A stretch of 64,000 nucleotides of DNA from Candidatus Nomurabacteria bacterium. Lineage in GTDB: Bacteria; Patescibacteriota; Patescibacteriia; UBA1558; GWA2-36-10. This document shows, piece after piece, positions 1 through 64,000 of this stretch. Location: NCBI GenBank assembly GCA_020632415.1, contig JACKFO010000002.1, positions 322,732-386,731 on the forward strand, written 5' to 3'. Both the position numbers and the translations under genes were made by a program. Below the pieces are notes generated by a model. That model did no database searches and was not told where the DNA came from. It saw only the letters and a list, made by a program, of their open reading frames with translations. How positions within the stretch are numbered: position 1 is the first letter of the stretch; each line of letters begins with the position of its first letter.

Positions 1-590
1 CTTAACTAAAGATTTATGAATAGAAATATAAAGCTGAACGTTTTTTTCTCTTTCTCTCAAAGTATCACCACTGAACTTGACTCGTGGCTTGACCATCTGA
101 TACATCGTTTCAATCACGCTATCTTCAATGTCCTCTGGATTCAAAAGCATGTCGATTTCACAGGCCATCACACCAATGATCCAATCAAAATATTGTTTTC
201 TTTCTTTGCCTTGATAAAGATCATTGAGCATCACAAACAAATCACCGTAGCGACGAATGATCTGCGCCACTTCCAAAATCATTTTTTCTGGAATAGTATT
301 GTTTGGCAAATATTTGGAACGAATCAAATCCTCGATCAAACCTTTGGCAATATGCGGTTTTAAAGTTTCTAGAATCAAACGACGGCGTAAATTTCTTTCA
401 ATTGCAAAACGTCTCAATAAATGAGCCTCTTTAAAATCAACGCTATTGCGTAATTTTTCATAGACAAAAGTCACTCTTGAAGTAATATCTTCAACTTCAA
501 TCTTGTTTTCATCCTCTAAAATTGTACGACGTCTTTGGTAAATTTTGTCCAATTTCTGATACAAATCAACGATACTTGGGGAAATTTCCA
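1..590 (-). CDS. hypothetical protein, 3' end runs off the window start
   Basis: Own reverse-complement translation from ATG (complement of 588-590): MEISPSIVDLYQKLDKIYQRRRTILEDENK...; open to position 1. Not in the ORF track because the stop is outside the window. The track ORF 16..363 (+) is its antisense shadow. Confidence 0.45.
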
Positions 591-715
591 TAAAATTTTA
601 TAATATAAATTCAAAGTTAAAATACCATATTTTTCACTTTTTTTCAATCTAGAGAAAAAATAAAAAAATAACCCCCTGAATTAAACTATCAGAGGGGTTA
701 TTTAAATTAACTGAT

Positions 716-1246
716 TTATTTTTTCTTTTTTGCAGCTACTTTTTTAGGAGCTTTCTTAACAGCAGCTACTTTTTTTGTTGTTTTTTTCTTAGGTGTAGTT
801 TTTTCTTCTACTGGAGTAGTTTTTTCTTTTTTTGATTCTACTTTTTCTACTTTAACTTCAGTCTTTGGTTTTGCTTGTAATAAATTAATAATTTGATCAA
901 GCTTGTGATTTAAACCAGACAAAGCATCAGCTAACTGTTTGTTTCCTTGACCACGATCTGATCCACGAGAATCACGAGCTGGTCTACTATCAGATTTTTT
1001 AAAACAATCATTACAATAAATAGGCTTGCCACTTGTTGGGCGAAAGGGAACTTCGCAAGTCGCACCACAACCATCACAAACAGCATTGTGCATTTCTACT
1101 TGACGATCACGATCTCGGCCACCGCCAAAACCACGATCTCTTGAGCCACCAAAATCTCTTCGGCCACCGCCAAAACCACGATCTCTTGAGCCCCGGTCAC
1201 CTCTATCACCACCTGATCTTCTATTATCTCTTTTAAAATTTCCCAT
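716..1246 (-). CDS. RG/RGG-repeat protein with C4 zinc ribbon and Lys/Ala/Pro-rich basic tail, putative nucleic-acid binding
   Basis: N-terminal DRGFGGGRRDFGGSRDRGFGGGRDRDR repeats from a 48-bp tandem DNA repeat. Motif CDGCGATCEVPFRPTSGKPIYCNDCF (CxxC...CxxC). C-terminal KKxxAAKK tail. Immediately downstream of and co-directional with the DEAD-box helicase. Confidence 0.6.
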   Translation of the reverse strand: MGNFKRDNRRSGGDRGDRGSRDRGFGGGRRDFGGSRDRGFGGGRDRDRQVEMHNAVCDGCGATCEVPFRPTSGKPIYCNDCFKKSDSRPARDSRGSDRGQGNKQLADALSGLNHKLDQIINLLQAKPKTEVKVEKVESKKEKTTPVEEKTTPKKKTTKKVAAVKKAPKKVAAKKKK

Positions 1247-1312
1247 AAATTTATTTATCTTATTAGACTTTAATTTTATGCTTTTTTTAAAGAAAAAGCA
1301 ATCAAAAAATAA

Positions 1313-2560
1313 TTAATTAGCTCTTCTGCGACGACTAAAATTTCTATTATCTTCGCGAAAATTTCTACTTGAACGATTTCTATTTGCAACATTAGCAAAT
1401 CCTCTACTTGCTCTAGGAATGATTTTTGCTGCTGGTAATTTTGGCACTGCTTTGACTGGAATGGTTTTTTTAATCAATCTTTCAATTTGTTTAATTGATC
1501 TTTTTTCATCATTGCCAACAAAAGAAATTGCTTTACCAAAAGCGCCAGCCCGACCAGTACGGCCAATACGATGAACATAATCATCTGGATTATCTGGTAA
1601 ATCATAATTAATCACCAAGGAAATATCTTTAACATCAATTCCACGAGCCGCAATGTCAGTTGCCACTAAAACTCGATATTTACCATTTTTAAAACCGCTC
1701 AAAGCTTCTTTTCTTTGATTTAAAGTACGATTAGAATGAATTTCGGTCGCTGAGTGCCCTAAGGCTCTGATTAAAATAGCAATTTTCTTTGCGCCATGTT
1801 TGGTACGAGAAAAAATCAAGACACTACCATTGTAGTCAGTCAATAATTTATCTAGTAATTGTCCGCGCATTTCTTTGGAAATAATAAAAATTTCCTGCTC
1901 TACTTTGGCAGCGGCAGTTCCAGCTGGGGCAACTTCGATACGCCAAGGAGTTTTCATAAACTGATTAGCAATTTCAGCAATTGCTTTAGGCATGGTTGCT
2001 GAAAACATCAAAGTCTGTCTTTCTTTAGGAGCCAATTTTAAAATTTGTTTAATCTGAGGCATGAAACCAATGTCGAGCATTCGATCAGCCTCGTCCAAAA
2101 CAATCATTTTAACTTTTGCTAAATTTAAATTTTTCTGTTGCAAATGGTCAATCAAACGTCCGGGAGTAGAAACAATGATTTGTGGATTACGACGCATTGC
2201 GTTGATTTGTTGCTGAGCAGAAGCTCCGCCGATCAAAACTACGGTTTTTAAACCAAATTTTTGACCAAGCTTATTTAAAACTTCTTCGACTTGCAAAGCA
2301 AGTTCGCGAGTAGGCAATAAAATCAAAGCTTGCGCCTTATTTTGTGATAAAAGCTGAACTATTGGCACGCCAAAGGCCAAAGTTTTTCCAGTACCAGTTT
2401 GAGCAATGCCCACAACATCTTTGCCTTGCAAAGTTGCTGGAATACACTGGTGTTGGATGGGAGTTGGAGCCAAAAATTTGAGCCTAGTTAAAAGCTCCAA
2501 TAAATTGGGGCTAATCCCTAAATTATCAAAATTAGAGGCAATTGTTGTTGTTTTTGTCAT
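1313..2560 (-). CDS. DEAD-box ATP-dependent RNA helicase
   Basis: Motifs AQTGTGKT, PTRELA, DEAD, SAT, HRIGRTGR. Basic RS/RN-rich C-terminal tail. Start trimmed to MTKTTT (ATG complement 2558-2560); the track ORF extends to 2599. Confidence 0.9.
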   Translation of the reverse strand: MTKTTTIASNFDNLGISPNLLELLTRLKFLAPTPIQHQCIPATLQGKDVVGIAQTGTGKTLAFGVPIVQLLSQNKAQALILLPTRELALQVEEVLNKLGQKFGLKTVVLIGGASAQQQINAMRRNPQIIVSTPGRLIDHLQQKNLNLAKVKMIVLDEADRMLDIGFMPQIKQILKLAPKERQTLMFSATMPKAIAEIANQFMKTPWRIEVAPAGTAAAKVEQEIFIISKEMRGQLLDKLLTDYNGSVLIFSRTKHGAKKIAILIRALGHSATEIHSNRTLNQRKEALSGFKNGKYRVLVATDIAARGIDVKDISLVINYDLPDNPDDYVHRIGRTGRAGAFGKAISFVGNDEKRSIKQIERLIKKTIPVKAVPKLPAAKIIPRASRGFANVANRNRSSRNFREDNRNFSRRRRAN

Positions 2561-2753
2561 AAAAAAATAATGTGACCAGTTTCTACTGAGCCACATCATG
2601 ACACAAAAGATTCAAGTCTGTTGACTGAAATAATCAGTCAAATTTATTAGATTATCTACTATATCATAAAAAAATAAATTTGTCAACATTAAAAACAAAA
2701 AAGACCCAGCGTAAGCCGCGTCTTAGTAAAAATTTCTACTAGCTTTATTTATT

Positions 2754-2827
2754 TGGCTCGGGGACAGGGGCTCGAACCCCGATTGCCTGGACCAAAACCA
2801 GGTGTCCTACCATTAGACGATCCCCGA
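2754..2827 (-). tRNA. tRNA-Gln (anticodon UUG)
   Basis: Hand-folded cloverleaf on the reverse complement: U1:A72 first pair (typical of bacterial tRNA-Gln), anticodon loop TTTTGGT, T-loop GGTTCGAGC, 3' GCCA. Confidence 0.85.
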
Positions 2828-2926
2828 ATGAAATAACGAAAGTATGATAATATTTTTTCTAAAAAATGTCAATACTAAAAAACTCCCCAAGCAAAATACT
2901 TAGGAAGTTTTTTCTTTTAATTTATT

Positions 2927-3883
2927 CTAATCTATCAAATTCTGTTTAGTGGCTGAATTATTTTTGTATAATTCTGGGTCAATTGTTCGTTCAAAACAAG
3001 TTTTTTCTGACTTGTGCTCCCAATTTTGCGAATCAATACTAGGATAATAATAACGAGCCGCTTGACTACCGTTTACAAAATCTTCACTGTTGGTTGTAAA
3101 ATCAGCACAAAGTTCAAATGATAAATCGCCTAATACTTGATACTGATAATCAGCTTTTGTTTCTGGATCATTAGCAACTTGATAACCAGATATGTCATTT
3201 TCCAATTGGCTTAGTTCTGTTGGTAGCACTTCTTTGTTTTGCCAATAATTAATAATCTGACTCTGGAGAAGTTGCAAATCCTGCACTCTTTGTTCATCAA
3301 AACGATGATCACGTTGTTGACTTGGAGCGCCAATCAAGAAGAAACCCCAAACAATACTAGCCACCATAATCACCAACAAAGTTGCAGCAATAGTTACTGG
3401 TAACTTGCTTTTAATATTTTCATTTTTTAAATCCCAAAAATAATATAAAAATAAAGCTGCTGCCACCAATAAAACTACTAAAATCTTTAAGAAAAATTGA
3501 GTGCTTAATTCCCCGTTCAAAAAATTATAAACCAAAATCATCAAGTCAATAATCACTGTCACGGCCGAAACAAATAAAGTCAAATAAACTAGCCATTTTC
3601 TGATTTTGATTTCTCGATGTAAAATGTTTTTTTGGTCATCTTTTTTCAAAAACCAAGAGCTAATTAAATAAGCGGGCAAAGCAATCAGCAAAATAGCCAT
3701 TGAAACCCTAATCCCCTCGCTGACTGAACGATAATAAAAAGTCAAAGGATCGGGAAAAATAACATTAATGTACTGCACATACAAAGTCATAAAAGATACC
3801 ACGCTCAAATAAAGAGTGACAATTGCAAACAAATGTAAAAATACATCTTTTGGTGTGGTTTTGGGGATGTTTGAATTTTCCAT
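2927..3883 (-). CDS. hypothetical polytopic membrane protein
   Basis: About six predicted TM helices in the N-terminal two thirds, then a polar C-terminal domain. No recognisable catalytic motif. Confidence 0.5.
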   Translation of the reverse strand: MENSNIPKTTPKDVFLHLFAIVTLYLSVVSFMTLYVQYINVIFPDPLTFYYRSVSEGIRVSMAILLIALPAYLISSWFLKKDDQKNILHREIKIRKWLVYLTLFVSAVTVIIDLMILVYNFLNGELSTQFFLKILVVLLVAAALFLYYFWDLKNENIKSKLPVTIAATLLVIMVASIVWGFFLIGAPSQQRDHRFDEQRVQDLQLLQSQIINYWQNKEVLPTELSQLENDISGYQVANDPETKADYQYQVLGDLSFELCADFTTNSEDFVNGSQAARYYYPSIDSQNWEHKSEKTCFERTIDPELYKNNSATKQNLID

Positions 3884-3934
3884 AAAATTTTTGATTATTT
3901 TTAAACTACTCTAATTATCCTATTTTTATTAAGA

Positions 3935-3975
3935 AAAGTCAAAAGGCTCGCCGATTTTTACTCTTTGAGCCTTTT
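3935..3975 (-). terminator. putative intrinsic terminator of the 79-aa gene
   Basis: Stem AAGGCTC/GAGCCTT with a U-rich tract on the minus strand. Confidence 0.35.
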
Positions 3976-3994
3976 TCCTAAATCATGCATGACT

Positions 3995-4234
3995 TCACTC
4001 TCCCAAGGCTTTTTTGGCCTGTTGATACTGACGAATCAACCAGAGACTGGCCAACACTCCCAAAACAAAACCGCCGCTCAGGAGCATCGCCAATTCAAGA
4101 TCTAGCACATCTTTGGTCATCGACCAAAACACACCACCCAAACAGCTGAGAGTGGCTATAACCGCCACAACGGAAAAGCCAAACCAATTGCTTTTGACCT
4201 GCTCCAGGTCTTTGAGTTCAGATGCACGTGACAT
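3995..4234 (-). CDS. small two-TM membrane protein (79 aa), compositionally atypical cassette gene
   Basis: GC about 48% against about 34% in the flanks. GGAGG 8 nt upstream of ATG (MSRASELKDLEQ...), which host genes lack. Two hydrophobic helices. Track ORF trimmed from 4249 to the SD-preceded ATG. Confidence 0.45.
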   Translation of the reverse strand: MSRASELKDLEQVKSNWFGFSVVAVIATLSCLGGVFWSMTKDVLDLELAMLLSGGFVLGVLASLWLIRQYQQAKKALGE

Positions 4235-4304
4235 CAGTCTATCCTCCAAATTGAAGAACCGTCATCTTGCTTTAAGTTTGACACAGAGCAAAAAATTTGT
4301 AAAA

Positions 4305-4338
4305 TAAAAAATCCTCTGAGACCTCAAAGGATTTTTTG
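4305..4338 (-). terminator. intrinsic terminator after the SIMPL-domain gene
   Basis: Stem AATCCTCTGAG/CTCAAAGGATT (one mismatch) followed by UUUUUUAUUUU on the minus strand. Confidence 0.55.
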
Positions 4339-4343
4339 CTAAA

Positions 4344-5096
4344 TTATTTAACTTTATAATTTAAATTTACCTCAACCACTAAATCATATTCACCGCTTGG
4401 CAGATAAGCTGGCGCTGCCTCAGCAGACAACATTGCGCCGCCTTTGCCATAAACATCATTGGCCGGATAATAATTTTCCCACCAACCAATGGTCTTTCCT
4501 AAACGCACACCAGTGGCTTTAGACATTTCTTTAGCTTTCATTTTAGCATCTGTAATTGCCTTTAATCTAGCTTCTTGTTTTAAATTTTCTAAATCAGCAG
4601 CTTCAAAATTTACACTGTTTACTTGATTAGCTCCGGCCTTGGTAGCCGCAGAAATCAAATTTCCAACAATGTTCTCTTGAGCTGAAAAATTATTAACAGT
4701 TATTATAACTGACTGATTGGCACTATAGCCGGCTAATTTTGAACTTCCTTCAAAATAATCATACTGCGGATAAAGATTGTAATTTCTGGTTTGAATATCT
4801 TTTTCTTCAATACCCTGATCTTTGATCGCCTGCAAAACTTGATTCATTTTTTGATTTAAGTTTTCTAGAGCCAAATTAGCATTAGCCGCTCGATCTACTT
4901 GCACGCCTAAATCAATTTTTGCTGTGTCAGGTAAATACGAAACCTCTCCTCGTCCAGTCACTGAAACTTGATACTGCGGATCATTGATAATTCGGTCTCT
5001 TAACAAAGCAACCACCAAAACAATAGTGATCAAGACCATCATGGTGATTTTTACCCACAAACGATGTGGCTGATAAACTTTTTGTTCGTTTTCCAT
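4344..5096 (-). CDS. SIMPL-domain (DUF541/YggE-like) periplasmic or membrane-anchored protein
   Basis: N-terminal TM anchor. Conserved SIMPL architecture (GRGEVSYLPDTAKIDLGV... KAKEMSKATGVRLGK... YDLVVEVNLNYKV). Confidence 0.75.
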   Translation of the reverse strand: MENEQKVYQPHRLWVKITMMVLITIVLVVALLRDRIINDPQYQVSVTGRGEVSYLPDTAKIDLGVQVDRAANANLALENLNQKMNQVLQAIKDQGIEEKDIQTRNYNLYPQYDYFEGSSKLAGYSANQSVIITVNNFSAQENIVGNLISAATKAGANQVNSVNFEAADLENLKQEARLKAITDAKMKAKEMSKATGVRLGKTIGWWENYYPANDVYGKGGAMLSAEAAPAYLPSGEYDLVVEVNLNYKVK

Positions 5097-5123
5097 ATAA
5101 TTAATTTATTATTTTTTAATCAT

Positions 5124-6746
<1,623 letters not shown>

Positions 6747-6826
6747 TTAAGATTTTTCAAAACAGAGACATTATAACAAATTTTATTTAAAAAAACAAAA
6801 ATGCCTCAACTTGTGAGGCATTTCTT

Positions 6827-7273
6827 CTACTCTTCTAAAATAGTAATAAAAATGTTAATTTTTTCTTTATTTGGTAATTGTAAATTGACTTGATGCTTGC
6901 CCAAGTCTTTCAAGGCAGTAAAATTATCAAACCATTTTTCTTCTACATCTAAATTAAATTTATCTTTTATCTCTCTGATAATATCTGCTTGGTGAATAGC
7001 TTGAAACAAATTTCCTTTTTCTGAAGCTTTGCCTTTAAATTGCAGGCCCTGTTTATTTAAAGTTTTTATTATTTTTTGTTGAGCATTAATTTTTGTTTGC
7101 TCTTGTTTAATAATCTTTTGTTTTCCTTGCTGAATTTTATTGACATTTTGGTTACTAGCCAAAATTGCTTTCTTATTTGGCAACAAAAAATTATTAGCAT
7201 AACCAAAACTAACTTCTTTAATATCCCCTTTTTTACCCAAAGAGCTAATATCTTCCAATAAAACAACTTTCAT
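6827..7273 (-). CDS. rplI: 50S ribosomal protein L9
   Basis: MKVVLLEDISSLGKKGDIKEVSFGYANNFLLP is the canonical L9 N-terminus. 148 aa. Confidence 0.85.
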   Translation of the reverse strand: MKVVLLEDISSLGKKGDIKEVSFGYANNFLLPNKKAILASNQNVNKIQQGKQKIIKQEQTKINAQQKIIKTLNKQGLQFKGKASEKGNLFQAIHQADIIREIKDKFNLDVEEKWFDNFTALKDLGKHQVNLQLPNKEKINIFITILEE

Positions 7274-7276
7274 AAA

Positions 7277-8563
7277 CTATTCTTTAATTATCTCTTTTGC
7301 ACGATCCAATTGTGGGTCTAAGTCATTGTTATAATCTTCAGTAGTGTATTCTATTTTTTCATCAGGCTCAACTCCCACATCGTCAATTGTTCTGCCTTTA
7401 GGAGTAATCCAATTAGCCACCGTTACTTTCAAGGCTGAACCATCTTTAAGCTCAAACAACTGTTGGACAGAACCCTTACCAAAAGTAGTTTGACCAATTA
7501 CCGTACCAAAACCATAGTCCTGTAAAGCGCCAGCCAAAATCTCCGCTGCTGAAGCCGATCCTTCATTAACTAAAATGACCATCTTATATTGACTCAAATC
7601 TAGTTCTTTTGGCGCTTTATAATCTTTACTATCTTTTTGATTTGAAAAAATTTCTCTGACCACCACTTGTCCATCTTGCAACCAAGAGCCGGCAATGTCC
7701 ACTGCTACATCCAAAAATCCACCAGGATTGTTTCTTAGATCCAAAATAATACCATCCGGATTATCTCGTAAAACTTGCTGAGCAATTTTAATAAAACGAC
7801 TGTCCGTGTCACTATTAAAGTGACTAATCTTAATTACTGCAAGATTATCTTCTAATTTATAAGTGACACTAGGAATAGCGATTTTATCACGCTTGATTTT
7901 AATTTCTTTTGGCGTATTTTCATCTTTAGACAAAACAGTCAAAACAAGCTCTGTTCCTTTGTCACCACGAATCAAATTAACCGCTCCGTCAACTGACAAA
8001 CTACTAGCATCTTGTTCATCAATGCCTAAAATCTTGTCCCCTGCTCTCAAGCCAGCAATTTCTGCTGGAGAATCTGGCAAGGGAGCGATAATCACCAAAG
8101 CGCCATTTTTACGACCAATCTCTGCACCGATTCCAAAAAAGCTACCATTTAATTCTTGAGTAAATTCATCAGTAACTTCTGGATTCAAAAAAATAGTATA
8201 AGGGTCATTAACCGCTGCCACCATACCAGAAATTGCTCCGTAGAATAAATCTGATTCTGAAATTTGATTTCGCTTAAAATAATATTGGTGTAAAGTTTCC
8301 CAAGCATCTTTGAATAAAGCTGGATCAATATTTTCTGTTCCAGAAAAAATGCCTAAAATTTCATCAGCAGTAGTTGCAAAAACGTTTTCCTGAGCGGTTT
8401 TATTATTTAAATTACTAGTAAAAACCCCTGCTCCAAAAGCAACTAAAATTAAAAAAAACAAAGCGTAAATTTTAATTACCCTTTTAAACAAATTTTTCTT
8501 CTTTTTCAAAACATCTTCAGTTTGCTCATTGGTAAACTGACTCTTATTTTCAAATTGATACAT
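7277..8563 (-). CDS. ctpA: carboxyl-terminal processing protease (S41 peptidase)
   Basis: N-terminal TM, PDZ domain (GLRAGDKILGID), S41 catalytic region (NEGSASAAEILAGALQD). Confidence 0.85.
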   Translation of the reverse strand: MYQFENKSQFTNEQTEDVLKKKKNLFKRVIKIYALFFLILVAFGAGVFTSNLNNKTAQENVFATTADEILGIFSGTENIDPALFKDAWETLHQYYFKRNQISESDLFYGAISGMVAAVNDPYTIFLNPEVTDEFTQELNGSFFGIGAEIGRKNGALVIIAPLPDSPAEIAGLRAGDKILGIDEQDASSLSVDGAVNLIRGDKGTELVLTVLSKDENTPKEIKIKRDKIAIPSVTYKLEDNLAVIKISHFNSDTDSRFIKIAQQVLRDNPDGIILDLRNNPGGFLDVAVDIAGSWLQDGQVVVREIFSNQKDSKDYKAPKELDLSQYKMVILVNEGSASAAEILAGALQDYGFGTVIGQTTFGKGSVQQLFELKDGSALKVTVANWITPKGRTIDDVGVEPDEKIEYTTEDYNNDLDPQLDRAKEIIKE

Positions 8564-8569
8564 AATTTA

Positions 8570-9865
8570 TTAATCGTTTACTCTTTTTATCTTAGCGCCC
8601 AAAGCTGCTAATCTTTGATCTAAAAATTGATAACCACGATCGACTTGATAGATGTTATCGATCACACTTTCACCACGAGCAGATAAGGCAGCCAAAATTA
8701 AAGTCGCGCCTGCTCTCAAATCAAAACTACTCATTTCTTTACCAAATAAAGGAGAAGGGCCAATAACAATCACTCGGTGTGGATCAGAAACAATAATGTT
8801 AGCTCCCATTTTCTTTAGTTCTGCCACATATTTCATCCGACCATCATACATCCAGTCATGAATTAAGGTTGTGCCATGAGCCTGAGTCATCAAAGCAGTC
8901 ATCGGCTGAATTAAATCAGCAGCAAAACCAGGATAAGGCATGTCATGAATTTTTTCTACTGCTTTCAAATCCACTCTACCGTCAACTTTAATATTTGCCA
9001 ACTGATAATGTTTATTTGGCGATAAATCTAAATAATTAATTTCTATTTTTAAACCAACTTCTTTAAATTTTTCTAACTCCAAAGCCAAAAAATAAGGAGC
9101 AGTATTTAAAATAGTGATTTCAGATCTAGTGCAACCGGCCAAAGAAATAAAAGTTCCCGTCTCAATTGGATCCGGCATAATATGATATTCGCCACCGCCC
9201 AAAGACTTTGCGCCTTTGATCGTTAATTCGTGTGTGCCAATGCCTTGGATCTCTAAACCTAGAGTTTCCAAAAACCAACAAAGATCCTGAACACTTGGAT
9301 CAGAAGCAGCGATTCTTATTTTGATTTCTCCTTGATTGATCGCTGAAGCTAAAATAATATTTTCTGTACCAGTGACAGAAAATTCATCCATCACAATCTC
9401 TGTGTTGGCGGCTCGTTTTTTTTCTAAAATATAATATTTGCCATCAAACTCTACATCTACACCCAAACGAGCAAAAGCTTTAAAGTGGGTATCCATTGAA
9501 CGAGCGCCGATCTGACAACCACCGGGCGCTTTGGTTTTAATTTTACCAAAACGACCAACCATTGCCCCCATCAATAAAATTGAGGAGCGCATCGTACTCA
9601 TCAGGTCCATATCCAACTTTTCTGGATCAAGCTCAGCGGCATCAATAGTTAGACTATGTTTATCCAACCAAACAACTTTAACTCCCAAAGAAGTTAAAAT
9701 TTGAATCATTTTTTTCACATCCTCAATTAAAGGAACGTTGTGTAAAGTGATCTTTTCTTTTGACAAAACAGAAGCTGCTAAAATTGGTGTCGTAGCGTTT
9801 TTAAAACCAGCAACCTCGATTGTTCCTTTGAGCGCATTGCCTCCTTGAATAATAAATTTAGACAT
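8570..9865 (-). CDS. murA: UDP-N-acetylglucosamine 1-carboxyvinyltransferase
   Basis: MSKFIIQGGNALKGTIEVAGFKNATTPIL. Active-site Cys loop KAPGGCQIGARSMD. Full-length EPT fold. Confidence 0.93.
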   Translation of the reverse strand: MSKFIIQGGNALKGTIEVAGFKNATTPILAASVLSKEKITLHNVPLIEDVKKMIQILTSLGVKVVWLDKHSLTIDAAELDPEKLDMDLMSTMRSSILLMGAMVGRFGKIKTKAPGGCQIGARSMDTHFKAFARLGVDVEFDGKYYILEKKRAANTEIVMDEFSVTGTENIILASAINQGEIKIRIAASDPSVQDLCWFLETLGLEIQGIGTHELTIKGAKSLGGGEYHIMPDPIETGTFISLAGCTRSEITILNTAPYFLALELEKFKEVGLKIEINYLDLSPNKHYQLANIKVDGRVDLKAVEKIHDMPYPGFAADLIQPMTALMTQAHGTTLIHDWMYDGRMKYVAELKKMGANIIVSDPHRVIVIGPSPLFGKEMSSFDLRAGATLILAALSARGESVIDNIYQVDRGYQFLDQRLAALGAKIKRVND

Positions 9866-9930
9866 AGTATTATAGCTTATAGCTAGTAATCATTAGCTAT
9901 ATCATACCCTAAATCTTAACATAAAACAAG

Positions 9931-11199
9931 ATGAGCATCATCTTACGACGTTTAACTTACCTCAGTTTTTTCTTGGCCTTCATCATTGTTGCCCCTTTGT
10001 TAATTTTTTATTCTTTGGGCTATCGTTATAATTTTGATAAACATTTGATTGAAAAAAATGGAGCTTTTTTTGTAAAGTCTTATCCAAGAAATTCCAATAT
10101 TTTTATTGATGGCGAAAAAACAAAATTCAAAACCCCCGCTCAAGTTACCAATGTTAAAACTGGTACGCATTTAGTAGAAATAAAAAAAGAAGGTTTTGAT
10201 ACTTGGCAAAAAAATCTAAACATTATTGCCGGAGAAACTACTTTTATTGAAGACGTGACTTTATTTTTAAACGAACAAAAAATCGTTGATTTAGGACCTG
10301 GCTCAGAAGATTACTTAATTAACAAAAATAAAGATAAATACAGCTACCTCCGAGACAATACCCTTTGGCTCGTCAATACTGAAACAGAACAAATTTTTGA
10401 CGTCTATCAATTTCCACAAAAAACTGAATTAATTGACTGGTCAAAAAATGATCAACAAATTTTGATTAAACAAAATAATTATAAAATTTTTGACATTAGT
10501 CAACAAAAAATTACCGACTTAAATATCCTTAACCCAGATAAAATAATTTGGGACAATCAAGATGAAAATATCATTTGGTTTTTACGTAATCAAAAATTAT
10601 ATAAATATAACATTGTCTTGAATAGCACCACTTTAAAAGCTGATGATTTATCAGATTTTGATCTAACCGGAGAATATATAATTTTACAAAACAACCAAGC
10701 AGGCATCAGCAATCTAGCTCAGATTCAAAAAGACTCTACTGACGAAGTCAGGAGTTTGGAAAATCTAAAACTTGGAAAATTAAAAATTATTTTGGCTGAC
10801 AAAGACTATTTAATTTTCATGCTTGGTTCACACCTTTACTTACAAAAACAAGAACAAGAATTGATCGAAATCCCCGCTTCCTTAGTAGAGATCTATGGTA
10901 AATTTTTGTTAATCAACGATGGTTACCAAACAATTCTTTATGATTATAATGATGATTACAAAGAAATAATTGATCGTTCTTCACAAGTTGTCTCTGATTT
11001 AAAATGGCATCCTAATGGCAGCTACTTCATCAACGAAGTAAATGGCAAAAGCACCATCTACGAGTTAGACGGTCGGGATTATCGCAACAACACTCAAGTC
11101 TTAAATGACCCGCTAAAGAAAATGTATCTGTTTAACAAAAAAGGAGATAAATTATTTATTCTAACAGCCGAAAGAAATTTTTATCTTCAAGTTCAATAA
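9931..11199 (+). CDS. PEGA-domain protein with predicted beta-propeller-like C-terminal region
   Basis: N-terminal TM, then a PEGA-like segment (FVKSYPRNSNIFIDGEKTKFKTPAQVTNVKTGTHLVEIKKEGFDTWQKNLNIIAGETTF). Confidence 0.55.
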   Translation: MSIILRRLTYLSFFLAFIIVAPLLIFYSLGYRYNFDKHLIEKNGAFFVKSYPRNSNIFIDGEKTKFKTPAQVTNVKTGTHLVEIKKEGFDTWQKNLNIIAGETTFIEDVTLFLNEQKIVDLGPGSEDYLINKNKDKYSYLRDNTLWLVNTETEQIFDVYQFPQKTELIDWSKNDQQILIKQNNYKIFDISQQKITDLNILNPDKIIWDNQDENIIWFLRNQKLYKYNIVLNSTTLKADDLSDFDLTGEYIILQNNQAGISNLAQIQKDSTDEVRSLENLKLGKLKIILADKDYLIFMLGSHLYLQKQEQELIEIPASLVEIYGKFLLINDGYQTILYDYNDDYKEIIDRSSQVVSDLKWHPNGSYFINEVNGKSTIYELDGRDYRNNTQVLNDPLKKMYLFNKKGDKLFILTAERNFYLQVQ

Positions 11200-11222
11200 A
11201 AAATAAATCAAACAAAATAAAA

Positions 11223-11260
11223 AATAATAGTACAAAATACTATTATTTTTTGTTGTTTTT
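11223..11260 (+). terminator. weak AT-rich hairpin plus T-run after the PEGA gene
   Basis: AATAATAGTA-caaaa-TACTATTATT followed by TTTTTGTTGTTTTT. Confidence 0.3.
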
Positions 11261-11281
11261 AACTTATCCACAGTCCAGCTC

Positions 11282-11311
11282 TTGACGTTCGGTTTTTGTT
11301 CGGTATATAAT
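11282..11311 (+). promoter_or_regulatory. lexA promoter (TTGACG-18-TATAAT) overlapped by direct repeat GTTCGG-N6-GTTCGG
   Basis: -35 at 11282-11287, -10 at 11306-11311. The repeated GTTCGG sits between them and is a candidate autoregulatory operator. Confidence 0.5.
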
Positions 11312-11345
11312 AAAGATATAATAAAGCTCAATAATTATTAATCTT

Positions 11346-11945
11346 ATGTCAAATCTAACAAAAAAACAAAAAGAAATTTTAGACTTTGTCACTGAATTTA
11401 TTCAAAGCAATGATTATGCTCCTAGCTATCGAGAAATAGCTGACTACTTTGGTCTCTCCTCTACTGCTACAGTCCACGAGCACCTCAAAGCTTTGGAAGA
11501 TAAAGGTCTAATTACCTCCAATCATAACGCGGCGCGTTCTTTAGAGCTTGTTACTCAACGTTTTGGCAAATCAATTGAATTGCCCTTAGTTGGTTTAATC
11601 GCTGCCGGAGAGCCGATTGAGGCGATTCAACAAAATGAATCAATCGATGTGCCTCAAAGCTTTGTTCGCGATGAAAATAGCTATGTTCTAAAAGTCAAAG
11701 GAGAATCAATGATTGAAGAAGGAATTTTGGATGGTGACTATGTAATTGTTGAACGTAATTTTTATCCACGCAATGGTGATGTGGTAGTCGCTCTACTTGA
11801 TAATACTTATGCTACTCTCAAAAAATATTTCCGAGAAGAAAACCGCATTCGTCTTCAGCCAGCCAACCACACCATGAAACCAATCTATGCCAAAAATCCA
11901 GCAATCCAAGGAATAGTCCGAGCAGTATTAAGAAAATTTGTTTAA
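11346..11945 (+). CDS. lexA: LexA repressor
   Basis: N-terminal wHTH. AAGEPI cleavage-site region. S24 peptidase Ser (VKGESM) and Lys (ATLKKY) dyad. Confidence 0.9.
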   Translation: MSNLTKKQKEILDFVTEFIQSNDYAPSYREIADYFGLSSTATVHEHLKALEDKGLITSNHNAARSLELVTQRFGKSIELPLVGLIAAGEPIEAIQQNESIDVPQSFVRDENSYVLKVKGESMIEEGILDGDYVIVERNFYPRNGDVVVALLDNTYATLKKYFREENRIRLQPANHTMKPIYAKNPAIQGIVRAVLRKFV

Positions 11946-12090
11946 TATGTCAAACTTTAGAAAAATAAAAATTTGGTATCGCAATATTCCGATTCTGAAA
12001 AAAAGTATTATCACTAGATATTACCAACGTTTGTTTCCCAAAAATAAACAAAGAATAGTTATTCGTTATCGAAAATTAGGTTTATTATAA

Positions 12091-12672
12091 TCAATTAAAC
12101 AAAGCTTTTATTTTTGCAAGATAAGCCGCAGATAAACCATGTTCTTCAGCGCCACTTAAAACAACTTGATAATATTCTTCGCTCGGCTGAGCAAAAGTTT
12201 GATCATTTTCAACAAGATAAACTTGAGCTAAAATATTTTTCTGATCAAAATTTACTTTGACAATTCGGCGCTGATAAACATTTGGGTAGCCCTCTACCTG
12301 ATCTAAAGCTCTTAAACAAGTATCGCTGATTCTAAACAAAACACCCTCTACTTCTTGACTAGCTTTTTCTTTAATATTGGCATAACCTCGACCATAAAAA
12401 TAAAAATCATAGTCCGCAAGTTTTGCCTGACCTAAATCCAAAAAATTATCCTCCCCACAACGTTGTAACATGCGAGAAGTGCTCATGTTTGACCCATAAG
12501 CAAAATAAAAAATATTTACTTCCGAATCTAATTTCAAGAACTGACTATCGTTATTTTTTGAATCGGAAATAGCTATTTCTTGCTGATTTTCAATCGGAAC
12601 AGTTTTTTGGCTAGCACAAGCAGTCAAAGAGCCTAAAGCCAAAAGCATTAAGAGAATCTTCAATTTTTTCAT
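12091..12672 (-). CDS. gamma-glutamylcyclotransferase (AIG2/GGCT)-like lipoprotein
   Basis: Signal peptide with lipobox LTAC. YFAYGSNM motif of the GGCT/AIG2 fold. Confidence 0.65.
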   Translation of the reverse strand: MKKLKILLMLLALGSLTACASQKTVPIENQQEIAISDSKNNDSQFLKLDSEVNIFYFAYGSNMSTSRMLQRCGEDNFLDLGQAKLADYDFYFYGRGYANIKEKASQEVEGVLFRISDTCLRALDQVEGYPNVYQRRIVKVNFDQKNILAQVYLVENDQTFAQPSEEYYQVVLSGAEEHGLSAAYLAKIKALFN

Positions 12673-12834
12673 AAAAAATAAGCTTAATTAATAGCTTAAG
12701 TATAACATATCCAAAAATAAAGTGAAAAAAGCCTAAAAAATAAGCTTTTGCTAAGTAGGGTTGACAAAAGCAAAAAAATTAGCTATTATATTGATACTTT
12801 TTAGAATACTTAAGGAAAAAATTAAAAATAGTAT

Positions 12835-13122
12835 ATGGCACATAAGAAAGCAGGCGGCTCCACAAGTTTAGGCCGCGATTCCGTTAGTAAACGTCTAGGC
12901 GTAAAATTATTTGCTGGCCAATTTGCAAAGGCTGGTAATATTTTGGTTCGCCAAAGAGGTAGTAAATTTCATCCTGGATTAAACGTAAAAAAAGGTAGTG
13001 ATGATACTTTATTTGCTGCTATTTCTGGCTTCATCAAATTTAGAAAACTAAAAAAGAGAAAATTTGATGGTTCACTAAAAGAAACTAGATTTATCGACAT
13101 TCTTCCAGAAGATCAAAAATAA
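12835..13122 (+). CDS. rpmA: 50S ribosomal protein L27
   Basis: [29 protein letters not shown]...[10 protein letters not shown] is the canonical L27 sequence. Upstream promoter TTGACA-17-TATTAT at about 12764-12792. Confidence 0.92.
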
Positions 13123-13131
13123 CAAATATTA

Positions 13132-13166
13132 AATCCCGCCGCGTTTGACGCGGCGGGATTTTTAGT
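13132..13166. terminator. bidirectional intrinsic terminator between rpmA and ftsX
   Basis: Perfect 12-bp GC-rich stem AATCCCGCCGCG/CGCGGCGGGATT, loop TTTGA, flanked by an A-run and a T-run. Confidence 0.7.
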
Positions 13167-13184
13167 TTAAAAAATTTATCTTAA

Positions 13185-14102
13185 CTAAACTTTCAAATAT
13201 TTACGAATAGCAATTGAAGTACTCAAAATATTTAATAAGGCTAGAACTGCAAATTGAGTGCCAAAAATTAAGAAAAAATTGGACTGAAAATACTCTGAAA
13301 TATTAATCACATTGACATCTTGAAAATACATTGTTAATGACGGCTGAATAAAATTAATGATCGGGTAAATAATAGCAATTAATAACACTACTGCCGTAAA
13401 AGCATACAGAACGCCTTCCAAAATAAAAGGCATCTTAACAAACCAATTTCCAGCACCCACTAGCTTCATGATCATGATTTCATTTTTGCGACTATAAATA
13501 CTAATTCTGATTGTATTAAAAATGACAACGATCGAAATCAACAAAAATGCACCGATAATATACCAGCTATATTTATTTAATACTTTTGAGAAATTTTCAA
13601 TTTTTCCTACAAAACTATCAAAATCATTAAAATCACTACTATCTACTAAATCCTGATATTTTTCTTGAGAAATTTTATCTAAAATCGTCGTATACTGAGA
13701 AAGCTCATTGCCTTGCACAGCCAAAGAAAAACTAAAAGGATTTTCATCTTCGTCAAAAATATCCAAAACTTTTTTAGCCTTTTCGTCTAAATTTGATTGT
13801 TCATACAAAACTTTATTTTCCTCTGGAGTAATAATTGTCACTTTTTTTACCTCTGCTTGAGAATCCAAATCTGTTGCCAATAGCTCCACTTCTTCTCGGC
13901 TAGCTCCAGGCTTCAAAGAAACTAAAATATCAACTTTTTTATTAACTCCCTCTAGCGTAGCTTCTTTGATATAATCAATTCCAATCAATAAAGTAGTTGA
14001 AAACAAAGCCATCAACATCATTGTAATTGTCACCAAAGATAACCAAAAATTTCTAAAAAATCCTTGGAAAGCAAACTTGATGACTCTAAAAAAACTGATC
14101 AT
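13185..14102 (-). CDS. ftsX: cell-division ABC transporter permease FtsX
   Basis: Four TM helices with a large extracytoplasmic loop after TM1. Directly downstream of ftsE. Confidence 0.75.
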   Translation of the reverse strand: MISFFRVIKFAFQGFFRNFWLSLVTITMMLMALFSTTLLIGIDYIKEATLEGVNKKVDILVSLKPGASREEVELLATDLDSQAEVKKVTIITPEENKVLYEQSNLDEKAKKVLDIFDEDENPFSFSLAVQGNELSQYTTILDKISQEKYQDLVDSSDFNDFDSFVGKIENFSKVLNKYSWYIIGAFLLISIVVIFNTIRISIYSRKNEIMIMKLVGAGNWFVKMPFILEGVLYAFTAVVLLIAIIYPIINFIQPSLTMYFQDVNVINISEYFQSNFFLIFGTQFAVLALLNILSTSIAIRKYLKV

Positions 14103-14122
14103 ATTTTTTATTTTAAACTATT

Positions 14123-14803
14123 TTATAATAAATAACGTCCTTGAGCTTGATCGGAAATCAAAACTCCATTATCCAAAGTAATTACCCTGCCTTTTAAACT
14201 ATTCACCACATCTTTATTATGAGTAACCAAGACAATGGTTGTCCCTAAATTATTAATCTTTTTTAATAAATCAATAATTTCTCGTGTATTAATCGAATCT
14301 AAGTTTCCAGTCGGTTCGTCAGCAACTAATAATTTTGGTTTATGGACCAAAGCTCGCGCAATAGCCACTCTTTGCTGTTCTCCTCCTGACAGCTGATTTG
14401 GATAGCGATCTTCCTTATCTTTTAAACCAACCAAAGCTAGCATCTGTCTAACTGTTTTTTTGATGTCTTTTTTTGCAAAACCACAAGCTTCCATCGCAAA
14501 AGCTACGTTTTCAAAGACAGTTTTTTTGGCAAGTAACTTATAATCTTGGAAGATAACGCCTAATTGACGACGCAAAGTTGGGACTTCTCTTTCTTTGATA
14601 TCGCTAATATCCCAGCCACCAACCAGAAGCTCTCCTTGATCAGCTTTTAACTCAGCAATAATGATTTTGATTAATGTCGATTTTCCTGAGCCACTCTGAC
14701 CAACAATAGAAACAAATTCTCCCGGCTGAATATGAAAACTGATATCATTTAAAGCCTGAATTTTTTTACCGTATTTTTTTGATAAATTAGTTACTTTGAT
14801 CAT
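14123..14803 (-). CDS. ftsE: cell-division ABC transporter ATP-binding protein FtsE
   Basis: Walker A GQSGSGKST, ABC signature LSGGEQQRVAIARAL, Walker B LLVADEPTGNLD. Confidence 0.9.
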   Translation of the reverse strand: MIKVTNLSKKYGKKIQALNDISFHIQPGEFVSIVGQSGSGKSTLIKIIIAELKADQGELLVGGWDISDIKEREVPTLRRQLGVIFQDYKLLAKKTVFENVAFAMEACGFAKKDIKKTVRQMLALVGLKDKEDRYPNQLSGGEQQRVAIARALVHKPKLLVADEPTGNLDSINTREIIDLLKKINNLGTTIVLVTHNKDVVNSLKGRVITLDNGVLISDQAQGRYLL

Positions 14804-15764
14804 AAAATTCTACTTTGACATAAATTAAACCAGCTCCTAAAGAGCTCAATTGCTTAAAAGCTTCGGTATCCAAGTCAATGATTCGTCCTGTTTGTAATTC
14901 TGGACCATAATCATTAACTTCGATAATAATTGATTTCCCAGTTTTTAACCTGGTCACTTTTAGTTTTGTGCCCTTGGGATAATCACGAGAAGCAGCGAAA
15001 TTTCCATTTTGATAATTAAAATAGCGATAACGACTTTGGTCATAAAAACTAGCAATTCCATCTTCAGCTTTTGGATCAGCAAAAATTGCTACTACCAAGT
15101 CCTGATCGTTATTTCTAACTTGAGCGCTAATAAATTTTTCCTCAACATCATTGTAGCCAACAAGTGCGGTCCATTTATTATTTGAATAATCATAATAATA
15201 AATATTTTTTGAACGAAAATCTTCTACTTGATAATGAAACTTAAGATTAGCATTTTGAAAGTTAGCTATTTTATAAAACTTCGATATTCTTTCTAAATCT
15301 CCATTTTGAATCGGCGCCATTACTTTGCTAATGATCAAATTCTGATCAGCTTCCACCTCCAAAAAAGAATCTTCTGATCTAAATTCTTGAGAAAAATTTT
15401 GATTATCTCTAACTATTTCAATATTCTCTGAAGTTAAATTTAAAACTTCTTCTGTTTTTGGTTTAACTTGCACTAAAATTTGATGATCAGTGGTTTTTTC
15501 AGCATCTTGCAAAAGCTGATTATTTTGGTCAACTAAAGAATACTTTAAATATTTTTGACTAGGATAAATCTTAAGCAGACCCGTTTTTTCTTCCCAACTT
15601 AAAACCCAATTTTTACTAGCATCATCAATTTCTAAAATATTAACAAAAATTCCATCGGTGACTTGAATTTTTTCTTGATCATTTTGAAAAGGAATCAGCT
15701 TAGCCTCAACTTTGAAAGCTATAAAAAATAAACTAAAACTTAAGATAAATAAATATTTTTTCAT
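14787..15764 (-). CDS. secreted protein with C-terminal RlpA-like double-psi beta-barrel (putative septal lytic transglycosylase or PG-binding)
   Basis: Signal peptide. C-terminal ASFYDQ...NGNFAASRDYPKGTKLKVTRLKTGKSIIIEVNDYGPELQTGRIIDLDTEAF matches the RlpA DPBB consensus. Its 3' end overlaps the ftsE start by 17 nt. Confidence 0.6.
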   Translation of the reverse strand: MKKYLFILSFSLFFIAFKVEAKLIPFQNDQEKIQVTDGIFVNILEIDDASKNWVLSWEEKTGLLKIYPSQKYLKYSLVDQNNQLLQDAEKTTDHQILVQVKPKTEEVLNLTSENIEIVRDNQNFSQEFRSEDSFLEVEADQNLIISKVMAPIQNGDLERISKFYKIANFQNANLKFHYQVEDFRSKNIYYYDYSNNKWTALVGYNDVEEKFISAQVRNNDQDLVVAIFADPKAEDGIASFYDQSRYRYFNYQNGNFAASRDYPKGTKLKVTRLKTGKSIIIEVNDYGPELQTGRIIDLDTEAFKQLSSLGAGLIYVKVEFYDQSN

Positions 15765-16633
15765 TAATAAAATTTATTAATTTTTGCAATTGTAAAATAC
15801 TGTTCAAAAAACTGATCCATTGTTTTGGCCTGAACTATAATCGATCTTACTTTCCAAGCCTTTTCCCCATTATCGTCATCAACCAAATCATCAACTCGCC
15901 AAATGATATAAGCTTCTGGGACAATAACAATTTTACTAAAATCATTCTTTTCTAGCTCAAGAATTGGCTCATAAATACCAACTAAATCCTCTGTTTTTAA
16001 CCAAACAGCTTCTTCAGCGGCCTGTGGGATATTCGAATAAGTTTCGGCAACGGCAAGAAAATCTTGACCATCTTCTAAGGCAGCATAAGCGTCTTGAGCT
16101 TTTACGATCCCTTCTTTGTCGTTGTAATTTTCTAATAACTGTTGATAAACTTTGATTTCTAAAAGATAAAGTCTAACAATATCGTTTTTAAAATCTTTCA
16201 AAGATGAACCGTAATTATCTTTCGCAAAATCAGTCAATTCTTTCAAATCTTCATCTTGAAAGGTTTCTTGCATGTAAGCCTCTAATTCTTCATCACTAAC
16301 ACTCAAAGAAAAATTCTGAGCCAAATTTTTGATCCATAAATCTCTAATGGTCTTCTGCCAAGCTAAGTCAGTAAGATCAAGCTCTGCCATTGCCTCTGGA
16401 TTGCTTTCTAAATATTTATTTAAAGATTGATAATAGCGAAGATAGTCAGCTAAATAAATCGGATAAGTCTGCTTGTTTTCAACCAACTCCCCTGCTTTTA
16501 AATTATAAACTTTAGCTAAAGATTTTGTAAAAGCAACTGGAAATTTATGAGCATAAATCATTTTGGTACTCACCCAAAAAGCTAGAGCCAAAACTCCAAT
16601 GACAGTTAATATAATTTTTAATTTATTTTTCAT
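15764..16633 (-). CDS. hypothetical membrane-anchored protein in the division cluster
   Basis: Single N-terminal TM, acidic helical ectodomain. Position between the FtsB-like and RlpA-like genes. Confidence 0.45.
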   Translation of the reverse strand: MKNKLKIILTVIGVLALAFWVSTKMIYAHKFPVAFTKSLAKVYNLKAGELVENKQTYPIYLADYLRYYQSLNKYLESNPEAMAELDLTDLAWQKTIRDLWIKNLAQNFSLSVSDEELEAYMQETFQDEDLKELTDFAKDNYGSSLKDFKNDIVRLYLLEIKVYQQLLENYNDKEGIVKAQDAYAALEDGQDFLAVAETYSNIPQAAEEAVWLKTEDLVGIYEPILELEKNDFSKIVIVPEAYIIWRVDDLVDDDNGEKAWKVRSIIVQAKTMDQFFEQYFTIAKINKFY

Positions 16634-16636
16634 ATT

Positions 16637-17020
16637 TTATTTAAAAAAGTAAGCAAACCATTTTTGCCAGTTAGACAAATCACTAGAAGCATCTCCTAAT
16701 TGATCTAGTGTTTTTGCTTGCTCTGACAAATCAATTCTTTTTTCTCCTGGCTTGCTTAAATTAAGCTGAGTTCTAGCTTGTTCTTCGATATATTGATCAC
16801 TTTGCAAATAAGAGATCAGATCTTCTAATTTATCTCGATTTAGCTCTGCCTCTGCTAGTTGCTGATTTAAATGGCTAATTTCTTTATTGATCTGATGACG
16901 ACGTGCTAATTCTTTGCCAACTTTTAAAATTGATAAAATCAAAACTACCAATAAAATGGCAATAAAAATATTTGAACTATAAACGGCACTCCAGAAAGTT
17001 TTTTTTTGTTTTTCTCTCAT
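16637..17020 (-). CDS. FtsB/DivIC-like septum formation initiator
   Basis: N-terminal TM then coiled coil (LNQQLAEAELNRDKLEDLISYLQSDQYIEEQARTQLNLSKPGEKRI), typical of the FtsB/DivIC family. Confidence 0.6.
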   Translation of the reverse strand: MREKQKKTFWSAVYSSNIFIAILLVVLILSILKVGKELARRHQINKEISHLNQQLAEAELNRDKLEDLISYLQSDQYIEEQARTQLNLSKPGEKRIDLSEQAKTLDQLGDASSDLSNWQKWFAYFFK

Positions 17021-17143
17021 TCAAAAATAAGAAATTAAGTAAGATAATTATAACATAAATTAAATAGTTTTTCCAAAACAGAAAAATAGGTTTACCAATC
17101 TACCAAAAAAGATTATAATGATAAAGGATAATTTTAAAAAATT

Positions 17144-18064
17144 ATGTCTATCCAACAAATAAAAACAAAAAAATTAACTTGGATTCATCTTAATAAAGCA
17201 ACTCGTAAAGAGATTGAGGAACTAGAAAATGAATATGGTTTTCATCGTCTAGATTTAGAAGACTGCCTAGTCAAAGTCCAAAGGCCACAAATCAGTGAGT
17301 ATCATAATTATATTTTTTTTATTCTTACTTTTCCGGTCTACAATCCTCATACTAGAGAAATAGAATCTAGTGAAGTGGATTTTTTTGTTGGCTCAAAATA
17401 CGTAATTACTCTTACCGATGGTCTAAATCCAACAGTTAATGATTTTTTTCAAGAATTAAAAAATAATGACCAAGACCTGGATCACTACATGTCCGGCTAT
17501 CAGGTAAATTTACTCTACGAAATCTTGCATCGTTTACAAAATCATACCATGCCGATGCTTGACCATGTTTCAGAAGATATTGAAGATGTTGAAAAAAGAA
17601 TTTTTAAAGGCGAAGAACGAAAAGTAGTCAAAGAAATATTACATATCAAGAGAAACATTGTTAACTTGCGAAAAATCATGCAAGCTCACAAAAACATCAT
17701 CAAAAAACTAATGCTGACCAAAAATAAATTCTTCATGCCCGATCAAACCAATATTTATTTTACAAACATCTTAGATCGAACCAAAGATATCTGGGATATC
17801 TTAGAAACTCAAAAAGAAAATATCAATGCCTTTCAAGAAACAAACGAATCTTTGATCTCAAATAAATTAAACGAGATTATGAAAATCTTGACTATTATTT
17901 CTGTGATCATGATCCCGGCCAACTTAGTTGCTTCTGTTTTTGGAATGAACGCCCGTTTTATGCCAATAGTTAATAAACCCGGCGATTTTCAAATTATCGT
18001 TTCCTTGATGCTAGTAATGATGCTCTCTTTTATCTGGTATTTTAGAAAAAAAGAATGGCTCTAG
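17144..18064 (+). CDS. corA: CorA-family magnesium/cobalt transporter
   Basis: Two C-terminal TM helices with the GMN signature (VFGMNARFMP). Confidence 0.88.
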   Translation: MSIQQIKTKKLTWIHLNKATRKEIEELENEYGFHRLDLEDCLVKVQRPQISEYHNYIFFILTFPVYNPHTREIESSEVDFFVGSKYVITLTDGLNPTVNDFFQELKNNDQDLDHYMSGYQVNLLYEILHRLQNHTMPMLDHVSEDIEDVEKRIFKGEERKVVKEILHIKRNIVNLRKIMQAHKNIIKKLMLTKNKFFMPDQTNIYFTNILDRTKDIWDILETQKENINAFQETNESLISNKLNEIMKILTIISVIMIPANLVASVFGMNARFMPIVNKPGDFQIIVSLMLVMMLSFIWYFRKKEWL

Positions 18065-18092
18065 GCTTTTCAAAAATTAAAATTTATGTTAT

Positions 18093-18120
18093 AAACCCCG
18101 TATTAAACGGGGTTTAATTT
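18093..18120 (+). terminator. putative terminator after corA
   Basis: AAACCCCGT-attaa-ACGGGGTTT followed by AATTTTA. The dus start follows directly. Confidence 0.4.
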
Positions 18121-18121
18121 T

Positions 18122-19093
18122 ATGGATAATTTCTGGCAAAAACTAAATAAACCAATTTTATCAATGACGCCAATGGCTGGAATCACTGATACTGCTTGGC
18201 GCCAAATTTGTAAAATGTGGGGAGCTGATGTTGTTTTTACTGAATTTGTTTCAGCTGACGCTTTAAATTATGATAGTAAAAAAACCCTCAAAATGCTAGA
18301 ATATCATGCTTCTGAACAGCCAGTTGTCGTTCAAATTTTCGGACGACGAATAGATATGTACCCCAAAGCAGCAAAAGTTGTAGAATCTTTGGGTGTCGCT
18401 GGAATTGATATTAATTTTGGTTGTCCGGCAAAAAAAGTAGCTGGACACGGCGGTGGAATCTGCCTTTTAAGAGACTTGGATACTGTCAAAAAAATCGTCT
18501 CCACAACCATTGAATCGGTCAATATTCCAGTCTCCGTAAAAAGTAGAATTGCTTTAAATACTGTCCAAGGCCATCCTGAAAAAGGCAAAACTACTGTCTT
18601 TGACTTGATTGAAACCTTAGCTGATTTGCCAGTAGCTTCGATGATTATTCATGGGCGTACTTACGAAACACCTTTTACTGGTCCAGTTGATTTAGAAAAT
18701 TTAAAAAAAGCCAAACTTGCTTTCAAAACCGGAACATTTTTGATCAATGGTTCGTTCCAAACTATTGAATCTGTTGCTGCTGATTTAAAATATACTCAAG
18801 CCGATGGAATCGCCTTGTCTCGTGCCTTGTATGGACAACCATGGCTTTTTAAACAAATTAGGGATTACTTAGAAACGGGAACTTATCAAGAAATCACTTG
18901 GCCAGAAATCAAAGATACCGCCATTAAACACGCTCATCTTTTGTATCAATCAAAAGGTGAAAAAGGATTTAAAGAAATGCGTAAGCATTTACTATTTTAC
19001 GTCAAAGGCAGACCAGATGCTTCAACTTTAAGAAAAGAATTGGTTCAAGTAGAAAATCCAGAGCAAGTTGAAAAAATATTTAAAAATATTTAA
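18122..19093 (+). CDS. dus: tRNA-dihydrouridine synthase
   Basis: MTPMAGITDTAWRQ..., FMN-binding TIM barrel, catalytic INFGCPAKKV. Confidence 0.88.
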   Translation: MDNFWQKLNKPILSMTPMAGITDTAWRQICKMWGADVVFTEFVSADALNYDSKKTLKMLEYHASEQPVVVQIFGRRIDMYPKAAKVVESLGVAGIDINFGCPAKKVAGHGGGICLLRDLDTVKKIVSTTIESVNIPVSVKSRIALNTVQGHPEKGKTTVFDLIETLADLPVASMIIHGRTYETPFTGPVDLENLKKAKLAFKTGTFLINGSFQTIESVAADLKYTQADGIALSRALYGQPWLFKQIRDYLETGTYQEITWPEIKDTAIKHAHLLYQSKGEKGFKEMRKHLLFYVKGRPDASTLRKELVQVENPEQVEKIFKNI

Positions 19094-19094
19094 A

Positions 19095-19124
19095 AACTCC
19101 GGACATTAAGTCCGGAGTTTTTTA
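19095..19124. terminator. bidirectional intrinsic terminator (dus / 851-aa surface protein)
   Basis: ACTCCGGAC-attaa-GTCCGGAGT followed by TTTTTTATTT. Convergent genes lie on both sides. Confidence 0.7.
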
Positions 19125-19132
19125 TTTAGTTT

Positions 19133-21688
19133 TTAATCAACTAATTGATAAGGCAACAAATCCGCTTCAAAGCGAGAAATGCTACTGCCAGTTGGATAAA
19201 CGGACAAATCCGTTTTAATCACCACGTCTTTCATTCTAAAATAATTAGCGCTAAAGGCTGCTAAATTAGAAAAAGGTCTTTTTCTTCCGTTTTCAATATA
19301 ATAAATCGTGTCATTATCAGGCTCTTTAGCTAAAATTCCGCTTGGCAATAGATTATAAATATCATCTCCTTTTTCATAAGTAGTAGCAAAATAACCAGGA
19401 ATTACATCTTGTACCAAACGAAACCAATTATCGCCATACAAATGTCTAGCCATTTCCTCTGAAGGGATATATCTTAAAAATCCATTTGGTTCAACTGCAT
19501 AAATTTTATTTGAATCCACAGTAGTAACCAATTTTATTCCCGGACGATAAGTTATCACTCCTCCATCTGGATATAAATCTAATTCTGCAACATCAACTTT
19601 TACTACACGATCAAAATTATCATACCAAGTATAGTAGGTTTTTGGATCTGGAAAAGCATATTTCTTACCATCTTGGCCAATATAATAAACAGTTGCGTCT
19701 TTGACTCCAGCTTGAGCAAGTAATAAACCCGAGTCAGCAAACTCTTGAATACCTAAAACTTGTCCCACAGAAACTTGAATTGAATCATTGACAATAGAAC
19801 TAGTTCCTCTTCTATTTTTGAATTGAGCATAAACCGTTCTTGTGCCATTACCAGCAAGCAAAGCCCAAGGAGTGGTAGTACTATAAGCTCGCCAAGCAAC
19901 ATTATCAAAATTAGAAAAATTACTAATTCTCATTTCCAAAGGAGCATAGGCAGAAGTCATGTTATTAGCAAATAGATTCAAAGTTACCACGCTACTATTA
20001 CTAGTTGCTGCGTTATTATTAATCAAAACTTGTGGATTGCGAGGATTGGAGCTAATTCCTCCTCCGCCGCCTCCTCCGCCGCCTCCTCCGCCGCCACCGG
20101 AAATAGCATTAACAGTAATTGTGCTGGTAGCAAAATCAGAATAAGCTAAACCATCAAAAGCACGATAAGTAAACTGATCGGCACCAACAAATCCACTTTC
20201 TGGTGAATAAGTAAATGAACCATCGTCATTTAAGGTCAATTGTCCATGACTAACATTTGTTCCTAGAACACTAGATAGATCGTGTGGACCTTGATCACTA
20301 TCACTGTCATTGGCTAAAACACCATCTCCAGCTGAAATATTTAACTGAACATTTGCATTTGTCTGATAGCTATCATTATTGGCGACTGGATTTTCGTTTA
20401 GATTTTCTCCAACTGCCAAAATTACTTTGGCAAGATTAGAATAAGCTAAACCATCAAAAGCACGGTAAGTAAAAGCATCTTTTCCTTCAAAATCTGTATC
20501 TGGTACGTATTTAAAATTACCATTTACACCCATGATCAAAACTCCATGTTCAACCCAATTTTCAACTTTAACAGTCATAGGCTCTGGACGATTGTCTGGA
20601 TCTTTATCATTGTCCAAAATACTTTCCGGAGAAAGAATGAATGTTTCATTTTTATCTAATTGATAAGCATCACCTTTAGCAATTGGTGAGCGATTAGAAC
20701 CGGTATCTTTAACAACAACCTTAACTGTTGCAATGTCAGAATAATCAAGACCATCAAAGGCTTGATACCTAAAATAAGCATTGCCAACATAACCCTTTTC
20801 TGGCTTATAAATAAAAGACCCATTATTATTTAATTCTAAATGTCCATGAGTCAAATCTTCATTACCCATATCCCACAAACGAGCTGTTAAATGCTGCGGA
20901 CCATCTTGATCTTGGTCATTTGCCAAAACTCCATTTAAACGATCAATAGTTAAAAGATTACCGGAAACAACTGAATATAAATCTCCTTTAGCAATTGGCT
21001 TTTGATTATCAACCGGATCATTTCCGCGGCCAATTTCTATTTTGATGATAATTTCTTCAGTGTCCGTACCATTTACTGCCTTTAATCTTCCAGAGAACTT
21101 ATAGGTTCCTTCTGGCCAATCACCACGTATCTTAAAACTTTTTGTATCATCTAAAGCATCCTTAAAAACCAAACCATTTTGACCATTGGCATAAAGATAA
21201 AATATCGGTGCTCGATCATAAATAATATGATGCATCGGCTCAGTCATGTCACCAAGATAACGTAAAAAAGTACTTGGATAATCAACTATTGCAAAAGGAT
21301 AGTCGCCACGCAATACTTCGACGTTAGTGGAGCTCTCAATAGAATTAATATAATAAATTTCTATTTCTTCTTTGGTATTTAATTGATAACCGTGATCTAA
21401 ATCGCCACGCAATCTTTGCCATTCACGACCATCAAGTGAAGAAGCCAGGGTTAAACTCTCCAAGGTCAATCTTTCATTTTGATAACCAAAGCCACCATAA
21501 GGAGAGGTGTTATTTGGTTTTTTTGATGCTGTGCTCGCTGAATCTTGCTTAGTATTTTGATTGATCAAAACTTTAGCGCTGAGATTAGACACGTCTTCAC
21601 TGATCATCGCCAAAGCTGGCAATGAATAACTAAAGCTACTGCTCAACAAAATACTGGAAATAGTAAAAATACTAATAAATTTTTTCAT
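19133..21688 (-). CDS. large secreted surface protein with three tandem cadherin-like/Ig-like repeats and a poly-Gly linker
   Basis: Signal peptide. Three repeats of about 95 aa (PIAKGD...GSFxYxPExGxxGxDxFxYRAFDGLxYS...). A run of 14 Gly. C-terminal domain. Confidence 0.6.
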   Translation of the reverse strand: MKKFISIFTISSILLSSSFSYSLPALAMISEDVSNLSAKVLINQNTKQDSASTASKKPNNTSPYGGFGYQNERLTLESLTLASSLDGREWQRLRGDLDHGYQLNTKEEIEIYYINSIESSTNVEVLRGDYPFAIVDYPSTFLRYLGDMTEPMHHIIYDRAPIFYLYANGQNGLVFKDALDDTKSFKIRGDWPEGTYKFSGRLKAVNGTDTEEIIIKIEIGRGNDPVDNQKPIAKGDLYSVVSGNLLTIDRLNGVLANDQDQDGPQHLTARLWDMGNEDLTHGHLELNNNGSFIYKPEKGYVGNAYFRYQAFDGLDYSDIATVKVVVKDTGSNRSPIAKGDAYQLDKNETFILSPESILDNDKDPDNRPEPMTVKVENWVEHGVLIMGVNGNFKYVPDTDFEGKDAFTYRAFDGLAYSNLAKVILAVGENLNENPVANNDSYQTNANVQLNISAGDGVLANDSDSDQGPHDLSSVLGTNVSHGQLTLNDDGSFTYSPESGFVGADQFTYRAFDGLAYSDFATSTITVNAISGGGGGGGGGGGGGGISSNPRNPQVLINNNAATSNSSVVTLNLFANNMTSAYAPLEMRISNFSNFDNVAWRAYSTTTPWALLAGNGTRTVYAQFKNRRGTSSIVNDSIQVSVGQVLGIQEFADSGLLLAQAGVKDATVYYIGQDGKKYAFPDPKTYYTWYDNFDRVVKVDVAELDLYPDGGVITYRPGIKLVTTVDSNKIYAVEPNGFLRYIPSEEMARHLYGDNWFRLVQDVIPGYFATTYEKGDDIYNLLPSGILAKEPDNDTIYYIENGRKRPFSNLAAFSANYFRMKDVVIKTDLSVYPTGSSISRFEADLLPYQLVD
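20058..20104 (-). repeat. in-frame 9-bp microsatellite (GGAGGCGGC)n encoding the poly-Gly tract
   Basis: cctcctccgccgcctcctccgccgcctcctccgccgccaccgga on the plus strand. The 9-nt unit means slippage would change linker length without a frameshift. Confidence 0.7.
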
Positions 21689-21721
21689 ATACTTAAAAAG
21701 TTACAAACTTTATTTACAAAT

Positions 21722-23395
21722 TTAAAAAATAATTAAAAACCCTAACAACAATAGTAATAAAACCGCTGAACCAATTACTTTGTAATTTTGCTTTTTAATG
21801 TGTACAAAGATATTTAAAATCAAAGCAATACTTAATAACAAACCAAAAATCTTATAATAAATCAAAGAAATATTAAACAAAGTTTTTGTACCATCAAGTT
21901 GATTATGTCGCAAAAAGAAATATTGATTCAACAAAGAAGTCTTAACTGGCTTGATTTGATCAAAAGAAAGATCAACTGTATTTTGATTACCAGCAAAATC
22001 AATAATTTGCAAACTTGGTAAAATGATTGGATTAAAAAATTTTTCTGCTTGTTCTTTTGAAAAAGTTGTATAAGCTAGCCAATGTCCAGGATCATTTTGT
22101 TCTAAATCAACAAATACCCCACCGATATTAACCATTGCTGTTTCTACGTCTTCACTCAAATAAGCATCAATTTTAACAATTGCTTCATTTTTTCCTTCTG
22201 GTTGATCAATGATAATTTTTGTCTTTTCCAAATCAACGCTAGGCGCTGTCAAATCTACCTGATAATAATATTTTTCGGAACTAATTTGCTCTTGATCTTT
22301 GAAGGCAAGTAAATAAATCTCGTGCTCGCCTTCAGTTAAAGTAAGTGGCAAAATAAAATTATTCAAATTCTCCGCTTTGTTTTTATCGAGTAAAACTTGA
22401 CCATTGTCATAAACAATTATTTTATTTGAAGCTACGGATTCAATTTCTAAATCAATTTGGCTAAAGTTTGCCAAAAATCCAGTTTCCGGAGAGATGATTT
22501 TTGCTGGCAACAAAGGCTGGTTCAATTCTTGCTCAGCCAAAACCTGTGAATCAGAGATGATTTCTAAATCAGGAATATTTTCTTCTACTACAAAATCAAA
22601 GTTTTCTTCTGGCAAATCTAAAACTTCCGGTTGATTTTCTGCTTCGATAATCTGTGAATTGTTTAAATCATTTGTCTTGATTTCTGGAACAATACTTTCT
22701 GGAACTTTTACTTCAGTCACCTCCTTGATTTCTTCTGTTGTTTCTGTAATCGGCTGAACAACAACTCTTGGTTTGGCAAAAAACTGCGCTGCCAAAGTTG
22801 TGTCTCCACCATTATAAAGTCCATTAGCCATACTGACGCCAATTTCTGAATATAAAGGATCGATCAAGTTAGCATAGTGAGTAGGACTATTTTGCCAAGC
22901 TGCTACTACATCTTCGGCACTAGCAAAACCCATGGCCAGATTTTCACCAGCAACATGATAAGTGTAACCCAGTGCTCTTAGCCAAGAAGAGACTCGCTTG
23001 CCATCAGGACCAACATGCGCAAAATACTGCTCCAAAAGCATATCTTCCACTTTATTGTAAGCTGCTTGATCCAAAATCGCACTTTCGGTCAAGGGATTTA
23101 AATTTAAATTTACTCGAACTTGATTGGTCAAAGTGATGATTTTTTTACTTTCACCAGTCAAAACATCTGGAGTCAACCAAGCGGTAATTGGCAATAAAAC
23201 TACAAAAATAGCCACAATTACCTTCATGGCCACTGCTGAACTGGCATAAAAAAATAAACGACGATACTGCAAAGAATGAGGATGATAATCATTCTCAATG
23301 CTTGGAATAAAAAAATCCTTGACTTTAGTCCGCCAAGACTTATTTCCCTCTTTAAATTGTGGACCTAAATCTTCAAACATAAGTTTATGTTTCAT
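21722..23395 (-). CDS. membrane-anchored CAP (SCP/PR-1/YkwD-like) domain protein
   Basis: N-terminal TM. CAP core HVGPDGKRV...HVAGENLAMGF...AAWQNSPTHYANLIDPLYSEIGVSM. C-terminal TM anchor. Confidence 0.65.
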   Translation of the reverse strand: MKHKLMFEDLGPQFKEGNKSWRTKVKDFFIPSIENDYHPHSLQYRRLFFYASSAVAMKVIVAIFVVLLPITAWLTPDVLTGESKKIITLTNQVRVNLNLNPLTESAILDQAAYNKVEDMLLEQYFAHVGPDGKRVSSWLRALGYTYHVAGENLAMGFASAEDVVAAWQNSPTHYANLIDPLYSEIGVSMANGLYNGGDTTLAAQFFAKPRVVVQPITETTEEIKEVTEVKVPESIVPEIKTNDLNNSQIIEAENQPEVLDLPEENFDFVVEENIPDLEIISDSQVLAEQELNQPLLPAKIISPETGFLANFSQIDLEIESVASNKIIVYDNGQVLLDKNKAENLNNFILPLTLTEGEHEIYLLAFKDQEQISSEKYYYQVDLTAPSVDLEKTKIIIDQPEGKNEAIVKIDAYLSEDVETAMVNIGGVFVDLEQNDPGHWLAYTTFSKEQAEKFFNPIILPSLQIIDFAGNQNTVDLSFDQIKPVKTSLLNQYFFLRHNQLDGTKTLFNISLIYYKIFGLLLSIALILNIFVHIKKQNYKVIGSAVLLLLLLGFLIIF

Positions 23396-23464
23396 ATTAA
23401 AATAACATATAAACTAAGAAAAGTCAACTCTAGATAGCTTACAAGCTTATTGTAAATAATTTTA

Positions 23465-23508
23465 AATAAAAAAGAAAGCGGTGATCACGTTAGACGCGAC
23501 CACCGCTT
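23465..23508 (-). terminator. intrinsic terminator of the GC-rich beta-barrel-like gene
   Basis: Stem AAGCGGTG/CACCGCTT (17-nt loop) followed on the minus strand by UUCUUUUUUAUUU. Confidence 0.55.
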
Positions 23509-23529
23509 GAGAACATCGAAACCAGAAGA

Positions 23530-24513
23530 TCAGGGACGCCAGTAGTAGCGCACAGCCGCGACTGCCTGCTCGAGACGACTGTCGTAGCCGACCTGGAAGC
23601 TCAAAGAGCCGATCAGCTCCCCAGAATTCTTCCAGCCAAGAAAAGCCTGCCAGGCTTCAGCTTGCTCACCGAAGTCAAATCCTGAGGTCAAGAAGAACTT
23701 CTGCTTTGCTCCCAGACGGAGAAAATCCCAGTTTCCCTTCAAGACGTAGAGATTGTCCGGAGCGATCCATCCGTCCGGATGGAAGCGATAGCTCCAGCCA
23801 CCGGCCAAAGCCAAAGACTGCCAGGGTCGAGTGTAGAGCGAGACGTTATGACCAATCTCTTCTTCCCAGCTCAAGTGAAGATCGAAAATGCTCCAGTAGC
23901 CATTGAGGTGGTAGTTGCCGACCCAAACATCACTATCCAGCATCGGAAAAGCGCTGAACAAACTATCCAGACCTCGTGCTGGCCATGTACGACGAGCGCC
24001 ATAGCCCAAAGCAGCAGAAGCGCCAAAAGGTCGACCTCCCAACTGATCATACCAAGCGACTTGCAAGGCTGCTCCTGAGATACTCCCGGTAAAAGGCAGC
24101 TCAGCGTCATTTGGTCGCAAGAGAGTTGCTTCGTAGGCCTGAGGAAAGCTTTCCAAAGCCAGGTTTCGATACTGTCCAGCGCGCAGACTGAAATTCCCAT
24201 TGGAATTTCGCCAATCGTGCTGAACAAAGGCCTCGCTCAAGAAAGCCTCAGCCTGATCACCGTAAGCAATCTGACCTTCAGCCTTGAACGAAAAAACCTT
24301 GTTTTGACCACTTGAAACCCAAGCTTGTCCTCCTAGAAGGCTGTATGACCAGCGGGCTTGCAAGCTATCTTCGAAGCTGGTATTCAAACCAGCGCCTCCA
24401 TAGAAGTCCAGCTGGAAACGTTCCACCTGATCATCACTGGAAGCAGCAGCAAAAGCTGTGGACTGGGTCCAGAGGATCAACAGACCCAACAGCCAAAAAC
24501 TCAAAGTTTTCAT
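23530..24513 (-). CDS. secreted beta-barrel-like protein (ORFan, GC-rich cassette A)
   Basis: GC about 58%. GGAGG 8 nt upstream. Signal peptide (AFA|AA). Alternating aromatic/Gly-rich amphipathic strands along the protein. No recognisable family. Confidence 0.5.
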   Translation of the reverse strand: MKTLSFWLLGLLILWTQSTAFAAASSDDQVERFQLDFYGGAGLNTSFEDSLQARWSYSLLGGQAWVSSGQNKVFSFKAEGQIAYGDQAEAFLSEAFVQHDWRNSNGNFSLRAGQYRNLALESFPQAYEATLLRPNDAELPFTGSISGAALQVAWYDQLGGRPFGASAALGYGARRTWPARGLDSLFSAFPMLDSDVWVGNYHLNGYWSIFDLHLSWEEEIGHNVSLYTRPWQSLALAGGWSYRFHPDGWIAPDNLYVLKGNWDFLRLGAKQKFFLTSGFDFGEQAEAWQAFLGWKNSGELIGSLSFQVGYDSRLEQAVAAVRYYWRP

Positions 24514-24584
24514 CGCCTTTTCCTCCGCGTTGCTTGATTTTGTTGTTATTTTCTGATTTCGTTTGTGTCAAAGATCGGGAGAAC

Positions 24585-24606
24585 TTCATGTTTAAAAAAA
24601 CATGAA
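24585..24606. promoter_or_regulatory. palindrome TTCATGTTT-aaaa-AAACATGAA in the divergent cassette-A intergenic region
   Basis: Perfect 9-bp arms. Lies in the 5' leader of the minus-strand gene between two divergent promoters. Confidence 0.4.
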
Positions 24607-24679
24607 ATATCCAACTGTAAACCATACACCAAAATCTATTATTTGTCAAGTCTAGCTTATTTTAGCCCAAAAATAACTC

Positions 24680-24708
24680 TTGACAAATATTTTAAAATAG
24701 TATATAAT
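24680..24708 (+). promoter_or_regulatory. consensus sigma70 promoter TTGACA-17-TATAAT
   Basis: -35 at 24680-24685, -10 at 24703-24708. RBS GGAGG at 24744-24748 then ATG at 24754. Confidence 0.6.
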
Positions 24709-24753
24709 ACTTTGTTACGTACACTGACAACCAAAACCACACGGAGGAACACC

Positions 24754-25500
24754 ATGAACCGCATTCACAGCTTCTGCCTGCTGATGCTCCTGTGCATCAG
24801 CGCCGCCTTCGCCGACGCCTACGAAGAACCCATCAAGAACACCAACCCCGACACCACGGCCACCACGGCGTCCTGGGAAGCGAACACGCTTCCGATGGAA
24901 CCCTGGCTGATCAAGTGGGACGCCAACGGCCAGCCGGTCAAGACGCATCGTCTGAGCTTCGAAATTTCCGGCAGCGACACCCTGTACTACAAGGGTGACT
25001 GCCTGATCGAAGATCAGCGCGTCCGCTGGTATCCGAAGTCCCTGCAGGACAACCGGATGCACTCGGCCTACTGGACCGCTCGTCGCAGCATGTACGCGGC
25101 ACTGCTCGTCGCCGGCTACCAAGCGCGCGAAGCCGACTCGCTCTGCCGCACGCTACAACCCGTGATCGATGGCCAGAAGGACAGTCGTCCCCTGCTCAAC
25201 CAGATCATGGCCGCCGCCCCGAACATCCACAAGCTGAACATGCTGGAACATGAGCTCCTGGCAATGCAACAGCAGATGGTCACCGTCGACATGCTCAACG
25301 AGTTCGCCGGAGACATCGACGCCGCCCTGTCCGAACACGTCAACTTCGCCGAAACGGTGGATGACTTCCTCAATCAGACACGAGGAAAGAAGTGGGGACG
25401 CGCCAAACGTGCTCACTCCCTCTTCCTGACATCGGCGCCGCCGAGCGAGGAACGATGCCTTCCGTCAACGGAAGAGATGCCCATGCCGAGCAAGTTCTGA
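24754..25500 (+). CDS. secreted protein (ORFan, GC-rich cassette A)
   Basis: GC about 60% with E. coli-like codons (CTG, GGC, CGC, ATC). Signal peptide MNRIHSFCLLMLLCISAAFA. Start trimmed from the track ORF 24565 to the SD-preceded ATG. Confidence 0.5.
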   Translation: MNRIHSFCLLMLLCISAAFADAYEEPIKNTNPDTTATTASWEANTLPMEPWLIKWDANGQPVKTHRLSFEISGSDTLYYKGDCLIEDQRVRWYPKSLQDNRMHSAYWTARRSMYAALLVAGYQAREADSLCRTLQPVIDGQKDSRPLLNQIMAAAPNIHKLNMLEHELLAMQQQMVTVDMLNEFAGDIDAALSEHVNFAETVDDFLNQTRGKKWGRAKRAHSLFLTSAPPSEERCLPSTEEMPMPSKF

Positions 25501-25528
25501 CCTCCTCCGTGAAGCGCAATTTCAGCGC

Positions 25529-25576
25529 AAGCCCGCCCCAAACTACAGCAGTAGCAAAGGCGGGCTTTTTCTTTGA
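25529..25576 (+). terminator. intrinsic terminator of the cassette-A plus-strand gene
   Basis: AAGCCCGCC...GGCGGGCTT followed by TTTTTCTTT. Confidence 0.5.
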
Positions 25577-25609
25577 TTAAAAAACACCTCGCAGCTTAGC
25601 TGCGAGGTG
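25577..25609 (-). terminator. intrinsic terminator of the 1699-aa gene
   Basis: CACCTCGCAGC-tta-GCTGCGAGGTG followed by UUUUUU on the minus strand. Confidence 0.65.
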
Positions 25610-25622
25610 AAATTTTATTTAT

Positions 25623-28600
25623 TTATTTTTTATACAAATTGTCTAAATCTACTTGATTACGAACTTCAATTGTTGGATCACCCAAAGGATCTAATCTAAA
25701 TAATTTACCGGCTTCTTTAACAAAGGTATTTCCTTCAGTATCAGTAAAAGTAGCGCCATCATTCATTTGTGATAATTGATCAAAACCACGGTGTACTTCA
25801 CCAGCTATTTCTGTGCTTGTCTGAGCTGCCTCAGCAACATTCTCGCTAACTGGAACTTGTTCAGGTATCGCCTCAGCTGACACTGGCTCTACCGGCTCTT
25901 CAATTGGCGTCTCAAAACTTTCTGGTTCCATAGCCCCAGCTGTCTCCCTAGCTTTCCTAGCTTGATCCAGACTTTCACTTAAACCAGACGCTTTTGGTTC
26001 TGGAATATTATCTGCTACTGGCGGCAAATTTTCAGACGCAGCTTTTGCCGCTGTTTTTACTGGCTCTGATAAAACTGAATTATCCAACCAAGATTCTAAA
26101 ACTTTTTCTTTCAAAGTCCAAGTATTGCCACTCAAGTCGTCTAACATATATTCTTCTTGACCAAATAAATGTTTTTTTACTAAATGCACAAAAGCATAAA
26201 ATTGACGACCATTTTCATCTTTGACTAAACGCGCCTCCCAAGCTTTACCAGGCAAAGAATCGCTAGTAGCTACTTTATCAAAAGCGGAAGTGTATCTTTC
26301 TACTGTTTCCAAATCATTTAGATCAGAAATCTTTACATTTGGCGCTTGTTCTACATATTTCAAAAATATCGCTGCTTTATTACTATCTGGTGTAAAAGAA
26401 TTTGGATAATAATCCTCCAAAAATTGCCTTTGTACCTCTGGAGAACTTTCAAAAACATGATTAACTAAAGCGTCAATTTCTTGTGGATTATTTTCTACTG
26501 CTCTTAAGAGCTCTTCTGAATAAGGAGTCTTACCAGCTAAAAATCCATCCAAATTAGCGGTAGCTACTTCTGCTGAGCCTGTTGTTTCTGGAACAAAATT
26601 ATGTCCACTATGATCTACCATTTTACTCAAATCATCTACTGTAACATCATGATTGTCTGCAAGACGATAAATTGTTTGACCATTGATTTCTACCTGCTCA
26701 ACTGGCTGATGATCAAAAGACCAATTATGCACTTCTCCATCATGAGACAACCAATCCGTACCATGTGCTCTAACTTCAGCAGCGATTTGGTCAACGCTTT
26801 CCGTACTGATTCTCACTCCATGTTTTGCTGCCTCGGCAATTGCTTCATTATTGGCAACAATATTTTGCATTTGCTCAGCAGTCAAAGCGCCTGATTTTTG
26901 CGCAGCTTCACTAATGTTTTCTGGATTAAATAAATTACCAAAATTTAACTTCGTGCCAAGCTTTAGCTGATCAACATCACCGTCAATACCAAAAGCTTTT
27001 GGATCAGCGACAATTTTATCTTTAAAATAATCAATAAAATAAGTACGCTGAGCTTCATTTAGATTGTTCCAATTTGGCACTCTAGCTCTTAACTGATCTT
27101 CTGTTAGATTCCAAACATTATCTCCTTTACTAACTACGGCTTCAACACTAATTCCTCCTTGATCTGGGATATTCTCTGCCACACCATGTGGTACTGGAGC
27201 GTCTGATTCTAAAGTTGGTCTTAAATAAGCTGTTTCTGGAGCGCCAGGATCAGCAACTTCCTGAGCGTGCTCTGCTGCGCCTTGCACCTGATCTGCGCCA
27301 TCAGCGTGACTTAATTTATCCAAAACTCTTGAACCAGCTATTGCTCCAACTGTCAAACCTAAAACCGCTGAGACGCCATATCGTCTCATAGCCTTCATAC
27401 GTGATTTATCTTGTGCGCTAGATAAAGTCTCTACCGTCTTCTGTTCTGTTTTTAAAGTCTCGCTGACAATATCAATTTTAACAGAATTAATTCTTTCATT
27501 ACCATTAACTATAGGCTCTCCTATAATTTCATCGAGAGCGATTTTATCTTGGAATTCCGACTTTAATCTTCGAAAATACTCTTCTTGAATCAAGTTCACA
27601 AAAGCTGCTTGCTCATCACCAAAACGACCAGCCTCAGCTAAACCAACTCTTTTATCTAAACTCAAAATTCTTAATCGCGCTAATTCTTTAGCTAATTCCT
27701 CTGTTGGATATTGCTCTTGATTTCCTAACACCTCTCTCCATTCAACGATATCTTCGTCTGTAATTTTTCCTGCTTCTGATTTTTTGCTTTTGAATCCAAG
27801 ATTTTTCATCTTGTCAATCAAACCTTTTTGTCCGCCCCATTCACTTCTTTTATCAATTGTTGCTTCAGCAAACATAAAAGTGCCCGTAGAAGACATCACG
27901 CCACGTGCTGTCAAAATACCAGCAACAACTCCAGTTGTACCACCGCTAAACAACAAACTAGCGCCAAACAAACCAACACCTAAACCTAATCTAATTTTTC
28001 CGGTTTTACGCCAAAATTCTTTAAATTTTCCAATAAAATTTTTATCCAAACCACTGGCTTCAGCGTCAATCGCCACTTCTTCGGCTTGTAACAAAGAAAT
28101 GTATTCGCTGGCCAATATGTTTTTAAGCTGTTCTATCGTAATCTTACCCTCAGTAAAATCTTGTAATAATTCTCCTTTTTTATTTTCCAAACTATCATGA
28201 ACATGCTTGTCTTTGGCCTCTTGGTAAGCTTGAGCTATTTTTTCAAATTTGCTTTTACCTCCACGAACAACCTGGCCTCTTTTATATAAAGCTTTTACAA
28301 AGGCTGAACGCAACTCATCTAAATTACCAGGAACAACATCTTCATAAGACTCATTTTCAATCTCCTCTGAAATTCCTCCGTCAATCACCTCCTCAACGCC
28401 TTCTTCAGTGCGATGGCTTTCTTCTGAATCTTCTTCAGTGGCGCCTTCTGCTGCTTTTTCAATTTCTTGACTAAAACGAGCAATAATATCATCCAACTTA
28501 TCTTCTAATTCCTCTCTTGGCAAACTTCTGTCTAAACTACTGATTTCATCAAGAAACTTAGCTTGAATTTCTGGATGTTTTTGACCGTCTTCATAATGAT

Positions 28601-30722
28601 TAATATATTCTTCATAGTCTTCAAATAATTTAACCATTTCATCATTTACCGGCTGTTTTTCTTGATCATTATCTCGTAATAATTCTAATTTCTGATCCAA
28701 AGCCTGATTAATCTCTCCAATTCTTTGATTTAGTTCTGCGATAGTTAAATTTTGATCAAGGGCTTTTATTTCGGCAATTTTAGCCGCAACTAAACCCGCT
28801 GCTTGTTCAGCTTTATTTCCATAATCATCAGCTCTCAATTCAGCAAATGTCTGATCTAATTCTTTAGCTGCTTTAGTAATTAATTTGGTTTGTTCATTAT
28901 TAGATTCAACTTGAGTTTCTACTTGTTCGGCTCCCTCTGCCACTTGACCATCTGCAGAATCCGATGCCGCTGTAGTGGCAGCTTCTCTATTTCTGTGATC
29001 TAAAGCTTCCTGAATAGTATAAACTTTTTCATTTGTTGTATTTGTATCCATTCCACGATCATTAAAAACAAAATCTGGATATGCAGTGGCAATCTTTTGT
29101 TCTAATTCGCTTAACTCTTCTCCCTCGATAATTTTGATCATTACTCTTCTAACCGCATTAATTAGTTCAACTTGAATCACATAATCTGACATGCTTTCGA
29201 TCGGATCACCAAACTTCCAACCACCCGGATTAGTTAATTGATCATTGACAATTTTAGCAAATAATCTTTCATCATAAGCAAATCTCATGCGATCATAAAC
29301 CCCTGCGGTTGGTACCGAATCTGGAGCTTCTTCTTCCGCTGCTTCAGGAGCATCATCGATATTTGAATCTACTTCTTTAGGTTCTAATTTAGCAACTAAA
29401 TCTGGAGACAAAAGCTTCCAAATAACAAATGGCTCTTGGCCTTCAATTTTGACTTCAAATTTTACTTTTTTCCAACCCTTATATGCGTCTTTGATTTCTG
29501 CTGAAGTGATCAAAGCTGCTGGGCGTACTTCATTGCGCAAACCCAACTGTAACTCTCCAGAAAGCTCGGTTAATTCATTACCCATTAATTGATTTACAGC
29601 GTCTACTATACCATCAAGATGCTCTTTGGCATCAAACTCAACCTGACCATCACCCATGATCATCAAATCGACTACTTTTGCTGCAAAGTCTTTTGGCATT
29701 AAAAAACTTTCCATCCCAGGTAGACCCTTAACAAAAGCTGAATCTACTTTAACTAATTCGTCAGTACCAAATTCTTCCATCGCACCTTCTTTTTCTGGAT
29801 CAAAATTTTCTATGCCTTGAAATTTAAACTCTGTTGGTATATTTATAATCACCTCCATCATTGCTCCGCTGCGCTCACCCAAACCTCTTTCAAATTCTTC
29901 AAGAGAAAAATCTAGCCTCCTTAAATCCTCTGGAACTTCGACAACAGGACTAACAGGCTTTTGACCAACGATTTTTGATGCTTCTTGATCAACAGGATTA
30001 GTACCAGTAACAGCACTATCTGGACGCAAGGCTGCTAAAAACTTCGGAAATTTATCAACCACATCTTCTATTTCTGCTGCTTTCAATCTTTTTAAACCAG
30101 ACAAATTACTTGCTAGCTTATCTTGTGCTTTTTTAAGAATTTCCTCATCAACACCCGAAGCTCTAAATTTTCTAAAATCACCACGCAAAATAGGCTCTGC
30201 TGCTTTTTCAATCGCAGCAAGAAATTCACGGCCGATATTTTGCATTTTTTCTTCAACGGCAGCTGAATCATCAAAAAAATGAGGATCATTAATTTGCTTC
30301 AATAAATCCTCTCTCTTGCTTTCAGCTAATAAATTGCTGTCTTTAATAGCCCTTTCTAATCTATCAAGCTCCTCTGCTAAGCGCTCCTGATCTGCATCAA
30401 AATCAGCTTCTTTTCCAAATACAGCATGTGCTAAATTATCAACTAATTCTTTAGTGGATTTGCCCGCTTGCTCTGCTTCAAGCCGCAAGCTAGGATCTTT
30501 AACTTCTGCTTTAAACTCATCAACATTTTGATCAACTTTTTGCTCAGTTTCTTGCGCAACTTGCAAAACTTGATCTGGTCGAGCTTCTGTCTCTGCTCCT
30601 GCTGTTAAATTTTCTTGACGATCTTGAGCTAAAAGCGCATCAATTCTTTCTGGATCAATTGCGCCAGGAATATTCTCTCCATTCCTTTTTTCTCTTAAAT
30701 GCCTGGATTGTTTATCACCCAT
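25623..30722 (-). CDS. giant (1699 aa) acidic coiled-coil protein with a central TM hairpin
   Basis: Single uninterrupted ORF. Long Glu/Lys-rich heptad-like stretches. Two hydrophobic helices near residue 900-950 (GLGVGLFGASLLFSGGTTGVVAGILTARGV). Polar C-terminal domain. Confidence 0.7.
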   Translation of the reverse strand: MGDKQSRHLREKRNGENIPGAIDPERIDALLAQDRQENLTAGAETEARPDQVLQVAQETEQKVDQNVDEFKAEVKDPSLRLEAEQAGKSTKELVDNLAHAVFGKEADFDADQERLAEELDRLERAIKDSNLLAESKREDLLKQINDPHFFDDSAAVEEKMQNIGREFLAAIEKAAEPILRGDFRKFRASGVDEEILKKAQDKLASNLSGLKRLKAAEIEDVVDKFPKFLAALRPDSAVTGTNPVDQEASKIVGQKPVSPVVEVPEDLRRLDFSLEEFERGLGERSGAMMEVIINIPTEFKFQGIENFDPEKEGAMEEFGTDELVKVDSAFVKGLPGMESFLMPKDFAAKVVDLMIMGDGQVEFDAKEHLDGIVDAVNQLMGNELTELSGELQLGLRNEVRPAALITSAEIKDAYKGWKKVKFEVKIEGQEPFVIWKLLSPDLVAKLEPKEVDSNIDDAPEAAEEEAPDSVPTAGVYDRMRFAYDERLFAKIVNDQLTNPGGWKFGDPIESMSDYVIQVELINAVRRVMIKIIEGEELSELEQKIATAYPDFVFNDRGMDTNTTNEKVYTIQEALDHRNREAATTAASDSADGQVAEGAEQVETQVESNNEQTKLITKAAKELDQTFAELRADDYGNKAEQAAGLVAAKIAEIKALDQNLTIAELNQRIGEINQALDQKLELLRDNDQEKQPVNDEMVKLFEDYEEYINHYEDGQKHPEIQAKFLDEISSLDRSLPREELEDKLDDIIARFSQEIEKAAEGATEEDSEESHRTEEGVEEVIDGGISEEIENESYEDVVPGNLDELRSAFVKALYKRGQVVRGGKSKFEKIAQAYQEAKDKHVHDSLENKKGELLQDFTEGKITIEQLKNILASEYISLLQAEEVAIDAEASGLDKNFIGKFKEFWRKTGKIRLGLGVGLFGASLLFSGGTTGVVAGILTARGVMSSTGTFMFAEATIDKRSEWGGQKGLIDKMKNLGFKSKKSEAGKITDEDIVEWREVLGNQEQYPTEELAKELARLRILSLDKRVGLAEAGRFGDEQAAFVNLIQEEYFRRLKSEFQDKIALDEIIGEPIVNGNERINSVKIDIVSETLKTEQKTVETLSSAQDKSRMKAMRRYGVSAVLGLTVGAIAGSRVLDKLSHADGADQVQGAAEHAQEVADPGAPETAYLRPTLESDAPVPHGVAENIPDQGGISVEAVVSKGDNVWNLTEDQLRARVPNWNNLNEAQRTYFIDYFKDKIVADPKAFGIDGDVDQLKLGTKLNFGNLFNPENISEAAQKSGALTAEQMQNIVANNEAIAEAAKHGVRISTESVDQIAAEVRAHGTDWLSHDGEVHNWSFDHQPVEQVEINGQTIYRLADNHDVTVDDLSKMVDHSGHNFVPETTGSAEVATANLDGFLAGKTPYSEELLRAVENNPQEIDALVNHVFESSPEVQRQFLEDYYPNSFTPDSNKAAIFLKYVEQAPNVKISDLNDLETVERYTSAFDKVATSDSLPGKAWEARLVKDENGRQFYAFVHLVKKHLFGQEEYMLDDLSGNTWTLKEKVLESWLDNSVLSEPVKTAAKAASENLPPVADNIPEPKASGLSESLDQARKARETAGAMEPESFETPIEEPVEPVSAEAIPEQVPVSENVAEAAQTSTEIAGEVHRGFDQLSQMNDGATFTDTEGNTFVKEAGKLFRLDPLGDPTIEVRNQVDLDNLYKK

Positions 30723-30723
30723 A

Positions 30724-30891
30724 TTATAATTGTTTATGAATTTTATCTAAAACCTTGTCTATTTCTTTTTGTTCAATAGACTTAATTTCCGCGCGAACCT
30801 TTTCGTTTGCGCGGTCTTTTAATTTATCTAATTCCTGCAAAAAATCTTGATAAATTTCTCTGATTTTTTTGATTTTTTCGTTGTTGGTCAT
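30724..30891 (-). CDS. small Lys/Glu-rich coiled-coil protein (55 aa), translationally coupled to the giant gene
   Basis: Own translation MTNNEKIKKIREIYQDFLQELDKLKDRANEKVRAEIKSIEQKEIDKVLDKIHKQL. Its TAA ends 1 nt before the ATG of the 1699-aa ORF. Below the ORF-track size cutoff. Confidence 0.35.
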   Translation of the reverse strand: MTNNEKIKKIREIYQDFLQELDKLKDRANEKVRAEIKSIEQKEIDKVLDKIHKQL

Positions 30892-30901
30892 AGCTTAAAA
30901 A

Positions 30902-31201
30902 CTAGGCATTAAAAACCTTGTCTTTCATGTTTAGCATTTCTTGCTTTAAATCATCAATGATTTGTTTGTGTAAGTCAGCAAAATTCGGCACTTTGCTTTT
31001 TATAAATTCATCAATGCCCTCGCCTTTTTCTAACACTTTGTCAAATTCAAGCTTATCTTCTTCAGACATTGCACCCAATAAAGCTCTGTTAAAACGACTT
31101 TCAATGACGTCAATGATTTGCTCACGCAAAGCTTGTTTTTTTTCTTCTGCTAAATCATTTAAGCCAAACTCTGTTAAAATATCAAATTGTTCTTCTGCCA
31201 T
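30902..31201 (-). CDS. hypothetical acidic helical protein (99 aa), first gene of the giant-protein operon
   Basis: Same strand and tight spacing with the two downstream genes. No known domain. Confidence 0.5.
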   Translation of the reverse strand: MAEEQFDILTEFGLNDLAEEKKQALREQIIDVIESRFNRALLGAMSEEDKLEFDKVLEKGEGIDEFIKSKVPNFADLHKQIIDDLKQEMLNMKDKVFNA

Positions 31202-31291
31202 AATTTTATTTGTTCCACTACTAGTGGCTAGTTAATTTTATTGACTTAATTATACAATAAATCAACAATTTAGCAAAATAAAAAGCCCACC

Positions 31292-31331
31292 ACTATTCCC
31301 GAAGGATTTCGTGGTGGGCTTGAGAAAACAA
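31292..31331 (-). terminator. intrinsic terminator of the cassette-F gene
   Basis: AAGCCCACCAC...GTGGTGGGCTT followed by UUUAUUUUG on the minus strand. Confidence 0.55.
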
Positions 31332-31338
31332 GACCGAA

Positions 31339-32688
31339 CTAGTCGACGTTCACTGTGCCAACAGCGCCACCGCCTCTGACCTTGATATTGGAGTTTTTCT
31401 TCTCAGCCAAATCTCCAATCTCTTGCAGACAACGCAGACGCTGTTCATAGGTTGCTGTTTCGGGGTTCAGGCCTAAAGCCGCCAAAGCAGCATCAATCTC
31501 TGCTGTGAAAGCCTCGCCATCTGCCTTGCGAAGACGAATCTTACGCTTGGATTCAGACTCAGCGGCGGCCTCAGCATTTTGAGCTTTTTCGATCTCTGGA
31601 TCTCTAGTGGGATCACCAAAGTCCAAAGTATCGAAAGCATGCCCAACGGCCTCCAGCAACTTGCCATTAAGTTCGGTTTGCTTCGAATGATCAAAGGTTA
31701 CGTCCAAACCCTTGACCTGATCGAAACTCATAGAGCTCATGACACTTATCACATCATTGACAATTACTGTGCCAGCTACCTCAACCGAAGTCGACTGATC
31801 CTCAGACGACATCCGCAGAAAACGAGAAGGATGCTGACAAGTAATCACGCCAACTCGAAGATCAATATTGGCAGTAGAGTTGTCTCCTAGCGGCACAAAA
31901 CCAGTCTTGTATTTGCGTTCTATGGCCTCATAACGCAACAGAGTGACGCTATAGAGAAACATCCAAACTGGAATTCCTACTCGGCCCAGATACCAAGGCA
32001 AGATTGGCGCATTTATGTCACTATCACGATGATTGCCGTGATTAGATCCATAAAAATACCAATCGCCAAATTTCTTCCTGATCGGACCTCTCGGAATCAG
32101 AAATGGCCTATTCATGAACTTCGGAACCCAGCGCTCGGTCACTTCCGGCACCATGATCGAACCAATACTCCAGAAAATTGGTAAAGCCAAGAGAAAGACT
32201 GGCTGCCAGATACCAACCATAGCGCAGGTGAAAAAGCCGACAGCAGAAATTACTCCGAACCCGTAAGGTCTGGCCGGAGGCGGAGCTGGTTTTTGACCCT
32301 TGACTACATCACGCTTATCAATGAAAAAGCTGCCGGTCCAAGCTCGGCGGAAAGCGATCACGCCGAAGCCTAGCAAAACAAGGCTGGCGATCAGCTTCCA
32401 CCAAGGGAATTCTCCGTTGAAATTAAGCCAGGAGAAAAGCTGCCAGTTCCACGGCTTCAGCAACAAAGCTGCGTACCAAAGAACAAGTCCAAGCTGCAAA
32501 GCGATCCGAGTCCTCTTATCCTTAGATGTTTTAGGCTTCTTATCCTTGTCCAGATCAACGAGCCAGCTATTCAAGCTCCAGTAGATACTGAGCGGCAAGG
32601 CAAAGAAGATCAGGAAAATAGCGATGCCGTGAACAAATTGTGGGTCTTTCCATCCCACACGGCTGATGATTTTCTCCAAGGCTTCCAT
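31339..32688 (-). CDS. polytopic membrane protein with cytoplasmic C-terminal domain (ORFan, GC-rich cassette F)
   Basis: GC about 50%. RBS GGAGAA. About six TM helices then an approximately 200-aa soluble domain ending in a coiled-coil-like KIRLRKADGEAFTAEIDAALAALG. Confidence 0.55.
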   Translation of the reverse strand: MEALEKIISRVGWKDPQFVHGIAIFLIFFALPLSIYWSLNSWLVDLDKDKKPKTSKDKRTRIALQLGLVLWYAALLLKPWNWQLFSWLNFNGEFPWWKLIASLVLLGFGVIAFRRAWTGSFFIDKRDVVKGQKPAPPPARPYGFGVISAVGFFTCAMVGIWQPVFLLALPIFWSIGSIMVPEVTERWVPKFMNRPFLIPRGPIRKKFGDWYFYGSNHGNHRDSDINAPILPWYLGRVGIPVWMFLYSVTLLRYEAIERKYKTGFVPLGDNSTANIDLRVGVITCQHPSRFLRMSSEDQSTSVEVAGTVIVNDVISVMSSMSFDQVKGLDVTFDHSKQTELNGKLLEAVGHAFDTLDFGDPTRDPEIEKAQNAEAAAESESKRKIRLRKADGEAFTAEIDAALAALGLNPETATYEQRLRCLQEIGDLAEKKNSNIKVRGGGAVGTVNVD

Positions 32689-32786
32689 GGTCGTTCTCCT
32701 TCATTTCGTTTTTTATTCAATCTTGTTTTCGTTGTCGATGAACAGTCGAACAATCGAGCTTGAAAGCTCAAATTATTCAATATAGA

Positions 32787-32815
32787 ATTATATCACATTT
32801 TTACATTTTTGTCAA
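32787..32815 (-). promoter_or_regulatory. consensus promoter TTGACA-17(ends TGA)-TATAAT for the cassette-F gene
   Basis: Minus-strand -35 is the complement of 32810-32815, -10 is the complement of 32787-32792. An approximately 95-nt leader contains the palindrome GAGCTT-ga-AAGCTC (32756-32769). Confidence 0.55.
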
Positions 32816-32873
32816 ACATAAAAGCCCCTATTCACAAAGATTAGAGGCTTTTTGGCTAATACTAGAGAAAATT

Positions 32874-33515
32874 TTATTTTCGCTCTTTTTTAAATAAGAA
32901 ATAAGAATAAATAACTGGAATCAACAATAAAACAATCAAAAGCACAAAAGCAGGGCTCATCAAACCCTCTGGCAAATAGCTGATAAAAATAAACATTGCG
33001 CCAGCAATTATAAACATGTACTTAGCTAATTCGTGAGTTTTTTGCCAAACACTATCACTGGACAAAGTCCATGGAGTTCGAATGCCGATAAACCAATTGG
33101 ATTTAAACTTCGGCATTAAAAAGCCAAAGATAATAAACATTACTCCAATCAATGAACTGACAACTGTGCCAATTGGTAAATTCCAACCTAAATTAGCTAA
33201 ACTAGTAACTACAAATAAAATTGCAAAAAATAATAAAAAAACAAATTGCATAATTTTATAAGCCGAGCCAAATTGAGCATAGTTCATTTTCTTGGGATCG
33301 AGGCGTGGTAAAAATTGAAACAAAAGATAAACAGCTAAAGTTAATAAAGGAAGAAAGATGACTTGAAAATTTTTGCTACTCCAGCCATCAACTTCGCCGG
33401 CAAAATTCCAGTGACTTGCTACCTTGGCTGGTAAAAGTGGGTAAAAATAAATCGCTAAAACAATTACCACCATGACCAAAATTGGATTTAAATAATCTAG
33501 TGTTTTTAATTTCAT
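32874..33515 (-). CDS. SdpI/DUF1648-family membrane protein
   Basis: HWNFAGEVDGWSSK...IGIRTPWTLSSDSVWQKTH motifs. Start trimmed to MKLKTL; the longer track ORF overlaps mutM. Confidence 0.6.
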   Translation of the reverse strand: MKLKTLDYLNPILVMVVIVLAIYFYPLLPAKVASHWNFAGEVDGWSSKNFQVIFLPLLTLAVYLLFQFLPRLDPKKMNYAQFGSAYKIMQFVFLLFFAILFVVTSLANLGWNLPIGTVVSSLIGVMFIIFGFLMPKFKSNWFIGIRTPWTLSSDSVWQKTHELAKYMFIIAGAMFIFISYLPEGLMSPAFVLLIVLLLIPVIYSYFLFKKERK

Positions 33516-33529
33516 ATTTTTAAATTTAA

Positions 33530-34387
33530 TTATTTCTGACAATTTGGGCAAAAAGTAGTACCCCGACCTCCTAATTTTACCTTTTTTAAAGTTTCTCCAC
33601 AAGCAAGACACTTCTCTCCTCCACGTCCATAAACTTTCAGATAATCAACAAAATTTCCTGATCTACCTGAAGCATCTCGATAATCACTAAAAGTTGTGCC
33701 TCGTTTTAAAATTGCTTTCTGAATAATTTTTTCCGTAGCTTGATAAAGTTTTTTTAATTCTACTTCTGATAAAGTATCAATTTTTCTATCCGGTAAAATT
33801 TTTGCTGCGTGACAAATTTCATCCACATAAATATTCCCAAGTCCTGAAATAATTTGTTGATTTAACAAAAATGGTTTTAAGATACTTTTTTTATTAACAA
33901 ATACTTTTTTAAAATTACTAAAAGTAAAATTAGCTTGCAGAGGCTCAATGCCAAAACGCTCTAAAATTTTCTCCAGCTCCATAGCATTGACTAACTGCAT
34001 ATAGCCAAAACGACGCAAGTCATTAAAAAATAACTGAGAATTATCCGCAAAATCTAAAATAATATGCGAATGTTTATTTGGCAAAGCAGAAACATCAGGC
34101 CAATCATGTCCGCCGGCAATGACCTGATCAGACATTTGGTAGATTAATTGACCAGTCATTCGCAAATGACTTAACAAAAAATTTTGCTGATCAGCAAGAT
34201 GAAAAACCAAAAGCTTGCCTTGTCGTCCGATGTCAACAAAGTGCTGACCAGACAAAGTGTCAATAAAATAAGACTTTTTATTTTTAACAGATTTGCTTTG
34301 TTTAACTTGGATCTTCTGGATTTTCTTTCCCAAAATCTTAGTTTTTAAATCTTGTCTAATTGTCTCTACTTCTGGAAGTTCTGGCAT
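33530..34387 (-). CDS. mutM: formamidopyrimidine-DNA glycosylase
   Basis: MPELPEVETIR N-terminal catalytic Pro2/Glu3. C-terminal zinc finger CLACGETL...CPNCQ. Confidence 0.9.
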   Translation of the reverse strand: MPELPEVETIRQDLKTKILGKKIQKIQVKQSKSVKNKKSYFIDTLSGQHFVDIGRQGKLLVFHLADQQNFLLSHLRMTGQLIYQMSDQVIAGGHDWPDVSALPNKHSHIILDFADNSQLFFNDLRRFGYMQLVNAMELEKILERFGIEPLQANFTFSNFKKVFVNKKSILKPFLLNQQIISGLGNIYVDEICHAAKILPDRKIDTLSEVELKKLYQATEKIIQKAILKRGTTFSDYRDASGRSGNFVDYLKVYGRGGEKCLACGETLKKVKLGGRGTTFCPNCQK

Positions 34388-34388
34388 T

Positions 34389-34844
34389 TTATTTTTTTGA
34401 CAAAACTATTTTACCCAATTCTACAACAAATTCAGCGATACTATAATAAAAACCAAAAAGACCTAAATACAACAAAACTACAGTGAGGTATAAATCAAAA
34501 TTCATCGAAAGATTACCGCCTGTTCCTGCTAATGAAAAACCATGAGCAATTAGCATGAAAATACTAGACAAAATCAACGTGAAAGAAATTCTTGGTAAAA
34601 TTTTCTCTTGCCCTGCTATTAAATATTTTTCTCTAATAGATAAAATAAAGGTTCCAACAACAAAAGCAAAAGAAATCAGATACCACAGTTGCATAACAAA
34701 ACTTTCTCCAATTGAAATTTTTAAGACATCATTAGCACCTGAAAAAATCAGAATAGCAAGTAAAATCTTAAACCAAGATTTAAGAATGTAAGCTAATATT
34801 TTTTCTAATTTATCTAAAATCTTCATCGCTGTATTTCGAAACAT
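34389..34844 (-). CDS. hypothetical small polytopic membrane protein
   Basis: Four hydrophobic helices. Adjacent to mutM with only a 1-nt gap. Confidence 0.4.
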   Translation of the reverse strand: MFRNTAMKILDKLEKILAYILKSWFKILLAILIFSGANDVLKISIGESFVMQLWYLISFAFVVGTFILSIREKYLIAGQEKILPRISFTLILSSIFMLIAHGFSLAGTGGNLSMNFDLYLTVVLLYLGLFGFYYSIAEFVVELGKIVLSKK

Positions 34845-34944
34845 TTTTTAGTAAAATAGCATATTTTTAATACTTTTACTACTCAATAGTATATTGCTTT
34901 GATGGTTTTTGTCAAACAAAAAAACAGCCTTTCGGCTGAAAAAG

Positions 34945-35019
<75 letters not shown>

Positions 35020-35029
35020 TTGAAATAAA

Positions 35030-35281
35030 TTATAATAAATTTTTAAGTAACTTTTCTTTTTGAGCTTTGGTCCAAGTTTTAATTTCCGCTTCTCTTTGCA
35101 TTGCTTCAGAAATAGTCTTGAACTCTTCTGAGTAAATAATTTTTACTGGTCTTCTGGCCTTTGTATATTTAGCTCCTTCTCCTACATTGTGTTTTGCTTC
35201 TCTGTCTTTTAAATTAACAGTATACCCAGTATACAAAGAGTTATCTTTACATCTTGCTAAATAAACATGATATTTCTTCAT
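35030..35281 (-). CDS. small GIY-YIG nuclease-family protein (YhbQ/UPF0213-like)
   Basis: YHVYLARCKDNSLYTGYTVNLKDREAKHN...VKIIYSEEF. Start trimmed to MKKYHV; the track ORF's N-terminal extension is tRNA-Tyr read as protein. Confidence 0.7.
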   Translation of the reverse strand: MKKYHVYLARCKDNSLYTGYTVNLKDREAKHNVGEGAKYTKARRPVKIIYSEEFKTISEAMQREAEIKTWTKAQKEKLLKNLL

Positions 35282-35298
35282 CGCTTTTCTTACTAAAA

Positions 35299-35386
35299 TG
35301 GTGGGCCGGGTAGGATTCGAACCTACGAAGGCGAAAGCCAGCAGATTTACAGTCTGCCCCGGTTGACCGCTTCGGTACCGACCCAT
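35299..35386 (-). tRNA. tRNA-Tyr (anticodon GUA), class II with long variable arm
   Basis: GGGTCGGTACCGAAGCGGTCAACCGGGGCAGACTGTAAATCTGCTGGCTTTCGCCTTCGTAGGTTCGAATCCTACCCGGCCCACCA. Confidence 0.85.
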
Positions 35387-35434
35387 GAAAAAAAATAAAA
35401 ACCCGTGTTATCCCAAGTAGTTGAGAAAGGGGTG

Positions 35435-35452
35435 CAAGGGGAAATTCCCCTT
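35435..35452. repeat. palindromic hairpin element CAAGGGGAA-a-TTCCCCTTG (copy 1 of 2)
   Basis: A related copy CCAAGGGGAacaaattTCCCCTTGG lies at 56523-56548, where it acts as the argS terminator. Confidence 0.45.
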
Positions 35453-35460
35453 GATAAAAA

Positions 35461-36348
35461 TTAAACTAATTCGTCTATTTCTTCGATAAAATGTGCAATT
35501 TTTTGATTATCTGGATTGACTTCCTGTAATTTTGCCAAATATCTATTTGCCAATTCTTTATCTTGGATAATTATACTAATATTTATCAAAAAGTCAAGAA
35601 TCTTTGGATTATTTGGTGAAAGCAATAATGCTCTTTGAGCAGTTTCTAGAGCCTGTTCTTGATCATCGAGATCTAGATAAACTTCTGCGAGTGACAAAAA
35701 ATTTAAGTGATTATCATCAGATAAAGAAATAGACTGCAAATACTCTTCCTCTGCCTGTTTTAAATTACCTCTAACTTTGGAAATTTCTGCTAAAGAAGTA
35801 AAAACGCCAGCGTCAGCATTGTGAGTCAATTTCAAAAGATATTTCAAAGTTTCTTTGGCTTGTTCGTATTCTTTTTTTTCACGATAAACATTGGCTAGCA
35901 ATTTATAAACATCAACGCTATAAGGATCAACTGACAAAGCATCAATCAAAACTTCTTCTGCTTTAGAGTACTCTTCGTTGTTAAACAAAATCTTAGCTTC
36001 AGTCAAAAGCTCATCAACAGTTTGTGATTTACTCAAGGTAGAAGAAAATTGCTCCTGACTACGACGACGCAAATCTCTTTCTAATTCTTTTAGCTTGCCA
36101 TAATTATTTTTGAACCAATCAAAAACTCTATCCCGTGCCGGCAAAGAAACATGACGCCAAAAAGAAAAAACTTTTCCCAAATCTCTTTTTAATCTAGTTT
36201 TTAAAATATCATCTTTCTTTTGCTTATTCTGAATATGTGGCAAACTCTCAACATTGATGTTAGATAAATGAGGTAATTTTTGATACAACAACCAAGCCAA
36301 ATAAGCAAGGCTCAATAAAATTATTAAAATTAGAAAAATATTTAACAT
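35461..36348 (-). CDS. membrane-anchored TPR-repeat protein
   Basis: N-terminal TM. Multiple TPR-like helical repeats (AEISKVRGNLKQAEEEYLQSISL...). Confidence 0.6.
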   Translation of the reverse strand: MLNIFLILIILLSLAYLAWLLYQKLPHLSNINVESLPHIQNKQKKDDILKTRLKRDLGKVFSFWRHVSLPARDRVFDWFKNNYGKLKELERDLRRRSQEQFSSTLSKSQTVDELLTEAKILFNNEEYSKAEEVLIDALSVDPYSVDVYKLLANVYREKKEYEQAKETLKYLLKLTHNADAGVFTSLAEISKVRGNLKQAEEEYLQSISLSDDNHLNFLSLAEVYLDLDDQEQALETAQRALLLSPNNPKILDFLINISIIIQDKELANRYLAKLQEVNPDNQKIAHFIEEIDELV

Positions 36349-36366
36349 ACCCAGTTAGAAATTTAT

Positions 36367-37236
36367 TTAAGCTTTGTTGCTGCTGCCAAAAATTTTGATC
36401 ATTTTTTCTACCTCTTTTTGCATCGCATCAATACTTGGTTGCATAATCTTCCGTGGGTCAATTTTGTCCATCTTAGCATTTACTGTCTTTTGCAAAGAAT
36501 TTTTGAAAGCAATGCGTAAATTAGTATCAATATTTATCACGGAAATGCCATTTTTAATGGCTGTTTTAAAGGTTTGTGAAGACAAACCGCTACCACCATG
36601 CAAAACCAGAGGTACCTTAACCGAAGCGGCTATTTTTTGCAAGCGTGCCTGGTCTACTTTTTCCACACCTTTGAAATGTCCATGAATCGTACCGACAGAA
36701 ACAGCCAAAGTATCTACGCCTGTTTTCTGGATAAATTCCGCAGCTTTTCCTGGATCAGTCATCAAATCTTCCATTTTGATTTCGCCCATTTCTAGTTTTA
36801 ACAAACCCTCTGCTCCTAAAATAGTTCCTAATTCTGCTTGCGCCCAAATTTTTTTAGCATGAGCGACTCGAGCGATTTTTTGAGACAAACTAATATTCTT
36901 TTGCCACTTCTCTAAGCTAGCGTCAATGTGAACGGAATTATAACCAATCTTAATGCACTCTTGAATTAATTTTAAGTCTTTACCGTGATCCAAATGAATT
37001 GCAATCGGTACTTTCTTGCCAACAGTATTAGCTAAAGTAGTCATGATCGCAAATAATGTTTCTAAATTGGAGTAGCGAATCGCTGACTCAGAAGTCTGAA
37101 TAATCACCGGGGATTTCTGAGCTACTGCTGCACGGACAATTGCTAAAGTTATTTCTAAATTGGAAGTATTAAAAGCGCCAACAGCATATTTTTGCTTTTT
37201 GGCTTTATTAATAATTTGAGAAATTGGAACAATCAT
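36367..37236 (-). CDS. fba: class II fructose-bisphosphate aldolase
   Basis: Class II aldolase TIM barrel: IAIHLDHGKD, HGGSGL metal and substrate ligands. Confidence 0.85.
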   Translation of the reverse strand: MIVPISQIINKAKKQKYAVGAFNTSNLEITLAIVRAAVAQKSPVIIQTSESAIRYSNLETLFAIMTTLANTVGKKVPIAIHLDHGKDLKLIQECIKIGYNSVHIDASLEKWQKNISLSQKIARVAHAKKIWAQAELGTILGAEGLLKLEMGEIKMEDLMTDPGKAAEFIQKTGVDTLAVSVGTIHGHFKGVEKVDQARLQKIAASVKVPLVLHGGSGLSSQTFKTAIKNGISVINIDTNLRIAFKNSLQKTVNAKMDKIDPRKIMQPSIDAMQKEVEKMIKIFGSSNKA

Positions 37237-38003
37237 AAGACTGATTTTTTAATTAATTCAATAAAAGTACCTGCTTCTAAACTTGCGCCACCAACCAAAG
37301 CGCCATCGATTTCTTTTGTTTTGACAAAAGACTCAATGTTCTCTGGGGTAACTGAGCCACCATACAAAATTTTGACCAAAGGCAAATCCGCGCCTTCCAA
37401 AACATCGATTAAGCTTTGTTTGATGATCAAAGCTGTATGTCGTGCTTCTTCTGGCTGTGTTGCTTGTCCAGAACCGATCGCCCAAACTGGCTCATAAGCA
37501 ATAATCAAATTCTGTTCGGGTTTGATATCCACACCTTTTAGGGCAGTTTGTACTTGCTGCATAATCACTAAATCTTTGCGCCCTTCTTTTCTTTCGTCAA
37601 AAGTCTCGCCAACGCAAAGCACGGGCGTTAAATCATTTTTTAAAGCAGTAATAATCTTTTTGTTAACCTCAACATAATCTTCATGAGCAAACTGGCGTCT
37701 TTCTGAGTGCGCCAAAATTAAATAATGACAAGAAAAATATTTCAAATTTACTGGAGAAATTTGACTAGTAAAAGAGCCAAAATCTTCTGACCAAGCATCT
37801 TGTGCTCCTAGTTTGACGCCAGTGTTTTTTAAAATTTGAGAAACTAAGGGTAAACTCAAAAAATCTGGCGCAATACCAATGTCTACACTTTTAGCTAATT
37901 TCCCGGTAACAAGTTTTTTTAATTGTTTGGCTTGCTTAACAGATTCTTCAACTGTTAATTTCATTTTCCAATTACCAATTACAATTTTTTTCTCCATATT
38001 CAT
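37233..38003 (-). CDS. tpiA: triosephosphate isomerase
   Basis: IGNWKMK, AYEPVWAIGSGQ catalytic loop, GGSV. Overlaps the fba start by 4 nt. Confidence 0.92.
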   Translation of the reverse strand: MNMEKKIVIGNWKMKLTVEESVKQAKQLKKLVTGKLAKSVDIGIAPDFLSLPLVSQILKNTGVKLGAQDAWSEDFGSFTSQISPVNLKYFSCHYLILAHSERRQFAHEDYVEVNKKIITALKNDLTPVLCVGETFDERKEGRKDLVIMQQVQTALKGVDIKPEQNLIIAYEPVWAIGSGQATQPEEARHTALIIKQSLIDVLEGADLPLVKILYGGSVTPENIESFVKTKEIDGALVGGASLEAGTFIELIKKSVL

Positions 38004-38491
38004 TATAAATTAAAAAAAGAAAATAGACCGAGAGAAATCAAAGTCACTAAAATACCAGCTAAAATCACCCCAGCAGTAATATAAAAAATTGATTCTTTTT
38101 TGGAAATATCAAACAACCAAGCGGCTATCGATCCGGTCCAAGCGCCAGTTCCTGGCAAAGGAATGGCTACAAAAAACATTAAAGCTATTTTACCCCAAGT
38201 AGCGTAGCCAGAATCAAATCTTCTTCTGGTCTTGGCAAAAAGCCAAGAAAAAAATCGATCAGCTGACTTAAAGTTTTTTCTTAAAACTTGGGAAATAGGT
38301 CCAATAAAATAAATAATCAAAATAGCTGGAATAATATCCCCCAAAATTGACCATAAAAAAGCTGACCAAATTGGTAAATTCAAAACTTGTAAAGCAAAAG
38401 GAATAGAAAACCTCAATTCCGTCACTGGCAACATTGCCAAAATCAAAGTCAATAATTCTGGGCTTAAAGGCAAATTATATAAAAAATCCAT
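38003..38491 (-). CDS. small multidrug-export-family (Sm_multidrug_ex-like) membrane protein
   Basis: LPVTELRFSIPFAL...FFVAIPLPGTGAWTGSIAAWLF matches the family consensus. Confidence 0.55.
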   Translation of the reverse strand: MDFLYNLPLSPELLTLILAMLPVTELRFSIPFALQVLNLPIWSAFLWSILGDIIPAILIIYFIGPISQVLRKNFKSADRFFSWLFAKTRRRFDSGYATWGKIALMFFVAIPLPGTGAWTGSIAAWLFDISKKESIFYITAGVILAGILVTLISLGLFSFFNL

Positions 38492-38523
38492 ATCGTTCTA
38501 ATTATAAGCTAAAACCGGCTTAT

Positions 38524-39426
38524 TTACCAGTTAAAATTATTTAAAGTCCAAGCTAATAAAATTTTTAAATCTTGAAAACGATCTTCATGTGTTTTGGATC
38601 CCAAAACTACACCAATGATTTTATGACCATCTTTTGAACGGGCTTCTGAAACCAAGCAATAACCAGCGGAATTAATGAATCCTGTTTTACCAGCAATAAT
38701 ATCCAAATAACTATCTAACAATTTATTTGTCGAAAATATTTTATGCGCTCTGCCGCTAAAATCATTAAAATTATAAATTCTTTTTTCTGTTGCTGCTTGA
38801 ATATCTTTATTTTCTAAAGCAATTTTTGCTAATTGTAAAATTTCTAAAGCAGTAGAATGATTTTGATCAGTCAAACCAGTCAGGTCTTCAAAATGTGTAT
38901 TTTTTAATCCCAAAGATTCTGCTTTTTGATTCATCAGTTTAATAAAATCATTTTTGGCAATTCCCGTGCTCCGCACCAAAGCATTAATCGCGTTATTATC
39001 TGAGGCAATCAAGCCAGCATAAAACAAATCTTTAACTGTCACTGTTTCGCCACGCAAAATATTTGGCGCTGCTCCACCGACCTCATCAGAAATCTGCATA
39101 GTCACTGATTTGTTCCAACCAGGATTGTGCTCTAGAAAAACCAAAGTTGTCATTAGTTTGGTAATGCTAGCCAGCGATCTAACTTCTTCAGCATTTTTTT
39201 GCCACAAAATTGCTCCACTTGCCAGATCCAAGATTGCTGCTGATTCAGCGGTAATTTTTACTCCCCAGGAATCAAAATTATTTTTCTGCGGCGCCTTACT
39301 AGAGCTACTCAGTTCTTGCTTTGTAAGATTGACATTTTGTTCTTGCAAACTTAAAACCGGCGCAAAATTCAAAGGCGCCGCAATTAAATTTAAACTCAAA
39401 AAAATTGTCGCCAAAACTTCCCACAT
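38524..39426 (-). CDS. serine-type D-Ala-D-Ala carboxypeptidase (S11, DacA-like)
   Basis: Signal peptide. SITK (SxxK), SDN (SxN) and KTGF (KTG) motifs. Confidence 0.8.
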   Translation of the reverse strand: MWEVLATIFLSLNLIAAPLNFAPVLSLQEQNVNLTKQELSSSSKAPQKNNFDSWGVKITAESAAILDLASGAILWQKNAEEVRSLASITKLMTTLVFLEHNPGWNKSVTMQISDEVGGAAPNILRGETVTVKDLFYAGLIASDNNAINALVRSTGIAKNDFIKLMNQKAESLGLKNTHFEDLTGLTDQNHSTALEILQLAKIALENKDIQAATEKRIYNFNDFSGRAHKIFSTNKLLDSYLDIIAGKTGFINSAGYCLVSEARSKDGHKIIGVVLGSKTHEDRFQDLKILLAWTLNNFNW

Positions 39427-40103
39427 TAAGCAATCTCCTCTTTCTTAATTTTCTTAAATTTACCAACTGGTAAATTTTTAATGTTTAATTTTCCTTCACT
39501 TAAGCGAATCAAAGTTAACACTTGTAAACCACAAACTTTGAGCATTCTTCTGATTTGTCTTTTCCAGCCTTGATGTAAAACAATTTCTAATTCAAATTTA
39601 TTTTTTATTTTTACTTGATCAGCTTTGGCTATTCCTTCTTCTAGTTTAATACCTTTTTTCAATTTCTTAACTATCTCTTCATCCAAAATCTTATCAACAC
39701 GCACTAAATATGTTTTAGAAACTTTAAATTTAGGATGAGTAAGCTGATAAGTTAAATCTCCGTCATTAGTTAACAATAATAAACCCTGGCTATCCTTATC
39801 CAAACGCCCAACTGGGTAAACTGCCGGCTGTTTTGGTACTAGTTGCAAAACATTTTTTGAATTGTGCGGATCACTAACTGAACAAATATAAGCTACCGGC
39901 TTATTTAACAAATAATAAACTTTCTCAACATCGCCAACTATTTTATTATCAAATTTCACTTCGTCTTCCTCACTTACTTTAGTAGCAAGTTCGGTAATTA
40001 TTTTATTATTTACTTTTATTTTGCCTGACAAAATTAGCTCCTCCGCCTTACGGCGAGAAGCAATTCCGTGATTTGCTAAAAATTTTGCTAAGCGTTCAGC
40101 CAT
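39426..40103 (-). CDS. rluB: RsuA/RluB-family 16S/23S rRNA pseudouridine synthase
   Basis: N-terminal S4 domain (KFLANHGIASRRKAEELI). Catalytic VGRLDKDSQGLLLLTNDG. Confidence 0.85.
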   Translation of the reverse strand: MAERLAKFLANHGIASRRKAEELILSGKIKVNNKIITELATKVSEEDEVKFDNKIVGDVEKVYYLLNKPVAYICSVSDPHNSKNVLQLVPKQPAVYPVGRLDKDSQGLLLLTNDGDLTYQLTHPKFKVSKTYLVRVDKILDEEIVKKLKKGIKLEEGIAKADQVKIKNKFELEIVLHQGWKRQIRRMLKVCGLQVLTLIRLSEGKLNIKNLPVGKFKKIKKEEIA

Positions 40104-40750
40104 TATTCTTGCTCTTTATTTTCTACGAGATTTTCTACTTCTGCGCTTTGCTCAAGTTCTTGGTTTTTTGCCGCTGCCGCGGGGGCTGCTTCATCGGAGT
40201 TTTGACTTGCTTCTAATAATTTTTCTAAATTCTCATTGCTATTCAAACTAGCAAATTCTGGCAAAGCCTCTACAGAATCAATGCCTAAATGCCGTAAAAA
40301 ATCTAAAGTTACTGAATATTTTGCTGCTAAATCATTTTTCTCTTCTCGTGATTCAATCAATCCCCGAATCATCAGATTGCGTAAAATCACGCTACAATTT
40401 ACTCCTCTGATTTGCTCTAGCTCTTCTTTGGAAATGGGCTGGCGATAAGCAATAATCGTCAAAGTCTCTAAAGAAGGTTTGCTTAACTCTCCGCTACTTT
40501 CATCTTCAAAAAACTCTCGTAAAAAATCTGCATACTCTGGATTTGTCACAAACTGTATTTTTTCATTGTTGATTGCCAAATGAATGCCACTTTCTGCTTT
40601 GTTATATTTTTCTTGTAATTCAAAAATCACCTGATCAAGCTCTTCTTTGCTACTTTCAAACAAAGTAAGTAATTCTTTTTTAGCAATTGGTTTACCGAGT
40701 GCTAATAACAAACTTTCTAAAGCAGCAATTTTTATTTTTTGTTCTGACAT
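40103..40750 (-). CDS. scpB: segregation and condensation protein B
   Basis: Tandem winged-helix ScpB architecture. Directly downstream of scpA. Confidence 0.8.
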   Translation of the reverse strand: MSEQKIKIAALESLLLALGKPIAKKELLTLFESSKEELDQVIFELQEKYNKAESGIHLAINNEKIQFVTNPEYADFLREFFEDESSGELSKPSLETLTIIAYRQPISKEELEQIRGVNCSVILRNLMIRGLIESREEKNDLAAKYSVTLDFLRHLGIDSVEALPEFASLNSNENLEKLLEASQNSDEAAPAAAAKNQELEQSAEVENLVENKEQE

Positions 40751-40761
40751 ATTTTAAAGTC

Positions 40762-41502
40762 TTAAAATTCTATTTCTTGATTTTTGTCTCGCCTCGATTC
40801 GGCGAAGCCGGTCAAAATATTCACTTCGCCAAAAAGAGCATCTTGATTAACAACAATTTCTCGTTGTTTAACTAATTCTAACATCGCTAAAAAACTGACA
40901 ATGATCTCTGTTTTGTCTTTTTTGTCTTTTAACAAATTACCAAAGGTTAATCTTGAACTATTTTTAATTAATTCTTTGATGTGTGAAATTTTTTCACCAA
41001 TTGAAATTGCTTTGGCAATCACTACTTTTGGTAAATCAACAATTCGTTTAATTTTATTTAAGGCAATTTCAAAAAAATCTTTCAAAATTTCTAAAGAAAC
41101 ATTGCTTGGCGGATTAAATCCCTCAGCTTTTTCTAACTTATAAGGATTTTGGCGAGTATAAGTTTGGCGATTCAAAGACCAAAGGGCATCTATCTTTTTA
41201 CTAGCCTCATAATACTGTCGATAAATCTTCAATTGTTTTTCCAAATTCTGAGCATCTTCGTCAGCTTCCAACTCTAGATTTGGTAATAAATATTTTGATT
41301 TCAGATAAATTAATTTGGAGGCAATTAGCAAAAAATCTGCCACTTCTTCACTGGCAATGTCTTCACTGTTATCTATATAATCCAAGTACTGATCAGTAAC
41401 AAGGCTCAAAGAAATTTCAGTGATTTGTAATTTTTGTTTTTCGATTAGTTGCAAAAGAAGATCAAGTGGACCTTCAAATTGCTCCAAAGAAATTTTGTGC
41501 AT
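40762..41502 (-). CDS. scpA: segregation and condensation protein A
   Basis: MHKISLEQFEGPLDLLLQLIEKQKL is the canonical ScpA N-terminus. Confidence 0.85.
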   Translation of the reverse strand: MHKISLEQFEGPLDLLLQLIEKQKLQITEISLSLVTDQYLDYIDNSEDIASEEVADFLLIASKLIYLKSKYLLPNLELEADEDAQNLEKQLKIYRQYYEASKKIDALWSLNRQTYTRQNPYKLEKAEGFNPPSNVSLEILKDFFEIALNKIKRIVDLPKVVIAKAISIGEKISHIKELIKNSSRLTFGNLLKDKKDKTEIIVSFLAMLELVKQREIVVNQDALFGEVNILTGFAESRRDKNQEIEF

Positions 41503-41510
41503 TATTTATT

Positions 41511-42905
41511 TTATTTTTTCAAACTCAAATGCAATTCATCTAGCTGCGCTTTTGAAACATCGCTTGGTGAATCCATCAAAGGATCACGATTATCTGAAGT
41601 CTTTGGGAAAGCCATGACTTCGCGGATGCTGTCTTCGCCAGCTAAAATCATCAACAAACGATCCAGGCCAATAGCAATGCCGCCGTGTGGTGGCACACCA
41701 TATTTAAAAGCTTCTAATAAATGACCAAATTGAGATTGTACTTCTTCTTCACTATGGCCCAAAGCCTTGAAAACTTTGGCTAAAATCTCAGCACTGTGCG
41801 TTCTAATACTACCGCCAGCAATCTCAGAGCCATTTAAAACTAAATCGTATTGTTTGGCTTTGATCTCACCTAAATCTCCGGCTTCTACTTTAGCCAAATC
41901 AGCCTGATCAAAAGCGGTAAATGGATGATGAACAGCGCCCCATCTTTCGTCACCTTCTTTGTATTCAAACATTGGAAAATCAACTACCCAAGCAAAAGCC
42001 AGTTCATCTTTGTCTTCTTTATTTTTACGCAAATCTGGTTTATCACTTTGATATTTTTCCATCGCCTCTTTATAAGTCAAACGAGGAAATGGAACGCTCA
42101 TGATCTTTTTATCTGGAGCAACAACTTCCACCATTTTGATCATGATGGCTTCTAACATATTGATAATCTCCTCCTGATCAACAAAACTTCGCTCTACATC
42201 AATCTGCGTAAATTCAGCCTGTCTGTCACCACGTTGATCTTCATCTCTAAAACAGCGAACAACTTGAAAATATTTTTCTAAGCCGGCGACCATCAACATT
42301 TGTTTGTATTGCTGTGGACTTTGTGGTAAAGCATAAAATTTACCAGGATAATTTCTCGATGGCACCAAAAAGTCTCTTGCGCCTTCCGGAGTACTCTTGG
42401 AAAGATATGGAGTCTCAATTTCTTTGAAATCCAAAGCGTAAAATTGCTCACGAAAATTTTTAATCACTTGATGACGCAAGTTCATATTTTTGGCCATTCG
42501 TTCGTGACGCAAATCTAAATAGCGATATTTTAATCTAAGTTCTTCATTGGCTTGTCTTTCTTCGTTGACAATTTCAAATGGTGGTGTTTCAGACTCAGAA
42601 AGGATTTCTAATTCTTTGGCTAAAATTTCAATTTTACCAGTAAGTTGATCTTCGCGTTGTTGTTTTACTCCGCGCTCTTGGATCACGCCTTTGATGGAAA
42701 CGACAAATTCACTGCGTACATCGTCCAAAATATCCGCGCCTTGCGTCATTTCATCTGGCACACAAACGACTTGGATAATACCAGTAGAATCTCTTAAGTC
42801 GATAAAGCCTAATTTACCCATCCGACGATAAACATGCACCCAGCCTTTGAGAATAACTTCAGCGCCGGCTTTGAGGTCAACTGTTTCTTTAATGTAATTT
42901 TTCAT
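41511..42905 (-). CDS. aspS: aspartate--tRNA ligase, short form lacking the bacterial GAD insertion
   Basis: N-terminal OB fold. Motif 2 FRDEDQRGDRQAEFTQIDVE (FRNED type, which marks Asp). Motif 3 GGIAIGLDRL. 464 aa against about 590 for canonical bacterial AspRS. Confidence 0.85.
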   Translation of the reverse strand: MKNYIKETVDLKAGAEVILKGWVHVYRRMGKLGFIDLRDSTGIIQVVCVPDEMTQGADILDDVRSEFVVSIKGVIQERGVKQQREDQLTGKIEILAKELEILSESETPPFEIVNEERQANEELRLKYRYLDLRHERMAKNMNLRHQVIKNFREQFYALDFKEIETPYLSKSTPEGARDFLVPSRNYPGKFYALPQSPQQYKQMLMVAGLEKYFQVVRCFRDEDQRGDRQAEFTQIDVERSFVDQEEIINMLEAIMIKMVEVVAPDKKIMSVPFPRLTYKEAMEKYQSDKPDLRKNKEDKDELAFAWVVDFPMFEYKEGDERWGAVHHPFTAFDQADLAKVEAGDLGEIKAKQYDLVLNGSEIAGGSIRTHSAEILAKVFKALGHSEEEVQSQFGHLLEAFKYGVPPHGGIAIGLDRLLMILAGEDSIREVMAFPKTSDNRDPLMDSPSDVSKAQLDELHLSLKK

Positions 42906-42922
42906 AATATTTTATTTATAAA

Positions 42923-42998
42923 TGGAGCCGAGAACAGGAGTCGAACCTGCGACCCACGGTTTACGATACCGTTGCTCTACCAACTGAGCTATCTCGGC
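42923..42998 (-). tRNA. tRNA-Thr (anticodon CGU)
   Basis: GCCGAGATAGCTCAGTTGGTAGAGCAACGGTATCGTAAACCGT...TCTCGGCTCCA. Confidence 0.85.
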
Positions 42999-43022
42999 AA
43001 AAACTCGCTTAAAGCGAGTAAA

Positions 43023-43235
43023 TTATTCACCTAAATATTTTTCAATCTGACTTTTAAGCAGCCCTAAACCTTCTTTCCCTTCAGGAGAAAGCTCTACACC
43101 CTTTGCTCTTAATTCATTTAGATTAGCCATCATTCTAGTAGCATCACCAATCCTTTGATTTGCTATTTCATTAGCCAAATCCTGTTCTTCACTTCTTTCT
43201 GGATTAAGATGGTCACCTTGTCTTTCAAAGCCCAT
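43023..43235 (-). CDS. hypothetical small acidic protein (70 aa)
   Basis: Host-like composition. Followed by hairpin ACTCGCTT-aa-AGCGAGT plus a U-run (43001-43020). Confidence 0.35.
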   Translation of the reverse strand: MGFERQGDHLNPERSEEQDLANEIANQRIGDATRMMANLNELRAKGVELSPEGKEGLGLLKSQIEKYLGE

Positions 43236-43261
43236 AAATTTATTTGTTAATATTTTATTAA

Positions 43262-44551
43262 TTAAGGATTTAAACGACTAATTGTTCTTGGAAAAGGAAT
43301 CGTCTCTCTAATATGAGGAATACCGCAAACCCAAGCGACAATGCGCTCCAAGCCAAAACCAAAACCACCATGAGGCACCGAGCCATATTTACGCAAATCC
43401 AAATACCAAGAAAATGCATCTTCTGGCAAGCGATGCTCTTTGATTCTCTTTAATAGTTCTTGGTAATCATCTTCTCTTTGAGAACCACCAATAATCTCTC
43501 CATAACCCTCAGGAGCTAACAAGTCCGCACATAAAGCCTTTGATTCATCTTCAGCGTCTCGCTTCATATAAAAAGCTTTGATCTTGCTTGGATAATGGGT
43601 GACAAACAAAGGATTGTCATACTGTTTGGTCAAAATTGTTTCGTCATCAGCGCCTAAATCTTCACCATCTTTGATATCAGAACCAAGCTCTTGCAATTTT
43701 TTCACAGCTTCAACATGAGTAATTTTATAAAATGGCTTAGTAATGTTTTCTAAGGCTTTAATATCTCTTTCTAAAATTTCTAACTCTGCTTTATTTTTTT
43801 CTAAAACTGCCGAAACCATAAAACGAATTAAATCTTCTTGGACTTTCAAATTTTCTGCCAAGTCAACAAAAGCCATTTCTGCATCCATCATCCAGAACTC
43901 CGTCAAATGACGACGAGTTTTAGATTTTTCTGCTCTGAAAACTGGACCAAAATCAAAGACGCGTCCATGAGCAGCAATTGCTGCTTCTAAATAAAGCTGT
44001 CCGCTTTGTGATAAGTAAGCCTTGGTATCAAAATAATCCAATTCAAAAAGCTCAGTTGTGCCTTCACAAGCATTTGGTGTCAAAATAGGAGAATCAATTT
44101 TGATAAAATTATGTTCTCTGAAAAAATCATAAGTAGCGGAAATTAAAGTGTTGCGTACACGCATGATTGCCCACTGATGACTGGAACGCAACCATAGATG
44201 ACGATTGTCCATTAAAAAATCTACACCATGTTCTTTTTTGGCAATCGGATATTCCTCGGCAATTTGATAAAACTCAAAGTCTGAAACTTGAATTTCATAC
44301 TCTTCTTTCTTTGGATGTTTAGAAACTTTGCCGATTATTTTAACCGAACTTTCTAAACTGACTTTTTGTAGCTCTTGCCACTTTGTTTCGTCTAATTCTG
44401 TTGAACTCAAAATAGCTTGCGCAAAGCCACTTCCGTCTCGCAACTGCCAAAAGGCAATTTTTCCAGATGAACGAAAATTAGCCACCCAAGCCTTGATTTC
44501 TACTTCTTGATCGACGAATTTCGCTAAATCTTTGATTAAAACTGTTTCCAT
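43262..44551 (-). CDS. asnS: asparagine--tRNA ligase
   Basis: Class IIb synthetase. FRAEKSKTRRHLTEFWMMDAEMAF (the FRAE type marks Asn), GGSQRE, C-terminal GFGFGLERI. Confidence 0.9.
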   Translation of the reverse strand: METVLIKDLAKFVDQEVEIKAWVANFRSSGKIAFWQLRDGSGFAQAILSSTELDETKWQELQKVSLESSVKIIGKVSKHPKKEEYEIQVSDFEFYQIAEEYPIAKKEHGVDFLMDNRHLWLRSSHQWAIMRVRNTLISATYDFFREHNFIKIDSPILTPNACEGTTELFELDYFDTKAYLSQSGQLYLEAAIAAHGRVFDFGPVFRAEKSKTRRHLTEFWMMDAEMAFVDLAENLKVQEDLIRFMVSAVLEKNKAELEILERDIKALENITKPFYKITHVEAVKKLQELGSDIKDGEDLGADDETILTKQYDNPLFVTHYPSKIKAFYMKRDAEDESKALCADLLAPEGYGEIIGGSQREDDYQELLKRIKEHRLPEDAFSWYLDLRKYGSVPHGGFGFGLERIVAWVCGIPHIRETIPFPRTISRLNP

Positions 44552-44611
44552 AATTTTTATAACAATTGTTTAAATAATACCTAAATTTAAAGAAAAAAAC
44601 AAGGGAAAATA

Positions 44612-44686
44612 TGGCTGCCAGGACAGGATTCGAACCTGTAACATCTGCATTAACAGTGCAGCGTTCTACCATTGAACTACCTGGCA
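44612..44686 (-). tRNA. tRNA-Asn (anticodon GUU)
   Basis: TGCCAGGTAGTTCAATGGTAGAACGCTGCACTGTTAATGCAG...CCTGGCAGCCA. U1:A72 and G73 as in E. coli tRNA-Asn. Confidence 0.85.
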
Positions 44687-45004
44687 AAAAATATCAAAAA
44701 ACCGGTCCTTTTGGGACCGGTTTGGAAATTTGAATTAAACACCAAAAATTACCGGTCCAAGAATCGGTTATTATCATTATTATTTGAGTTGTTGTATTTT
44801 TGGTAACCCATATTTATACTTAACTATAAAACTACAATTTTGTCAAATATCCCTACCCTTTCTTTAAAAACATGTCCTTAAAACTAAACTCAACTTCATT
44901 TCTTTTAACGTTTGCAAACTCACTTGCTAAATTGACAATAGGTATAATTTTCTTCATATTTTACATTTTACTAGATAAACGACTAATTGGCAAAAGTAAA
45001 TAAA

Positions 45005-45035
45005 AAAAGGTCGACCCGAGGATCGACCGTGGAAA
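45005..45035 (-). terminator. intrinsic terminator of the cassette-G gene
   Basis: GGTCGA-cccgagga-TCGACC followed by UUUUUUU on the minus strand. Confidence 0.45.
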
Positions 45036-45052
45036 CAATTCAGAAGTCAAGA

Positions 45053-45439
45053 TTACACCCCGCCGCGAATAAACCCATAAATCCTATATGGATAACCGTT
45101 AGCAAGATTACACCCCGCCAAAATATGCACAAGTACAAGAGCGGGATCATTAAGTAATTTCTGCAAAAAACGCTCAAAATATTCCGGCGTATTTTGATTC
45201 AAACCATCACTTTTCATATCCCTCTCAATCTGATCAAACCTATCATGATGCCACTGAAATAGACGATCAGAATAAACGTACTCCGCATCATCAACACAAT
45301 CCATTCCGAAAGAAAATTTCACTTCAACACCTGAGCTCAAAAAAATAGTCTGTGGCTTCTTGAAACGACGATCAGTGTAATGAGGTTCAAGGCAACCGCT
45401 TTGAAACAATGCCTTTTTGTCGGTGATGCTCAAACTCAT
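45053..45439 (-). CDS. cytoplasmic ORFan (128 aa, cassette G)
   Basis: GC about 42%. GGAGG 6 nt upstream of ATG (MSLSITDKK...). Upstream TTGACA-17-TATTAT with an extended -10 TG (complement of 45500-45528). Track ORF trimmed from 45538. Confidence 0.45.
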   Translation of the reverse strand: MSLSITDKKALFQSGCLEPHYTDRRFKKPQTIFLSSGVEVKFSFGMDCVDDAEYVYSDRLFQWHHDRFDQIERDMKSDGLNQNTPEYFERFLQKLLNDPALVLVHILAGCNLANGYPYRIYGFIRGGV

Positions 45440-45576
45440 CTCTACCTCCTCAAAAAATCTTGTGCATTTTTTCTTTTGCTGTGTTAAGAACGAATATATT
45501 ATAATAACACAAGAATATAAATATGTCAAGAATAACAAAAAACAACCCCCGGTTTGGGGGCTGTTTAAAAGTTTAT

Positions 45577-47817
45577 TTATTCACTAATTTCTATTTTTTC
45601 TTCAATTGCCTTGATTTCTACCGGTTTAACTTCAGCAGGTTTTTCAACTTTGACTTCCACTTTTGCCTCTGGCTTTAATTCTAATGGCTCTACTTTTACC
45701 GACTCTTTTTCTACTTTTTTAACTTCTTTAATCAACTTAACCGGACTTACTGAACCACCACCAAAACTAGGCTTGATCAAATTGATCTGCAAGGCATAAA
45801 AAGCTTGTTCGCCATTTTCAGCAGTCACTTTGACTACCAAAGTATCCTGATTAACAAATTGATATTTAGCTTCTGAAATCATCGGCTTGAGTTGCTCTTG
45901 ATTTTCTGGATAAACTTGCTTATCTGCGCGGTAAACCAACAATTCAACTTGAGCTTGCTGATCTGTGGTTGCAACTTTTACTTGAGATAAATCATAATTA
46001 CCAAATAATTTTACTTGTGCTGGTTTACTTAAGTCCAATTCTTTTCCTAAATACAAGCCGGCTAATTTTACAAAATCATTATTGGCAATTGTCAATGAAG
46101 TCAAAGTATTATCAGCGCTATAGACAATCGCTTGATAAGTCACTGTTACTTTATAAAGTTTTTGCTCACCGTTTTCTGCTGTCACTCTAATCACGATAAC
46201 ATCATTTGGCAAAAGGGGTTCTCTGCCTACTATATCTAAACCAAGATCATATTTCCAAGTAGTCCAAACTCCATCACGATAAATCAAAACTTCCACGTCA
46301 GCATTTTCCCGATCATTAGCAAAGGCTTGTACGCCTTTGAAATTATCAAAATCTTCTACTTCCAAAATAGCTCCTGTACTAGTAGCACTTTCTACCTCTA
46401 CACCTGGTAGATCCAAAACGTTTTGATTGCCAACTGCAAAATATTGCAAGGTATTATCACTACCTAATTCACTACTTTGTTCAACTAGAGTATCTCCTTG
46501 TAATAAATTTAATCGGTATAAATATTTATTACCACTAATGTCTTCTAACCACAAAATCATTACTTCGCCAGCATGTAAATCCATTTCCGCTAATAACTCA
46601 TCAGTACCCGGGTAAAGCAAGCTCCAAGGCACCCAATAATCATTCCAAGTATACAAAACAGCCTTTTCTAAATTTTCAATGTTATCTAATTCAATAGTAA
46701 TTCCTTGGGCTGTTTCAAAATCAAGAATTTCTAAATTAGCTCCAAAGTCAATCATGTTCATACTTGGGTACTGCATTTTCAAACCAGGCAAACCCAGCAC
46801 ACTTTGTCCATTTACTTCAAAATCGATCAAATAATCAGAAGATAATCTTGGCTCGTCTACATATATTTTTACCTTGTACCAGCTATTAGTTTGACCATCT
46901 TCAGCAGTAATGCCTAAAGCCAAAACATCATTAGCTTCAAAAGATAAAGAATCTAAAACTTCTTCAGATCCTGGATATAAAATATCATAAGGAATCCAAT
47001 AACCTCTAAAAATATAAAGAATTCCTCTGCTGATTTTATCACTATTTGTAGTAATCTGAGTACCAATAAAATTATCTATATCATCAACCATTAAAGCAAC
47101 TCCTGGAAGAGAACTAAGCCAACCCTGGCTAGTTGCTGGCTCTGAACCTGGCAAACCAATGATCTCCTGACCGCCAACAACCCAACTTAATAAAGTAGAA
47201 TCAGTACTAGTAGTGTATTGATTTCCTTCTGGGTCAACACTTTCGTTGCCGCCATTTCCTCCGCCATTGGAAGAGCCCCCAGAATTAGATCCTCCACCTC
47301 CGCCAGAAATAAATCCTTGATTATTATTTTGATTATCAGTATTTTCATCTACTGGTAAATTTTCATTATCAAGATCAACTAAACATTGCCCGACGTCAAA
47401 ACCAGTAGCCGCAGCAACAATCACATCGGCACAGGGATCGTATTCTTCTTCAACAAGTGGGATTTCTTCTACGACCGGCTCTTGAATTGCTAAATCTTTT
47501 CCGGAAAGATCGTAATCTTTTTCTTTAGTATCTGTATAAGGAGCTGTACCAAACAAACCATAAGTGTCTGCTGGCACTCCTGAAACTTGCCATTCTGGAC
47601 CAAATTCTTGATCACCCAAAACTTGCTGAATTGGTTCAAGATTCTGTTCAATGACCGTTGTGTCTCCCAAAGCCAAAGGATCGGTTTCGGTTTTTCCAAA
47701 GCTAATTACGCTTTGAATAGAGGCGTAAGCACCTAGCACAAATAAAAGAAACAAAAGAAGATACTTGCGCTGCTTCTTTTTTTCCTGATAAATGCTTTCA
47801 TTAAAATCTTCCTGCAT
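45577..47817 (-). CDS. large secreted surface protein with Gly/Ser/Asn-rich linker, tandem cadherin-like beta-sandwich domains and Lys/Glu/Pro-rich C-terminal repeats
   Basis: Signal anchor. GGGGGSNSGGSSNGGGNGGN linker. At least four domains ending in a ...VTAENGEQKLYKVTVTY-type motif (Cadherin-like beta-sandwich family). C-terminal KVEVKVEKPAEVKPVEIK repeats. Confidence 0.6.
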   Translation of the reverse strand: MQEDFNESIYQEKKKQRKYLLLFLLFVLGAYASIQSVISFGKTETDPLALGDTTVIEQNLEPIQQVLGDQEFGPEWQVSGVPADTYGLFGTAPYTDTKEKDYDLSGKDLAIQEPVVEEIPLVEEEYDPCADVIVAAATGFDVGQCLVDLDNENLPVDENTDNQNNNQGFISGGGGGSNSGGSSNGGGNGGNESVDPEGNQYTTSTDSTLLSWVVGGQEIIGLPGSEPATSQGWLSSLPGVALMVDDIDNFIGTQITTNSDKISRGILYIFRGYWIPYDILYPGSEEVLDSLSFEANDVLALGITAEDGQTNSWYKVKIYVDEPRLSSDYLIDFEVNGQSVLGLPGLKMQYPSMNMIDFGANLEILDFETAQGITIELDNIENLEKAVLYTWNDYWVPWSLLYPGTDELLAEMDLHAGEVMILWLEDISGNKYLYRLNLLQGDTLVEQSSELGSDNTLQYFAVGNQNVLDLPGVEVESATSTGAILEVEDFDNFKGVQAFANDRENADVEVLIYRDGVWTTWKYDLGLDIVGREPLLPNDVIVIRVTAENGEQKLYKVTVTYQAIVYSADNTLTSLTIANNDFVKLAGLYLGKELDLSKPAQVKLFGNYDLSQVKVATTDQQAQVELLVYRADKQVYPENQEQLKPMISEAKYQFVNQDTLVVKVTAENGEQAFYALQINLIKPSFGGGSVSPVKLIKEVKKVEKESVKVEPLELKPEAKVEVKVEKPAEVKPVEIKAIEEKIEISE

Positions 47818-47929
47818 ATATTTTAAGATAATTTATTTTATAATCTGACAATTTTCCATCTTTACTATACCATAATTCACGAAAAAATAAAAACCCCTGC
47901 GCGTCAGGGATTTTTATCTAGTATATATT

Positions 47930-49609
47930 TTATCTATTTTCTAAAACTGGAATGTTTTCCGGTTTAATTTCTTCCACTGACTTTTGAGCGTCTTGCTCGA
48001 TCATTTGCGGTTTTTCTTCAATTTCTACTAATTCTTCACTATCTTGAAATTCAATTACTTCTATCTCTACTGGTTTAATTTCTTCCTTGATCTGAATTGG
48101 TGAAATACGGGCTGTGCCGCCACCAGAACGAATTGGCTTGATAATTTGTTCTTTTTTAGTAATTTCTTCTTTGCCTACTATCAAAACTTCAACATCTTCT
48201 TTGCTTAATTCAGTTACTGGAACTTTTGGTAAAATAGTAACTTTATACAAAGTTTCAGTTAAACCATTTTCAGAAACCACCCTGACGACAATCACATCGT
48301 TTAAAGTAAATTCTTTTTTGCTTAACTCATCAATGTCTTTGTTTTCCCATAATTGCCATTTTTTGTCTCTTAACAAAGAAACTCCCAAATAACTAGCATC
48401 TGGATCATTAGCTTCTACAAATAAGCTATTTAAATCGATGGAATCAACACAAGCATGATCTGACCATTCATGACAATTTTCTTCGCTGATTACTGGTACA
48501 AATAAACTCGCGCCTTCATCTTCCATTTTGGCAACTTTGACATTGTCTAATTTTAAAATATCATTTTGACCGATGCTAAATTTCTGCAAACTTGCATCAT
48601 TAACTTGATTGCCGATGATATTTAATTTATAAAAAGCTTGAGTTGTGCCATCTTCGGCAACTACCGTTACCTGGATAACATCACCGGGCAAAATATTTTC
48701 TTTATGTAAAGATAAAATCTTTTCGTTTTCCCAAATAAAAGTTGGTGCTGGGTAAACCAAAATTGCACTTGGACGGACAATTTCTACTTTAATATAACTA
48801 ATGTTTTGATCTTCTGGCTCTAAAAATAAACCAAGAAAATTTTTGTTTGGATCTAAACAAGTTTGACTAGAAACTTCTGTTTCTGAACAAAAATAATCAT
48901 CAATTAACAAATTTGCTCCTGTTTCAGTAAAATCTTTGACTGTTAAATTAGCAAAAGGCAAAACATCAACGAAATCAACTTTAAAAATGTTTAAGTTAGC
49001 ATTATCAGACAAAACGATTTCCGATCCGCCTCCGCCACCATTACCGCCTCCGCCATAAATAGGTCTAGTGGAAGTAGGGGTTGAAGTAGCCTCTTCATCT
49101 TGCAATAAATCTTGTAAATCTTCCCACATCAACAAACACTGATTAACAACGTCATCATTAATATCTTCTGGATTTAAAGCAGCCATCACAATATCAGCCT
49201 CAATACAATCGTCTAAAGTTAAATCTGTCAAAAGATCTTCAGTTGAAGTAGATAAGTCTTCTGCTGGAGCAACAGGAACTTTTGGTGGAGCTACAAAATT
49301 TGGTCTTTGACCACCAATTCCACCGACAAAGTCATCGGTACTAGTGCTTGACTCATCGGCCACTTCTTCTACCAAAAGCTGTTCAGATGCAACTTCTTGA
49401 TTATTATCGCTAATTTCTGGTGCTTCATCACGACCAAAAACGATAATACTTTGAATTAAGGCATAAACACCTAAAGCAAACAAAAACCAAAAAAAGAATT
49501 TCTTTTTCTTCTTTTCTTCTGGCTGAGGATTTTGATCCAAATTTTCAGTTGGCGTTTGAGCAACTTGATTGTCTGGTGATTGATCTAAATTATTTTGATT
49601 TTCTTCCAT
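47930..49609 (-). CDS. paralogous secreted surface protein with poly-Gly linker and cadherin-like beta-sandwich domains
   Basis: Same architecture as 45577..47817 (GGGGNGGGGGS; ...VVAEDGTTQAFYKLNIIG; ...VVSENGLTETLYKVTILP). In tandem with it. Confidence 0.6.
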   Translation of the reverse strand: MEENQNNLDQSPDNQVAQTPTENLDQNPQPEEKKKKKFFFWFLFALGVYALIQSIIVFGRDEAPEISDNNQEVASEQLLVEEVADESSTSTDDFVGGIGGQRPNFVAPPKVPVAPAEDLSTSTEDLLTDLTLDDCIEADIVMAALNPEDINDDVVNQCLLMWEDLQDLLQDEEATSTPTSTRPIYGGGGNGGGGGSEIVLSDNANLNIFKVDFVDVLPFANLTVKDFTETGANLLIDDYFCSETEVSSQTCLDPNKNFLGLFLEPEDQNISYIKVEIVRPSAILVYPAPTFIWENEKILSLHKENILPGDVIQVTVVAEDGTTQAFYKLNIIGNQVNDASLQKFSIGQNDILKLDNVKVAKMEDEGASLFVPVISEENCHEWSDHACVDSIDLNSLFVEANDPDASYLGVSLLRDKKWQLWENKDIDELSKKEFTLNDVIVVRVVSENGLTETLYKVTILPKVPVTELSKEDVEVLIVGKEEITKKEQIIKPIRSGGGTARISPIQIKEEIKPVEIEVIEFQDSEELVEIEEKPQMIEQDAQKSVEEIKPENIPVLENR

Positions 49610-49732
49610 ATTTTTATATAAATTATTGACGTTTCATTATAACATATTTAAATTTTAAGGCAAATCATCTCTGATATGATACCAAAAAATTACATAATTC
49701 AACTTTTGCGGATAATAACATATTTTATATAT

Positions 49733-49775
49733 TCTGTCAATATGTATTGACAGAAAAGTAAATATATGATATAAA
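49733..49775 (+). promoter_or_regulatory. promoter TTGACA-17(ends TGA)-TATAAA whose -35 lies inside a perfect 22-bp palindrome TCTGTCAATA-tg-TATTGACAGA
   Basis: Palindrome 49733-49754, -35 49747-49752, -10 49770-49775. A candidate operator overlapping the promoter. Confidence 0.55.
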
Positions 49776-49893
49776 AATACATTAATTACGTTCCTTACAA
49801 AGGAGATTGTTATAGTGTCTAGATTAACTAGATCATAGTTAGTTTGCACACTGTAACAGTCTTTCAACAATCCTCAAACAGGAGAACAAAGCC

Positions 49894-49962
49894 ATGTTCA
49901 AAAAGTGGTTTCCTAATCAAAGCAACCAGAGAGAGTCGACGTCTTCAACGCGAGTTGAGTAA
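49894..49962 (+). CDS. 22-aa upstream peptide (MFKKWFPNQSNQRESTSSTRVE)
   Basis: AGGAG 8 nt upstream. Ends 17 nt before the AAGGAGGG RBS of the next gene. Composition intermediate between host and cassette. Confidence 0.3.
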   Translation: MFKKWFPNQSNQRESTSSTRVE

Positions 49963-49979
49963 GCCTTAAGGAGGGAACA

Positions 49980-50429
49980 ATGAGTCCCAAGACCAAATTT
50001 TACTGCTGGCTGGCGGCGATGACCGTCATCACTCTGACGACTCTTTTTGTTGTCAACGCAGTGAGTGGTAATCCCACATTAGCCATATCCGCCGCATTCG
50101 GCGCGTTCGCTATCACCGTAATAGTCGCGCTCGCTGTCGCCACATCATCTGTCGTGCTCGCCGGACTCATCGCACTCCTGATCGCCAGCGGAGGCGGAGT
50201 GGTCGCGTGCGCTGTCGCACTCCTGATCACCGCCAGAGCCGGAGTGGTCGCGAACGTCGACGCATTCGCCGGACTCGCCGCCGCATCCTTAGCATTCGCC
50301 ATATCCGTCGTAATTATCTTCATCCTTTCTGCTTATAAGAGCACTCTTTCCAAGAGGCATATCCTTCTTTCAATGACGGTGGTATCCATTGTCATCGCCA
50401 CCCCGATGCTCTACCTCGCACTGCAGTAG
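49980..50429 (+). CDS. Ala-rich polytopic membrane protein (149 aa, ORFan, cassette B)
   Basis: GC about 58%. RBS AAGGAGGG. Four to five Ala/Val/Ile-rich TM helices. No known family. Confidence 0.5.
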   Translation: MSPKTKFYCWLAAMTVITLTTLFVVNAVSGNPTLAISAAFGAFAITVIVALAVATSSVVLAGLIALLIASGGGVVACAVALLITARAGVVANVDAFAGLAAASLAFAISVVIIFILSAYKSTLSKRHILLSMTVVSIVIATPMLYLALQ

Positions 50430-50463
50430 AACATTGAAACATTGACTGTTTGAAGACCAAAGT

Positions 50464-50500
50464 CCCTCACGTGCACTATGACGTGAGGGCTTTTATTTTC
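50464..50500 (+). terminator. intrinsic terminator of cassette B; its T-tract overlaps the stop codon of the convergent SDR gene
   Basis: CCCTCACGT-gcactatg-ACGTGAGGG followed by CTTTTATTTTCTTTC. The SDR TAA is the complement of 50493-50495. Confidence 0.6.
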
Positions 50501-51203
50501 TTTCTAAATGTTGGAACGGATCAACCACTGCTCCGCTTTTGTATTTTTGCTGTTGACTAATTGTTTCGCCAATAATTTGAGCTGTCTCCTCTGGCTGATA
50601 CAAAGCCTGACGTCCTTGTTTAAAAGCTTTTTTAAACAAAGCAGTATTAGTTGCTCCTGGAGTAACTGTCAAAACTTTGACAGTTTTCAAATCTTTGGCC
50701 AAAGATTGACCAAAACCAACCACACCAAATTTTGAAGCACAATACACGGAAAATTCTTTTTTACCTTCCAAGCCAGCGCCAGAGGAAATATTCACAATCA
50801 ATCCTCTGCTCTTTTTTAAATTTGGCAAAAAATATTTTGACATCAAGATTGTTGCCTGCAAATTAACAACTAAGGTTTTGACAATTGCCTGATCTTGATA
50901 AGTTTCTAAAAGACCTGCCAGTGGCACGCCGGCGTTATTTAACAAAACATCAATTCTCTGATTCTTGAGTTTAGTGGCGATTTTTTTTATTTGTTGAACT
51001 TTTTCTAAATCAATGACAAAAGTCTGAATTGTTATCTTTTCTTTTTCGGCTAAAGTTTTGGCTTTTTTTTGCCAAGTTCCTCTTTTTTTATCCAATAGAA
51101 TCAAATCAAAATTATTTTTGGCCAGCCAACAAGCCGTAGCCCAACCAATCCCTTGAGCCGCTCCGGTGATCAAAACTGTTTTGGAAGCTTTTGAAAAAAT
51201 CAT
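50493..51203 (-). CDS. short-chain dehydrogenase/reductase
   Basis: TGAAQGIGWA (TGxxxGxG), NNAG, catalytic YCASK. Confidence 0.85.
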   Translation of the reverse strand: MIFSKASKTVLITGAAQGIGWATACWLAKNNFDLILLDKKRGTWQKKAKTLAEKEKITIQTFVIDLEKVQQIKKIATKLKNQRIDVLLNNAGVPLAGLLETYQDQAIVKTLVVNLQATILMSKYFLPNLKKSRGLIVNISSGAGLEGKKEFSVYCASKFGVVGFGQSLAKDLKTVKVLTVTPGATNTALFKKAFKQGRQALYQPEETAQIIGETISQQQKYKSGAVVDPFQHLERK

Positions 51204-53881
51204 AAGTTTTTAACTTTAACTTTTTTATAATAAAAAATAAAAATAGTTTTAATGATTTCAATTGCTAAAATTACTCCCACTAAAAAGACCAAAATTACTC
51301 GCCACTCAGACCAAGTCAAAGGTACGGTGTGCAAAGCTTGATTTAAAAACGGTAGATAAATTGCTGCTAATTGTAAAAATAAACCAAAAACTACAGCTAA
51401 ATTTAAATATTGATTTTGAAAAGGATGGGAAGTAAAAATACTGTGTTTTAAACTACGAATACTAAAAACATAAAATAAAGTATCAAGGCCCAAGGCTGTA
51501 AAGACCACAGTACGAGCTAAGTCTTCGTCACCATGTCGCCAAAACCACCAAAAAATCCACAAACTAGATAAAGCGGTAATCAAACTAATAATAAAAATCA
51601 AAAATTTTCCTTCAAAATCAAGCAAAGTTTTTTTGTTTAATTTAGACTTGGCATTCATCGCCTCTTCATCTTCTGGTTCCATAGTCAAAGCCAAATTTGG
51701 CAAACCATCGCTGACCAAGTTGATCCACAAAATCTGCGCTGTGGCAATCGGCAAAGGCCAACCCAAAAGCATCGCTAAAAAAATTATAATAATCTCTGAA
51801 AAACTATCAGACAATAAATATAAAATAACTTTGCGAACATTATCAAAAATAACTCGTCCTTGCCTGATTGCTGTAACGATAGTTTTAAAATTATTGTCCA
51901 ACAAAACTAGATCTGCTACTTCTTTGGCAACATCCGAGCCAGAAGAAACTGCTACGCCGATGTCGGCTGCTTTCAAAGCCGGTGCATCATTGACGCCATC
52001 GCCAGTCATCGAAACGATCTCTCCTTTTTTTTGCCAAGCTTTAACAATTCTTAATTTATCAGCCGGAGTTACCCGAGCATAGACTTGCACTTCATCGATC
52101 TTTTTTTCTAGCTCAAGATCGCTCATTTTTAATAAATCTTCACCGCCCAAAATATTTTTCTGCTCTATTTTTAAACCCAAATCTTCGGCAATTTTACTGG
52201 CTGTAAATTTATTGTCTCCAGTGATAATAATTGTCTTAATCCCGGCTTTTAAAGCAATTTCAATCGTCTCTTTAGTATCTTGACGCAAAGGATCAGAAAG
52301 ACCCCAAAGGCCAACAAAAATCAAATCATGCGGATTTGTCTGACAAATTTTGATATCTTTTTCTTTCCGAGGAATTAATTTATAAGCTCCAGCTAATACT
52401 CGCAAACCTTCGGAACTTAAATCTTGCCAAACCTTCAAAAAATGATCGCGCTTTGCTTTGTTTAGTTTAACTACTTTATTCTGATTTAAATAAAAGTCTG
52501 AAAATTGAAAAACTTTTTCTGGTGCACCTTTGAAAAAAATAATGTCATGTTGATGGTCATAGCTATGTCTAGTGACCATGTACTTGTATTTTGAATCAAA
52601 AGGAATTTCTTCTTTTCTTCTAAAACGATGTTCTAAATCTTTAATTTTTGCCAGCTGTGAACCAAATAATAACAAGGCTTTTTCTGTTGGGCTGCCCAAG
52701 ACCAACCAATCATCGATCGCATCATTAGGATTTTGCACAGCGGCATCATTACACATCATAGCAATTTGCATCAAACGCTCAATTTCTTTATCTTGTTTTT
52801 GATCTTTCCAAGAGCTGTCGCTTAAGCTAAATAAATGCTGACTAGTAAAAATCTTAGTCACTCGCATCTCTCCTTCAGTCAAAGTACCGGTTTTATCGGT
52901 ACAAATCAAAGTCGTTGAACCCAAAGTTTCTGCTGAAACAAGCTTCCTAACCAAACCGTTGTTTTTCAAAATTCGCTGCATGCCAATCGTCAAAATCATT
53001 GTCACGCCGATCACCAAACCTTCAGGGATTGCTGAAACCGCTAAAGCTACGGCGACAGTAAACATCTCTACTATTGGCTGTCCTTCAACTAAACCTAAAA
53101 AGAAAACAAGCAAAGCAATGACAACAATGATTTTGGTAATATTTTTAGCAAATTGATCAAGATTTTTTTGTAAAGGAGTTTTCTCATCTTCTGTTTCTTT
53201 GAGCAAACTAGTAATTTGACCTATTTCTGTTGCCAAGCCAGTATTTGTCACTATTACTCGCGCGCGACCTTCCACAACCAAAGTGCCCATAAAAACAGAA
53301 TTACTACGTTCAGCTAAAACCGTTCCTTTTTCTAAAACTTTTAGATTTTTTTCCTGCGGCCAAGACTCTCCAGTCAAAGTTGCCTCATTGACTCTAAAAT
53401 TATTTATCTCTAACAATCTTCCATCAGCCGGAACTCTGTCTCCGGCTTGTAAAACAATCAGATCACCAGGAACCAAAAATCTGCTTTCAATTTTTTGTTC
53501 CTGTCCGTCACGAATCACTACACTTTCTTGTTTAACTACTTTGTTTAGTTTTTGTAGCGACTGATTAGCTTTTTTCTCCTGCCAAAAACCAATCACCACA
53601 TTCAAAAGTACTGCCGCAAAAATAACATAAGCGTCTACAAACTCTCCAAAAACAAAGCTAATCAAAGCTGCAATTATCAAAACATAAACCAAAGCACTTT
53701 TGAATTGCGACCAAAACAAACGCCAAGCAGAAAATTTTTCTGCTTGCGCTAAAACATTAAGGTCATGACTATCTTGGCGCTTTTCTGCTTCTTTTTGTTT
53801 AAGGCCAAATTTTGTAGCTTCTAAATTCTGAAAAATTTTATCTAAAGCCAAATGATGCCAAACGATTTTTGTTTTGTGCAT
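51200..53881 (-). CDS. P-type cation-transporting ATPase (P2-type, Ca2+/Mg2+-like)
   Basis: DKTGTLT phosphorylation site, TGDGVNDAPAL hinge, PEGL motif, 10 TM. Start taken at MHKTKIV (track ORF from 53929). Confidence 0.88.
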   Translation of the reverse strand: MHKTKIVWHHLALDKIFQNLEATKFGLKQKEAEKRQDSHDLNVLAQAEKFSAWRLFWSQFKSALVYVLIIAALISFVFGEFVDAYVIFAAVLLNVVIGFWQEKKANQSLQKLNKVVKQESVVIRDGQEQKIESRFLVPGDLIVLQAGDRVPADGRLLEINNFRVNEATLTGESWPQEKNLKVLEKGTVLAERSNSVFMGTLVVEGRARVIVTNTGLATEIGQITSLLKETEDEKTPLQKNLDQFAKNITKIIVVIALLVFFLGLVEGQPIVEMFTVAVALAVSAIPEGLVIGVTMILTIGMQRILKNNGLVRKLVSAETLGSTTLICTDKTGTLTEGEMRVTKIFTSQHLFSLSDSSWKDQKQDKEIERLMQIAMMCNDAAVQNPNDAIDDWLVLGSPTEKALLLFGSQLAKIKDLEHRFRRKEEIPFDSKYKYMVTRHSYDHQHDIIFFKGAPEKVFQFSDFYLNQNKVVKLNKAKRDHFLKVWQDLSSEGLRVLAGAYKLIPRKEKDIKICQTNPHDLIFVGLWGLSDPLRQDTKETIEIALKAGIKTIIITGDNKFTASKIAEDLGLKIEQKNILGGEDLLKMSDLELEKKIDEVQVYARVTPADKLRIVKAWQKKGEIVSMTGDGVNDAPALKAADIGVAVSSGSDVAKEVADLVLLDNNFKTIVTAIRQGRVIFDNVRKVILYLLSDSFSEIIIIFLAMLLGWPLPIATAQILWINLVSDGLPNLALTMEPEDEEAMNAKSKLNKKTLLDFEGKFLIFIISLITALSSLWIFWWFWRHGDEDLARTVVFTALGLDTLFYVFSIRSLKHSIFTSHPFQNQYLNLAVVFGLFLQLAAIYLPFLNQALHTVPLTWSEWRVILVFLVGVILAIEIIKTIFIFYYKKVKVKNL

Positions 53882-53922
53882 GTTTATATTATACCATAAA
53901 ATGCAGTAATTCATATCTACTA

Positions 53923-53951
53923 TTGACAAATAAATACTTTTATGATAATAT
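53923..53951 (+). promoter_or_regulatory. promoter TTGACA-17(ends TGA)-TAATAT for the cassette-C gene
   Basis: -35 53923-53928, -10 53946-53951. RBS GGAG at about 54007. Confidence 0.5.
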
Positions 53952-54015
53952 TCAAAATCTAAAATTGTCCTTTTCGCTTTTCAATAACCAATCACCTCAA
54001 GCAACCGGAGCAAAA

Positions 54016-54558
54016 ATGCAAGCCTTTCATGAGTGGTTCGTCCACGAACTCGAGCAACGGCAGAACACGATCGACAATCCCTGTCCGATCGAAGTCGAAG
54101 TCAATGAATCGGGTACGGTACTCGGTACCCTACCCGACAACCTGAAGCCCCTCTTCTTCCTGATGCTCGACCTGATCGATGAGCGCAACGAGTCCGCCAC
54201 CGCGCTCCACGACTGGATCGTGGAACACCCCGGATTCCACCCGGCACACCCCGAAGATGCCAAGCCGGAACTGATCGGGGAATTCCAGGAGAAGAAGATC
54301 AATCACCGAGTCGCCTGCGACAAGCTGAAGACGATCACGTCCTACTTCTGGAGCAGCATCCACCACATCTTCCCCGACAGCCACAACCACAACAAGATGG
54401 AGGTCTGCAAGGACTGGCAGATCGTCTGCGGAGATGATGAAGGTGACATCAAGATCGATATCATCGGCATCGGCGGCATTCCCTCCGACTTCGTCGGTGG
54501 CTCCACCGTCGATCCCTTCGGCGACCTCCTCGGCAGCTTCTTCCGTCGAGGACACTGA
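54016..54558 (+). CDS. acidic His/Cys-containing cytoplasmic ORFan (180 aa, cassette C)
   Basis: GC about 57%, E. coli-like codons. Start trimmed to the SD-preceded ATG (MQAFHEWFVHELEQ...). No known domain. Confidence 0.5.
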   Translation: MQAFHEWFVHELEQRQNTIDNPCPIEVEVNESGTVLGTLPDNLKPLFFLMLDLIDERNESATALHDWIVEHPGFHPAHPEDAKPELIGEFQEKKINHRVACDKLKTITSYFWSSIHHIFPDSHNHNKMEVCKDWQIVCGDDEGDIKIDIIGIGGIPSDFVGGSTVDPFGDLLGSFFRRGH

Positions 54559-54590
54559 CGCCTCAACGCAGCAGAAATGATTGGCCACAG

Positions 54591-54626
54591 CCCCAAGTGC
54601 ATCACGCGCTTGGGGTTATTTTTTTA
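54591..54626 (+). terminator. intrinsic terminator of cassette C
   Basis: CCCCAAG-tgcatcacgcg-CTTGGGG followed by TTATTTTTTT. Confidence 0.55.
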
Positions 54627-54691
54627 AAACAAAATATAATACATTGATTTTTTTCTTAAAAATAAGTAAGATTAGCTTATAAATTTTAATT

Positions 54692-56515
54692 ATGTCTACT
54701 TTAGAACAAATAAAATTAGTTTTACAGAAAAATATTTCTGAAATCCTAAATCAACAGCTAGAATTGGATCAAATAGGACTTGATCTTCCGCCAAATGAAA
54801 TGTTTGGTGATTATGCTTTTTCTTGTTTTGAATTAGCAAAAATTCTAAAAATCAACCCTCAAGAAGTCGCTGAAAAATTAAACAACAAGTTTATTGCTGA
54901 TCAAACTATTCTAGCCACCAAAAATGCCGGGCCATATTTAAATTTAGAACTAAATCCACAATTTTTAGCCAAAGAAACACTCCAGGAAATCAGTCAAACA
55001 AAAAACTTTGGCCAAAACACTTTTGGTCATGGTAAAAAAGTCTTGATTGAATTTTCCGGACCAAACACCAACAAACCTCAACATTTGGGTCATGTCCGTA
55101 ACGATATTTTAGGACAAGCAATGGTCAATCTTTATCGTGCTTGTGGTTTTGAAGTAATTGCTTGCAATATTATCAATGATCGTGGAATTCATATTGTCAA
55201 AAGCATGTTGGCTTACCAAAAATGGGGCGACAATCAAACTCCAGAAAGTAGTAAAATTAAAGGTGATCATTTTGTAGGTAATTTTTATGTCAAATTTGAG
55301 CAAGCTTTAAAAGCTGAACGAGATGATTATTATCAAAAAAATAAAATCGATCTGACCAAACTAAAAGCCCAAGAACAACGTCAAGCAGAAGATGCTTTCT
55401 TACAACAATCGCCACTAATGCAAGAAGCTCACGAAATGCTAAAAAAATGGGAAGCCGAAGATCCAGAAACACGAAATCTTTGGTCAAAAATGAATTCTTG
55501 GGTTTATCAAGGTTTTGAGGAAACCTATCAAGCTCTTGGCATTAAATTTGACCAAGTTTATTATGAAAGCCAAACTTATCTTTTGGGCAAAGAAATTATC
55601 AAACTTGGTTTAGAAAAAAAAGTTTTCTTTCAAAAAGAAGATAATTCAATTTGGATTGATTTAAGCTCAGAAAACTTAGATCAAAAATTGGTTTTACGTG
55701 CTGATGGCACTTCTGTTTATATTACTCAAGATTTAGGCATGGCAAAACAACGCCATGATCAATACAAGTTTGATCAAATGATCTATGTCGTGGCCAATGA
55801 GCAAAATTATCATTTTCAAGTACTATTTGCGACTCTCAAAGCGATTGGTTTTCCTTGGGCAGAAAATTTACACCATTTAAGCTACGGAATGGTCAATCTT
55901 CCTGATGGTAAAATGAAATCTCGTGAAGGCAAAGTTGTTGATGCTGATGATCTTATTTTGGAAATGAAAAATAAAGCCAGCGAAGTAATGGCAAAAGCTA
56001 CTAAACAAGTAGCAAGCTCTGTTGAACAAAAAATAAAAAGTTCCGAACAAGTTGGTTTGGGCGCTCTCAAATTTTTCTGTCTTTCAACTAGCCCACAAAA
56101 AGATATCACTTTTAATCCAACAGAAAGCATTTCTTTTGATGGTTATACTGGACCGTTTATTCAATACACGCACGCTAGAATTAATAATATTTTAACTAAA
56201 GCTGAAAAAATCCCACAATTTGCAGATTTAAATTTTAATCTAGAAATCTCCGCTGAAGAAAAAAAATTATTAAAAATTTTACTCAATTTTCCAGATAGCA
56301 TCAAAAATAGCGCTCTTGATCACAACCCAGCGACCCTTACTCAATACCTATTTGACTTAGCTAAAACTTTTAACAATTTCTACCAACAACATTCGGTTTT
56401 ACAAGCCGAGAGTCCTGATTTACAACAATTCAGATTATTTTTGGCAAATGCTACCAAACAAATCTTAAGCTCTGGCTTAGAACTCTTAGGCATCGAAGCC
56501 CCAGAGACAATGTAA
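54692..56515 (+). CDS. argS: arginine--tRNA ligase
   Basis: Class I HIGH-type motif (PQHLGHVRN). C-terminal DALR anticodon-binding domain ending in the characteristic ...LLGIEAPETM. Confidence 0.88.
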   Translation: MSTLEQIKLVLQKNISEILNQQLELDQIGLDLPPNEMFGDYAFSCFELAKILKINPQEVAEKLNNKFIADQTILATKNAGPYLNLELNPQFLAKETLQEISQTKNFGQNTFGHGKKVLIEFSGPNTNKPQHLGHVRNDILGQAMVNLYRACGFEVIACNIINDRGIHIVKSMLAYQKWGDNQTPESSKIKGDHFVGNFYVKFEQALKAERDDYYQKNKIDLTKLKAQEQRQAEDAFLQQSPLMQEAHEMLKKWEAEDPETRNLWSKMNSWVYQGFEETYQALGIKFDQVYYESQTYLLGKEIIKLGLEKKVFFQKEDNSIWIDLSSENLDQKLVLRADGTSVYITQDLGMAKQRHDQYKFDQMIYVVANEQNYHFQVLFATLKAIGFPWAENLHHLSYGMVNLPDGKMKSREGKVVDADDLILEMKNKASEVMAKATKQVASSVEQKIKSSEQVGLGALKFFCLSTSPQKDITFNPTESISFDGYTGPFIQYTHARINNILTKAEKIPQFADLNFNLEISAEEKKLLKILLNFPDSIKNSALDHNPATLTQYLFDLAKTFNNFYQQHSVLQAESPDLQQFRLFLANATKQILSSGLELLGIEAPETM

Positions 56516-56522
56516 CTTTTTC

Positions 56523-56561
56523 ACCAAGGGGAACAAATTTCCCCTTGGCATCCCCTTTTTA
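56523..56561 (+). terminator. argS terminator formed by palindromic element copy 2
   Basis: CCAAGGGGA-acaaatt-TCCCCTTGG followed by catCCCCTTTTTA. Confidence 0.5.
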
Positions 56562-56610
56562 TTGACAAGAAAAGAGAAATACCTTATAATCAAGTTCGTA
56601 ATTTTATAAT

Positions 56611-56687
56611 GCGCCTATAGCTCAGCCTGGTAGAGCAGTTGCCTTTTAAGCAAACGGTCGAGGGTTCGAATCCCCCTGGGCGCACCA
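56611..56687 (+). tRNA. tRNA-Lys (anticodon UUU)
   Basis: GCGCCTATAGCTCAGCCTGGTAGAGCAGTTGCCTTTTAAGCAAACGGTCGAGGGTTCGAATCCCCCTGGGCGCACCA. Close to E. coli tRNA-Lys. One T-stem mismatch noted. Confidence 0.8.
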
Positions 56688-56811
56688 CTCACTTAAAATT
56701 AATCAAGGTGCTCTGACCTTGTTTTTTTATTGACAAAATAAATAAGTAGTATAAACTTAATAAGTAAAATAAGTCCTTCCACCCGTCCATCTTAAACCAA
56801 GGAGGTATGCC

Positions 56812-56898
56812 ATGCATGCCAACCACGCCCCGCCCACGATGAGCACCGATCTCGTTTCGCCCCTGCGCCGTCAGCTCAAGAGCACCGAAATCGTCTAG
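56812..56898 (+). CDS. 28-aa hydrophilic peptide (MHANHAPPTMSTDLVSPLRRQLKSTEIV), cassette D unit 1
   Basis: GC-rich. AAGGAGG 6 nt upstream. Own promoter-like TTGACA at about 56743. Followed by a strong terminator. Confidence 0.35.
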   Translation: MHANHAPPTMSTDLVSPLRRQLKSTEIV

Positions 56899-56935
56899 AG
56901 CCACCAAGGCAGACGAGGCTATTGAGCTTCACCTA

Positions 56936-56967
56936 CGGCTCGCGCCACGCGCGAGCCGCTTTTTTTA
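56936..56967 (+). terminator. intrinsic terminator CGGCTCGCGC-cac-GCGCGAGCCG plus T7 (copy 1)
   Basis: 10-bp GC stem with a 3-nt loop. Identical to the copy at 57246-57278. Confidence 0.65.
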
Positions 56968-57102
56968 TCCAAAGTTTGACAAAATTAGAAATATATCATA
57001 AAATAAAAACTCAAGGAGTGTGAGTATTCTCAAGACTGACTTGGGAATCTCCCTCAACAACCATCAACCGTGGCTGTCCGCAAGGACGAAAGGAGCCGGT
57101 CT

Positions 57103-57201
57103 ATGAAGACCCCCTGCACCGCCATCATCACCCAGAAGAGCACGGAGATCGTGCAGACCACCGAGAAGAACGGCCAGCTCAAGGCCATCGAGCAGATCTA
57201 G
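57103..57201 (+). CDS. 32-aa hydrophilic peptide (MKTPCTAIITQKSTEIVQTTEKNGQLKAIEQI), cassette D unit 2
   Basis: GC-rich. RBS AAGGAG. Shares KSTEIV with unit 1. Promoter TTGACA-17-TAAAAT at 56975-57003. Approximately 95-nt GC-rich leader. Confidence 0.35.
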   Translation: MKTPCTAIITQKSTEIVQTTEKNGQLKAIEQI

Positions 57202-57245
57202 CTCCAGCGGGAGTAAATCACTCGAAGCCAAGAAGCTGAAACACC

Positions 57246-57278
57246 CACGGCTCGCGCCACGCGCGAGCCGCTTTTTTT
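57246..57278 (+). terminator. intrinsic terminator CGGCTCGCGC-cac-GCGCGAGCCG plus T7 (copy 2)
   Basis: 33-nt near-identical repeat of the unit-1 terminator, with one mismatch in the 5' flank. Confidence 0.65.
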
Positions 57279-57366
57279 ATTGCATAAATTGTGTTTAAAC
57301 TGTCAATAAAATTGCCTTGAAAAAAGCTAAAAAATAAGGTAAGCTAACTCTACTAAAACAGGCTTT

Positions 57367-58782
57367 ATGGACAAAATGCCCCCACAAAATCTAGAAGCAG
57401 AAAGCTCATTATTGGGTGCTTTGTTGATCGACAAAGAAGCAATTATCAAGGTTGCAGACGTAATTAATGCTCGTGATTTTTATAGCAACAAACACGGCAT
57501 GATTTATGAAACCATTTTAGACCTATTAGAACAACATGAGCCAGTTGACATTGTTTCGGTTTCCAATCGTTTAAATGAAAAAAAACAACTAGAAACTATC
57601 GGCGGAAAAACTTATATTGCCGAACTTACTGCTGCGGTTCCAAATTCTTCACACGTCAAATCTTACGCTAATATCATTCGCAAAAAATCTATTTTGCGTC
57701 AGCTAGAATCTGCTGCTGCTGAAATTTCAGAAATTTCTTTTTCGGAAGTTGATGACGTTGATAAAACTTTGGATAAAGCTGAACAAAAACTTTTTGCTAT
57801 CTCTCAAAATTCACTCAAACAAAATTTTGTTCAAGTCAAAAATATTTTGACCGACACTTTTAATCGTATCGATGAATTACATAAATCTGGTGGTGCCGGT
57901 GTCCGCGGCGTTCCTTCTGGCTACCCAGACATTGATCGACTTTTATCTGGCTTCCAAAAATCAGACTTAATAATTTTAGCTGCTCGACCTTCGGTCGGTA
58001 AAACAACTTTTGCTCTTGATTTGGTCAGAAATATTGCGATCAAATCCAAAGTACCAGTCGGCATGTTTTCTTTGGAAATGTCCAAAGAACAGCTAGTAGA
58101 CAAATTACTTGCCGCTGAAGCTGGCGTTGATCTCTGGCGAATGCGTACTGGAAAACTTTCTGACAAAGAGGAAAACGATGATTTTCCGCGCATTGGACGA
58201 GCAATGGGAGTCTTATCTGAAGCACCAATTTTTATTGATGATTCCGCTAATTCAAATATCTTAGAAATTCGAACCAAGGCTAGACGTCTAAAAATGGAAC
58301 ATGGTTTAGGTTTTTTGGTGATTGACTATTTACAATTAATGGAAGGGCGAGACAGAGAAAATCGAGTTAATGAAATCTCTGAAATTTCTCGAGCTTTAAA
58401 ACAATTAGCCAAAGAGATTGACGTACCAGTACTTGCTTTGTCTCAATTATCTCGTGCTGTGGAAAACCGAAGTCCTGCTATTCCAAAACTAGCTGATTTA
58501 AGAGAATCAGGCTCAATTGAACAAGACGCTGACATTGTCATGTTTATCTATCGTAAATCAAAAGATAAGAGTCGTGACTGTCCAGAAGATGAAAAAAATT
58601 TGGCAGAAATTCACGTTGAAAAACATCGTAACGGACCAACTGGCATTGTCAATTTATTCTTTGATGAAAACAAGGTTACTTTCCGTAGCGTCGAAAGGGC
58701 CCAAAATGTCGGTACTCCGCCACCAGAAGAAATTGGCCCACCAATACAAACCAATGGCTGGCAAGATGCTCCTAATCAATAA
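57367..58782 (+). CDS. dnaB: replicative DNA helicase
   Basis: N-terminal PPQNLEAESSLLGALL. RecA-like core with Walker A ARPSVGKTTFAL. Full length, no intein. Confidence 0.92.
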   Translation: MDKMPPQNLEAESSLLGALLIDKEAIIKVADVINARDFYSNKHGMIYETILDLLEQHEPVDIVSVSNRLNEKKQLETIGGKTYIAELTAAVPNSSHVKSYANIIRKKSILRQLESAAAEISEISFSEVDDVDKTLDKAEQKLFAISQNSLKQNFVQVKNILTDTFNRIDELHKSGGAGVRGVPSGYPDIDRLLSGFQKSDLIILAARPSVGKTTFALDLVRNIAIKSKVPVGMFSLEMSKEQLVDKLLAAEAGVDLWRMRTGKLSDKEENDDFPRIGRAMGVLSEAPIFIDDSANSNILEIRTKARRLKMEHGLGFLVIDYLQLMEGRDRENRVNEISEISRALKQLAKEIDVPVLALSQLSRAVENRSPAIPKLADLRESGSIEQDADIVMFIYRKSKDKSRDCPEDEKNLAEIHVEKHRNGPTGIVNLFFDENKVTFRSVERAQNVGTPPPEEIGPPIQTNGWQDAPNQ

Positions 58783-58812
58783 ACATTAATTAGCAAAATA
58801 ATAAATAAAATT

Positions 58813-59103
58813 ATGTTCAATAAATTAAAACAATTCAACGACTTAAGAAAACAAGCTAACGATCTAAAAAGCATGTTAGCCAAAGAAAGTGTTGAAGTAG
58901 AAAATAAAGGCGTCAAGATTATCATGGATGGTAATCAAGAAATAAAAACTTTTGAAATAAAACCTGAAATGCTAAAAGCTGAACACAAAGCTGATTTGGA
59001 AAAACAAATTAAAGAAGCTTTCGCTGAAAGCATCAAAAAAGTCCAGCGTAAGATGGCCATGAAAATGCAACAATCTGGCAATTTTAATTTACCAGGAATG
59101 TAA
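58813..59103 (+). CDS. ybaB: YbaB/EbfC nucleoid-associated protein
   Basis: 96 aa. LKQ...KGVKIIMDGNQEIKTFEIKPEML...LPGM matches the YbaB pattern. Upstream of recR as is usual. Confidence 0.85.
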   Translation: MFNKLKQFNDLRKQANDLKSMLAKESVEVENKGVKIIMDGNQEIKTFEIKPEMLKAEHKADLEKQIKEAFAESIKKVQRKMAMKMQQSGNFNLPGM

Positions 59104-59117
59104 ATAACAAAAAAACA

Positions 59118-59714
59118 ATGGCTCATTTGCCAAACTTTATCCAAAAACTAATCGATGAGTTCGATAAACTTCCGGGAATTGGTCCTAAAACCGCTTCCCG
59201 TTTAGTTTTTGATTTGTTGCACCGGAAAGAAGATATCAAAATTTTAGCAGACAACCTCAATGCTGCTTATCAACAAATTCATTTGTGCCCCAAATGTTTT
59301 AATCTCTCCGACGATGGTTTATGTAAAATATGTCGCAATCCAGAAAGAAATACCAAGCTAATTGCTGTTGTTGCTCACAACCAAGATGTTGAAGCTGTTG
59401 AAAAAACCAGCAAATTTACTGGCACCTATCATTTACTCAATGGCCTACTTAGTCCACTAGAAGGAATCACTCCTGATCGTCTAAAAATCAATGAACTGGA
59501 AAAAAGAATCAGCGAAGAAGAAGTAGCAGAAGTAATTTTGATTTTAGATCAAAGTATGGAAGGAGAGGCAACGGCTATTTATTTGAGCAAGCTTCTCAAA
59601 AAATATCCTCTAAAAATCAGCCAACTGGCTCGCGGCATTCCAATGGGAGCCAACATTGAATATACTGATGAAGTTACGCTCTCCTCGGCCTTGGAAAACA
59701 GAAAAGAATTATAA
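59118..59714 (+). CDS. recR: recombination protein RecR
   Basis: HhH (KLPGIGPKTASRLVFDLL), C4 zinc finger (CPKCFNLSDDGLCKIC), Toprim domain. Confidence 0.9.
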   Translation: MAHLPNFIQKLIDEFDKLPGIGPKTASRLVFDLLHRKEDIKILADNLNAAYQQIHLCPKCFNLSDDGLCKICRNPERNTKLIAVVAHNQDVEAVEKTSKFTGTYHLLNGLLSPLEGITPDRLKINELEKRISEEEVAEVILILDQSMEGEATAIYLSKLLKKYPLKISQLARGIPMGANIEYTDEVTLSSALENRKEL

Positions 59715-59745
59715 CAAAAAACCACTCTTGCGAGTGGTTTTTAAA
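59715..59745. terminator. bidirectional terminator between recR and rplU
   Basis: AACCACTC-ttgc-GAGTGGTT flanked by A6 and T5. Confidence 0.65.
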
Positions 59746-59756
59746 TTGAATTTAAA

Positions 59757-60074
59757 CTAAGCGCTAATCTTTTCAATCTTAATTTCTGCTTTATGTTGAC
59801 GATGGCCAACGGTTTTCTTATAACGAGTTTTAGCTTTATACTTAACGACCGTTACTTTACGATCTTTAAAATTCTTGACCAAAGTAGCTTCTACTTTAGC
59901 GCCTTTAATAATTGGATCGCCTAAAGTAACATTATCTTTATCATCAGCGATTAACAAAACATCATCAAAAACTACTTTTTCACCATCTTGTTTGGTTGGT
60001 AATTTTTCAATGCTTAAAACATCACCTTGTTTTACTTGATATTGTTTCCCGCCGGTTTTAATTACTGCTAACAT
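59757..60074 (-). CDS. rplU: 50S ribosomal protein L21
   Basis: MLAVIKTGGKQYQVKQGDVLSIEKL is the canonical L21 sequence. Track ORF trimmed from 60116. Not adjacent to rpmA in this genome. Confidence 0.88.
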   Translation of the reverse strand: MLAVIKTGGKQYQVKQGDVLSIEKLPTKQDGEKVVFDDVLLIADDKDNVTLGDPIIKGAKVEATLVKNFKDRKVTVVKYKAKTRYKKTVGHRQHKAEIKIEKISA

Positions 60075-60182
60075 ATTTTTTATAATTTTTCTAAAAAAGT
60101 ACTCATAGATTAGCAAAAAATCATTATATTGTCAACCTCAGGTATAAAAATATCCCAATTGCCCTGCATAAAATCAAATGGG

Positions 60183-60211
60183 TTGACAAAATATATATTA
60201 TATGATATAAT
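60183..60211 (+). promoter_or_regulatory. consensus promoter TTGACA-17(ends TGA)-TATAAT for the cassette-E gene
   Basis: -35 60183-60188, -10 60206-60211. RBS GGAGG at 60250-60254. Confidence 0.55.
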
Positions 60212-60260
60212 ACCAAAGAATTGGACATTTTCACAACAAAAGCAGCAGTTGGAGGAAATC

Positions 60261-60737
60261 ATGAATTGGCGAAAAATTGCACTTCTGTGCCTACTTCTTG
60301 CTTTGCCGATGTGGATGCTGATCCGTTCTATGCTGCCTTCGCAGTCAGTTATGGAACAGCTCCAGGAGATCGCCGATCGAACTCCCATTCACTTCGCTTT
60401 GTTGGTCGATGGACAGAGAATCGAGTATTTCGGCTTTGCCATCGATACCAGCACAGCAGCGGATACGAGTTTCGTCGAAAATCTCTACTTCTACGATCAA
60501 GTCGTGATCTGCAACATTCCAGGAGAGAACCAGTACCTCGAAGTACTCAAGGACACCCTGGATACGATCGACCCTCTGGGCACAGTCAAAGATCACGCTC
60601 CATTGGTCGGAGGCGACTACATCATCGAAGCCTACGATGCTTGGACGGATTCCCTCAAGTTCAGAGCGCGAATTCGCGCCGAACACATTGACGGAGAACC
60701 GTACATCTTCGATGATCAGAACCTTGTCAACAACTGA
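60261..60737 (+). CDS. secreted ORFan (158 aa, cassette E)
   Basis: GC about 55%. Signal peptide MNWRKIALLCLLLALPMW. Start trimmed to the SD-preceded ATG. No known domain. Confidence 0.5.
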   Translation: MNWRKIALLCLLLALPMWMLIRSMLPSQSVMEQLQEIADRTPIHFALLVDGQRIEYFGFAIDTSTAADTSFVENLYFYDQVVICNIPGENQYLEVLKDTLDTIDPLGTVKDHAPLVGGDYIIEAYDAWTDSLKFRARIRAEHIDGEPYIFDDQNLVNN

Positions 60738-60758
60738 CGCCCCCAATCCCCCCGGATC

Positions 60759-60810
60759 GATCCCGGCACAACACAGCAGCAGCTGTCGCGTGTCGGGATC
60801 ATTTTTATTT
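60759..60810 (+). terminator. intrinsic terminator of cassette E; its T-tract overlaps the stop codon of the convergent sufU
   Basis: GATCCCGGCACA...TGTCGGGATC followed by ATTTTTATTT. The sufU TAA is the complement of 60809-60811. Confidence 0.45.
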
Positions 60811-61207
60811 ACATCAAATCATCCCAAGTTCGCAAGGGATTTTTTTGTTCGGCTAAAATAATATTTTGCACTGTGATCAGGCCCAACAAAACACATTTAT
60901 AGCGCCGCTCACCAACTGGTAACCCCAACATATCCAGTAAGCTCTGATAATTAATAGCTAAAACTTCTGTAATATTTTGACCAATCAACTTTTCACTTAA
61001 AATTGACATTGCCGCGACCGAAATCGCACAACCATTAGCTTCAAATTTTAAGTCCTCTATCTGATCATCTTTAATTCTCAGATCAACGGCAAGTTGGTCG
61101 CCACAAGAGCGATTCATTTGTTTGCCAGAAATTTTTGGCTCAGCAAGACGACCGTGATTGCGTGGCTGTTTATAATGTTCGATAATATTTTGAGCGTAAA
61201 GATCCAT
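60809..61207 (-). CDS. sufU: SufU/IscU-type Fe-S cluster scaffold
   Basis: Three conserved Cys (RSCGD, ANGCAIS) plus the SufU-type insertion. Confidence 0.85.
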   Translation of the reverse strand: MDLYAQNIIEHYKQPRNHGRLAEPKISGKQMNRSCGDQLAVDLRIKDDQIEDLKFEANGCAISVAAMSILSEKLIGQNITEVLAINYQSLLDMLGLPVGERRYKCVLLGLITVQNIILAEQKNPLRTWDDLM

Positions 61208-61212
61208 ATGCG

Positions 61213-62430
61213 TTAAATAAATTTCTGATTAATTTTTTCTAATTCCCTAATAAAAATATCAATTTCTTCTTTAGTGTTATAAAAAGCAAGACTTGCTCTC
61301 ACAGTCGCGGGCACTTGCAAAAAATCATGTAAAGGTTGTGTGCAGTGCTGACCAGCTCGAAGAATAATTCCTGCCTCTCCTAATAAATCACCAACATCAT
61401 GAGCATGTACATTTTTTAAATTAAAAGCAAGGCTGGACAAATGATTTTCTACTATTTGTGGACCATAAATTTCCACGAAATCTAAATTTTGTAATTGTTG
61501 CAATAAATATTCTGTCAGTTCTTTTTCAATTTTTGCAATCTGATCCAAACCAAAATCATTGACAAAATCTATCGTCGCCCCATAAGCCACTACATCAGCA
61601 ATATTTGGCGTACCAGCCTCAAACTTATGTGGTAATTCATTAAGTGTAAAGTGATCTAAAAATACATCGGCAATCATATCACCGCCACCCAAAAATTCTG
61701 GCATTTCTTTTAACAATTCTTCACCGGCATATAAAACGCCAACGCCAGTTGGACCAAACATTTTATGAGCTGAAAAAGCTACGAAATTTGCACCTAAATT
61801 TTGGACATCAATTTTCTGATGAGCGATAACTTGCGCCGCGTCTAACAAAACTTTAATTCCTTTGCTTTGCGCTAGCTTGATTAGATCACTGATCTCATGA
61901 ACATTGCCCAAAGTATTTGAAGCCATTTGCAGGCTCAAAAATTTCACACCTGCTTGAGAAATTAATTCTTTGGCCTGTTTTAAGTCTAAATTTCCTTCTG
62001 GATCCAAAGTAATAAAAACTAATTCAATGCCAATTTCTTTTTTTAATTGTAACCAAGGTACGATATTTGAATGATGCTCAAGTATCGACAAAACTACCTT
62101 ATCACCTGCTTTTAAAAAATGCTGGCCATAAGTTTTGGCTACCAAATTAATACTCTCGGTAGTATTACGAGTAAAAACTATTTCCTTTTTATTTTTAGCG
62201 TTGATAAATTTTGCTACTTTTTCTCTAGTTGCCTCATGCATTTCAGTAGCTCTATCAGCTAAAGGATTTAAACCGCGATGAATATTAGAATTGTGCTTCT
62301 GATAAAAATCAACTAAAGCATCGATCATCACCTGTGGTTTTTGGGTAGTTGCAGCATTATCAAAATAAACCAGAGGCCGATCATTAATCTTGGTTTCTAA
62401 AATCGGAAACAGACTACGAATTTTGTTCAT
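61213..62430 (-). CDS. sufS: cysteine desulfurase (SufS, class V aminotransferase)
   Basis: PLP lysine SAHKMFGPTGVG. Catalytic Cys loop RAGQHCTQP. Confidence 0.9.
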   Translation of the reverse strand: MNKIRSLFPILETKINDRPLVYFDNAATTQKPQVMIDALVDFYQKHNSNIHRGLNPLADRATEMHEATREKVAKFINAKNKKEIVFTRNTTESINLVAKTYGQHFLKAGDKVVLSILEHHSNIVPWLQLKKEIGIELVFITLDPEGNLDLKQAKELISQAGVKFLSLQMASNTLGNVHEISDLIKLAQSKGIKVLLDAAQVIAHQKIDVQNLGANFVAFSAHKMFGPTGVGVLYAGEELLKEMPEFLGGGDMIADVFLDHFTLNELPHKFEAGTPNIADVVAYGATIDFVNDFGLDQIAKIEKELTEYLLQQLQNLDFVEIYGPQIVENHLSSLAFNLKNVHAHDVGDLLGEAGIILRAGQHCTQPLHDFLQVPATVRASLAFYNTKEEIDIFIRELEKINQKFI

Positions 62431-63238
62431 AAAATTTTATTTTATTCAATAAATTATCTAATCTATTCTTAATTTCCGGATGATTAATTTTTACAGTTAA
62501 TTTATCTAGCAAACTTTGCCAGATTAATTTTTTGATCTGAGCTTCTGTCAAAGCACGATTTTGTAAATAAAAACTTTGTTCTGGACTTAAATGACTAATT
62601 TTTGCGGCATGCGAGGCTTTGACTTGATTTGGCTCAACGGACAAACCAGGCGTTAAATTAACTTTAGCCTCTTTTGACCAAATAAAAGCTTCCATTTCCA
62701 AACGGGCTTCTGTATTAATCGCTGCTTTTTTAATCAATAAATCACTAAAATAATTAATCCTGGCTCGATCATCAGCCAAAGTTATGATTTTAATACTTCC
62801 TTCGCCAGCCGGATAAAGAAAATTATTATTTTCTTGCAAACTAAAATGCAAATCATTATTCAAATAAACAAAAACTTGATGCTCTAAATGACTATGACTA
62901 TCTAAATACTGATTTAAACTAAGCTCAGCTGGACTTTGTAAATAAAAATAATAATTATGTAAAACACTATTAATTCCTAATTTGATAACTCTTGCTTCAG
63001 AAAAAAGACTGCCTTGTTGATTTAAAACAAAAACATAGTCTACCAAAACATTATCTTTGATAATAATTTCTGTTTTAAGTTTTTGCTTAAGCTGACTTTC
63101 TTGATCAATCAATTCAAAAACTAAACAGTCTTCACTTAAAACAATTTGTTCTTGCTGTTTTCTGCTACTCTGATCAATGATAATTATTTTTTTATTCAAC
63201 ATATAATTATCCAACGCTCCCTTCCATTTCCAGTTCAA
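62414..63238 (-). CDS. sufD: Fe-S cluster assembly protein SufD (short form)
   Basis: C-terminal SufB/SufD signature ASHAAKISHLSPEQSFYLQNRALTEAQIKKLIWQSL. 274 aa, shorter than E. coli SufD. Confidence 0.65.
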   Translation of the reverse strand: MNWKWKGALDNYMLNKKIIIIDQSSRKQQEQIVLSEDCLVFELIDQESQLKQKLKTEIIIKDNVLVDYVFVLNQQGSLFSEARVIKLGINSVLHNYYFYLQSPAELSLNQYLDSHSHLEHQVFVYLNNDLHFSLQENNNFLYPAGEGSIKIITLADDRARINYFSDLLIKKAAINTEARLEMEAFIWSKEAKVNLTPGLSVEPNQVKASHAAKISHLSPEQSFYLQNRALTEAQIKKLIWQSLLDKLTVKINHPEIKNRLDNLLNKIKFYEQNS

Positions 63239-64000
63239 TCATTCGATTCATTTCTACTGCGTATTCTAGTGGCAATTCTCGAGTAATTGGCTCAATAAAA
63301 CCATTGACAATCATCTTAGCTGCCTCTTCTTCAGAAAGCCCGCGTGAACGTAAATAAAAAATATCTGTTTCTGAAATTTTTCCAGCCCTTGCTTCGTGAG
63401 CAATGGTTGCCGTTGGATTATCAATCTTCATTTGCGGTATAGTTTCTGTTTTTGAATCATCATCAAGAAGCAAAGCATCGCAATTAACCGTTGCTTTGAT
63501 ATTATCTGCTTTGCCTTTAACTTCTAACAAACCGCGGTAAATAGATTTTCCACCGCCACGGCTAATACTTTTCATCACTATATTTGAACTGGTTTCTGAT
63601 GCTAGGTGAATTACTTTTGCGCCAGTGTCTTGAATTTGCCCAGAGTTAGCAAAGGCCAAGCCCAAATGATCAGCCGAAGCTCCTCGGCCAAGTAAAACAG
63701 AACAAGGATAAAGCATGGTCACATTGGAGCCAAAATTTCCGCCAACCCATTCCATGTGAGCATTTTCAGAAACCATTGCTCGTTTGGTATTCAAATTATA
63801 AGCATCTTTACTCCAACTTTCGACACTACTATAACGAAATCGTGCATTATCTTTGACGTAAATTTCTACACAACCAGCATGTAAAGAATCAACACCATAA
63901 CGTGGCGCCGAACAACCCTCGATATAATGTCCTTGAGCATCACTTTCGATGATAATTAAAGTATGTTCAAATTGTCCCATACCTTTGGCATTCATTCGAA
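63207..64000 (-). CDS. sufB: Fe-S cluster assembly protein SufB (N-terminal part beyond the window end)
   Basis: Highly conserved SufB C-terminal two thirds (...GHYIEGCSAPRY...AHEARAGKISETDIFYLRSRGLSEEEA...). The reading frame remains open to position 64000. Confidence 0.85.
   Translation of the reverse strand, partial: RMNAKGMGQFEHTLIIIESDAQGHYIEGCSAPRYGVDSLHAGCVEIYVKDNARFRYSSVESWSKDAYNLNTKRAMVSENAHMEWVGGNFGSNVTMLYPCSVLLGRGASADHLGLAFANSGQIQDTGAKVIHLASETSSNIVMKSISRGGGKSIYRGLLEVKGKADNIKATVNCDALLLDDDSKTETIPQMKIDNPTATIAHEARAGKISETDIFYLRSRGLSEEEAAKMIVNGFIEPITRELPLEYAVEMNRMIELEMEGSVG

Follow-up and report, generated by a model that had tools for sequence, protein, structure and literature searches.

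A GC-rich divergent gene pair predicted to encode an exported porin-like barrel and an exported partner in an AT-rich Nomurabacteria chromosome

Our analysis of a 64,000-nucleotide stretch of the chromosome of a Candidatus Nomurabacteria bacterium (referred to here as the window) supports the prediction that two divergent GC-rich genes, embedded in the AT-rich chromosome of this member of the Candidate Phyla Radiation, encode an exported porin-like beta-barrel protein and an exported partner protein. We assign a probability of roughly 0.55 to the reading that this cassette represents a two-gene envelope module, restricted to a Nomurabacteria clade, and that its diverged alleles are exchanged and its GC-richness is maintained. 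The 64-kb window also carries ordinary housekeeping genes.

The features of the locus are listed in the table below. The layout given in the original prediction, namely a divergent GC-rich pair that is separated by an AT-rich promoter core and closed by strong terminators, was recovered at all the coordinates it had named, and the partner terminator does adjoin the terminator of a convergent gene for a 1699-aa protein. The latter hairpin abuts the cassette and belongs to the neighbouring gene; it is not a member of the cassette. The GC content is 0.50–0.64 over positions 23500–24500 and 24700–25600 compared with 0.30–0.36 in the flanks, and it is 0.31 in the intergenic region of 240 bp (24514–24753). 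GC3 is 0.54 in the barrel ORF and 0.81 in the partner ORF, while the ordinary ORFs of the window show values of 0.15–0.36. This shift spans G- and C-ending codons as well as the amino-acid composition of the proteins.

Features of the cassette and its immediate border (positions refer to the window)
Feature	Position	Strand	Details
Barrel gene, CDS H6761_01720, 327 aa	23530..24513	-	predicted 16-stranded porin-like beta-barrel, predicted to be exported
Partner gene, CDS H6761_01725, 248 aa	24754..25500	+	predicted to be exported; signal peptide ending AFA/DA
Barrel Shine-Dalgarno sequence GGAGGA	24521..24526	-	7 nt 5' of ATG; putative, read from the sequence
Partner Shine-Dalgarno sequence GGAGGA	24743..24748	+	putative
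Barrel intrinsic terminator	23476..23508	-	15-bp stem, then TCTTTTTT; -24.4 kcal/mol, z = -6.4
Partner intrinsic terminator	25529..25575 (hairpin 25529-25567 plus T-run)	+	-26.9 kcal/mol, z = -3.3
Bidirectional terminator hairpin of the convergent 1699-aa gene	25585..25609	-	-21.7 kcal/mol, z = -8.5
Partner promoter TTGACA-17-TATAAT	24680..24708	+	12/12 matches
Barrel promoter TTGACA-17-TATGGT	24621..24649	-	sequence match
Back-to-back -35 boxes in a perfect 11-nt inverted repeat	24640..24689 (arms 24640-24650 and 24679-24689)	.	TATTTGTCAAG / CTTGACAAATA
Stem-loop in the barrel 5'-UTR (palindrome extended to 11 bp)	24583..24608	-	RNA fold -13.4 kcal/mol, z = -5.1

In the orthologous leaders the barrel Shine-Dalgarno sequence reads GGAGGA or GGAG, and equivalent GC-rich terminator hairpins, followed by CTTTCTTTTTT, are present at the related loci L002 to L006. 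In the partner terminator, a GC stem of 9 bp encloses an internal hairpin and precedes TTTTTCTTT. Because an identical gene order was found in independent assemblies, the cassette is not an assembly artefact. No paralogs of the cassette genes were detected inside the window. At least four further GC-rich orphan genes of the window have their promoter and terminator style in common with the cassette, so that the phenomenon looks genome-wide and not like a one-off. The sequence TTYSACAA was considered as a leader motif common to all GC-rich genes and was discarded, with 16 matches in the window versus 23.6 expected; it is conserved among the orthologous barrel leaders only.

The N-terminus of the barrel protein (MK, a hydrophobic core and TAFA/AA) has the appearance of a Sec signal peptide with a site for signal peptidase I and is conserved in the homologs. 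The AF2 model of the protein contains 16 long strands (pLDDT 67.5, pTM 0.62), and the pLDDT is below 50 for 68 residues, the L3-like loop and several further loops among them. In a shallower run based on 5 sequences the pLDDT was 52.5 and three of the five models scored only about 39; the strand positions were nearly equal in both runs. The strands, each 8–16 residues long, form a strict up-down meander in which short turns alternate with longer loops. Hydrophobic or aromatic residues alternate with polar ones along the strands, which are rich in glycine and aromatic residues, and the protein contains no cysteine. Strands 5 and 6 are joined by a 30-residue loop with a short helix, modelled at a pLDDT below 50; this loop ranks with the better-conserved parts of the family. 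The last strand shows an alternating A-V-Y-W pattern followed by RP (…YYWRP) or by longer tails, and there is no terminal aromatic residue. Foldseek searches with this model retrieved OmpC, OmpF, OmpU and the Rhodobacter porin (E = 2e-4, TM 0.43–0.51). In contrast to the structural comparison, porin-family sequence profiles revealed no detectable relation to the barrel, a profile of the barrel family matched nothing among PDB sequences at E <= 10, and there were no matches in Pfam, NCBIfam (E <= 0.1), PADLOC or PHROGs. Of the features that had been claimed for the minus-strand protein, the signal peptide can be read from the sequence, and the beta-barrel pattern is in agreement with the outcome of structure prediction, a 16-stranded porin-like barrel modelled with moderate confidence.

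The plus-strand gene had been described as an ORFan encoding a secreted protein. Secretion is supported by its predicted signal peptide; the designation as ORFan had to be abandoned, as positional homologs exist in five other assemblies. These homologs (L002/L003, L008, L014 and L015) share 27–50% identity and occupy the same divergent position. About 110 aa at the N-terminus of the partner form a conserved domain. Its C-terminal half gave a weak alignment to 6qo1, a 'putative surface protein' (E = 4e-4), which was the sole PDB match and was treated as compositional and not as indicating a homolog. Pfam, NCBIfam, PADLOC and PHROGs returned nothing for the partner, and protein-database searches found no relatives outside these loci. 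A look-up of the exact 248-aa sequence likewise gave no record, because Logan calls a longer partner ORF of 311 aa.

The family is narrowly distributed. A search of 1.84 billion representative proteins gave only 6 matches, one of them a repeat-protein artefact, and scans of GTDB and JGI added one locus each. All relatives with a readable neighbourhood are found in the Nomurabacteria synteny, and the synteny of the cassette itself recurs at L002/3, L004, L008, L014 and L015. At partner-bearing loci the pair is always flanked by the gene of a giant protein on one side and by a CAP/YkwD gene on the other. L009, the most distant lineage, has a barrel homolog with a GC3 of only 0.39, which is accompanied neither by a partner gene nor by a leader hairpin.

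Comparison of close relatives indicates that alleles at this site are replaced by recombination, which is concluded from flanking proteins that are 94–95% identical while the barrels between them share only 35%. In detail, L004 and L008 have an amino acid identity of 94% for CAP and 95% for Dus (dS 0.2–0.5) versus 35% for the barrel, where dS is saturated, and their nucleotide identity rises from about 45% to above 90% some 40 nt into the CAP gene. For L014 and L015 the corresponding values are 90% for CAP, 68% for the barrel and 50% for the partner, with a mosaic identity profile. In general, the relationships among the barrels do not match those among the CAP proteins. Hypervariability confined to the loops of the barrel was considered as well and rejected, conservation being fairly even over strands and loops. 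Judging from the substitution patterns, the cassette genes are under purifying selection, with pN well under pS in the coding regions and a dN/dS of about 0.17 for the closest pair. As to the possibility that the pair is an ordinary conserved operon of this lineage, its position is indeed conserved, but the locus is far from ordinary, since its alleles have been replaced between close relatives and stay GC-rich.

Both promoters that had been proposed for the intergenic region, TTGACA-17-TATAAT on the plus and TTGACA-17-TATGGT on the minus strand, are present; they are AT-rich and of the sigma-70 consensus type, like other promoters of the window. Perfect TTGACA-N16-18-TATAAT sequences occur four times in the window versus 0.08 expected. 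Among six loci, the 32-mer of the partner promoter, spacer included, has an identity of 78–100% (mean 90%) and the 29-mer of the barrel promoter one of 72–100% (mean 85%). The promoter cores are hence 85–90% identical among the loci, yet synonymous positions of the coding regions have reached saturation. An additional observation, not contained in the original prediction, is the perfect 11-nt inverted repeat that surrounds both -35 boxes. The 28-nt AT-rich spacer between its arms, which might form a small hairpin, varies in sequence and length among the loci.

The palindrome with 9-bp arms (TTCATGTTT/AAACATGAA) at 24585–24606 was confirmed as well. It forms the core of a predicted stem-loop that would occupy nucleotides +7 to +32, approximately, of the barrel mRNA if the start site is predicted from the -10 box. 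The predicted starts are at about 24614 (-) for the barrel gene and about 24715 (+) for the partner gene. The orthologous leaders were folded one by one, the automatic leader alignment being not structure-aware, and hairpins were found in the same leader position at L002, L004, L008, L014 and L015. In all six loci, the window included, they begin 5–14 nt past the -10 box and have z values from -2.4 to -5.1. Their stems are of four unrelated sequences, i.e. that of the window, a type shared by L002, L014 and L015, that of L004 and that of L008; between L014 and L015 one G-C pair has changed to G-U. At gathering thresholds, Rfam detected nothing but tRNAs in the window; the barrel leader therefore does not belong to a known RNA family.

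Since the position of the hairpin is kept while the stem sequences differ, and since the change from G-C to G-U preserves pairing in RNA only, the leader is better described as an RNA structure than as a conserved DNA-binding site, and the palindrome fits a 5' stem-loop. The original prediction had regarded it as operator-like, i.e. as the binding site of a dimeric repressor of the barrel gene. Its perfect symmetry and its proximity to the promoter would suit such a site; however, the palindrome lies downstream of the -10 box within the transcribed leader, no half-site is conserved among the orthologous loci, whose four stem types are wholly different, and no DNA-binding domain is encoded by the cassette or its neighbours that could provide the anticipated palindrome-binding regulator, so that we consider an operator very improbable. 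A further alternative concerns the origin of the cassette, which might be recently acquired foreign DNA, derived for instance from a Gram-negative host of high GC content or from a mobile element, that has not yet drifted towards the composition of its new genome and has no special role. In base composition and codon usage the cassette deviates strongly from the genome, and the predicted fold is typical of diderm bacteria, as such an acquisition would lead one to expect. Nevertheless, the cassette occupies one syntenic site in all related assemblies, even where alleles are only 27–35% identical, every partner-bearing allele has a GC3 of 0.53–0.81 next to flanks of 0.2–0.3, and GC3 has remained high although synonymous sites are saturated. 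Recent acquisition is also at odds with the conserved AT-rich promoters, which are of the same type as the others of the window, and with the purifying selection on the genes. In addition, no direct repeats, mobility genes, integrase or adjacent tRNA were found at the cassette borders, no relatives were found in IMG/VR viral contigs, phage genomes or plasmids, and neither a donor genome nor any homolog outside the cassette context was found among 1.84 and 5.8 billion proteins. Recent transfer is thus quite unlikely. That all partner-bearing alleles stayed GC-rich in AT-rich genomes rather points to a persistent force at the nucleotide level, be it GC-biased gene conversion in a hot spot of recombination or selection that acts on mRNA or DNA. 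To our knowledge, however, gene conversion with an effect this large (GC3 from 0.25 to 0.8) would be far beyond what has been reported for bacteria.

The nature of the barrel protein also allows for different explanations. It might be a soluble, beta-rich protein that is secreted, for example as an adhesin or as part of a surface layer, with AF2 having closed the barrel on the basis of a shallow alignment. The modest pLDDT, the many residues below 50, the three poor models of the first run and the lack of a match to any sequence profile of outer-membrane protein families would be compatible with this, but the near-identical strand positions in both runs, the sixteen strands arranged in a strict up-down meander their dyad-amphipathic, glycine- and aromatic-rich character and the lack of cysteine in the protein argue for a membrane barrel, and we regard a soluble protein as rather improbable. 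For a transmembrane barrel there is no obvious home, since Parcubacteria have been reported to lack an outer membrane on the basis of electron microscopy and genomics; the statement that such a barrel would be unexpected in a monoderm host therefore applies to this Nomurabacteria/Parcubacteria source. The barrel could nevertheless be a porin of the clade's own outer-membrane-like or other lipid or proteinaceous outer layer, serving as a general diffusion channel and, as in other bacteria, being hypervariable because it is a phage receptor. This would be consistent with the porin-like architecture including an L3-like loop in the model, with the last strand, whose A-V-Y-W alternation resembles a C-terminal beta-signal, with allele replacement as is typical of exposed porins and with neighbouring genes that all encode envelope proteins. 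Against it stand the microscopy and genomics of Parcubacteria, the confinement of the family to a tiny clade and the fact that no outer-membrane biogenesis gene was found within the 64-kb window, which together make it improbable. A more far-reaching suggestion, which is doubtful but conceivable, is that an epibiont lacking an outer membrane exports the barrel, escorted by the partner, into the outer membrane of a diderm host, where it would act as a feeding channel. The cassette would then be a host-range determinant swapped by recombination, and its GC-richness would be actively maintained by biased gene conversion or mRNA selection instead of being a leftover of transfer.

According to our preferred reading, a lineage-restricted envelope module, the cassette would reside at a fixed chromosomal site between the genes of a giant membrane protein and a CAP/YkwD protein, and two conserved back-to-back promoters of the sigma-70 type would give rise to two transcription units. 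The first would encode a Sec-exported protein of about 300 aa that is predicted to fold into a 16-stranded porin-like barrel whose strands 5 and 6 are connected by a long conserved loop, and the second its co-inherited, exported partner. By analogy to the ompA leader, the 5' stem-loop of the barrel mRNA may stabilise the transcript and would not be a protein operator. The barrel may function as a channel at the cell surface or at the interface to a host, with the partner as its probable chaperone or adaptor, while deeply diverged alleles would be swapped between Nomurabacteria via homologous recombination in the flanking genes.

Patescibacteria are regarded as bacteria with a single membrane and without outer-membrane proteins. 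A clade-specific porin-fold protein that appears to be well expressed would, if true, imply either an unrecognised outer layer or a barrel used against the membrane of another cell, and both outcomes bear on how ultra-small symbionts feed. There is also an evolutionary puzzle in that synonymous sites are saturated in an AT-rich genome while GC3 is still 0.5–0.8 and alleles are shuffled between strains. The locus therefore lends itself naturally to weighing GC-biased gene conversion against selection on nucleotide content in bacteria.

Several known systems resemble the cassette in part. Phage 'morons' are autonomous transcription units that bring along a promoter and a terminator of their own and deviate in GC content, and each of the GC-rich cassette genes is likewise equipped with its own consensus promoter and strong terminator amid ordinary genes. 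Unlike morons, however, the cassette is chromosomal, has a lineage-conserved position and is without phage relatives. The leader of the barrel gene is reminiscent of the 5'-terminal stem-loop that reportedly stabilises the ompA mRNA of E. coli (a type of element said to have been described by Emory, Bouvet and Belasco in 1992), as it comprises a stable hairpin no more than about 10 nt away from the predicted 5' end, a long leader and a gene for a predicted exported barrel, with the structure being conserved and the sequence not.

With regard to the protein, the best structural matches are porins of diderm bacteria (OmpF/OmpC, OmpU, the Rhodobacter blastica porin, ScrY and chitoporin), with which it has in common a signal peptide, a length of about 300 aa in the mature form and the absence of cysteines. 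Shared as well is the predicted up-down barrel of 16 amphipathic strands with many glycine and aromatic residues, in which short turns lie on one side and longer loops on the other and a long conserved loop links strand 5 to strand 6. The protein differs from these porins in having no detectable sequence kinship to porin families, in a C-terminus that does not end in Phe or Trp, in the dedicated exported partner and replaceable GC-rich cassette that go with its gene and in coming from an organism whose group is described as having no outer membrane.

Neisseria porB and Campylobacter porA (MOMP) are hypervariable surface loci that are replaced by recombination. As in these loci, the alleles of the cassette at a fixed position conflict with the phylogeny of the flanks and show sharp breaks at the borders and an internal mosaic. 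In contrast to porB and porA, the cassette alleles differ by up to 65–70% at the protein level, their divergence extends over the whole barrel instead of being concentrated in the loops, and the composition of the entire cassette is unlike that of the rest of the genome.

The window has an overall GC content of about 35%, which rises to 0.50–0.64 in two blocks within positions 23500–25600 that are separated by a 240-bp spacer with a GC content of 0.31. The blocks hold the barrel gene and the divergent partner gene, each of which ends in a strong intrinsic terminator, and both -35 boxes in the spacer lie inside a perfect 11-nt inverted repeat. The ORFs, GC content, promoters, palindrome and terminators described in the original prediction were all confirmed in the sequence. 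GC at third codon positions (GC3) is 0.15–0.36 in the ordinary ORFs of the window, and the remainder of the window encodes ordinary chromosomal functions (CTP synthase, MurA, FtsX, DnaB, aminoacyl-tRNA synthetases, tRNAs) of an organism assigned to the Parcubacteria group of the Patescibacteria. In NCBI both cassette proteins belong to a Candidatus Nomurabacteria bacterium and are encoded on a contig of 842 kb.

Coordinates of the cassette, its flanks and other GC-rich genes and promoters in the window
Feature	Position	Strand	Remarks
Barrel CDS	23530-24513	-	327 aa; GC3 0.54; hypothetical protein H6761_01720 (NCBI)
Partner CDS	24754-25500	+	248 aa; GC3 0.81; hypothetical protein H6761_01725 (NCBI)
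Partner promoter-like site	24680-24708	+	TTGACA-17-TATAAT, perfect consensus; intergenic
Barrel promoter-like site	24649-24621	-	TTGACA-17-TATGGT; intergenic
Palindrome	24585-24606	- (as RNA)	11-bp stem; -13.4 kcal/mol; z = -5.1
Terminator hairpin of convergent 1699-aa gene	25585-25609
Giant 1699-aa protein gene	25623-30722	-	internal hydrophobic segments
Low-coordinate flank	19133-23395	-	CAP/YkwD-domain protein with N-terminal membrane segment; 851-aa cadherin/Big_9 repeat protein
Single-gene GC-rich island	31339-32688	-
Single-gene GC-rich island	49980-50429	+
Single-gene GC-rich island	54016-54558	+
Single-gene GC-rich island	60261-60737	+
Upstream ORF	49894-49962	+	22 codons; own GGAG
Perfect consensus promoter	32815-32787	-
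Perfect consensus promoter	60183-60211	+
Perfect consensus promoter	56562-56590	+

An identical arrangement is present in one independent Logan assembly and diverged versions in six further assemblies; the cassette is therefore not the product of a chimeric assembly. Wherever the flank is long enough the same order is found again, namely DUF5663, a 55-aa gene, a giant protein of 1700–1840 aa, the partner on the opposite strand, the barrel, CAP/YkwD, a cadherin-like protein, Dus, CorA and DivIC. The entire neighbourhood of the cassette codes for envelope proteins. Partner homologs occupy exactly the same position in related loci of other assemblies (L002/L003, 42–46% identity; L014, 44%; L015, 38%; L008, 27–30%), and the name ORFan, given to this gene originally, does not apply. 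Profile searches of representative proteins and clusters found relatives of neither cassette protein outside the clade: the barrel profile had six matches among 1.84 billion representative proteins, one of them a repeat-protein artefact, and the partner profile matched two clusters among 5.8 billion. Viral contigs, phages and plasmids contained none. In the most distant lineage, L009 (gene at 8001–9518 of that locus) and L010–L013, the barrel homolog has 505 aa, about 240 of which extend its N-terminus; the L009 gene has a GC3 of 0.39 and a TTGACT-17-TATAAT promoter, and both the divergent partner gene and the leader hairpin are absent from this lineage. Three Logan contigs of about 1.15 kb (L005, L006 and L007) carry the barrel gene alone and end near its borders, which may be explained by assembly breaks at the GC/AT transitions or by strain heterogeneity fragmenting the locus.

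Comparison of closely related loci indicates that the cassette alleles have been replaced, in addition to diverging. The loci L004 and L008 are closely related (CAP 94% and Dus 95% identical, dS 0.2–0.5), whereas their barrels are only 35% identical with saturated dS. Nucleotide identity is about 45% up to a point some 40 nt into the CAP gene, where it jumps to more than 90%. The L004 barrel is nearest to that of L002 (65%), while the CAP proteins of this pair are just 52% identical. Between L014 and L015 the identities are 90% for CAP, 68% for the barrel and 50% for the partner, in a mosaic profile reaching into the giant gene. The C-terminal 600 aa of the giant protein, 35–54% identical among relatives, are likewise mosaic between these two loci, and the variable region therefore reaches beyond the cassette. 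This protein has no Pfam domain; a weak FliN/SpoA-like stretch (aa 317–389, NCBIfam E = 3e-7) is far below the cut-off. Within an allele selection is purifying (dN/dS about 0.17, L014–L005). Since donors must carry the same flanks, they must be other Nomurabacteria. The original prediction named an ordinary conserved operon of this lineage as a refuting outcome. The pair is conserved, yet far from ordinary: the cassette is a recombination-swapped, compositionally aberrant, lineage-conserved envelope module.

Every allele with a partner gene, however diverged, has a GC3 of 0.53–0.81, against 0.2–0.3 in the flanks. Both G- and C-ending codons take part in the shift: TTA usage drops from 43% to 0%, while AAG rises from 17% to 86–91% and CTG from 2% to 26–58%. 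In both proteins Lys, Ile and Asn are reduced and Ala and Arg increased, and the barrel is additionally enriched in Gly and Trp. With synonymous sites saturated and GC3 still high, the composition points to an equilibrium kept by a nucleotide-level force, and not to recently transferred genes that have yet to drift all the way to the composition of the host. One candidate is GC-biased gene conversion, a hypothesis set out for bacteria in PMC4450053, acting at a recombination hot spot, although the effect size here would be extreme. The other candidate is selection on GC content, e.g. for mRNA stability.

The four further GC-rich islands (GC3 0.52–0.67 vs about 0.25) each have a strong terminator of their own and, except for the 149-aa gene, a consensus or near-consensus promoter upstream. 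They gave no Pfam, PADLOC or PHROG matches, and the majority of their products are membrane or signal-anchored proteins. The 449-aa island gene is hyper-divergent, with 30% amino acid identity to its L009 ortholog vs 51–76% for its neighbours. The upstream ORF (MFKKWFPNQSNQRESTSSTRVE) is located in the leader of the 149-aa membrane-protein gene. Perfect TTGACA-N17-TATAAT promoters occur four times in the window, with 0.08 expected by chance; three immediately precede GC-rich orphan genes and one precedes tRNA-Lys.

The partner protein has a signal peptide ending in AFA|DA, lacks a lipobox and has a variable, Pro-rich tail. Its N-terminal domain (about 110 aa, motifs PWLxKW..GQ and VxWxPK) is conserved. 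Its sole external similarity, a weak alignment of the C-terminal half to the PDB 'putative surface protein' 6qo1 (E = 4e-4), was regarded as compositional and rejected as homology. Partner divergence follows barrel divergence across loci, which is compatible with co-inheritance or physical partnership; a role as chaperone or adaptor would be a guess.

Both promoters stay conserved in comparisons in which synonymous sites of the cassette genes are saturated. Over six loci the 32-mer that includes the partner promoter has a mean identity of 90%, with 24 of 32 columns invariant including the spacer, and the 29-mer of the barrel promoter 85%. The palindrome, whose first base is some 7 nt past the predicted barrel start site, had been described as operator-like. 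The orthologous leaders of L002, L004, L008, L014 and L015 have a stable hairpin at its position (z -2.4 to -5.1, the window included), with stems that are unrelated between the window (UUCAUGUUU), L002, L014 and L015 (CAAACAA..UGCCU), L004 (CUAA.CCACC) and L008 (GACAAAUUGCCA); a G-C to G-U change distinguishes L014 from L015. This pattern argues for an RNA structure instead of a DNA operator. Downstream of the hairpin the leaders have in common GCTC..TCTTYGACAA..AATCAWC and then a strong GGAGG. Apparent sharing of this leader motif with the window's other GC-rich genes failed a count. The ompA mRNA carries a 5' stabiliser hairpin, which would be the closest analogue of the barrel leader hairpin.

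The barrel protein begins with a signal peptide of classical type (MK, hydrophobic core, TAFA|AA), has high contents of Gly, Trp, Tyr and Phe, and contains no Cys. AlphaFold2 gave a weak model with five sequences (pLDDT 52.5) and a better one with eight sequences of 24–51% identity (pLDDT 67.5, pTM 0.62), with nearly equal strand positions in both runs. The model is an up-down meander of 16 strands of 8–16 residues, most with one hydrophobic, aromatic or Gly face and an opposite polar face. The model and the strand pattern support the originally proposed barrel with moderate confidence. The protein would represent a new family with porin fold, and it occurs in Parcubacteria, which the literature describes as having no outer membrane. 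The barrel could reside in the outer membrane of a host, in an unrecognised outer layer of its own cell or not be embedded in a membrane at all. Sequence profiles link it to no OMP family, and it is for this reason not classed in any porin family, yet it would work like a porin, with a predicted layout as in general porins: turns of 2–6 residues alternate with longer loops. One of these loops joins strands 5 and 6; it has 30 residues with a short helix, is conserved better than much of the rest of the family and is modelled at low confidence.

Follow-up and report, generated by a model that had tools for sequence, protein, structure and literature searches.

SPFH scaffolds are ubiquitous, and their bacterial roles are poorly defined. 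Among the described systems closest to the one studied here, HflK/HflC of E. coli (PDB 7vhp, 7vhq, 7wi3) are encoded by a gene pair; they have one transmembrane (TM) helix, face the periplasm and cage FtsH. Stomatins, with QmcA and the Pyrococcus stomatin (PDB 9oh9, 9z7u, 8z5g, 3bk6, 4fvj), are oriented towards the cytoplasm. They are held by a single hairpin/TM anchor and end in a long coiled-coil helix with a C-terminal tail; in bacteria and archaea their genes are usually paired with NfeD. Flotillins (FloT/FloA, YqiK; PDB 9bq2, 9l3g) combine the SPFH fold at the cytoplasmic face with a single anchor and far longer coiled-coil regions, and serve as microdomain scaffolds. With regard to the locus, the closest described cases are replacement-type flexible genomic islands and allelic surface-gene loci, e.g., O-antigen/glycotype and cell-wall islands (PMC4535781, PMC3478194), where divergent contents of atypical composition occupy a fixed slot in close strains, with the conserved flanks as homology arms.

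Here, we report on a gene, in the following called X, within a 64-kb stretch of DNA (the window, i.e., the whole stretch that was analysed) of an 842-kb genome. X encodes a very divergent SPFH (stomatin/flotillin/HflK) member and is GC-rich in the AT-rich, tiny genomes of a small group of "Nomurabacteria". We hold it to be reasonably probable that X is a clade-restricted polytopic SPFH membrane scaffold that is kept in the form of deeply divergent, recombining alleles. The gene and its neighbours are located as follows (window positions).

31339..32688, minus strand: coding sequence of X (449 aa and stop codon, ATG start)
32874..33515, minus strand: SdpI/DUF1648 membrane protein of native GC (Pfam SdpI 1.3e-19, DUF1648 1.7e-16)
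25623..31201, minus strand: downstream neighbours of X, a separate operon (DUF5663 at 30902-31201, 55-aa protein at 30724-30891, giant 1699-aa protein at 25623-30722)

The 449-aa reading frame agrees with the first-pass annotation of this DNA, whose estimate of about 50% GC compares with a measured value of 48.5% (GC3 0.516). Neighbouring genes show 28-37% GC (GC3 0.22-0.32) and the genome 36%. NCBI's H6761_01745 (345 aa) is 100% identical to X over its 345 aa, and its start is annotated too late; full-length members of the X family have 450-520 aa.

X is a discrete transcription unit of atypical composition with its own promoter and its own terminator, as the annotation had proposed. The respective signals are listed below.

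32787..32815, minus strand: promoter of X (-35 TTGACA at 32815-32810, 17-nt spacer, extended -10 TGATATAAT at 32795-32787)
32689..32780, minus strand: 5' leader of X (~92 nt; transcription start inferred ~7 nt past the -10)
32746..32780, minus strand: 5'-proximal stem-loop of 15 bp (dG -14 kcal/mol, z = -3.85; first 45 nt)
32694..32699, minus strand: Shine-Dalgarno GGAGAA, 5 nt ahead of the ATG
31273..31321, minus strand: intrinsic terminator of X (11-bp GC-rich stem at 31283-31321 plus U-tract)
32820..32852, minus strand: intrinsic terminator of the upstream SdpI-like gene (dG -16.1 kcal/mol, z = -3.1), the upstream limit of the X unit

The promoter had been read as an exact TTGACA-17-TATAAT, and it indeed scores 12/12 against the consensus, with TATAAT at 32792-32787 preceded by TG. 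Within the 64-kb window, the extended promoter pattern (at most one mismatch) occurs 6 times versus 0.08 expected; there are 2 perfect matches. Across 6 orthologous loci, the two hexamers and the TG do not vary while the intergenic DNA around them has diverged; the exception in the alignment is locus L008, whose -10 reads TATAGT. The leader, previously put at ~95 nt, is ~92 nt long when counted from the inferred transcription start, and 87-98 nt long in the 6 loci. Its palindrome GAGCTT-ga-AAGCTC, already noted in the first pass, is the tip of the 15-bp hairpin. A hairpin of 10-17 bp is found at the equivalent leader position in 6/6 loci, with differing sequences (z <= -2 in 5/6). A riboswitch or known cis-regulatory leader was rejected, since no Rfam family matches the leader at the gathering threshold (only chance-level matches below it, E 0.25-0.67). 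Most simply, the conserved stem-loop would stabilise the 5' end of the mRNA. The ribosome binding site GGAGAA of the first pass is confirmed, and a GGAG-like element precedes the start codon in orthologous loci as well. The terminator of X, likewise anticipated, reaches a dG of -27.3 kcal/mol (z = -4.53), and 0/200 shuffles are as stable. With its consensus extended -10 promoter, strong Shine-Dalgarno sequence and strong terminator, X would be expressed as an autonomous unit.

The annotation had called the soluble domain loosely reminiscent of SPFH-like proteins. We assessed this with an AF2 model that was built on a 17-sequence alignment (pLDDT 73 overall, core above 85, residues 240-350 at 85-92); an earlier 2-sequence alignment gave pLDDT 38. 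Weak parts of the model are the N-terminal module (44-71), residues 216-233 and the C-terminal tail. In the Foldseek comparison of this model with the PDB, a check the annotation had suggested for the C-terminal domain, the top 44 matches are SPFH proteins only (probability 0.96-1.00), the best being stomatin (E = 1.4e-8, probability 1.00). The SPFH core of X matches that of mouse stomatin with TMt 0.70-0.73 and an rmsd of 2.6-2.9 Å, and TMt values of 0.62-0.73 are obtained versus isolated SPFH domains. The predicted alpha/beta fold comprises SPFH1 and SPFH2. Identity to solved SPFH proteins of the same fold is 10-18%. In a BFVD structure search, viral SPFH proteins rank first. As modelled, the fold of X is that of an SPFH protein.

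On the sequence level, signals are weak. The X family profile identifies HflK as best match (E = 0.0018), followed by stomatin, QmcA, HflC and prohibitin. Pfam Band_7 (PF01145) aligns to residues 252-389 of X (E = 0.0062), but with 17 bits it stays below the gathering cutoff of 23.6 bits; 5/14 relatives match (E <= 1, best 1.6e-8), and the protein P0002 has a precomputed PF01145 match. Structure search, family profile and Band_7 matches among relatives thus agree with the earlier guess. A profile-profile comparison of X with canonical SPFH proteins yields a probability of 39% only, single-sequence searches in NCBIfam and PDB sequences return no match, and PHROGs gives one chance-level match. 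X shares with SPFH proteins a membrane anchor directly N-terminal to the SPFH domain (TM5) and, behind SPFH2, a long Ala/Glu-rich coiled coil that leads into a short C-terminal stretch; here, 'EKAQNAEAAAESESKRK' aligns to the coiled-coil region of HflK.

The protein is composed of the following parts.

32404..32688, minus strand: N-module, codons 1-95 (TM1 and TM2, with an acidic N-tail and loop 2 on the outside and a Lys/Arg-rich loop 1 in the cytoplasm)
32149..32403, minus strand: TM3, cytoplasmic loop 3 (W..SFFxDxR, PPP) and TM4-TM5 hairpin, codons 96-180 (pLDDT 81-96)
31609..32148, minus strand: SPFH (Band-7) domain, codons 181-360, with an insertion at ~195-235
31396..31599, minus strand: Ala/Glu-rich coiled-coil helices CC1 (residues 364-404) and CC2 (residues 414-431), from AF2 secondary structure, aligned to the HflK coiled-coil region
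31342..31395, minus strand: C-terminal tail, residues 432-449, ...VRGGGAVGTVNVD (pLDDT < 50 in the monomer model)

That is, we count five TM helices instead of the six proposed before. The sixth was rejected, as residues 236-251 are modelled as an SPFH beta-strand and stay below the hydropathy threshold. The soluble domain is also larger than the ~200 aa first assumed (~270 aa, residues 181-449); its coiled coil is recovered as CC1 and CC2. The topology, a prediction of which the annotation had suggested, was predicted from positive-inside counts over 15 members: Lys+Arg per residue amounts to 0.32 in loop 1, 0.20 in loop 3 and 0.14 after TM5, compared with 0.06 in N-tail and loop 2. This puts N-tail and loop 2 outside, and loops 1 and 3 as well as the SPFH domain in the cytoplasm. 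Loop 2 is acidic and 16 to 48 residues long across the family, D124, R126, W161 and G176 are fully or almost invariant, and the Gly-rich tail is conserved; the latter may provide a cap strand in an oligomer. TM5 (residues 164-180) directly abuts 'PEVTERWVPKF', and in HflK this segment is matched by the end of the TM and the beginning of SPFH. In order, X would accordingly comprise an extracytoplasmic N-tail, five TMs, the SPFH domain on the cytoplasmic side, the helices CC1 and CC2, and the Gly-rich tail, with TM5 as the probable counterpart of the usual SPFH membrane anchor.

Next, we consider where X occurs. The family comprises 15 cluster representatives in 1.84 billion proteins, and none of the 1.84e9 representatives outside the clade is a homologue. 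IMG/VR and 50,697 phage genomes hold no relatives either, for which reason a viral or phage origin was rejected. Since the X alignment is too divergent, loci were located via the SdpI and 55-aa neighbours; metagenomes gave at least 3 loci. At all X homologues with usable context (about a dozen alleles), the gene order is Fpg-SdpI-X-DUF5663-55aa-giant protein. Directly upstream of X, all loci that reach far enough carry the SdpI gene, and X is present in every locus with a 55-aa or DUF5663 gene. The first-pass annotation had described an insertion between the giant-protein operon and the SdpI-like gene. Its comparative check at the locus supports the position, but not an insertion specific to this genome, as the slot is shared by all relatives with context.

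A rival explanation is that X is a foreign cassette, recently acquired by this genome via horizontal transfer into this place. The composition (48.5% GC vs ~33% in the flanks), the sharply different synonymous codon usage and the autonomous transcription unit fit this explanation. We nevertheless consider it very improbable, given that the slot is filled in all relatives examined and that the searches just described (1.84e9 representatives, IMG/VR, phage genomes) yield no homologue beyond the clade. Composition itself also argues against it. X homologues have 42-52% GC vs 30-34% for SdpI, and every one of them is GC-rich. The C-modules of the window and of locus L001 both retain a GC3 of ~0.5 at a dS of 1.1 (flanks 0.9-1.9). 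Because GC3 was kept while the gene diverged in step with its flanks, the composition is stationary and not un-ameliorated. Synteny, clade restriction and stationary composition together largely refute a recent transfer. A lineage-conserved homologue of native composition, which the annotation had set against its own reading, is found only in part: the conservation within the lineage holds, while native composition was never seen. A common donor for all GC-rich cassettes was rejected too, as their synonymous-site compositions are strongly unlike each other. GC-richness is a stable property of X; possible causes are considered below.

We also compared the alleles of X between close strains. Loci L002 and L005 have flanks of 96-100% identity and share the first 92 codons of X, whereas the remainder is unalignable, i.e., DNA similarity is absent from nt ~278 of X to its stop. 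Both allele types are seen in independent assemblies. This exchange alters X alone: no neighbour covaries and the giant protein is 99.9% identical, such that a specific partner finds no support. In the pair L008/L013, the entire X CDS is exchanged from leader to stop codon, while L008/L095 and window/L001 differ by an exchanged N-module. Identities of N-/C-module in three pairs are 87/16, 62/13 and 32/78%. The N-module assorts independently of the remaining gene, as seen in the module incongruence and in DNA breakpoints in or near loop 2. Phylogeny is mirrored by SdpI identity, not by X identity, and classes of X alleles share 20-30% identity with each other. Within a class, the picture differs: the C-modules of the window and L001 show a dS of ~1.1 and a dN/dS of ~0.11, close to SdpI and Fpg. 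From this dN/dS we conclude that the protein is functional. Judged from these sequence divergences, X has diverged vertically with its flanks within one allele class. At the population level, where genes and modules are swapped, the cassette of the first pass is indeed replaceable. Modular replacement, synteny and purifying selection within the class are direct outcomes of these comparisons. Searches for repeats or paralogues of X (tblastn and blastn, 64-kb window of the 842-kb genome) find nothing with E < 0.09 besides X itself. A diversity-generating retroelement (DGR) or silent-cassette conversion was rejected, given that the window holds no X repeats and that the whole gene varies, not a short variable region.

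These data also bear on whether X could be an ordinary flotillin-like housekeeping scaffold, hypervariable for neutral reasons, i.e., weak constraint plus a local recombination hotspot, with GC lifted incidentally by GC-biased gene conversion (gBGC). SPFH proteins do keep their fold at 10-18% identity, recombination at X is evident, and gBGC is documented in bacteria (PMC4450053). Constraint within the class, in contrast, equals that of Fpg and SdpI (dN/dS ~0.11), and weak constraint is inadequate to explain 20-30% identity between classes in strains with flanks of 97-100% identity. Moreover, coexisting classes of such depth require long-term maintenance, and the GC3 excess of X is +0.25. Typical effects of gBGC in bacteria are far smaller than this excess. 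We therefore regard a neutral origin of the variability as highly unlikely.

Under the preferred scaffold reading, homologous recombination would exchange alleles in two or more modules, of which one is the N-module as far as loop 2 and another the part from TM3 to the C-terminus. The divergent, exchanged classes would mark a functional protein under balancing or negative frequency-dependent selection. If X is largely cytoplasmic, diversifying or balancing selection on the C-module would be hard to account for. By analogy with solved assemblies of stomatin, flotillin, HflK/C, QmcA, prohibitin and erlin, X would most likely oligomerise via its coiled coil. On the cytoplasmic side, the oligomer may close into a ring or cage and corral a patch of membrane that its TM bundles line. 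Probable clients of X are envelope proteins from the adjacent genes, i.e., the SdpI-like protein or else the module of DUF5663, 55-aa and giant protein. A link between SdpI and SPFH proteins is suggested by 18 Anaerolineales-type genomes, where a Band_7 gene lies immediately upstream of an SdpI homologue; against it, this is one further lineage only and its gene order is reversed. Literature on SdpI with SPFH, on DUF5663 and on Patescibacteria with SPFH offered nothing relevant.

Selection could also stem from phages. X might be an anti-phage or superinfection-exclusion membrane protein that detects or stops phages at the membrane, with allele swaps that reflect an arms race with phage proteins similar to that of defence islands. 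Its replacement between near-identical strains, the atypical composition, the single-gene autonomous unit with a strong promoter, and the location of the sole surface-exposed parts (N-tail and loop 2) within an independently exchanged module are consistent with this role. We rate it as unlikely, since X has no match in PADLOC-DB 2.0 (0 families at E <= 10) or NCBIfam and no effector domain beyond SPFH, and no defined SPFH-based defence system was found in the literature. In addition, defence genes typically show a presence/absence pattern, whereas this slot is fixed and filled in every case.

Alternatively, X could be an abundant envelope protein under negative frequency-dependent selection, i.e., a phage receptor or a host-contact component. 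Its exposed N-tail and loop 2 would be recognised from outside, be it by a phage or the episymbiont's host cell, with diversity serving escape or specificity. The acidic, length-variable loop 2 (16 to 48 residues) with its module boundaries would suit such a contact. The giant envelope protein operon is always accompanied by X. As for the other GC-rich cassettes with consensus promoters that we examined (a, b, 49980-50429, 60264-60737), their products are secreted or membrane proteins. However, X exposes little surface, and the cytoplasmic C-module is equally hypervariable and was exchanged alone in L002/L005, where the giant protein remained 99.9% identical. A receptor or contact role is thus a doubtful explanation as well.

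A broader and tentative possibility combines these elements. X may belong to an undescribed class of fixed single-gene slots for envelope proteins in Nomurabacteria-like CPR. Besides X, this class would include the two genes with signal peptides that lie past the giant protein, and maybe further ones. All slots would have a consensus promoter, a strong terminator, ancient recombining alleles and a stationary GC3 of 0.4-0.75, in genomes with a GC3 of ~0.25. The class would be shaped by a locus-specific compositional force together with negative frequency-dependent selection by phages or the host cell. X, as a polytopic SPFH cage, would then serve to exclude phages or to specify host contact. 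If true, the compositional force could be very strong gBGC by hyper-recombination or selection on mRNA.

For SPFH proteins in general, the five-TM architecture, the restriction to one clade and the modularly exchanged alleles of X offer a fresh angle on role and selection. For base composition, the locus offers a clean natural experiment as well (dS ~1, GC3 ~0.5 beside neighbours at ~0.25), in which biased gene conversion, selection and repeated import become directly testable alternatives. Finally, it forms a compact strain-variable envelope region beside a giant surface protein and may govern interactions of CPR bacteria with phages or hosts.

When X is compared with the known systems, the alignment of its family profile with HflK begins where the TM anchor ends ('FWrLGg..vtERwV' vs 'IIWAASGFYTIKEAERGVV') and extends across SPFH2 and the coiled coil rich in Ala/Glu. 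Identity to HflK/HflC is ~15% (Foldseek E 2.4e-6 to 1e-4). In contrast to the periplasm-facing pair with one TM, X is a single gene with five TMs and an SPFH domain predicted to be cytoplasmic, and we see no evidence of a link to FtsH. The best structural matches, i.e., the stomatins, share the cytoplasmic orientation as well as the long coiled-coil helix and C-terminal tail. X differs from them by its 4-TM extension, the SFFxDxR loop and the ~40-residue SPFH1 insertion. An NfeD partner is absent among its neighbours (Pfam scans) and within X itself, with SdpI/DUF1648 upstream and DUF5663 downstream instead. Flotillins (Foldseek E ~1e-4) have fold and cytoplasmic face in common with X and, if its role is judged by analogy, the scaffold function; X is polytopic and its coiled coil is shorter.

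The Anaerolineales pairs of Band_7 and SdpI (loci L048, L022, L034 and others) resemble X in that an SPFH gene adjoins DUF1648/SdpI on the same strand. Their SPFH proteins are canonical stomatin-like ones (316-328 aa, Band_7 E ~1e-34 to 1e-38). In contrast to X, they are encoded upstream of SdpI by genes of native composition, and identity among them is 71-76%; orthology to X was rejected (hhalign probability 39%). With replacement-type flexible islands, X shares the fixed slot, the conserved flanks as homology arms, the divergent contents in close strains and the atypical composition. It differs in that the slot holds one gene, whose alternatives are all homologous and of the same architecture, and in that exchange also takes place within the gene, at a domain boundary. 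Furthermore, its product is mostly cytoplasmic and membrane-embedded, whereas flexible islands concern surface glycans or the S-layer.

The gene under study, X (NCBI H6761_01745), lies on the reverse strand with the following elements.

31339-32688, minus: X CDS, 449-aa ORF
32815-32787, minus: X promoter, TTGACA-17-TATAAT with TG extended -10
32746-32780, minus: 15-bp stem-loop within the 5' leader of about 92 nt
5 nt 5' of the ATG, minus: RBS GGAGAA
31283-31321, minus: intrinsic terminator of X, dG -27.3 kcal/mol, z = -4.5
32820-32852, minus: the SdpI-like gene's own terminator, upstream of X

The window has 36% GC overall (low-GC genome) and the neighbouring genes 28-37% (GC3 0.22-0.32); the X CDS has 48.5% (GC3 0.516), in line with the roughly 50% of the first-pass annotation. 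Its promoter with TG, its leader (put at about 95 nt) with RBS GGAGAA and the terminator belonging to X were confirmed as well. The GAGCTT/AAGCTC palindrome it described is present and forms the tip of the 15-bp stem-loop. H6761_01745, encoded on an 842-kb contig of a Candidatus Nomurabacteria (CPR/Patescibacteria) assembly, is 100% identical to the C-terminal 345 residues of the X ORF, and its NCBI start lies about 104 codons too late; the 449-aa reading is backed by RBS, promoter and N-terminal homology alike.

With at most one mismatch, the window holds 6 copies of the extended promoter pattern (0.08 expected), of which only two are perfect. Across six loci, the hexamers and TG of the X promoter do not change, and the remaining intergenic DNA diverges. 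Each of the six leaders carries a hairpin of 10-17 bp right after the predicted transcription start (z <= -2 in 5/6). The hairpins are built from different sequences, which speaks for conservation of RNA structure and against a sequence-specific operator. The hairpin is not followed by a U-tract, and the leader has no Rfam match; the simplest reading is a putative 5' mRNA-stabilising stem-loop. A second conserved motif, yTTGACA(A/G)GAAA, is found 3' of the hairpin, about 45-60 nt past the -10, in 4/6 loci (in the window CATCGACAACGAAA, about 32725-32740; equivalents in L001, L010 and L013). It is a candidate protein-binding site or second -35-like element.

With regard to genomic context, X had been taken for an insertion between the SdpI-like gene and the giant-protein operon. 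Comparative genomics rejects this, i.e., X occupies a fixed slot. Every homologue with flanking DNA shows the order Fpg - SdpI/DUF1648 - X - DUF5663 - 55-aa - giant (1150-1700 aa), and X is present at every locus carrying 55-aa or DUF5663 genes. The homologous loci compared are L001, L002-4, L005-6, L008-9, L010-11, L012 (partial), L013, L093-95, L096-97 and L099-100. In L010 (9726-11693), the DUF5663 and 55-aa pair is duplicated in tandem, with both 55-aa copies identical in protein sequence and a large protein after each (326 aa, 1289 aa). Between the TPR gene and Fpg, the window also holds a small GIY-YIG-like ORF (35030-35386, minus) that adjoins tRNA-Thr and tRNA-Tyr and overlaps the latter (35299-35384); in L010, the GIY-YIG gene is duplicated and Fpg fragmented (75-aa remnant).

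The alleles filling this slot are exchanged in modules. Relatedness of the loci is mirrored by SdpI identity and not by X identity, and identities of the N-module (codons 1-95) and C-module (TM3 to C-terminus) are incongruent across the X family (proteins P0002, P0007, etc.).

Identities and substitution rates between loci or family members
L002 / L005: SdpI 98%, X 40%
L008 / L013: SdpI 93%, X 28%
L013 / L095: SdpI 90%, X 31%
L008 / L095: SdpI 89%, X 64%
window / L001: SdpI 79%, X 68%
P0012 / P0017: N-module 87%, C-module 16%
P0007 / P0013: N-module 62%, C-module 13%
window / P0002: N-module 32%, C-module 78%
X C-module, window / L001: dN 0.118, dS 1.11
SdpI, window / L001: dN 0.135, dS 1.86
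Fpg, window / L001: dN 0.123, dS 0.90

L002 and L005 are 96-100% identical in DNA on both sides of X, with giant proteins 99.9% identical, and within X no similarity can be detected between about nt 278 and the stop codon. These alleles are not chimeras, because both are seen again in independent assemblies. Between L008 and L013, similarity is lost exactly between leader and stop codon, while for L008/L095 and window/L001 the first 90-115 codons differ and the remainder is common. The module boundary falls within the extracytoplasmic loop 2. P0012 and P0007 have almost identical C-terminal tails and otherwise different sequences; the family architecture persists even in the C-modules that diverge most. 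In L002, the contig stops just past the giant gene, where the GC-rich genes a and b would come, and the L005 contig begins a few genes upstream of X, as would be expected if differences between strains disrupt assembly in this region.

Judged by the substitution rates, X is under ordinary purifying selection within one allele class. Together with the replacement patterns, it follows that X varies through replacement among ancient allele classes, as opposed to rapid point mutation. The 64-kb window contains neither silent copies nor repeats of X.

All X alleles are GC-rich (42-52%, GC3 0.38-0.59), next to SdpI genes of 30-34% GC, and their synonymous usage is distinct at 2-fold and 4-fold sites; e.g., G/(A+G) is 0.55-0.67 compared to 0.10-0.33 in housekeeping genes. 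Un-ameliorated foreign DNA is rejected as explanation: the C-modules of window and L001 are about one synonymous substitution per site apart and both still have a GC3 of about 0.5. We therefore infer that GC-richness is a stationary property of the locus. No GC-rich donor was found in 1.84 billion cluster representatives, IMG/VR or phage genomes. Several other envelope-gene cassettes with consensus promoters in these genomes share the stable excess of about 15 points (GC3 +0.25). GC-biased gene conversion (PMC4450053) at a recombination hotspot may be the cause, but its effect size would be exceptional, and the giant gene is not GC-rich though evolving fast across genera.

Such cassettes and islands in the window are as follows.

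24565/24754-25500, plus: gene a, beyond the giant gene, signal peptide
23530-24513, minus: gene b, beyond the giant gene, signal peptide
24680-24708, plus, and 24649-24621, minus: perfect and near-perfect a/b promoters; strong terminators are also present
49980-50429 (within 49747-50429), plus: GC-rich island, 149-aa Ala/Val-rich multi-TM protein
ATG about 60264 to 60737 (within 60183-60737), plus: GC-rich island, secreted protein of about 157 aa

The divergent pair a/b has 52-55% GC (GC3 0.54-0.71 in the window, 0.54-0.76 across the four genomes compared) and a position conserved in L005, L008 and L013. The window's copies are 32-49% identical to those of L005 or L008. Against window or L008, L013 shows 27-29% for b and no significant match for a. 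One of the two is beta-rich, ends in ...RYYWRP and is porin-like in look, which would be odd for a presumed monoderm CPR bacterium. At least two further islands (49980-50429 and about 60264-60737) fit the X pattern, with 49747-50429 and 60183-60737 sitting directly behind consensus extended -10 promoters; that of the latter gene is the window's only perfect TTGACA-17-TGnTATAAT besides that of X. Neither a and b nor the two island proteins have a Pfam match. A single donor is excluded by the differing synonymous composition of the individual cassettes. Two more stretches have 48-51% GC: 53941-54680 shows overlapping ORFs on both strands without Pfam match, and 56661-57360, which separates tRNA-Lys from dnaB, lacks any ORF of at least 90 aa and, even with a permissive threshold, any Rfam match. 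The latter could be a structured RNA or small-protein gene.

As a single sequence, X matches Band_7 alone in Pfam, below the curated threshold (E = 0.006, 17 bits, cutoff 23.6), and nothing in NCBIfam, PADLOC or PDB sequence searches. Searched exhaustively by HMM, 1.84 billion cluster representatives gave only 15 homologues (E <= 1e-3), thirteen of them full-length (460-522 aa), the remainder being the truncated NCBI model of X and two fragments. Band_7 is matched by 5/14 family members (best 1.6e-8), and the family profile matches HflK (E = 0.0018), Pyrococcus stomatin, QmcA, HflC, stomatin and prohibitin; in the alignment, the TM5 end and 'ERWVP' of X fall on the anchor and SPFH start of HflK. 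AlphaFold2 confidence rose from pLDDT 38 with two sequences to 73 with 17, where residues 95-200 and 240-350 are mostly above 85. The model shows the following.

Residues 16-46, 56-87, 96-118, 143-161, 163-176: five TM helices
Loop 3: short strand at the conserved SFFID
SPFH domain: beta/alpha core
Residues 364-404 (41 residues), 414-431: C-terminal helices

An SPFH fold is shown by this predicted structure. The first 44 Foldseek matches in the PDB are all SPFH proteins (human stomatin 1.4e-8, then prohibitin, HflK/C, erlin, flotillin, QmcA), which bears out the resemblance suspected earlier, and a BFVD search returns viral SPFH proteins. Against the SPFH domain of mouse stomatin taken alone, the TM-score is 0.70-0.73 at 2.6-2.9 A. 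Six TM helices had been expected; the hydrophobic segment 236-251, taken for the sixth, is modelled as an SPFH strand. Lys+Arg per residue over 15 family members (loop 1 0.32, loop 3 0.20, post-TM5 segment 0.14, N-tail and loop 2 each 0.06) gives a predicted topology with N-terminus out, C-terminus in and the SPFH domain cytoplasmic.

Since solved SPFH assemblies match its fold, X likely would oligomerise via its coiled coil, forming a ring or cage at the cytoplasmic side of the membrane with five TM helices per subunit; neighbouring gene products would be candidate clients. X strictly co-occurs with the DUF5663/55-aa/giant-protein operon. It speaks against a specific co-evolving partner that L002 and L005 differ in X alone. 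Plausibly, N-module diversity stems from phage or host-cell interaction via the exposed N-tail and loop 2, and C-module diversity from an arms race against phage factors inside the cell. No known defence model in PADLOC matches X, and we found no literature linking SPFH to a defined defence system.

The SPFH identification is itself ordinary; the interest lies in the evolution, i.e., a fixed slot, ancient allele classes swapped in modules among near-identical strains, and a stable GC excess. Literature searches turned up no account of such a pattern in CPR bacteria.

In 18 Anaerolineales-type genomes (L048, L022, L034, L075, L089, L064 and 12 others), a canonical Band_7 gene lies directly upstream of an SdpI homologue, which provides an independent link of SdpI-like proteins with SPFH scaffolds; we found no description of this conserved pair in the literature. 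These proteins are rejected as X orthologues. They are canonical and stomatin-like (316-328 aa), 0-120 nt 5' of or overlapping DUF1648/SdpI on the same strand. X shares four defining features with the superfamily (fold, anchor, coiled coil and tail) and has no adjacent NfeD partner gene. It is a polytopic SPFH protein, in which four extra TM helices precede an anchor of HflK/stomatin type, the SPFH domain and the coiled coil, and the conserved W..SFFxDxR/PPP loop is a further addition ahead of the anchor. X fits best as a new variant within the SPFH family, polytopic and restricted to one clade, with predicted oligomerisation.

Follow-up and report, generated by a model that had tools for sequence, protein, structure and literature searches.

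A GC-rich orphan membrane-protein gene in a Candidatus Nomurabacteria chromosome: a candidate moron-like cassette between housekeeping genes

INTRODUCTION

How does a short GC-rich gene with a promoter and terminator of its own come to stand among the housekeeping genes of a Candidatus Nomurabacteria chromosome, what controls it, and what might its product do? We addressed this question for one locus, here called cassette B, at positions 49733 to 50500 of a 64-kb stretch of contig with an overall GC content of 36% (hereafter the window), from a genome obtained from an activated-sludge community. Its neighbors in the window encode an SDR protein, a P-type ATPase, ArgRS and other tRNA synthetases, and surface proteins. 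A first-pass annotation made from the letters alone had described a palindrome-guarded promoter under classic repressor control, a leader with a small upstream peptide, and a small hydrophobic membrane protein in a layout resembling toxin- or holin-like or leader-peptide-controlled membrane effectors. Here, we reexamine these elements one by one, place the locus against two related genomes (L004 and L005), and weigh the ways in which it can be read.

RESULTS AND DISCUSSION

Layout of the locus

The features discussed below are as follows, in window coordinates.

49636-49663, minus strand: proximal promoter of the 559-aa cadherin-like gene (TTGCCT, 16-nt spacer, TGt-TATAAT), kept in L004 and L005
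49712-49740, minus strand: predicted divergent upstream promoter (TTGACA at 49740-49735, 17-nt spacer, TGt-TATTAT with TATTAT at 49717-49712; 11/12 match)
49733-49754, no strand: perfect 22-bp palindrome, TCTGTCAATA-TG-TATTGACAGA, with two back-to-back -35 boxes inside (TGTCAA at 49735-49740 for the minus strand, TTGACA at 49747-49752 for the plus strand)
49747-49775, plus strand: cassette B promoter, identified by sequence match only (TTGACA at 49747-49752, 17-nt spacer, TGa-TATAAA as an extended -10 with TATAAA at 49770-49775)
49802-49864, plus strand: predicted 28-bp RNA hairpin in the 5' leader (5 G-C, 16 A-U, and 7 G-U pairs)
49880-49962, plus strand: AGGAG (49880-49884) and a 22-codon upstream ORF (49894-49962), predicted translation MFKKWFPNQSNQRESTSSTRVE
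49968-50429, plus strand: AAGGAGG (49968-49974) and the ORF for a 149-aa orphan polytopic membrane protein (49980-50429)
50170-50259, plus strand: in-frame tandem duplication of 45 nt (IALLIASGGGVVACA / VALLITARAGVVANV), 36/45 identical
50464-50499, plus strand: predicted intrinsic terminator, a 9-bp G+C-rich stem (50464-50489) followed by the T-run CTTTTATTTT

The physical elements of the first-pass annotation were thus all present: the perfect 22-bp inverted repeat containing a -35 TTGACA, the TTGACA-17-TATAAA promoter, the 22-codon ORF with its own AGGAG, the strongly Shine-Dalgarno-driven 149-aa ORF, and a terminator belonging to the unit. Its description of the layout also holds, in that promoter, leader, Shine-Dalgarno-driven ORF, and terminator form an autonomous unit. 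The T-run of the terminator shares sequence with the end of the convergent SDR gene (its last codons and stop codon).

The 149-aa ORF and its product

Very probably, the 149-aa ORF is a genuine gene and encodes a membrane protein with five to six helices. It corresponds to NCBI H6761_01860, a hypothetical protein of Candidatus Nomurabacteria bacterium on an 842-kb contig. The alternative is that the ORF is untranslated and that the GC-rich island is a structured noncoding RNA or inert stop-free foreign DNA. In AT-rich genomes, islands of high GC often turn out to be RNA genes, and the length of the ORF is not significant by itself, as stop-free runs of at least 150 codons arose in 6.7% of composition-matched simulations. 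We nevertheless consider this alternative extremely unlikely. Base use by codon position is strongly nonuniform (chi-square 94, p = 5e-18), and the product is extremely hydrophobic, with a GRAVY of 1.56 that lies 6.7 standard deviations above composition-matched random translations; the remaining five frames are hydrophilic or stop-ridden. A consensus Shine-Dalgarno sequence stands 5 nt before the ATG, the terminator starts 34 nt past the stop codon, and an Rfam scan of the cassette region returned nothing at gathering thresholds or at E <= 10.

The GC richness reported for the ORF is evident: GC is 0.56 over the ORF, with a peak of 0.65 in 200-nt windows, against 0.36 for the window as a whole. 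The product was rightly described as an Ala-rich polytopic membrane protein; it is rich in Ala, Val, Leu, and Ile (Ala 20%, Gly 5%), small-residue motifs are common, and 19-residue hydropathy exceeds 1.0 throughout residues 14 to 117. Four to five transmembrane helices had originally been counted. A single-sequence AF2 model (pLDDT 66) has six helices, with residues 57 to 87 kinked at a GGG, and we read these six modeled helices as five, possibly six, membrane spans. Charged residues and His are scarce (8 of 149 in all), being concentrated near the N terminus (K4, K6) and within a single loop (K120, K125, R126, H127). By the positive-inside rule, the N terminus would lie inside, and K4, K6, and the K120/K125/R126/H127 loop would be cytoplasmic.

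The tandem duplication within the ORF is well beyond what codon usage would produce, with 36/45 identical positions against 25.6 +/- 1.2 (maximum, 30) in codon shuffles. All ten differences between the two copies fall in amino-acid-changing codons, which suggests a young, fast-evolving gene.

We searched widely for relatives of the 149-aa protein. A word-indexed search covering 5.8 billion proteins returned nothing but the protein itself, and so did HMMER run exhaustively against 1.84 billion cluster representatives. No match was found in Pfam, PHROGs, NCBIfam, or PADLOC, in viral and metagenome contigs (scans with tblastn confirmation), or in phage and plasmid collections and PDB sequences. 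Fold searches with the model gave generic helical bundles only and were uninformative. The earlier statement that the protein belongs to no recognizable family is therefore borne out, as homology and structure searches returned no relative and no informative fold.

Foreign composition and a variable genomic slot

The codon usage of cassette B is foreign to the genome. Its codons mostly end in C, whereas core genes favor T or A, and its GC3 is 0.65, compared with 0.20 to 0.32 in core genes and 0.22 to 0.29 in the flanking genes (GC, 0.34 to 0.36). Three independent assemblies carry the cassette at 100% identity, and its flanks are reproduced at the same identity; one of the three is a 9-kb contig that reads across both junctions, which excludes an assembly artifact as the source of the mosaic. 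Two short contigs from other samples both stop at window position 50514, which, also after a look-up of the exact SDR protein, would fit fragmentation as well as another genomic context.

Cassette B occupies a slot between the SDR gene and the gene for the cadherin-like surface protein. L004 and L005 were located through the SDR protein (70% and 64% identical), and in both the gene order is kept: ArgRS, P-type ATPase, SDR, slot, and cadherin-like gene. The content of the slot differs. In place of cassette B, the relatives carry a gene for a 277-aa secreted protein and a gene for a 177/116-aa protein, at a GC content of 0.45 to 0.50 in genomes of 0.35 to 0.36. Exactly past the SDR stop codon, homology with the relatives breaks off; it picks up again close to the cadherin-like gene's proximal promoter, which is the point where resident DNA returns. 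At this slot, the relatives therefore show replacement by other genes and no empty site. A clean insertion does occur nearby: the cassette at 54016-54558, which encodes a 180-aa protein and lies between the ATPase and ArgRS genes, is an insertion of about 690 bp (promoter, gene, and terminator) relative to both relatives. A 4-bp CAAT flanks this cassette. This comparative context of a variable slot and moron-like cassettes had been overlooked in the first-pass annotation.

Predicted head-to-head promoters and the palindrome

The cassette promoter would place the transcription start near 49782. Its -10 box, TATAAA, is without the conserved final T, which is why a consensus scanner passed over it. 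On the opposite strand, the divergent promoter is directed at the 559-aa cadherin-like surface-protein gene (47930-49609), and its -10 region aligns with TGCTATAAT in L004. The relatives' cassette promoters did not align convincingly with that of cassette B. That the left arm of the palindrome doubles as the -35 box of an opposite promoter had escaped notice before.

The window is enriched in perfect inverted repeats that pair arms of 10 bp or more across a loop of 6 nt or less (about 14 distinct repeats, against about 1 expected per 64 kb of composition-matched sequence), and most of them are terminators. The palindrome is thus not a product of chance, yet it is part of an enriched class. Its symmetry reaches 28 nt per side at 79% complementarity, extending over both spacers and both -10 boxes, as expected from two mirrored promoters. 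We suggest that the palindrome arises mainly because the -35 box of the cassette abuts that of the opposite promoter head to head; the two promoters would account for most of the symmetry, and a repressor would not be required. Two RNA polymerases may then compete for, or share, the 22-bp region.

In known divergent bacterial promoter pairs, too, two sigma-70-type promoters on opposite strands occupy one short control region, and sequence symmetry arises from the promoter elements themselves. The present arrangement differs in that the promoters are predicted and meet at their -35 boxes (centers 12 bp apart) instead of at their -10 boxes.

A predicted 28-bp hairpin and an upstream ORF in the leader

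From the proposed start, the leader runs about 110 nt to the small ORF and about 195 nt to the main ORF. These lengths correct the first estimate of about 120 nt.

The transcript would carry, soon after its 5' end, the 28-bp hairpin, which was overlooked in the earlier reading of this DNA. It has one C/C mismatch and a 5-nt loop, encloses an AAGGAG and a GTG-initiated mini-ORF of 7 codons, and stands well clear of background (z = -7.0). Its predicted fold is far more stable on the plus strand (-32.3 kcal/mol) than on the minus strand (-15.3 kcal/mol), a strand-specific stability that derives from the seven G-U pairs. All seven mismatch orientations favor the sense strand, which has a probability of about 1% if they were random and points to selection on the transcript. 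Among the 70-nt windows listed for the whole 64 kb, the hairpin ranks as the eighth most stable, and it alone among them is near genome GC (0.33). No second copy was found in the window or in viral contigs. We propose that the hairpin may act at the RNA level; judged by its length, it would most likely either be processed by RNase III or stabilize the transcript.

The 22-codon upstream ORF follows. Over both strands (128 kb), there are about 13 cases of a Shine-Dalgarno sequence followed by an ATG and 22 codons or more, so that only about 0.02 would be expected per 200-nt leader. Its stop codon lies 5 nt ahead of the Shine-Dalgarno site of the main ORF, and ribosomes that end translation there may help to open that site. 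Translational coupling of this kind is plausible from the arrangement of the two ORFs.

Alternative readings of the control region and the product

The palindrome could instead be an operator, at which a dimeric helix-turn-helix repressor bound to 49733-49754 blocks both -35 boxes and coregulates the cassette and the surface-protein gene's upstream promoter. With 10 perfectly matched bp, the arms exceed by 4 bp what two TTGACA hexamers need, which leaves room for a binding protein, and among 19 TTGACA promoter-like sites in the window only these two have GA after the TTGACA. In an exact-pattern scan, TCTGTCAATA-NN-TATTGACAGA occurred in 12 metagenomic contigs representing about six independent loci, where 1 to 4 would be expected for the 20 specified bases (a rough figure, as the database size is not known); some of these loci adjoin a MerR-like gene or a lexA/dinB pair, and another adjoins a TonB receptor gene. 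These loci, however, belong to unrelated taxa (GC, 0.25 to 0.60) with unrelated neighbors, so that they yield no regulon, and a scan of viral contigs found no occurrence of the pattern. Within the window, half-sites carrying no more than one mismatch show no enrichment (8 observed, 5.3 expected), which we treat as neutral. Most of the symmetry is already accounted for by two TTGACA-17-TGnTAnnAn promoters, and no regulator gene lies beside the palindrome. The sole regulator recognized in the window is what we take, by eye from its N-terminal sequence, to be a LexA-like protein, whose gene has an upstream palindrome that differs from that of the cassette. At the matching position, L004 and L005 have a single TTGTCAATA instead of a palindrome. 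We hold an operator to be possible, though with considerable doubt, and classic repressor control, as originally proposed, is a less simple reading than a palindrome made up of the -35 boxes of two divergent consensus promoters. Control by the leader peptide is a related proposal, in which translation of, or stalling on, the 22-codon ORF would remodel the leader and expose the main Shine-Dalgarno site, in the manner of erm/cat attenuation or mok/hok coupling. With these systems the locus shares a short upstream ORF that bears its own Shine-Dalgarno sequence (here an AGGAG 9 nt ahead of the ATG, an arrangement rare by chance) and ends just before a partly sequestered main site, the AAGGAGG being predicted as mostly paired, in one part with a GUUCCUU at the leader's 5' end (p of about 0.34) and in another with the first codons (p of about 0.57). 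Such pairing probabilities, calculated for a single sequence with no covariation support, are ambiguous, and the only robust structure in the leader, the 28-bp hairpin, leaves the Shine-Dalgarno sites of both ORFs uninvolved. The 22-aa peptide is, to our knowledge, devoid of known stalling motifs, and no homologue of it was found in PHROGs or NCBIfam. The locus further differs from ermC/cat and mok/hok in that the gene downstream encodes no resistance function and no small toxin, and it has no demonstrable alternative-hairpin logic and no evident antisense RNA. We regard leader-peptide control as unlikely.

The resemblance of the product to a toxin or holin fares worse. If the 149-aa protein were a membrane-damaging effector silenced by the palindrome and leader, then its small size, extreme hydrophobicity, and small-residue motifs would make sense, as would the tight-looking control elements at its 5' end. 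Type I toxins, however, have fewer than 60 aa and one span, and are paired with an overlapping or adjacent antisense RNA gene; a protein of 149 aa with five to six helices is too large and has too many spans, no minus-strand promoter-like site that could serve an antisense RNA was found at 49780-50640, and there is no antitoxin-like neighbor. Holins, for their part, have a charged, hydrophilic C-terminal tail and sit beside an endolysin in a lysis cassette. The 149-aa protein ends in a hydrophobic helix (…ATPMLYLALQ), and its sole charged cluster is the internal loop at residues 120 to 127; its gene is flanked by the SDR and cadherin-like genes, with no endolysin neighbor, no prophage context, and no PHROG or PADLOC match. 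On size, spans, tail, antisense RNA, lysin, and prophage alike, the defining features of these classes are absent, and we consider a toxin or holin very unlikely.

A proposed moron-like accessory gene

We put the probability at a little better than even (roughly 0.55) that cassette B is a moron-like accessory gene, that is, a self-contained unit of foreign composition in a variable slot, with head-to-head promoters that need no repressor, a hairpin acting at the RNA level, and a role in the envelope. The 149-aa protein would then be an accessory component of the envelope rather than a lytic toxin and, like many morons, might take part in host interaction or exclusion. Phage morons are defined by a promoter and terminator of their own, a deviating GC content, and their status as extra DNA relative to related genomes (PMC3594210). 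Cassette B resembles examples such as HK97 gene 15 (Cumby, Davidson, and Maxwell 2012; PMC3594210) in being one gene equipped with both a promoter and a terminator, in differing in GC from its neighbors, and in a position at which relatives carry something else or nothing; the products of phage morons are, moreover, often small membrane proteins. It differs from them in lying among housekeeping genes of a CPR chromosome and not in a prophage, and in that the relatives show replacement at its slot and not an empty site, although the neighboring 54016-54558 cassette does represent extra DNA in the strict sense.

Horizontal acquisition accounts for up to 13% of genome length in Patescibacteria (PMC12455944). 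The genomic islands described there share with the present locus the deviant composition of accessory DNA in streamlined CPR genomes and a frequent relation to membranes. They differ in scale and in machinery: the cassettes described here are single-gene units of 0.3 to 1.4 kb, not multigene islands, and no integrase, transposase, or tRNA target was recognized with them. Taken alone, cassette B adds another hypothetical membrane protein to a CPR genome. It is also a clean, well-bounded example of a single foreign gene that has been installed, with its own promoter and terminator, among housekeeping genes of a streamlined episymbiont.

A population of GC-rich cassettes

Cassette B has company. 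At least nine GC-enriched genes without a family stand between housekeeping genes in the 64 kb, most of them with a TTGACA-17-TATAAT promoter and a hairpin terminator, and together these cassettes make up about 8% of the window. A PHROGs scan of nine cassette-encoded proteins and peptides gave no significant match (best E = 0.011, for a 449-aa protein). Three cassette proteins, of 149, 180, and 248 aa, were taken to the word-indexed search of 5.8 billion proteins, and all three matched only themselves, a poor fit to the idea that a well-sampled GC-rich bacterium was their simple and recent source; no donor of the cassettes can be identified, the products being orphans. For a beta-barrel-looking 327-aa protein of the neighboring type, AF2 gave no usable model (pLDDT 32).

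Integron gene cassettes were considered as a parallel and rejected: they are promoterless ORFs in an attC array beside intI, whereas the gene of cassette B has a promoter and terminator to itself. The cassettes have no repeated recombination site in common, and no integrase was recognized among the ORFs of the window, part of which were scanned against Pfam.

Our tentative suggestion, which we would hold well short of even odds, is that the cassettes are rapidly turning-over orphan genes, mostly for envelope or secreted products, that hop between slots in Nomurabacteria chromosomes and are drawn from an uncatalogued GC-rich pool, with hairpins and head-to-head promoters serving to wire or insulate the arrivals. 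If so, they would form a chromosomal "moron" system in an ultrasmall episymbiont, made of genes absent from billions of catalogued proteins. The pattern raises the questions of where the DNA comes from, how it is inserted without a recognizable recombinase, and what the products do in host contact. This population is a better lead than the gene of cassette B itself. A trace of such movement may be visible in the window, where the 180-aa cassette protein is a homologue of the 177-aa protein of the relatives (25% identity, E = 1e-9) and occupies a different slot.

GC-enriched cassettes elsewhere in the window

Besides cassette B, an orphan membrane-protein gene with its own promoter and terminator, the 64-kb window holds eight more GC-enriched genes interspersed among housekeeping genes (GC, 0.46 to 0.58; GC3, 0.52 to 0.81; core GC3, 0.20 to 0.32).

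Genes enriched in both GC and GC3 (window coordinates, strand)
3995-4249, -, GC-enriched gene
23530-24513, -, GC-enriched gene
24754-25500, +, GC-enriched gene
31339-32688, -, GC-enriched gene, 449-aa product
54016-54558, +, GC-enriched gene, 180-aa product
56812-56898, +, GC-enriched gene
57103-57201, +, GC-enriched gene
60261-60737, +, GC-enriched gene

Most have a TTGACA-17-TATAAT promoter and a hairpin terminator, and several of the products carry signal peptides or membrane spans. In the family profile search none of the eight reached the family threshold, the 449-aa protein giving only a sub-threshold match to SPFH/Band 7, and a search of 5.8 billion proteins returned no relatives of the orphan 180-aa and 248-aa proteins. 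The coding region of the 449-aa gene contains an extended, highly stable hairpin at 31577-31646 on the - strand (-32.6 kcal/mol; GC, 0.43).

We compared window positions 53882-54691 with the corresponding regions of two related genomes (L004:5181-5277 and L005:5202-5315). The 180-aa cassette, comprising promoter, gene, and terminator, is a clean insertion of ∼690 bp into what is, in these relatives, a short ArgRS/ATPase intergenic region, with the 4-bp sequence CAAT at both junctions. A distant homologue of the 180-aa protein is present in the relatives, where it occupies the SDR/cadherin slot instead. The L004 record (CAZXZY010000024.1) is labelled "uncultured Gammaproteobacteria"; at 36% GC, however, the contig shares its gene order with the window's Nomurabacteria genome (ArgRS, ATPase, SDR, and cadherin-like gene), and the record is probably mis-binned or mislabelled.

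Two mini-cassettes stand in tandem at 56728-57277, each with a TTGACA promoter, a GC-rich ORF of 28 or 32 codons, and a terminator. The terminators, at 56936 and 57248, are identical (CGGCTCGCGCCACGCGCGAGCCG), and both peptides contain the motif KSTEIV.

Occurrence of cassette B and its palindrome

Cassette B recurs at 100% identity on two short contigs from other samples, L002 (window 49608-50514) and L003 (window 49749-50514, starting inside the cassette B palindrome). Their common end at position 50514 could reflect either low-coverage fragmentation or a different flanking context. The same 22-bp palindrome is also present in unrelated metagenomic organisms, in some cases with additional half-sites close by.

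Metagenomic copies of the palindrome
L016:6883-6904, immediately upstream of the gene for a Y-family polymerase, with lexA nearby
L008:598-619, upstream of a MerR-like gene
L009:1420-1441 (L009/L017), flanked by the genes for a TonB-dependent receptor and an oxidoreductase

Within the window, another perfect 22-bp palindrome (AACTGTCAAAACTTTGACAGTT, 50664-50685) lies in the SDR coding sequence, ∼930 bp from that of cassette B, with which it shares the CTGTCAA/TTGACAG core, although its spacing is 2 bp shorter; a further palindrome is found at 50616-50639. The palindrome AATAATAGTACAAAATACTATTATT at 11223-11247, which precedes a LexA-like gene (11346-11945), does not resemble that of cassette B and may represent the SOS box of this lineage.
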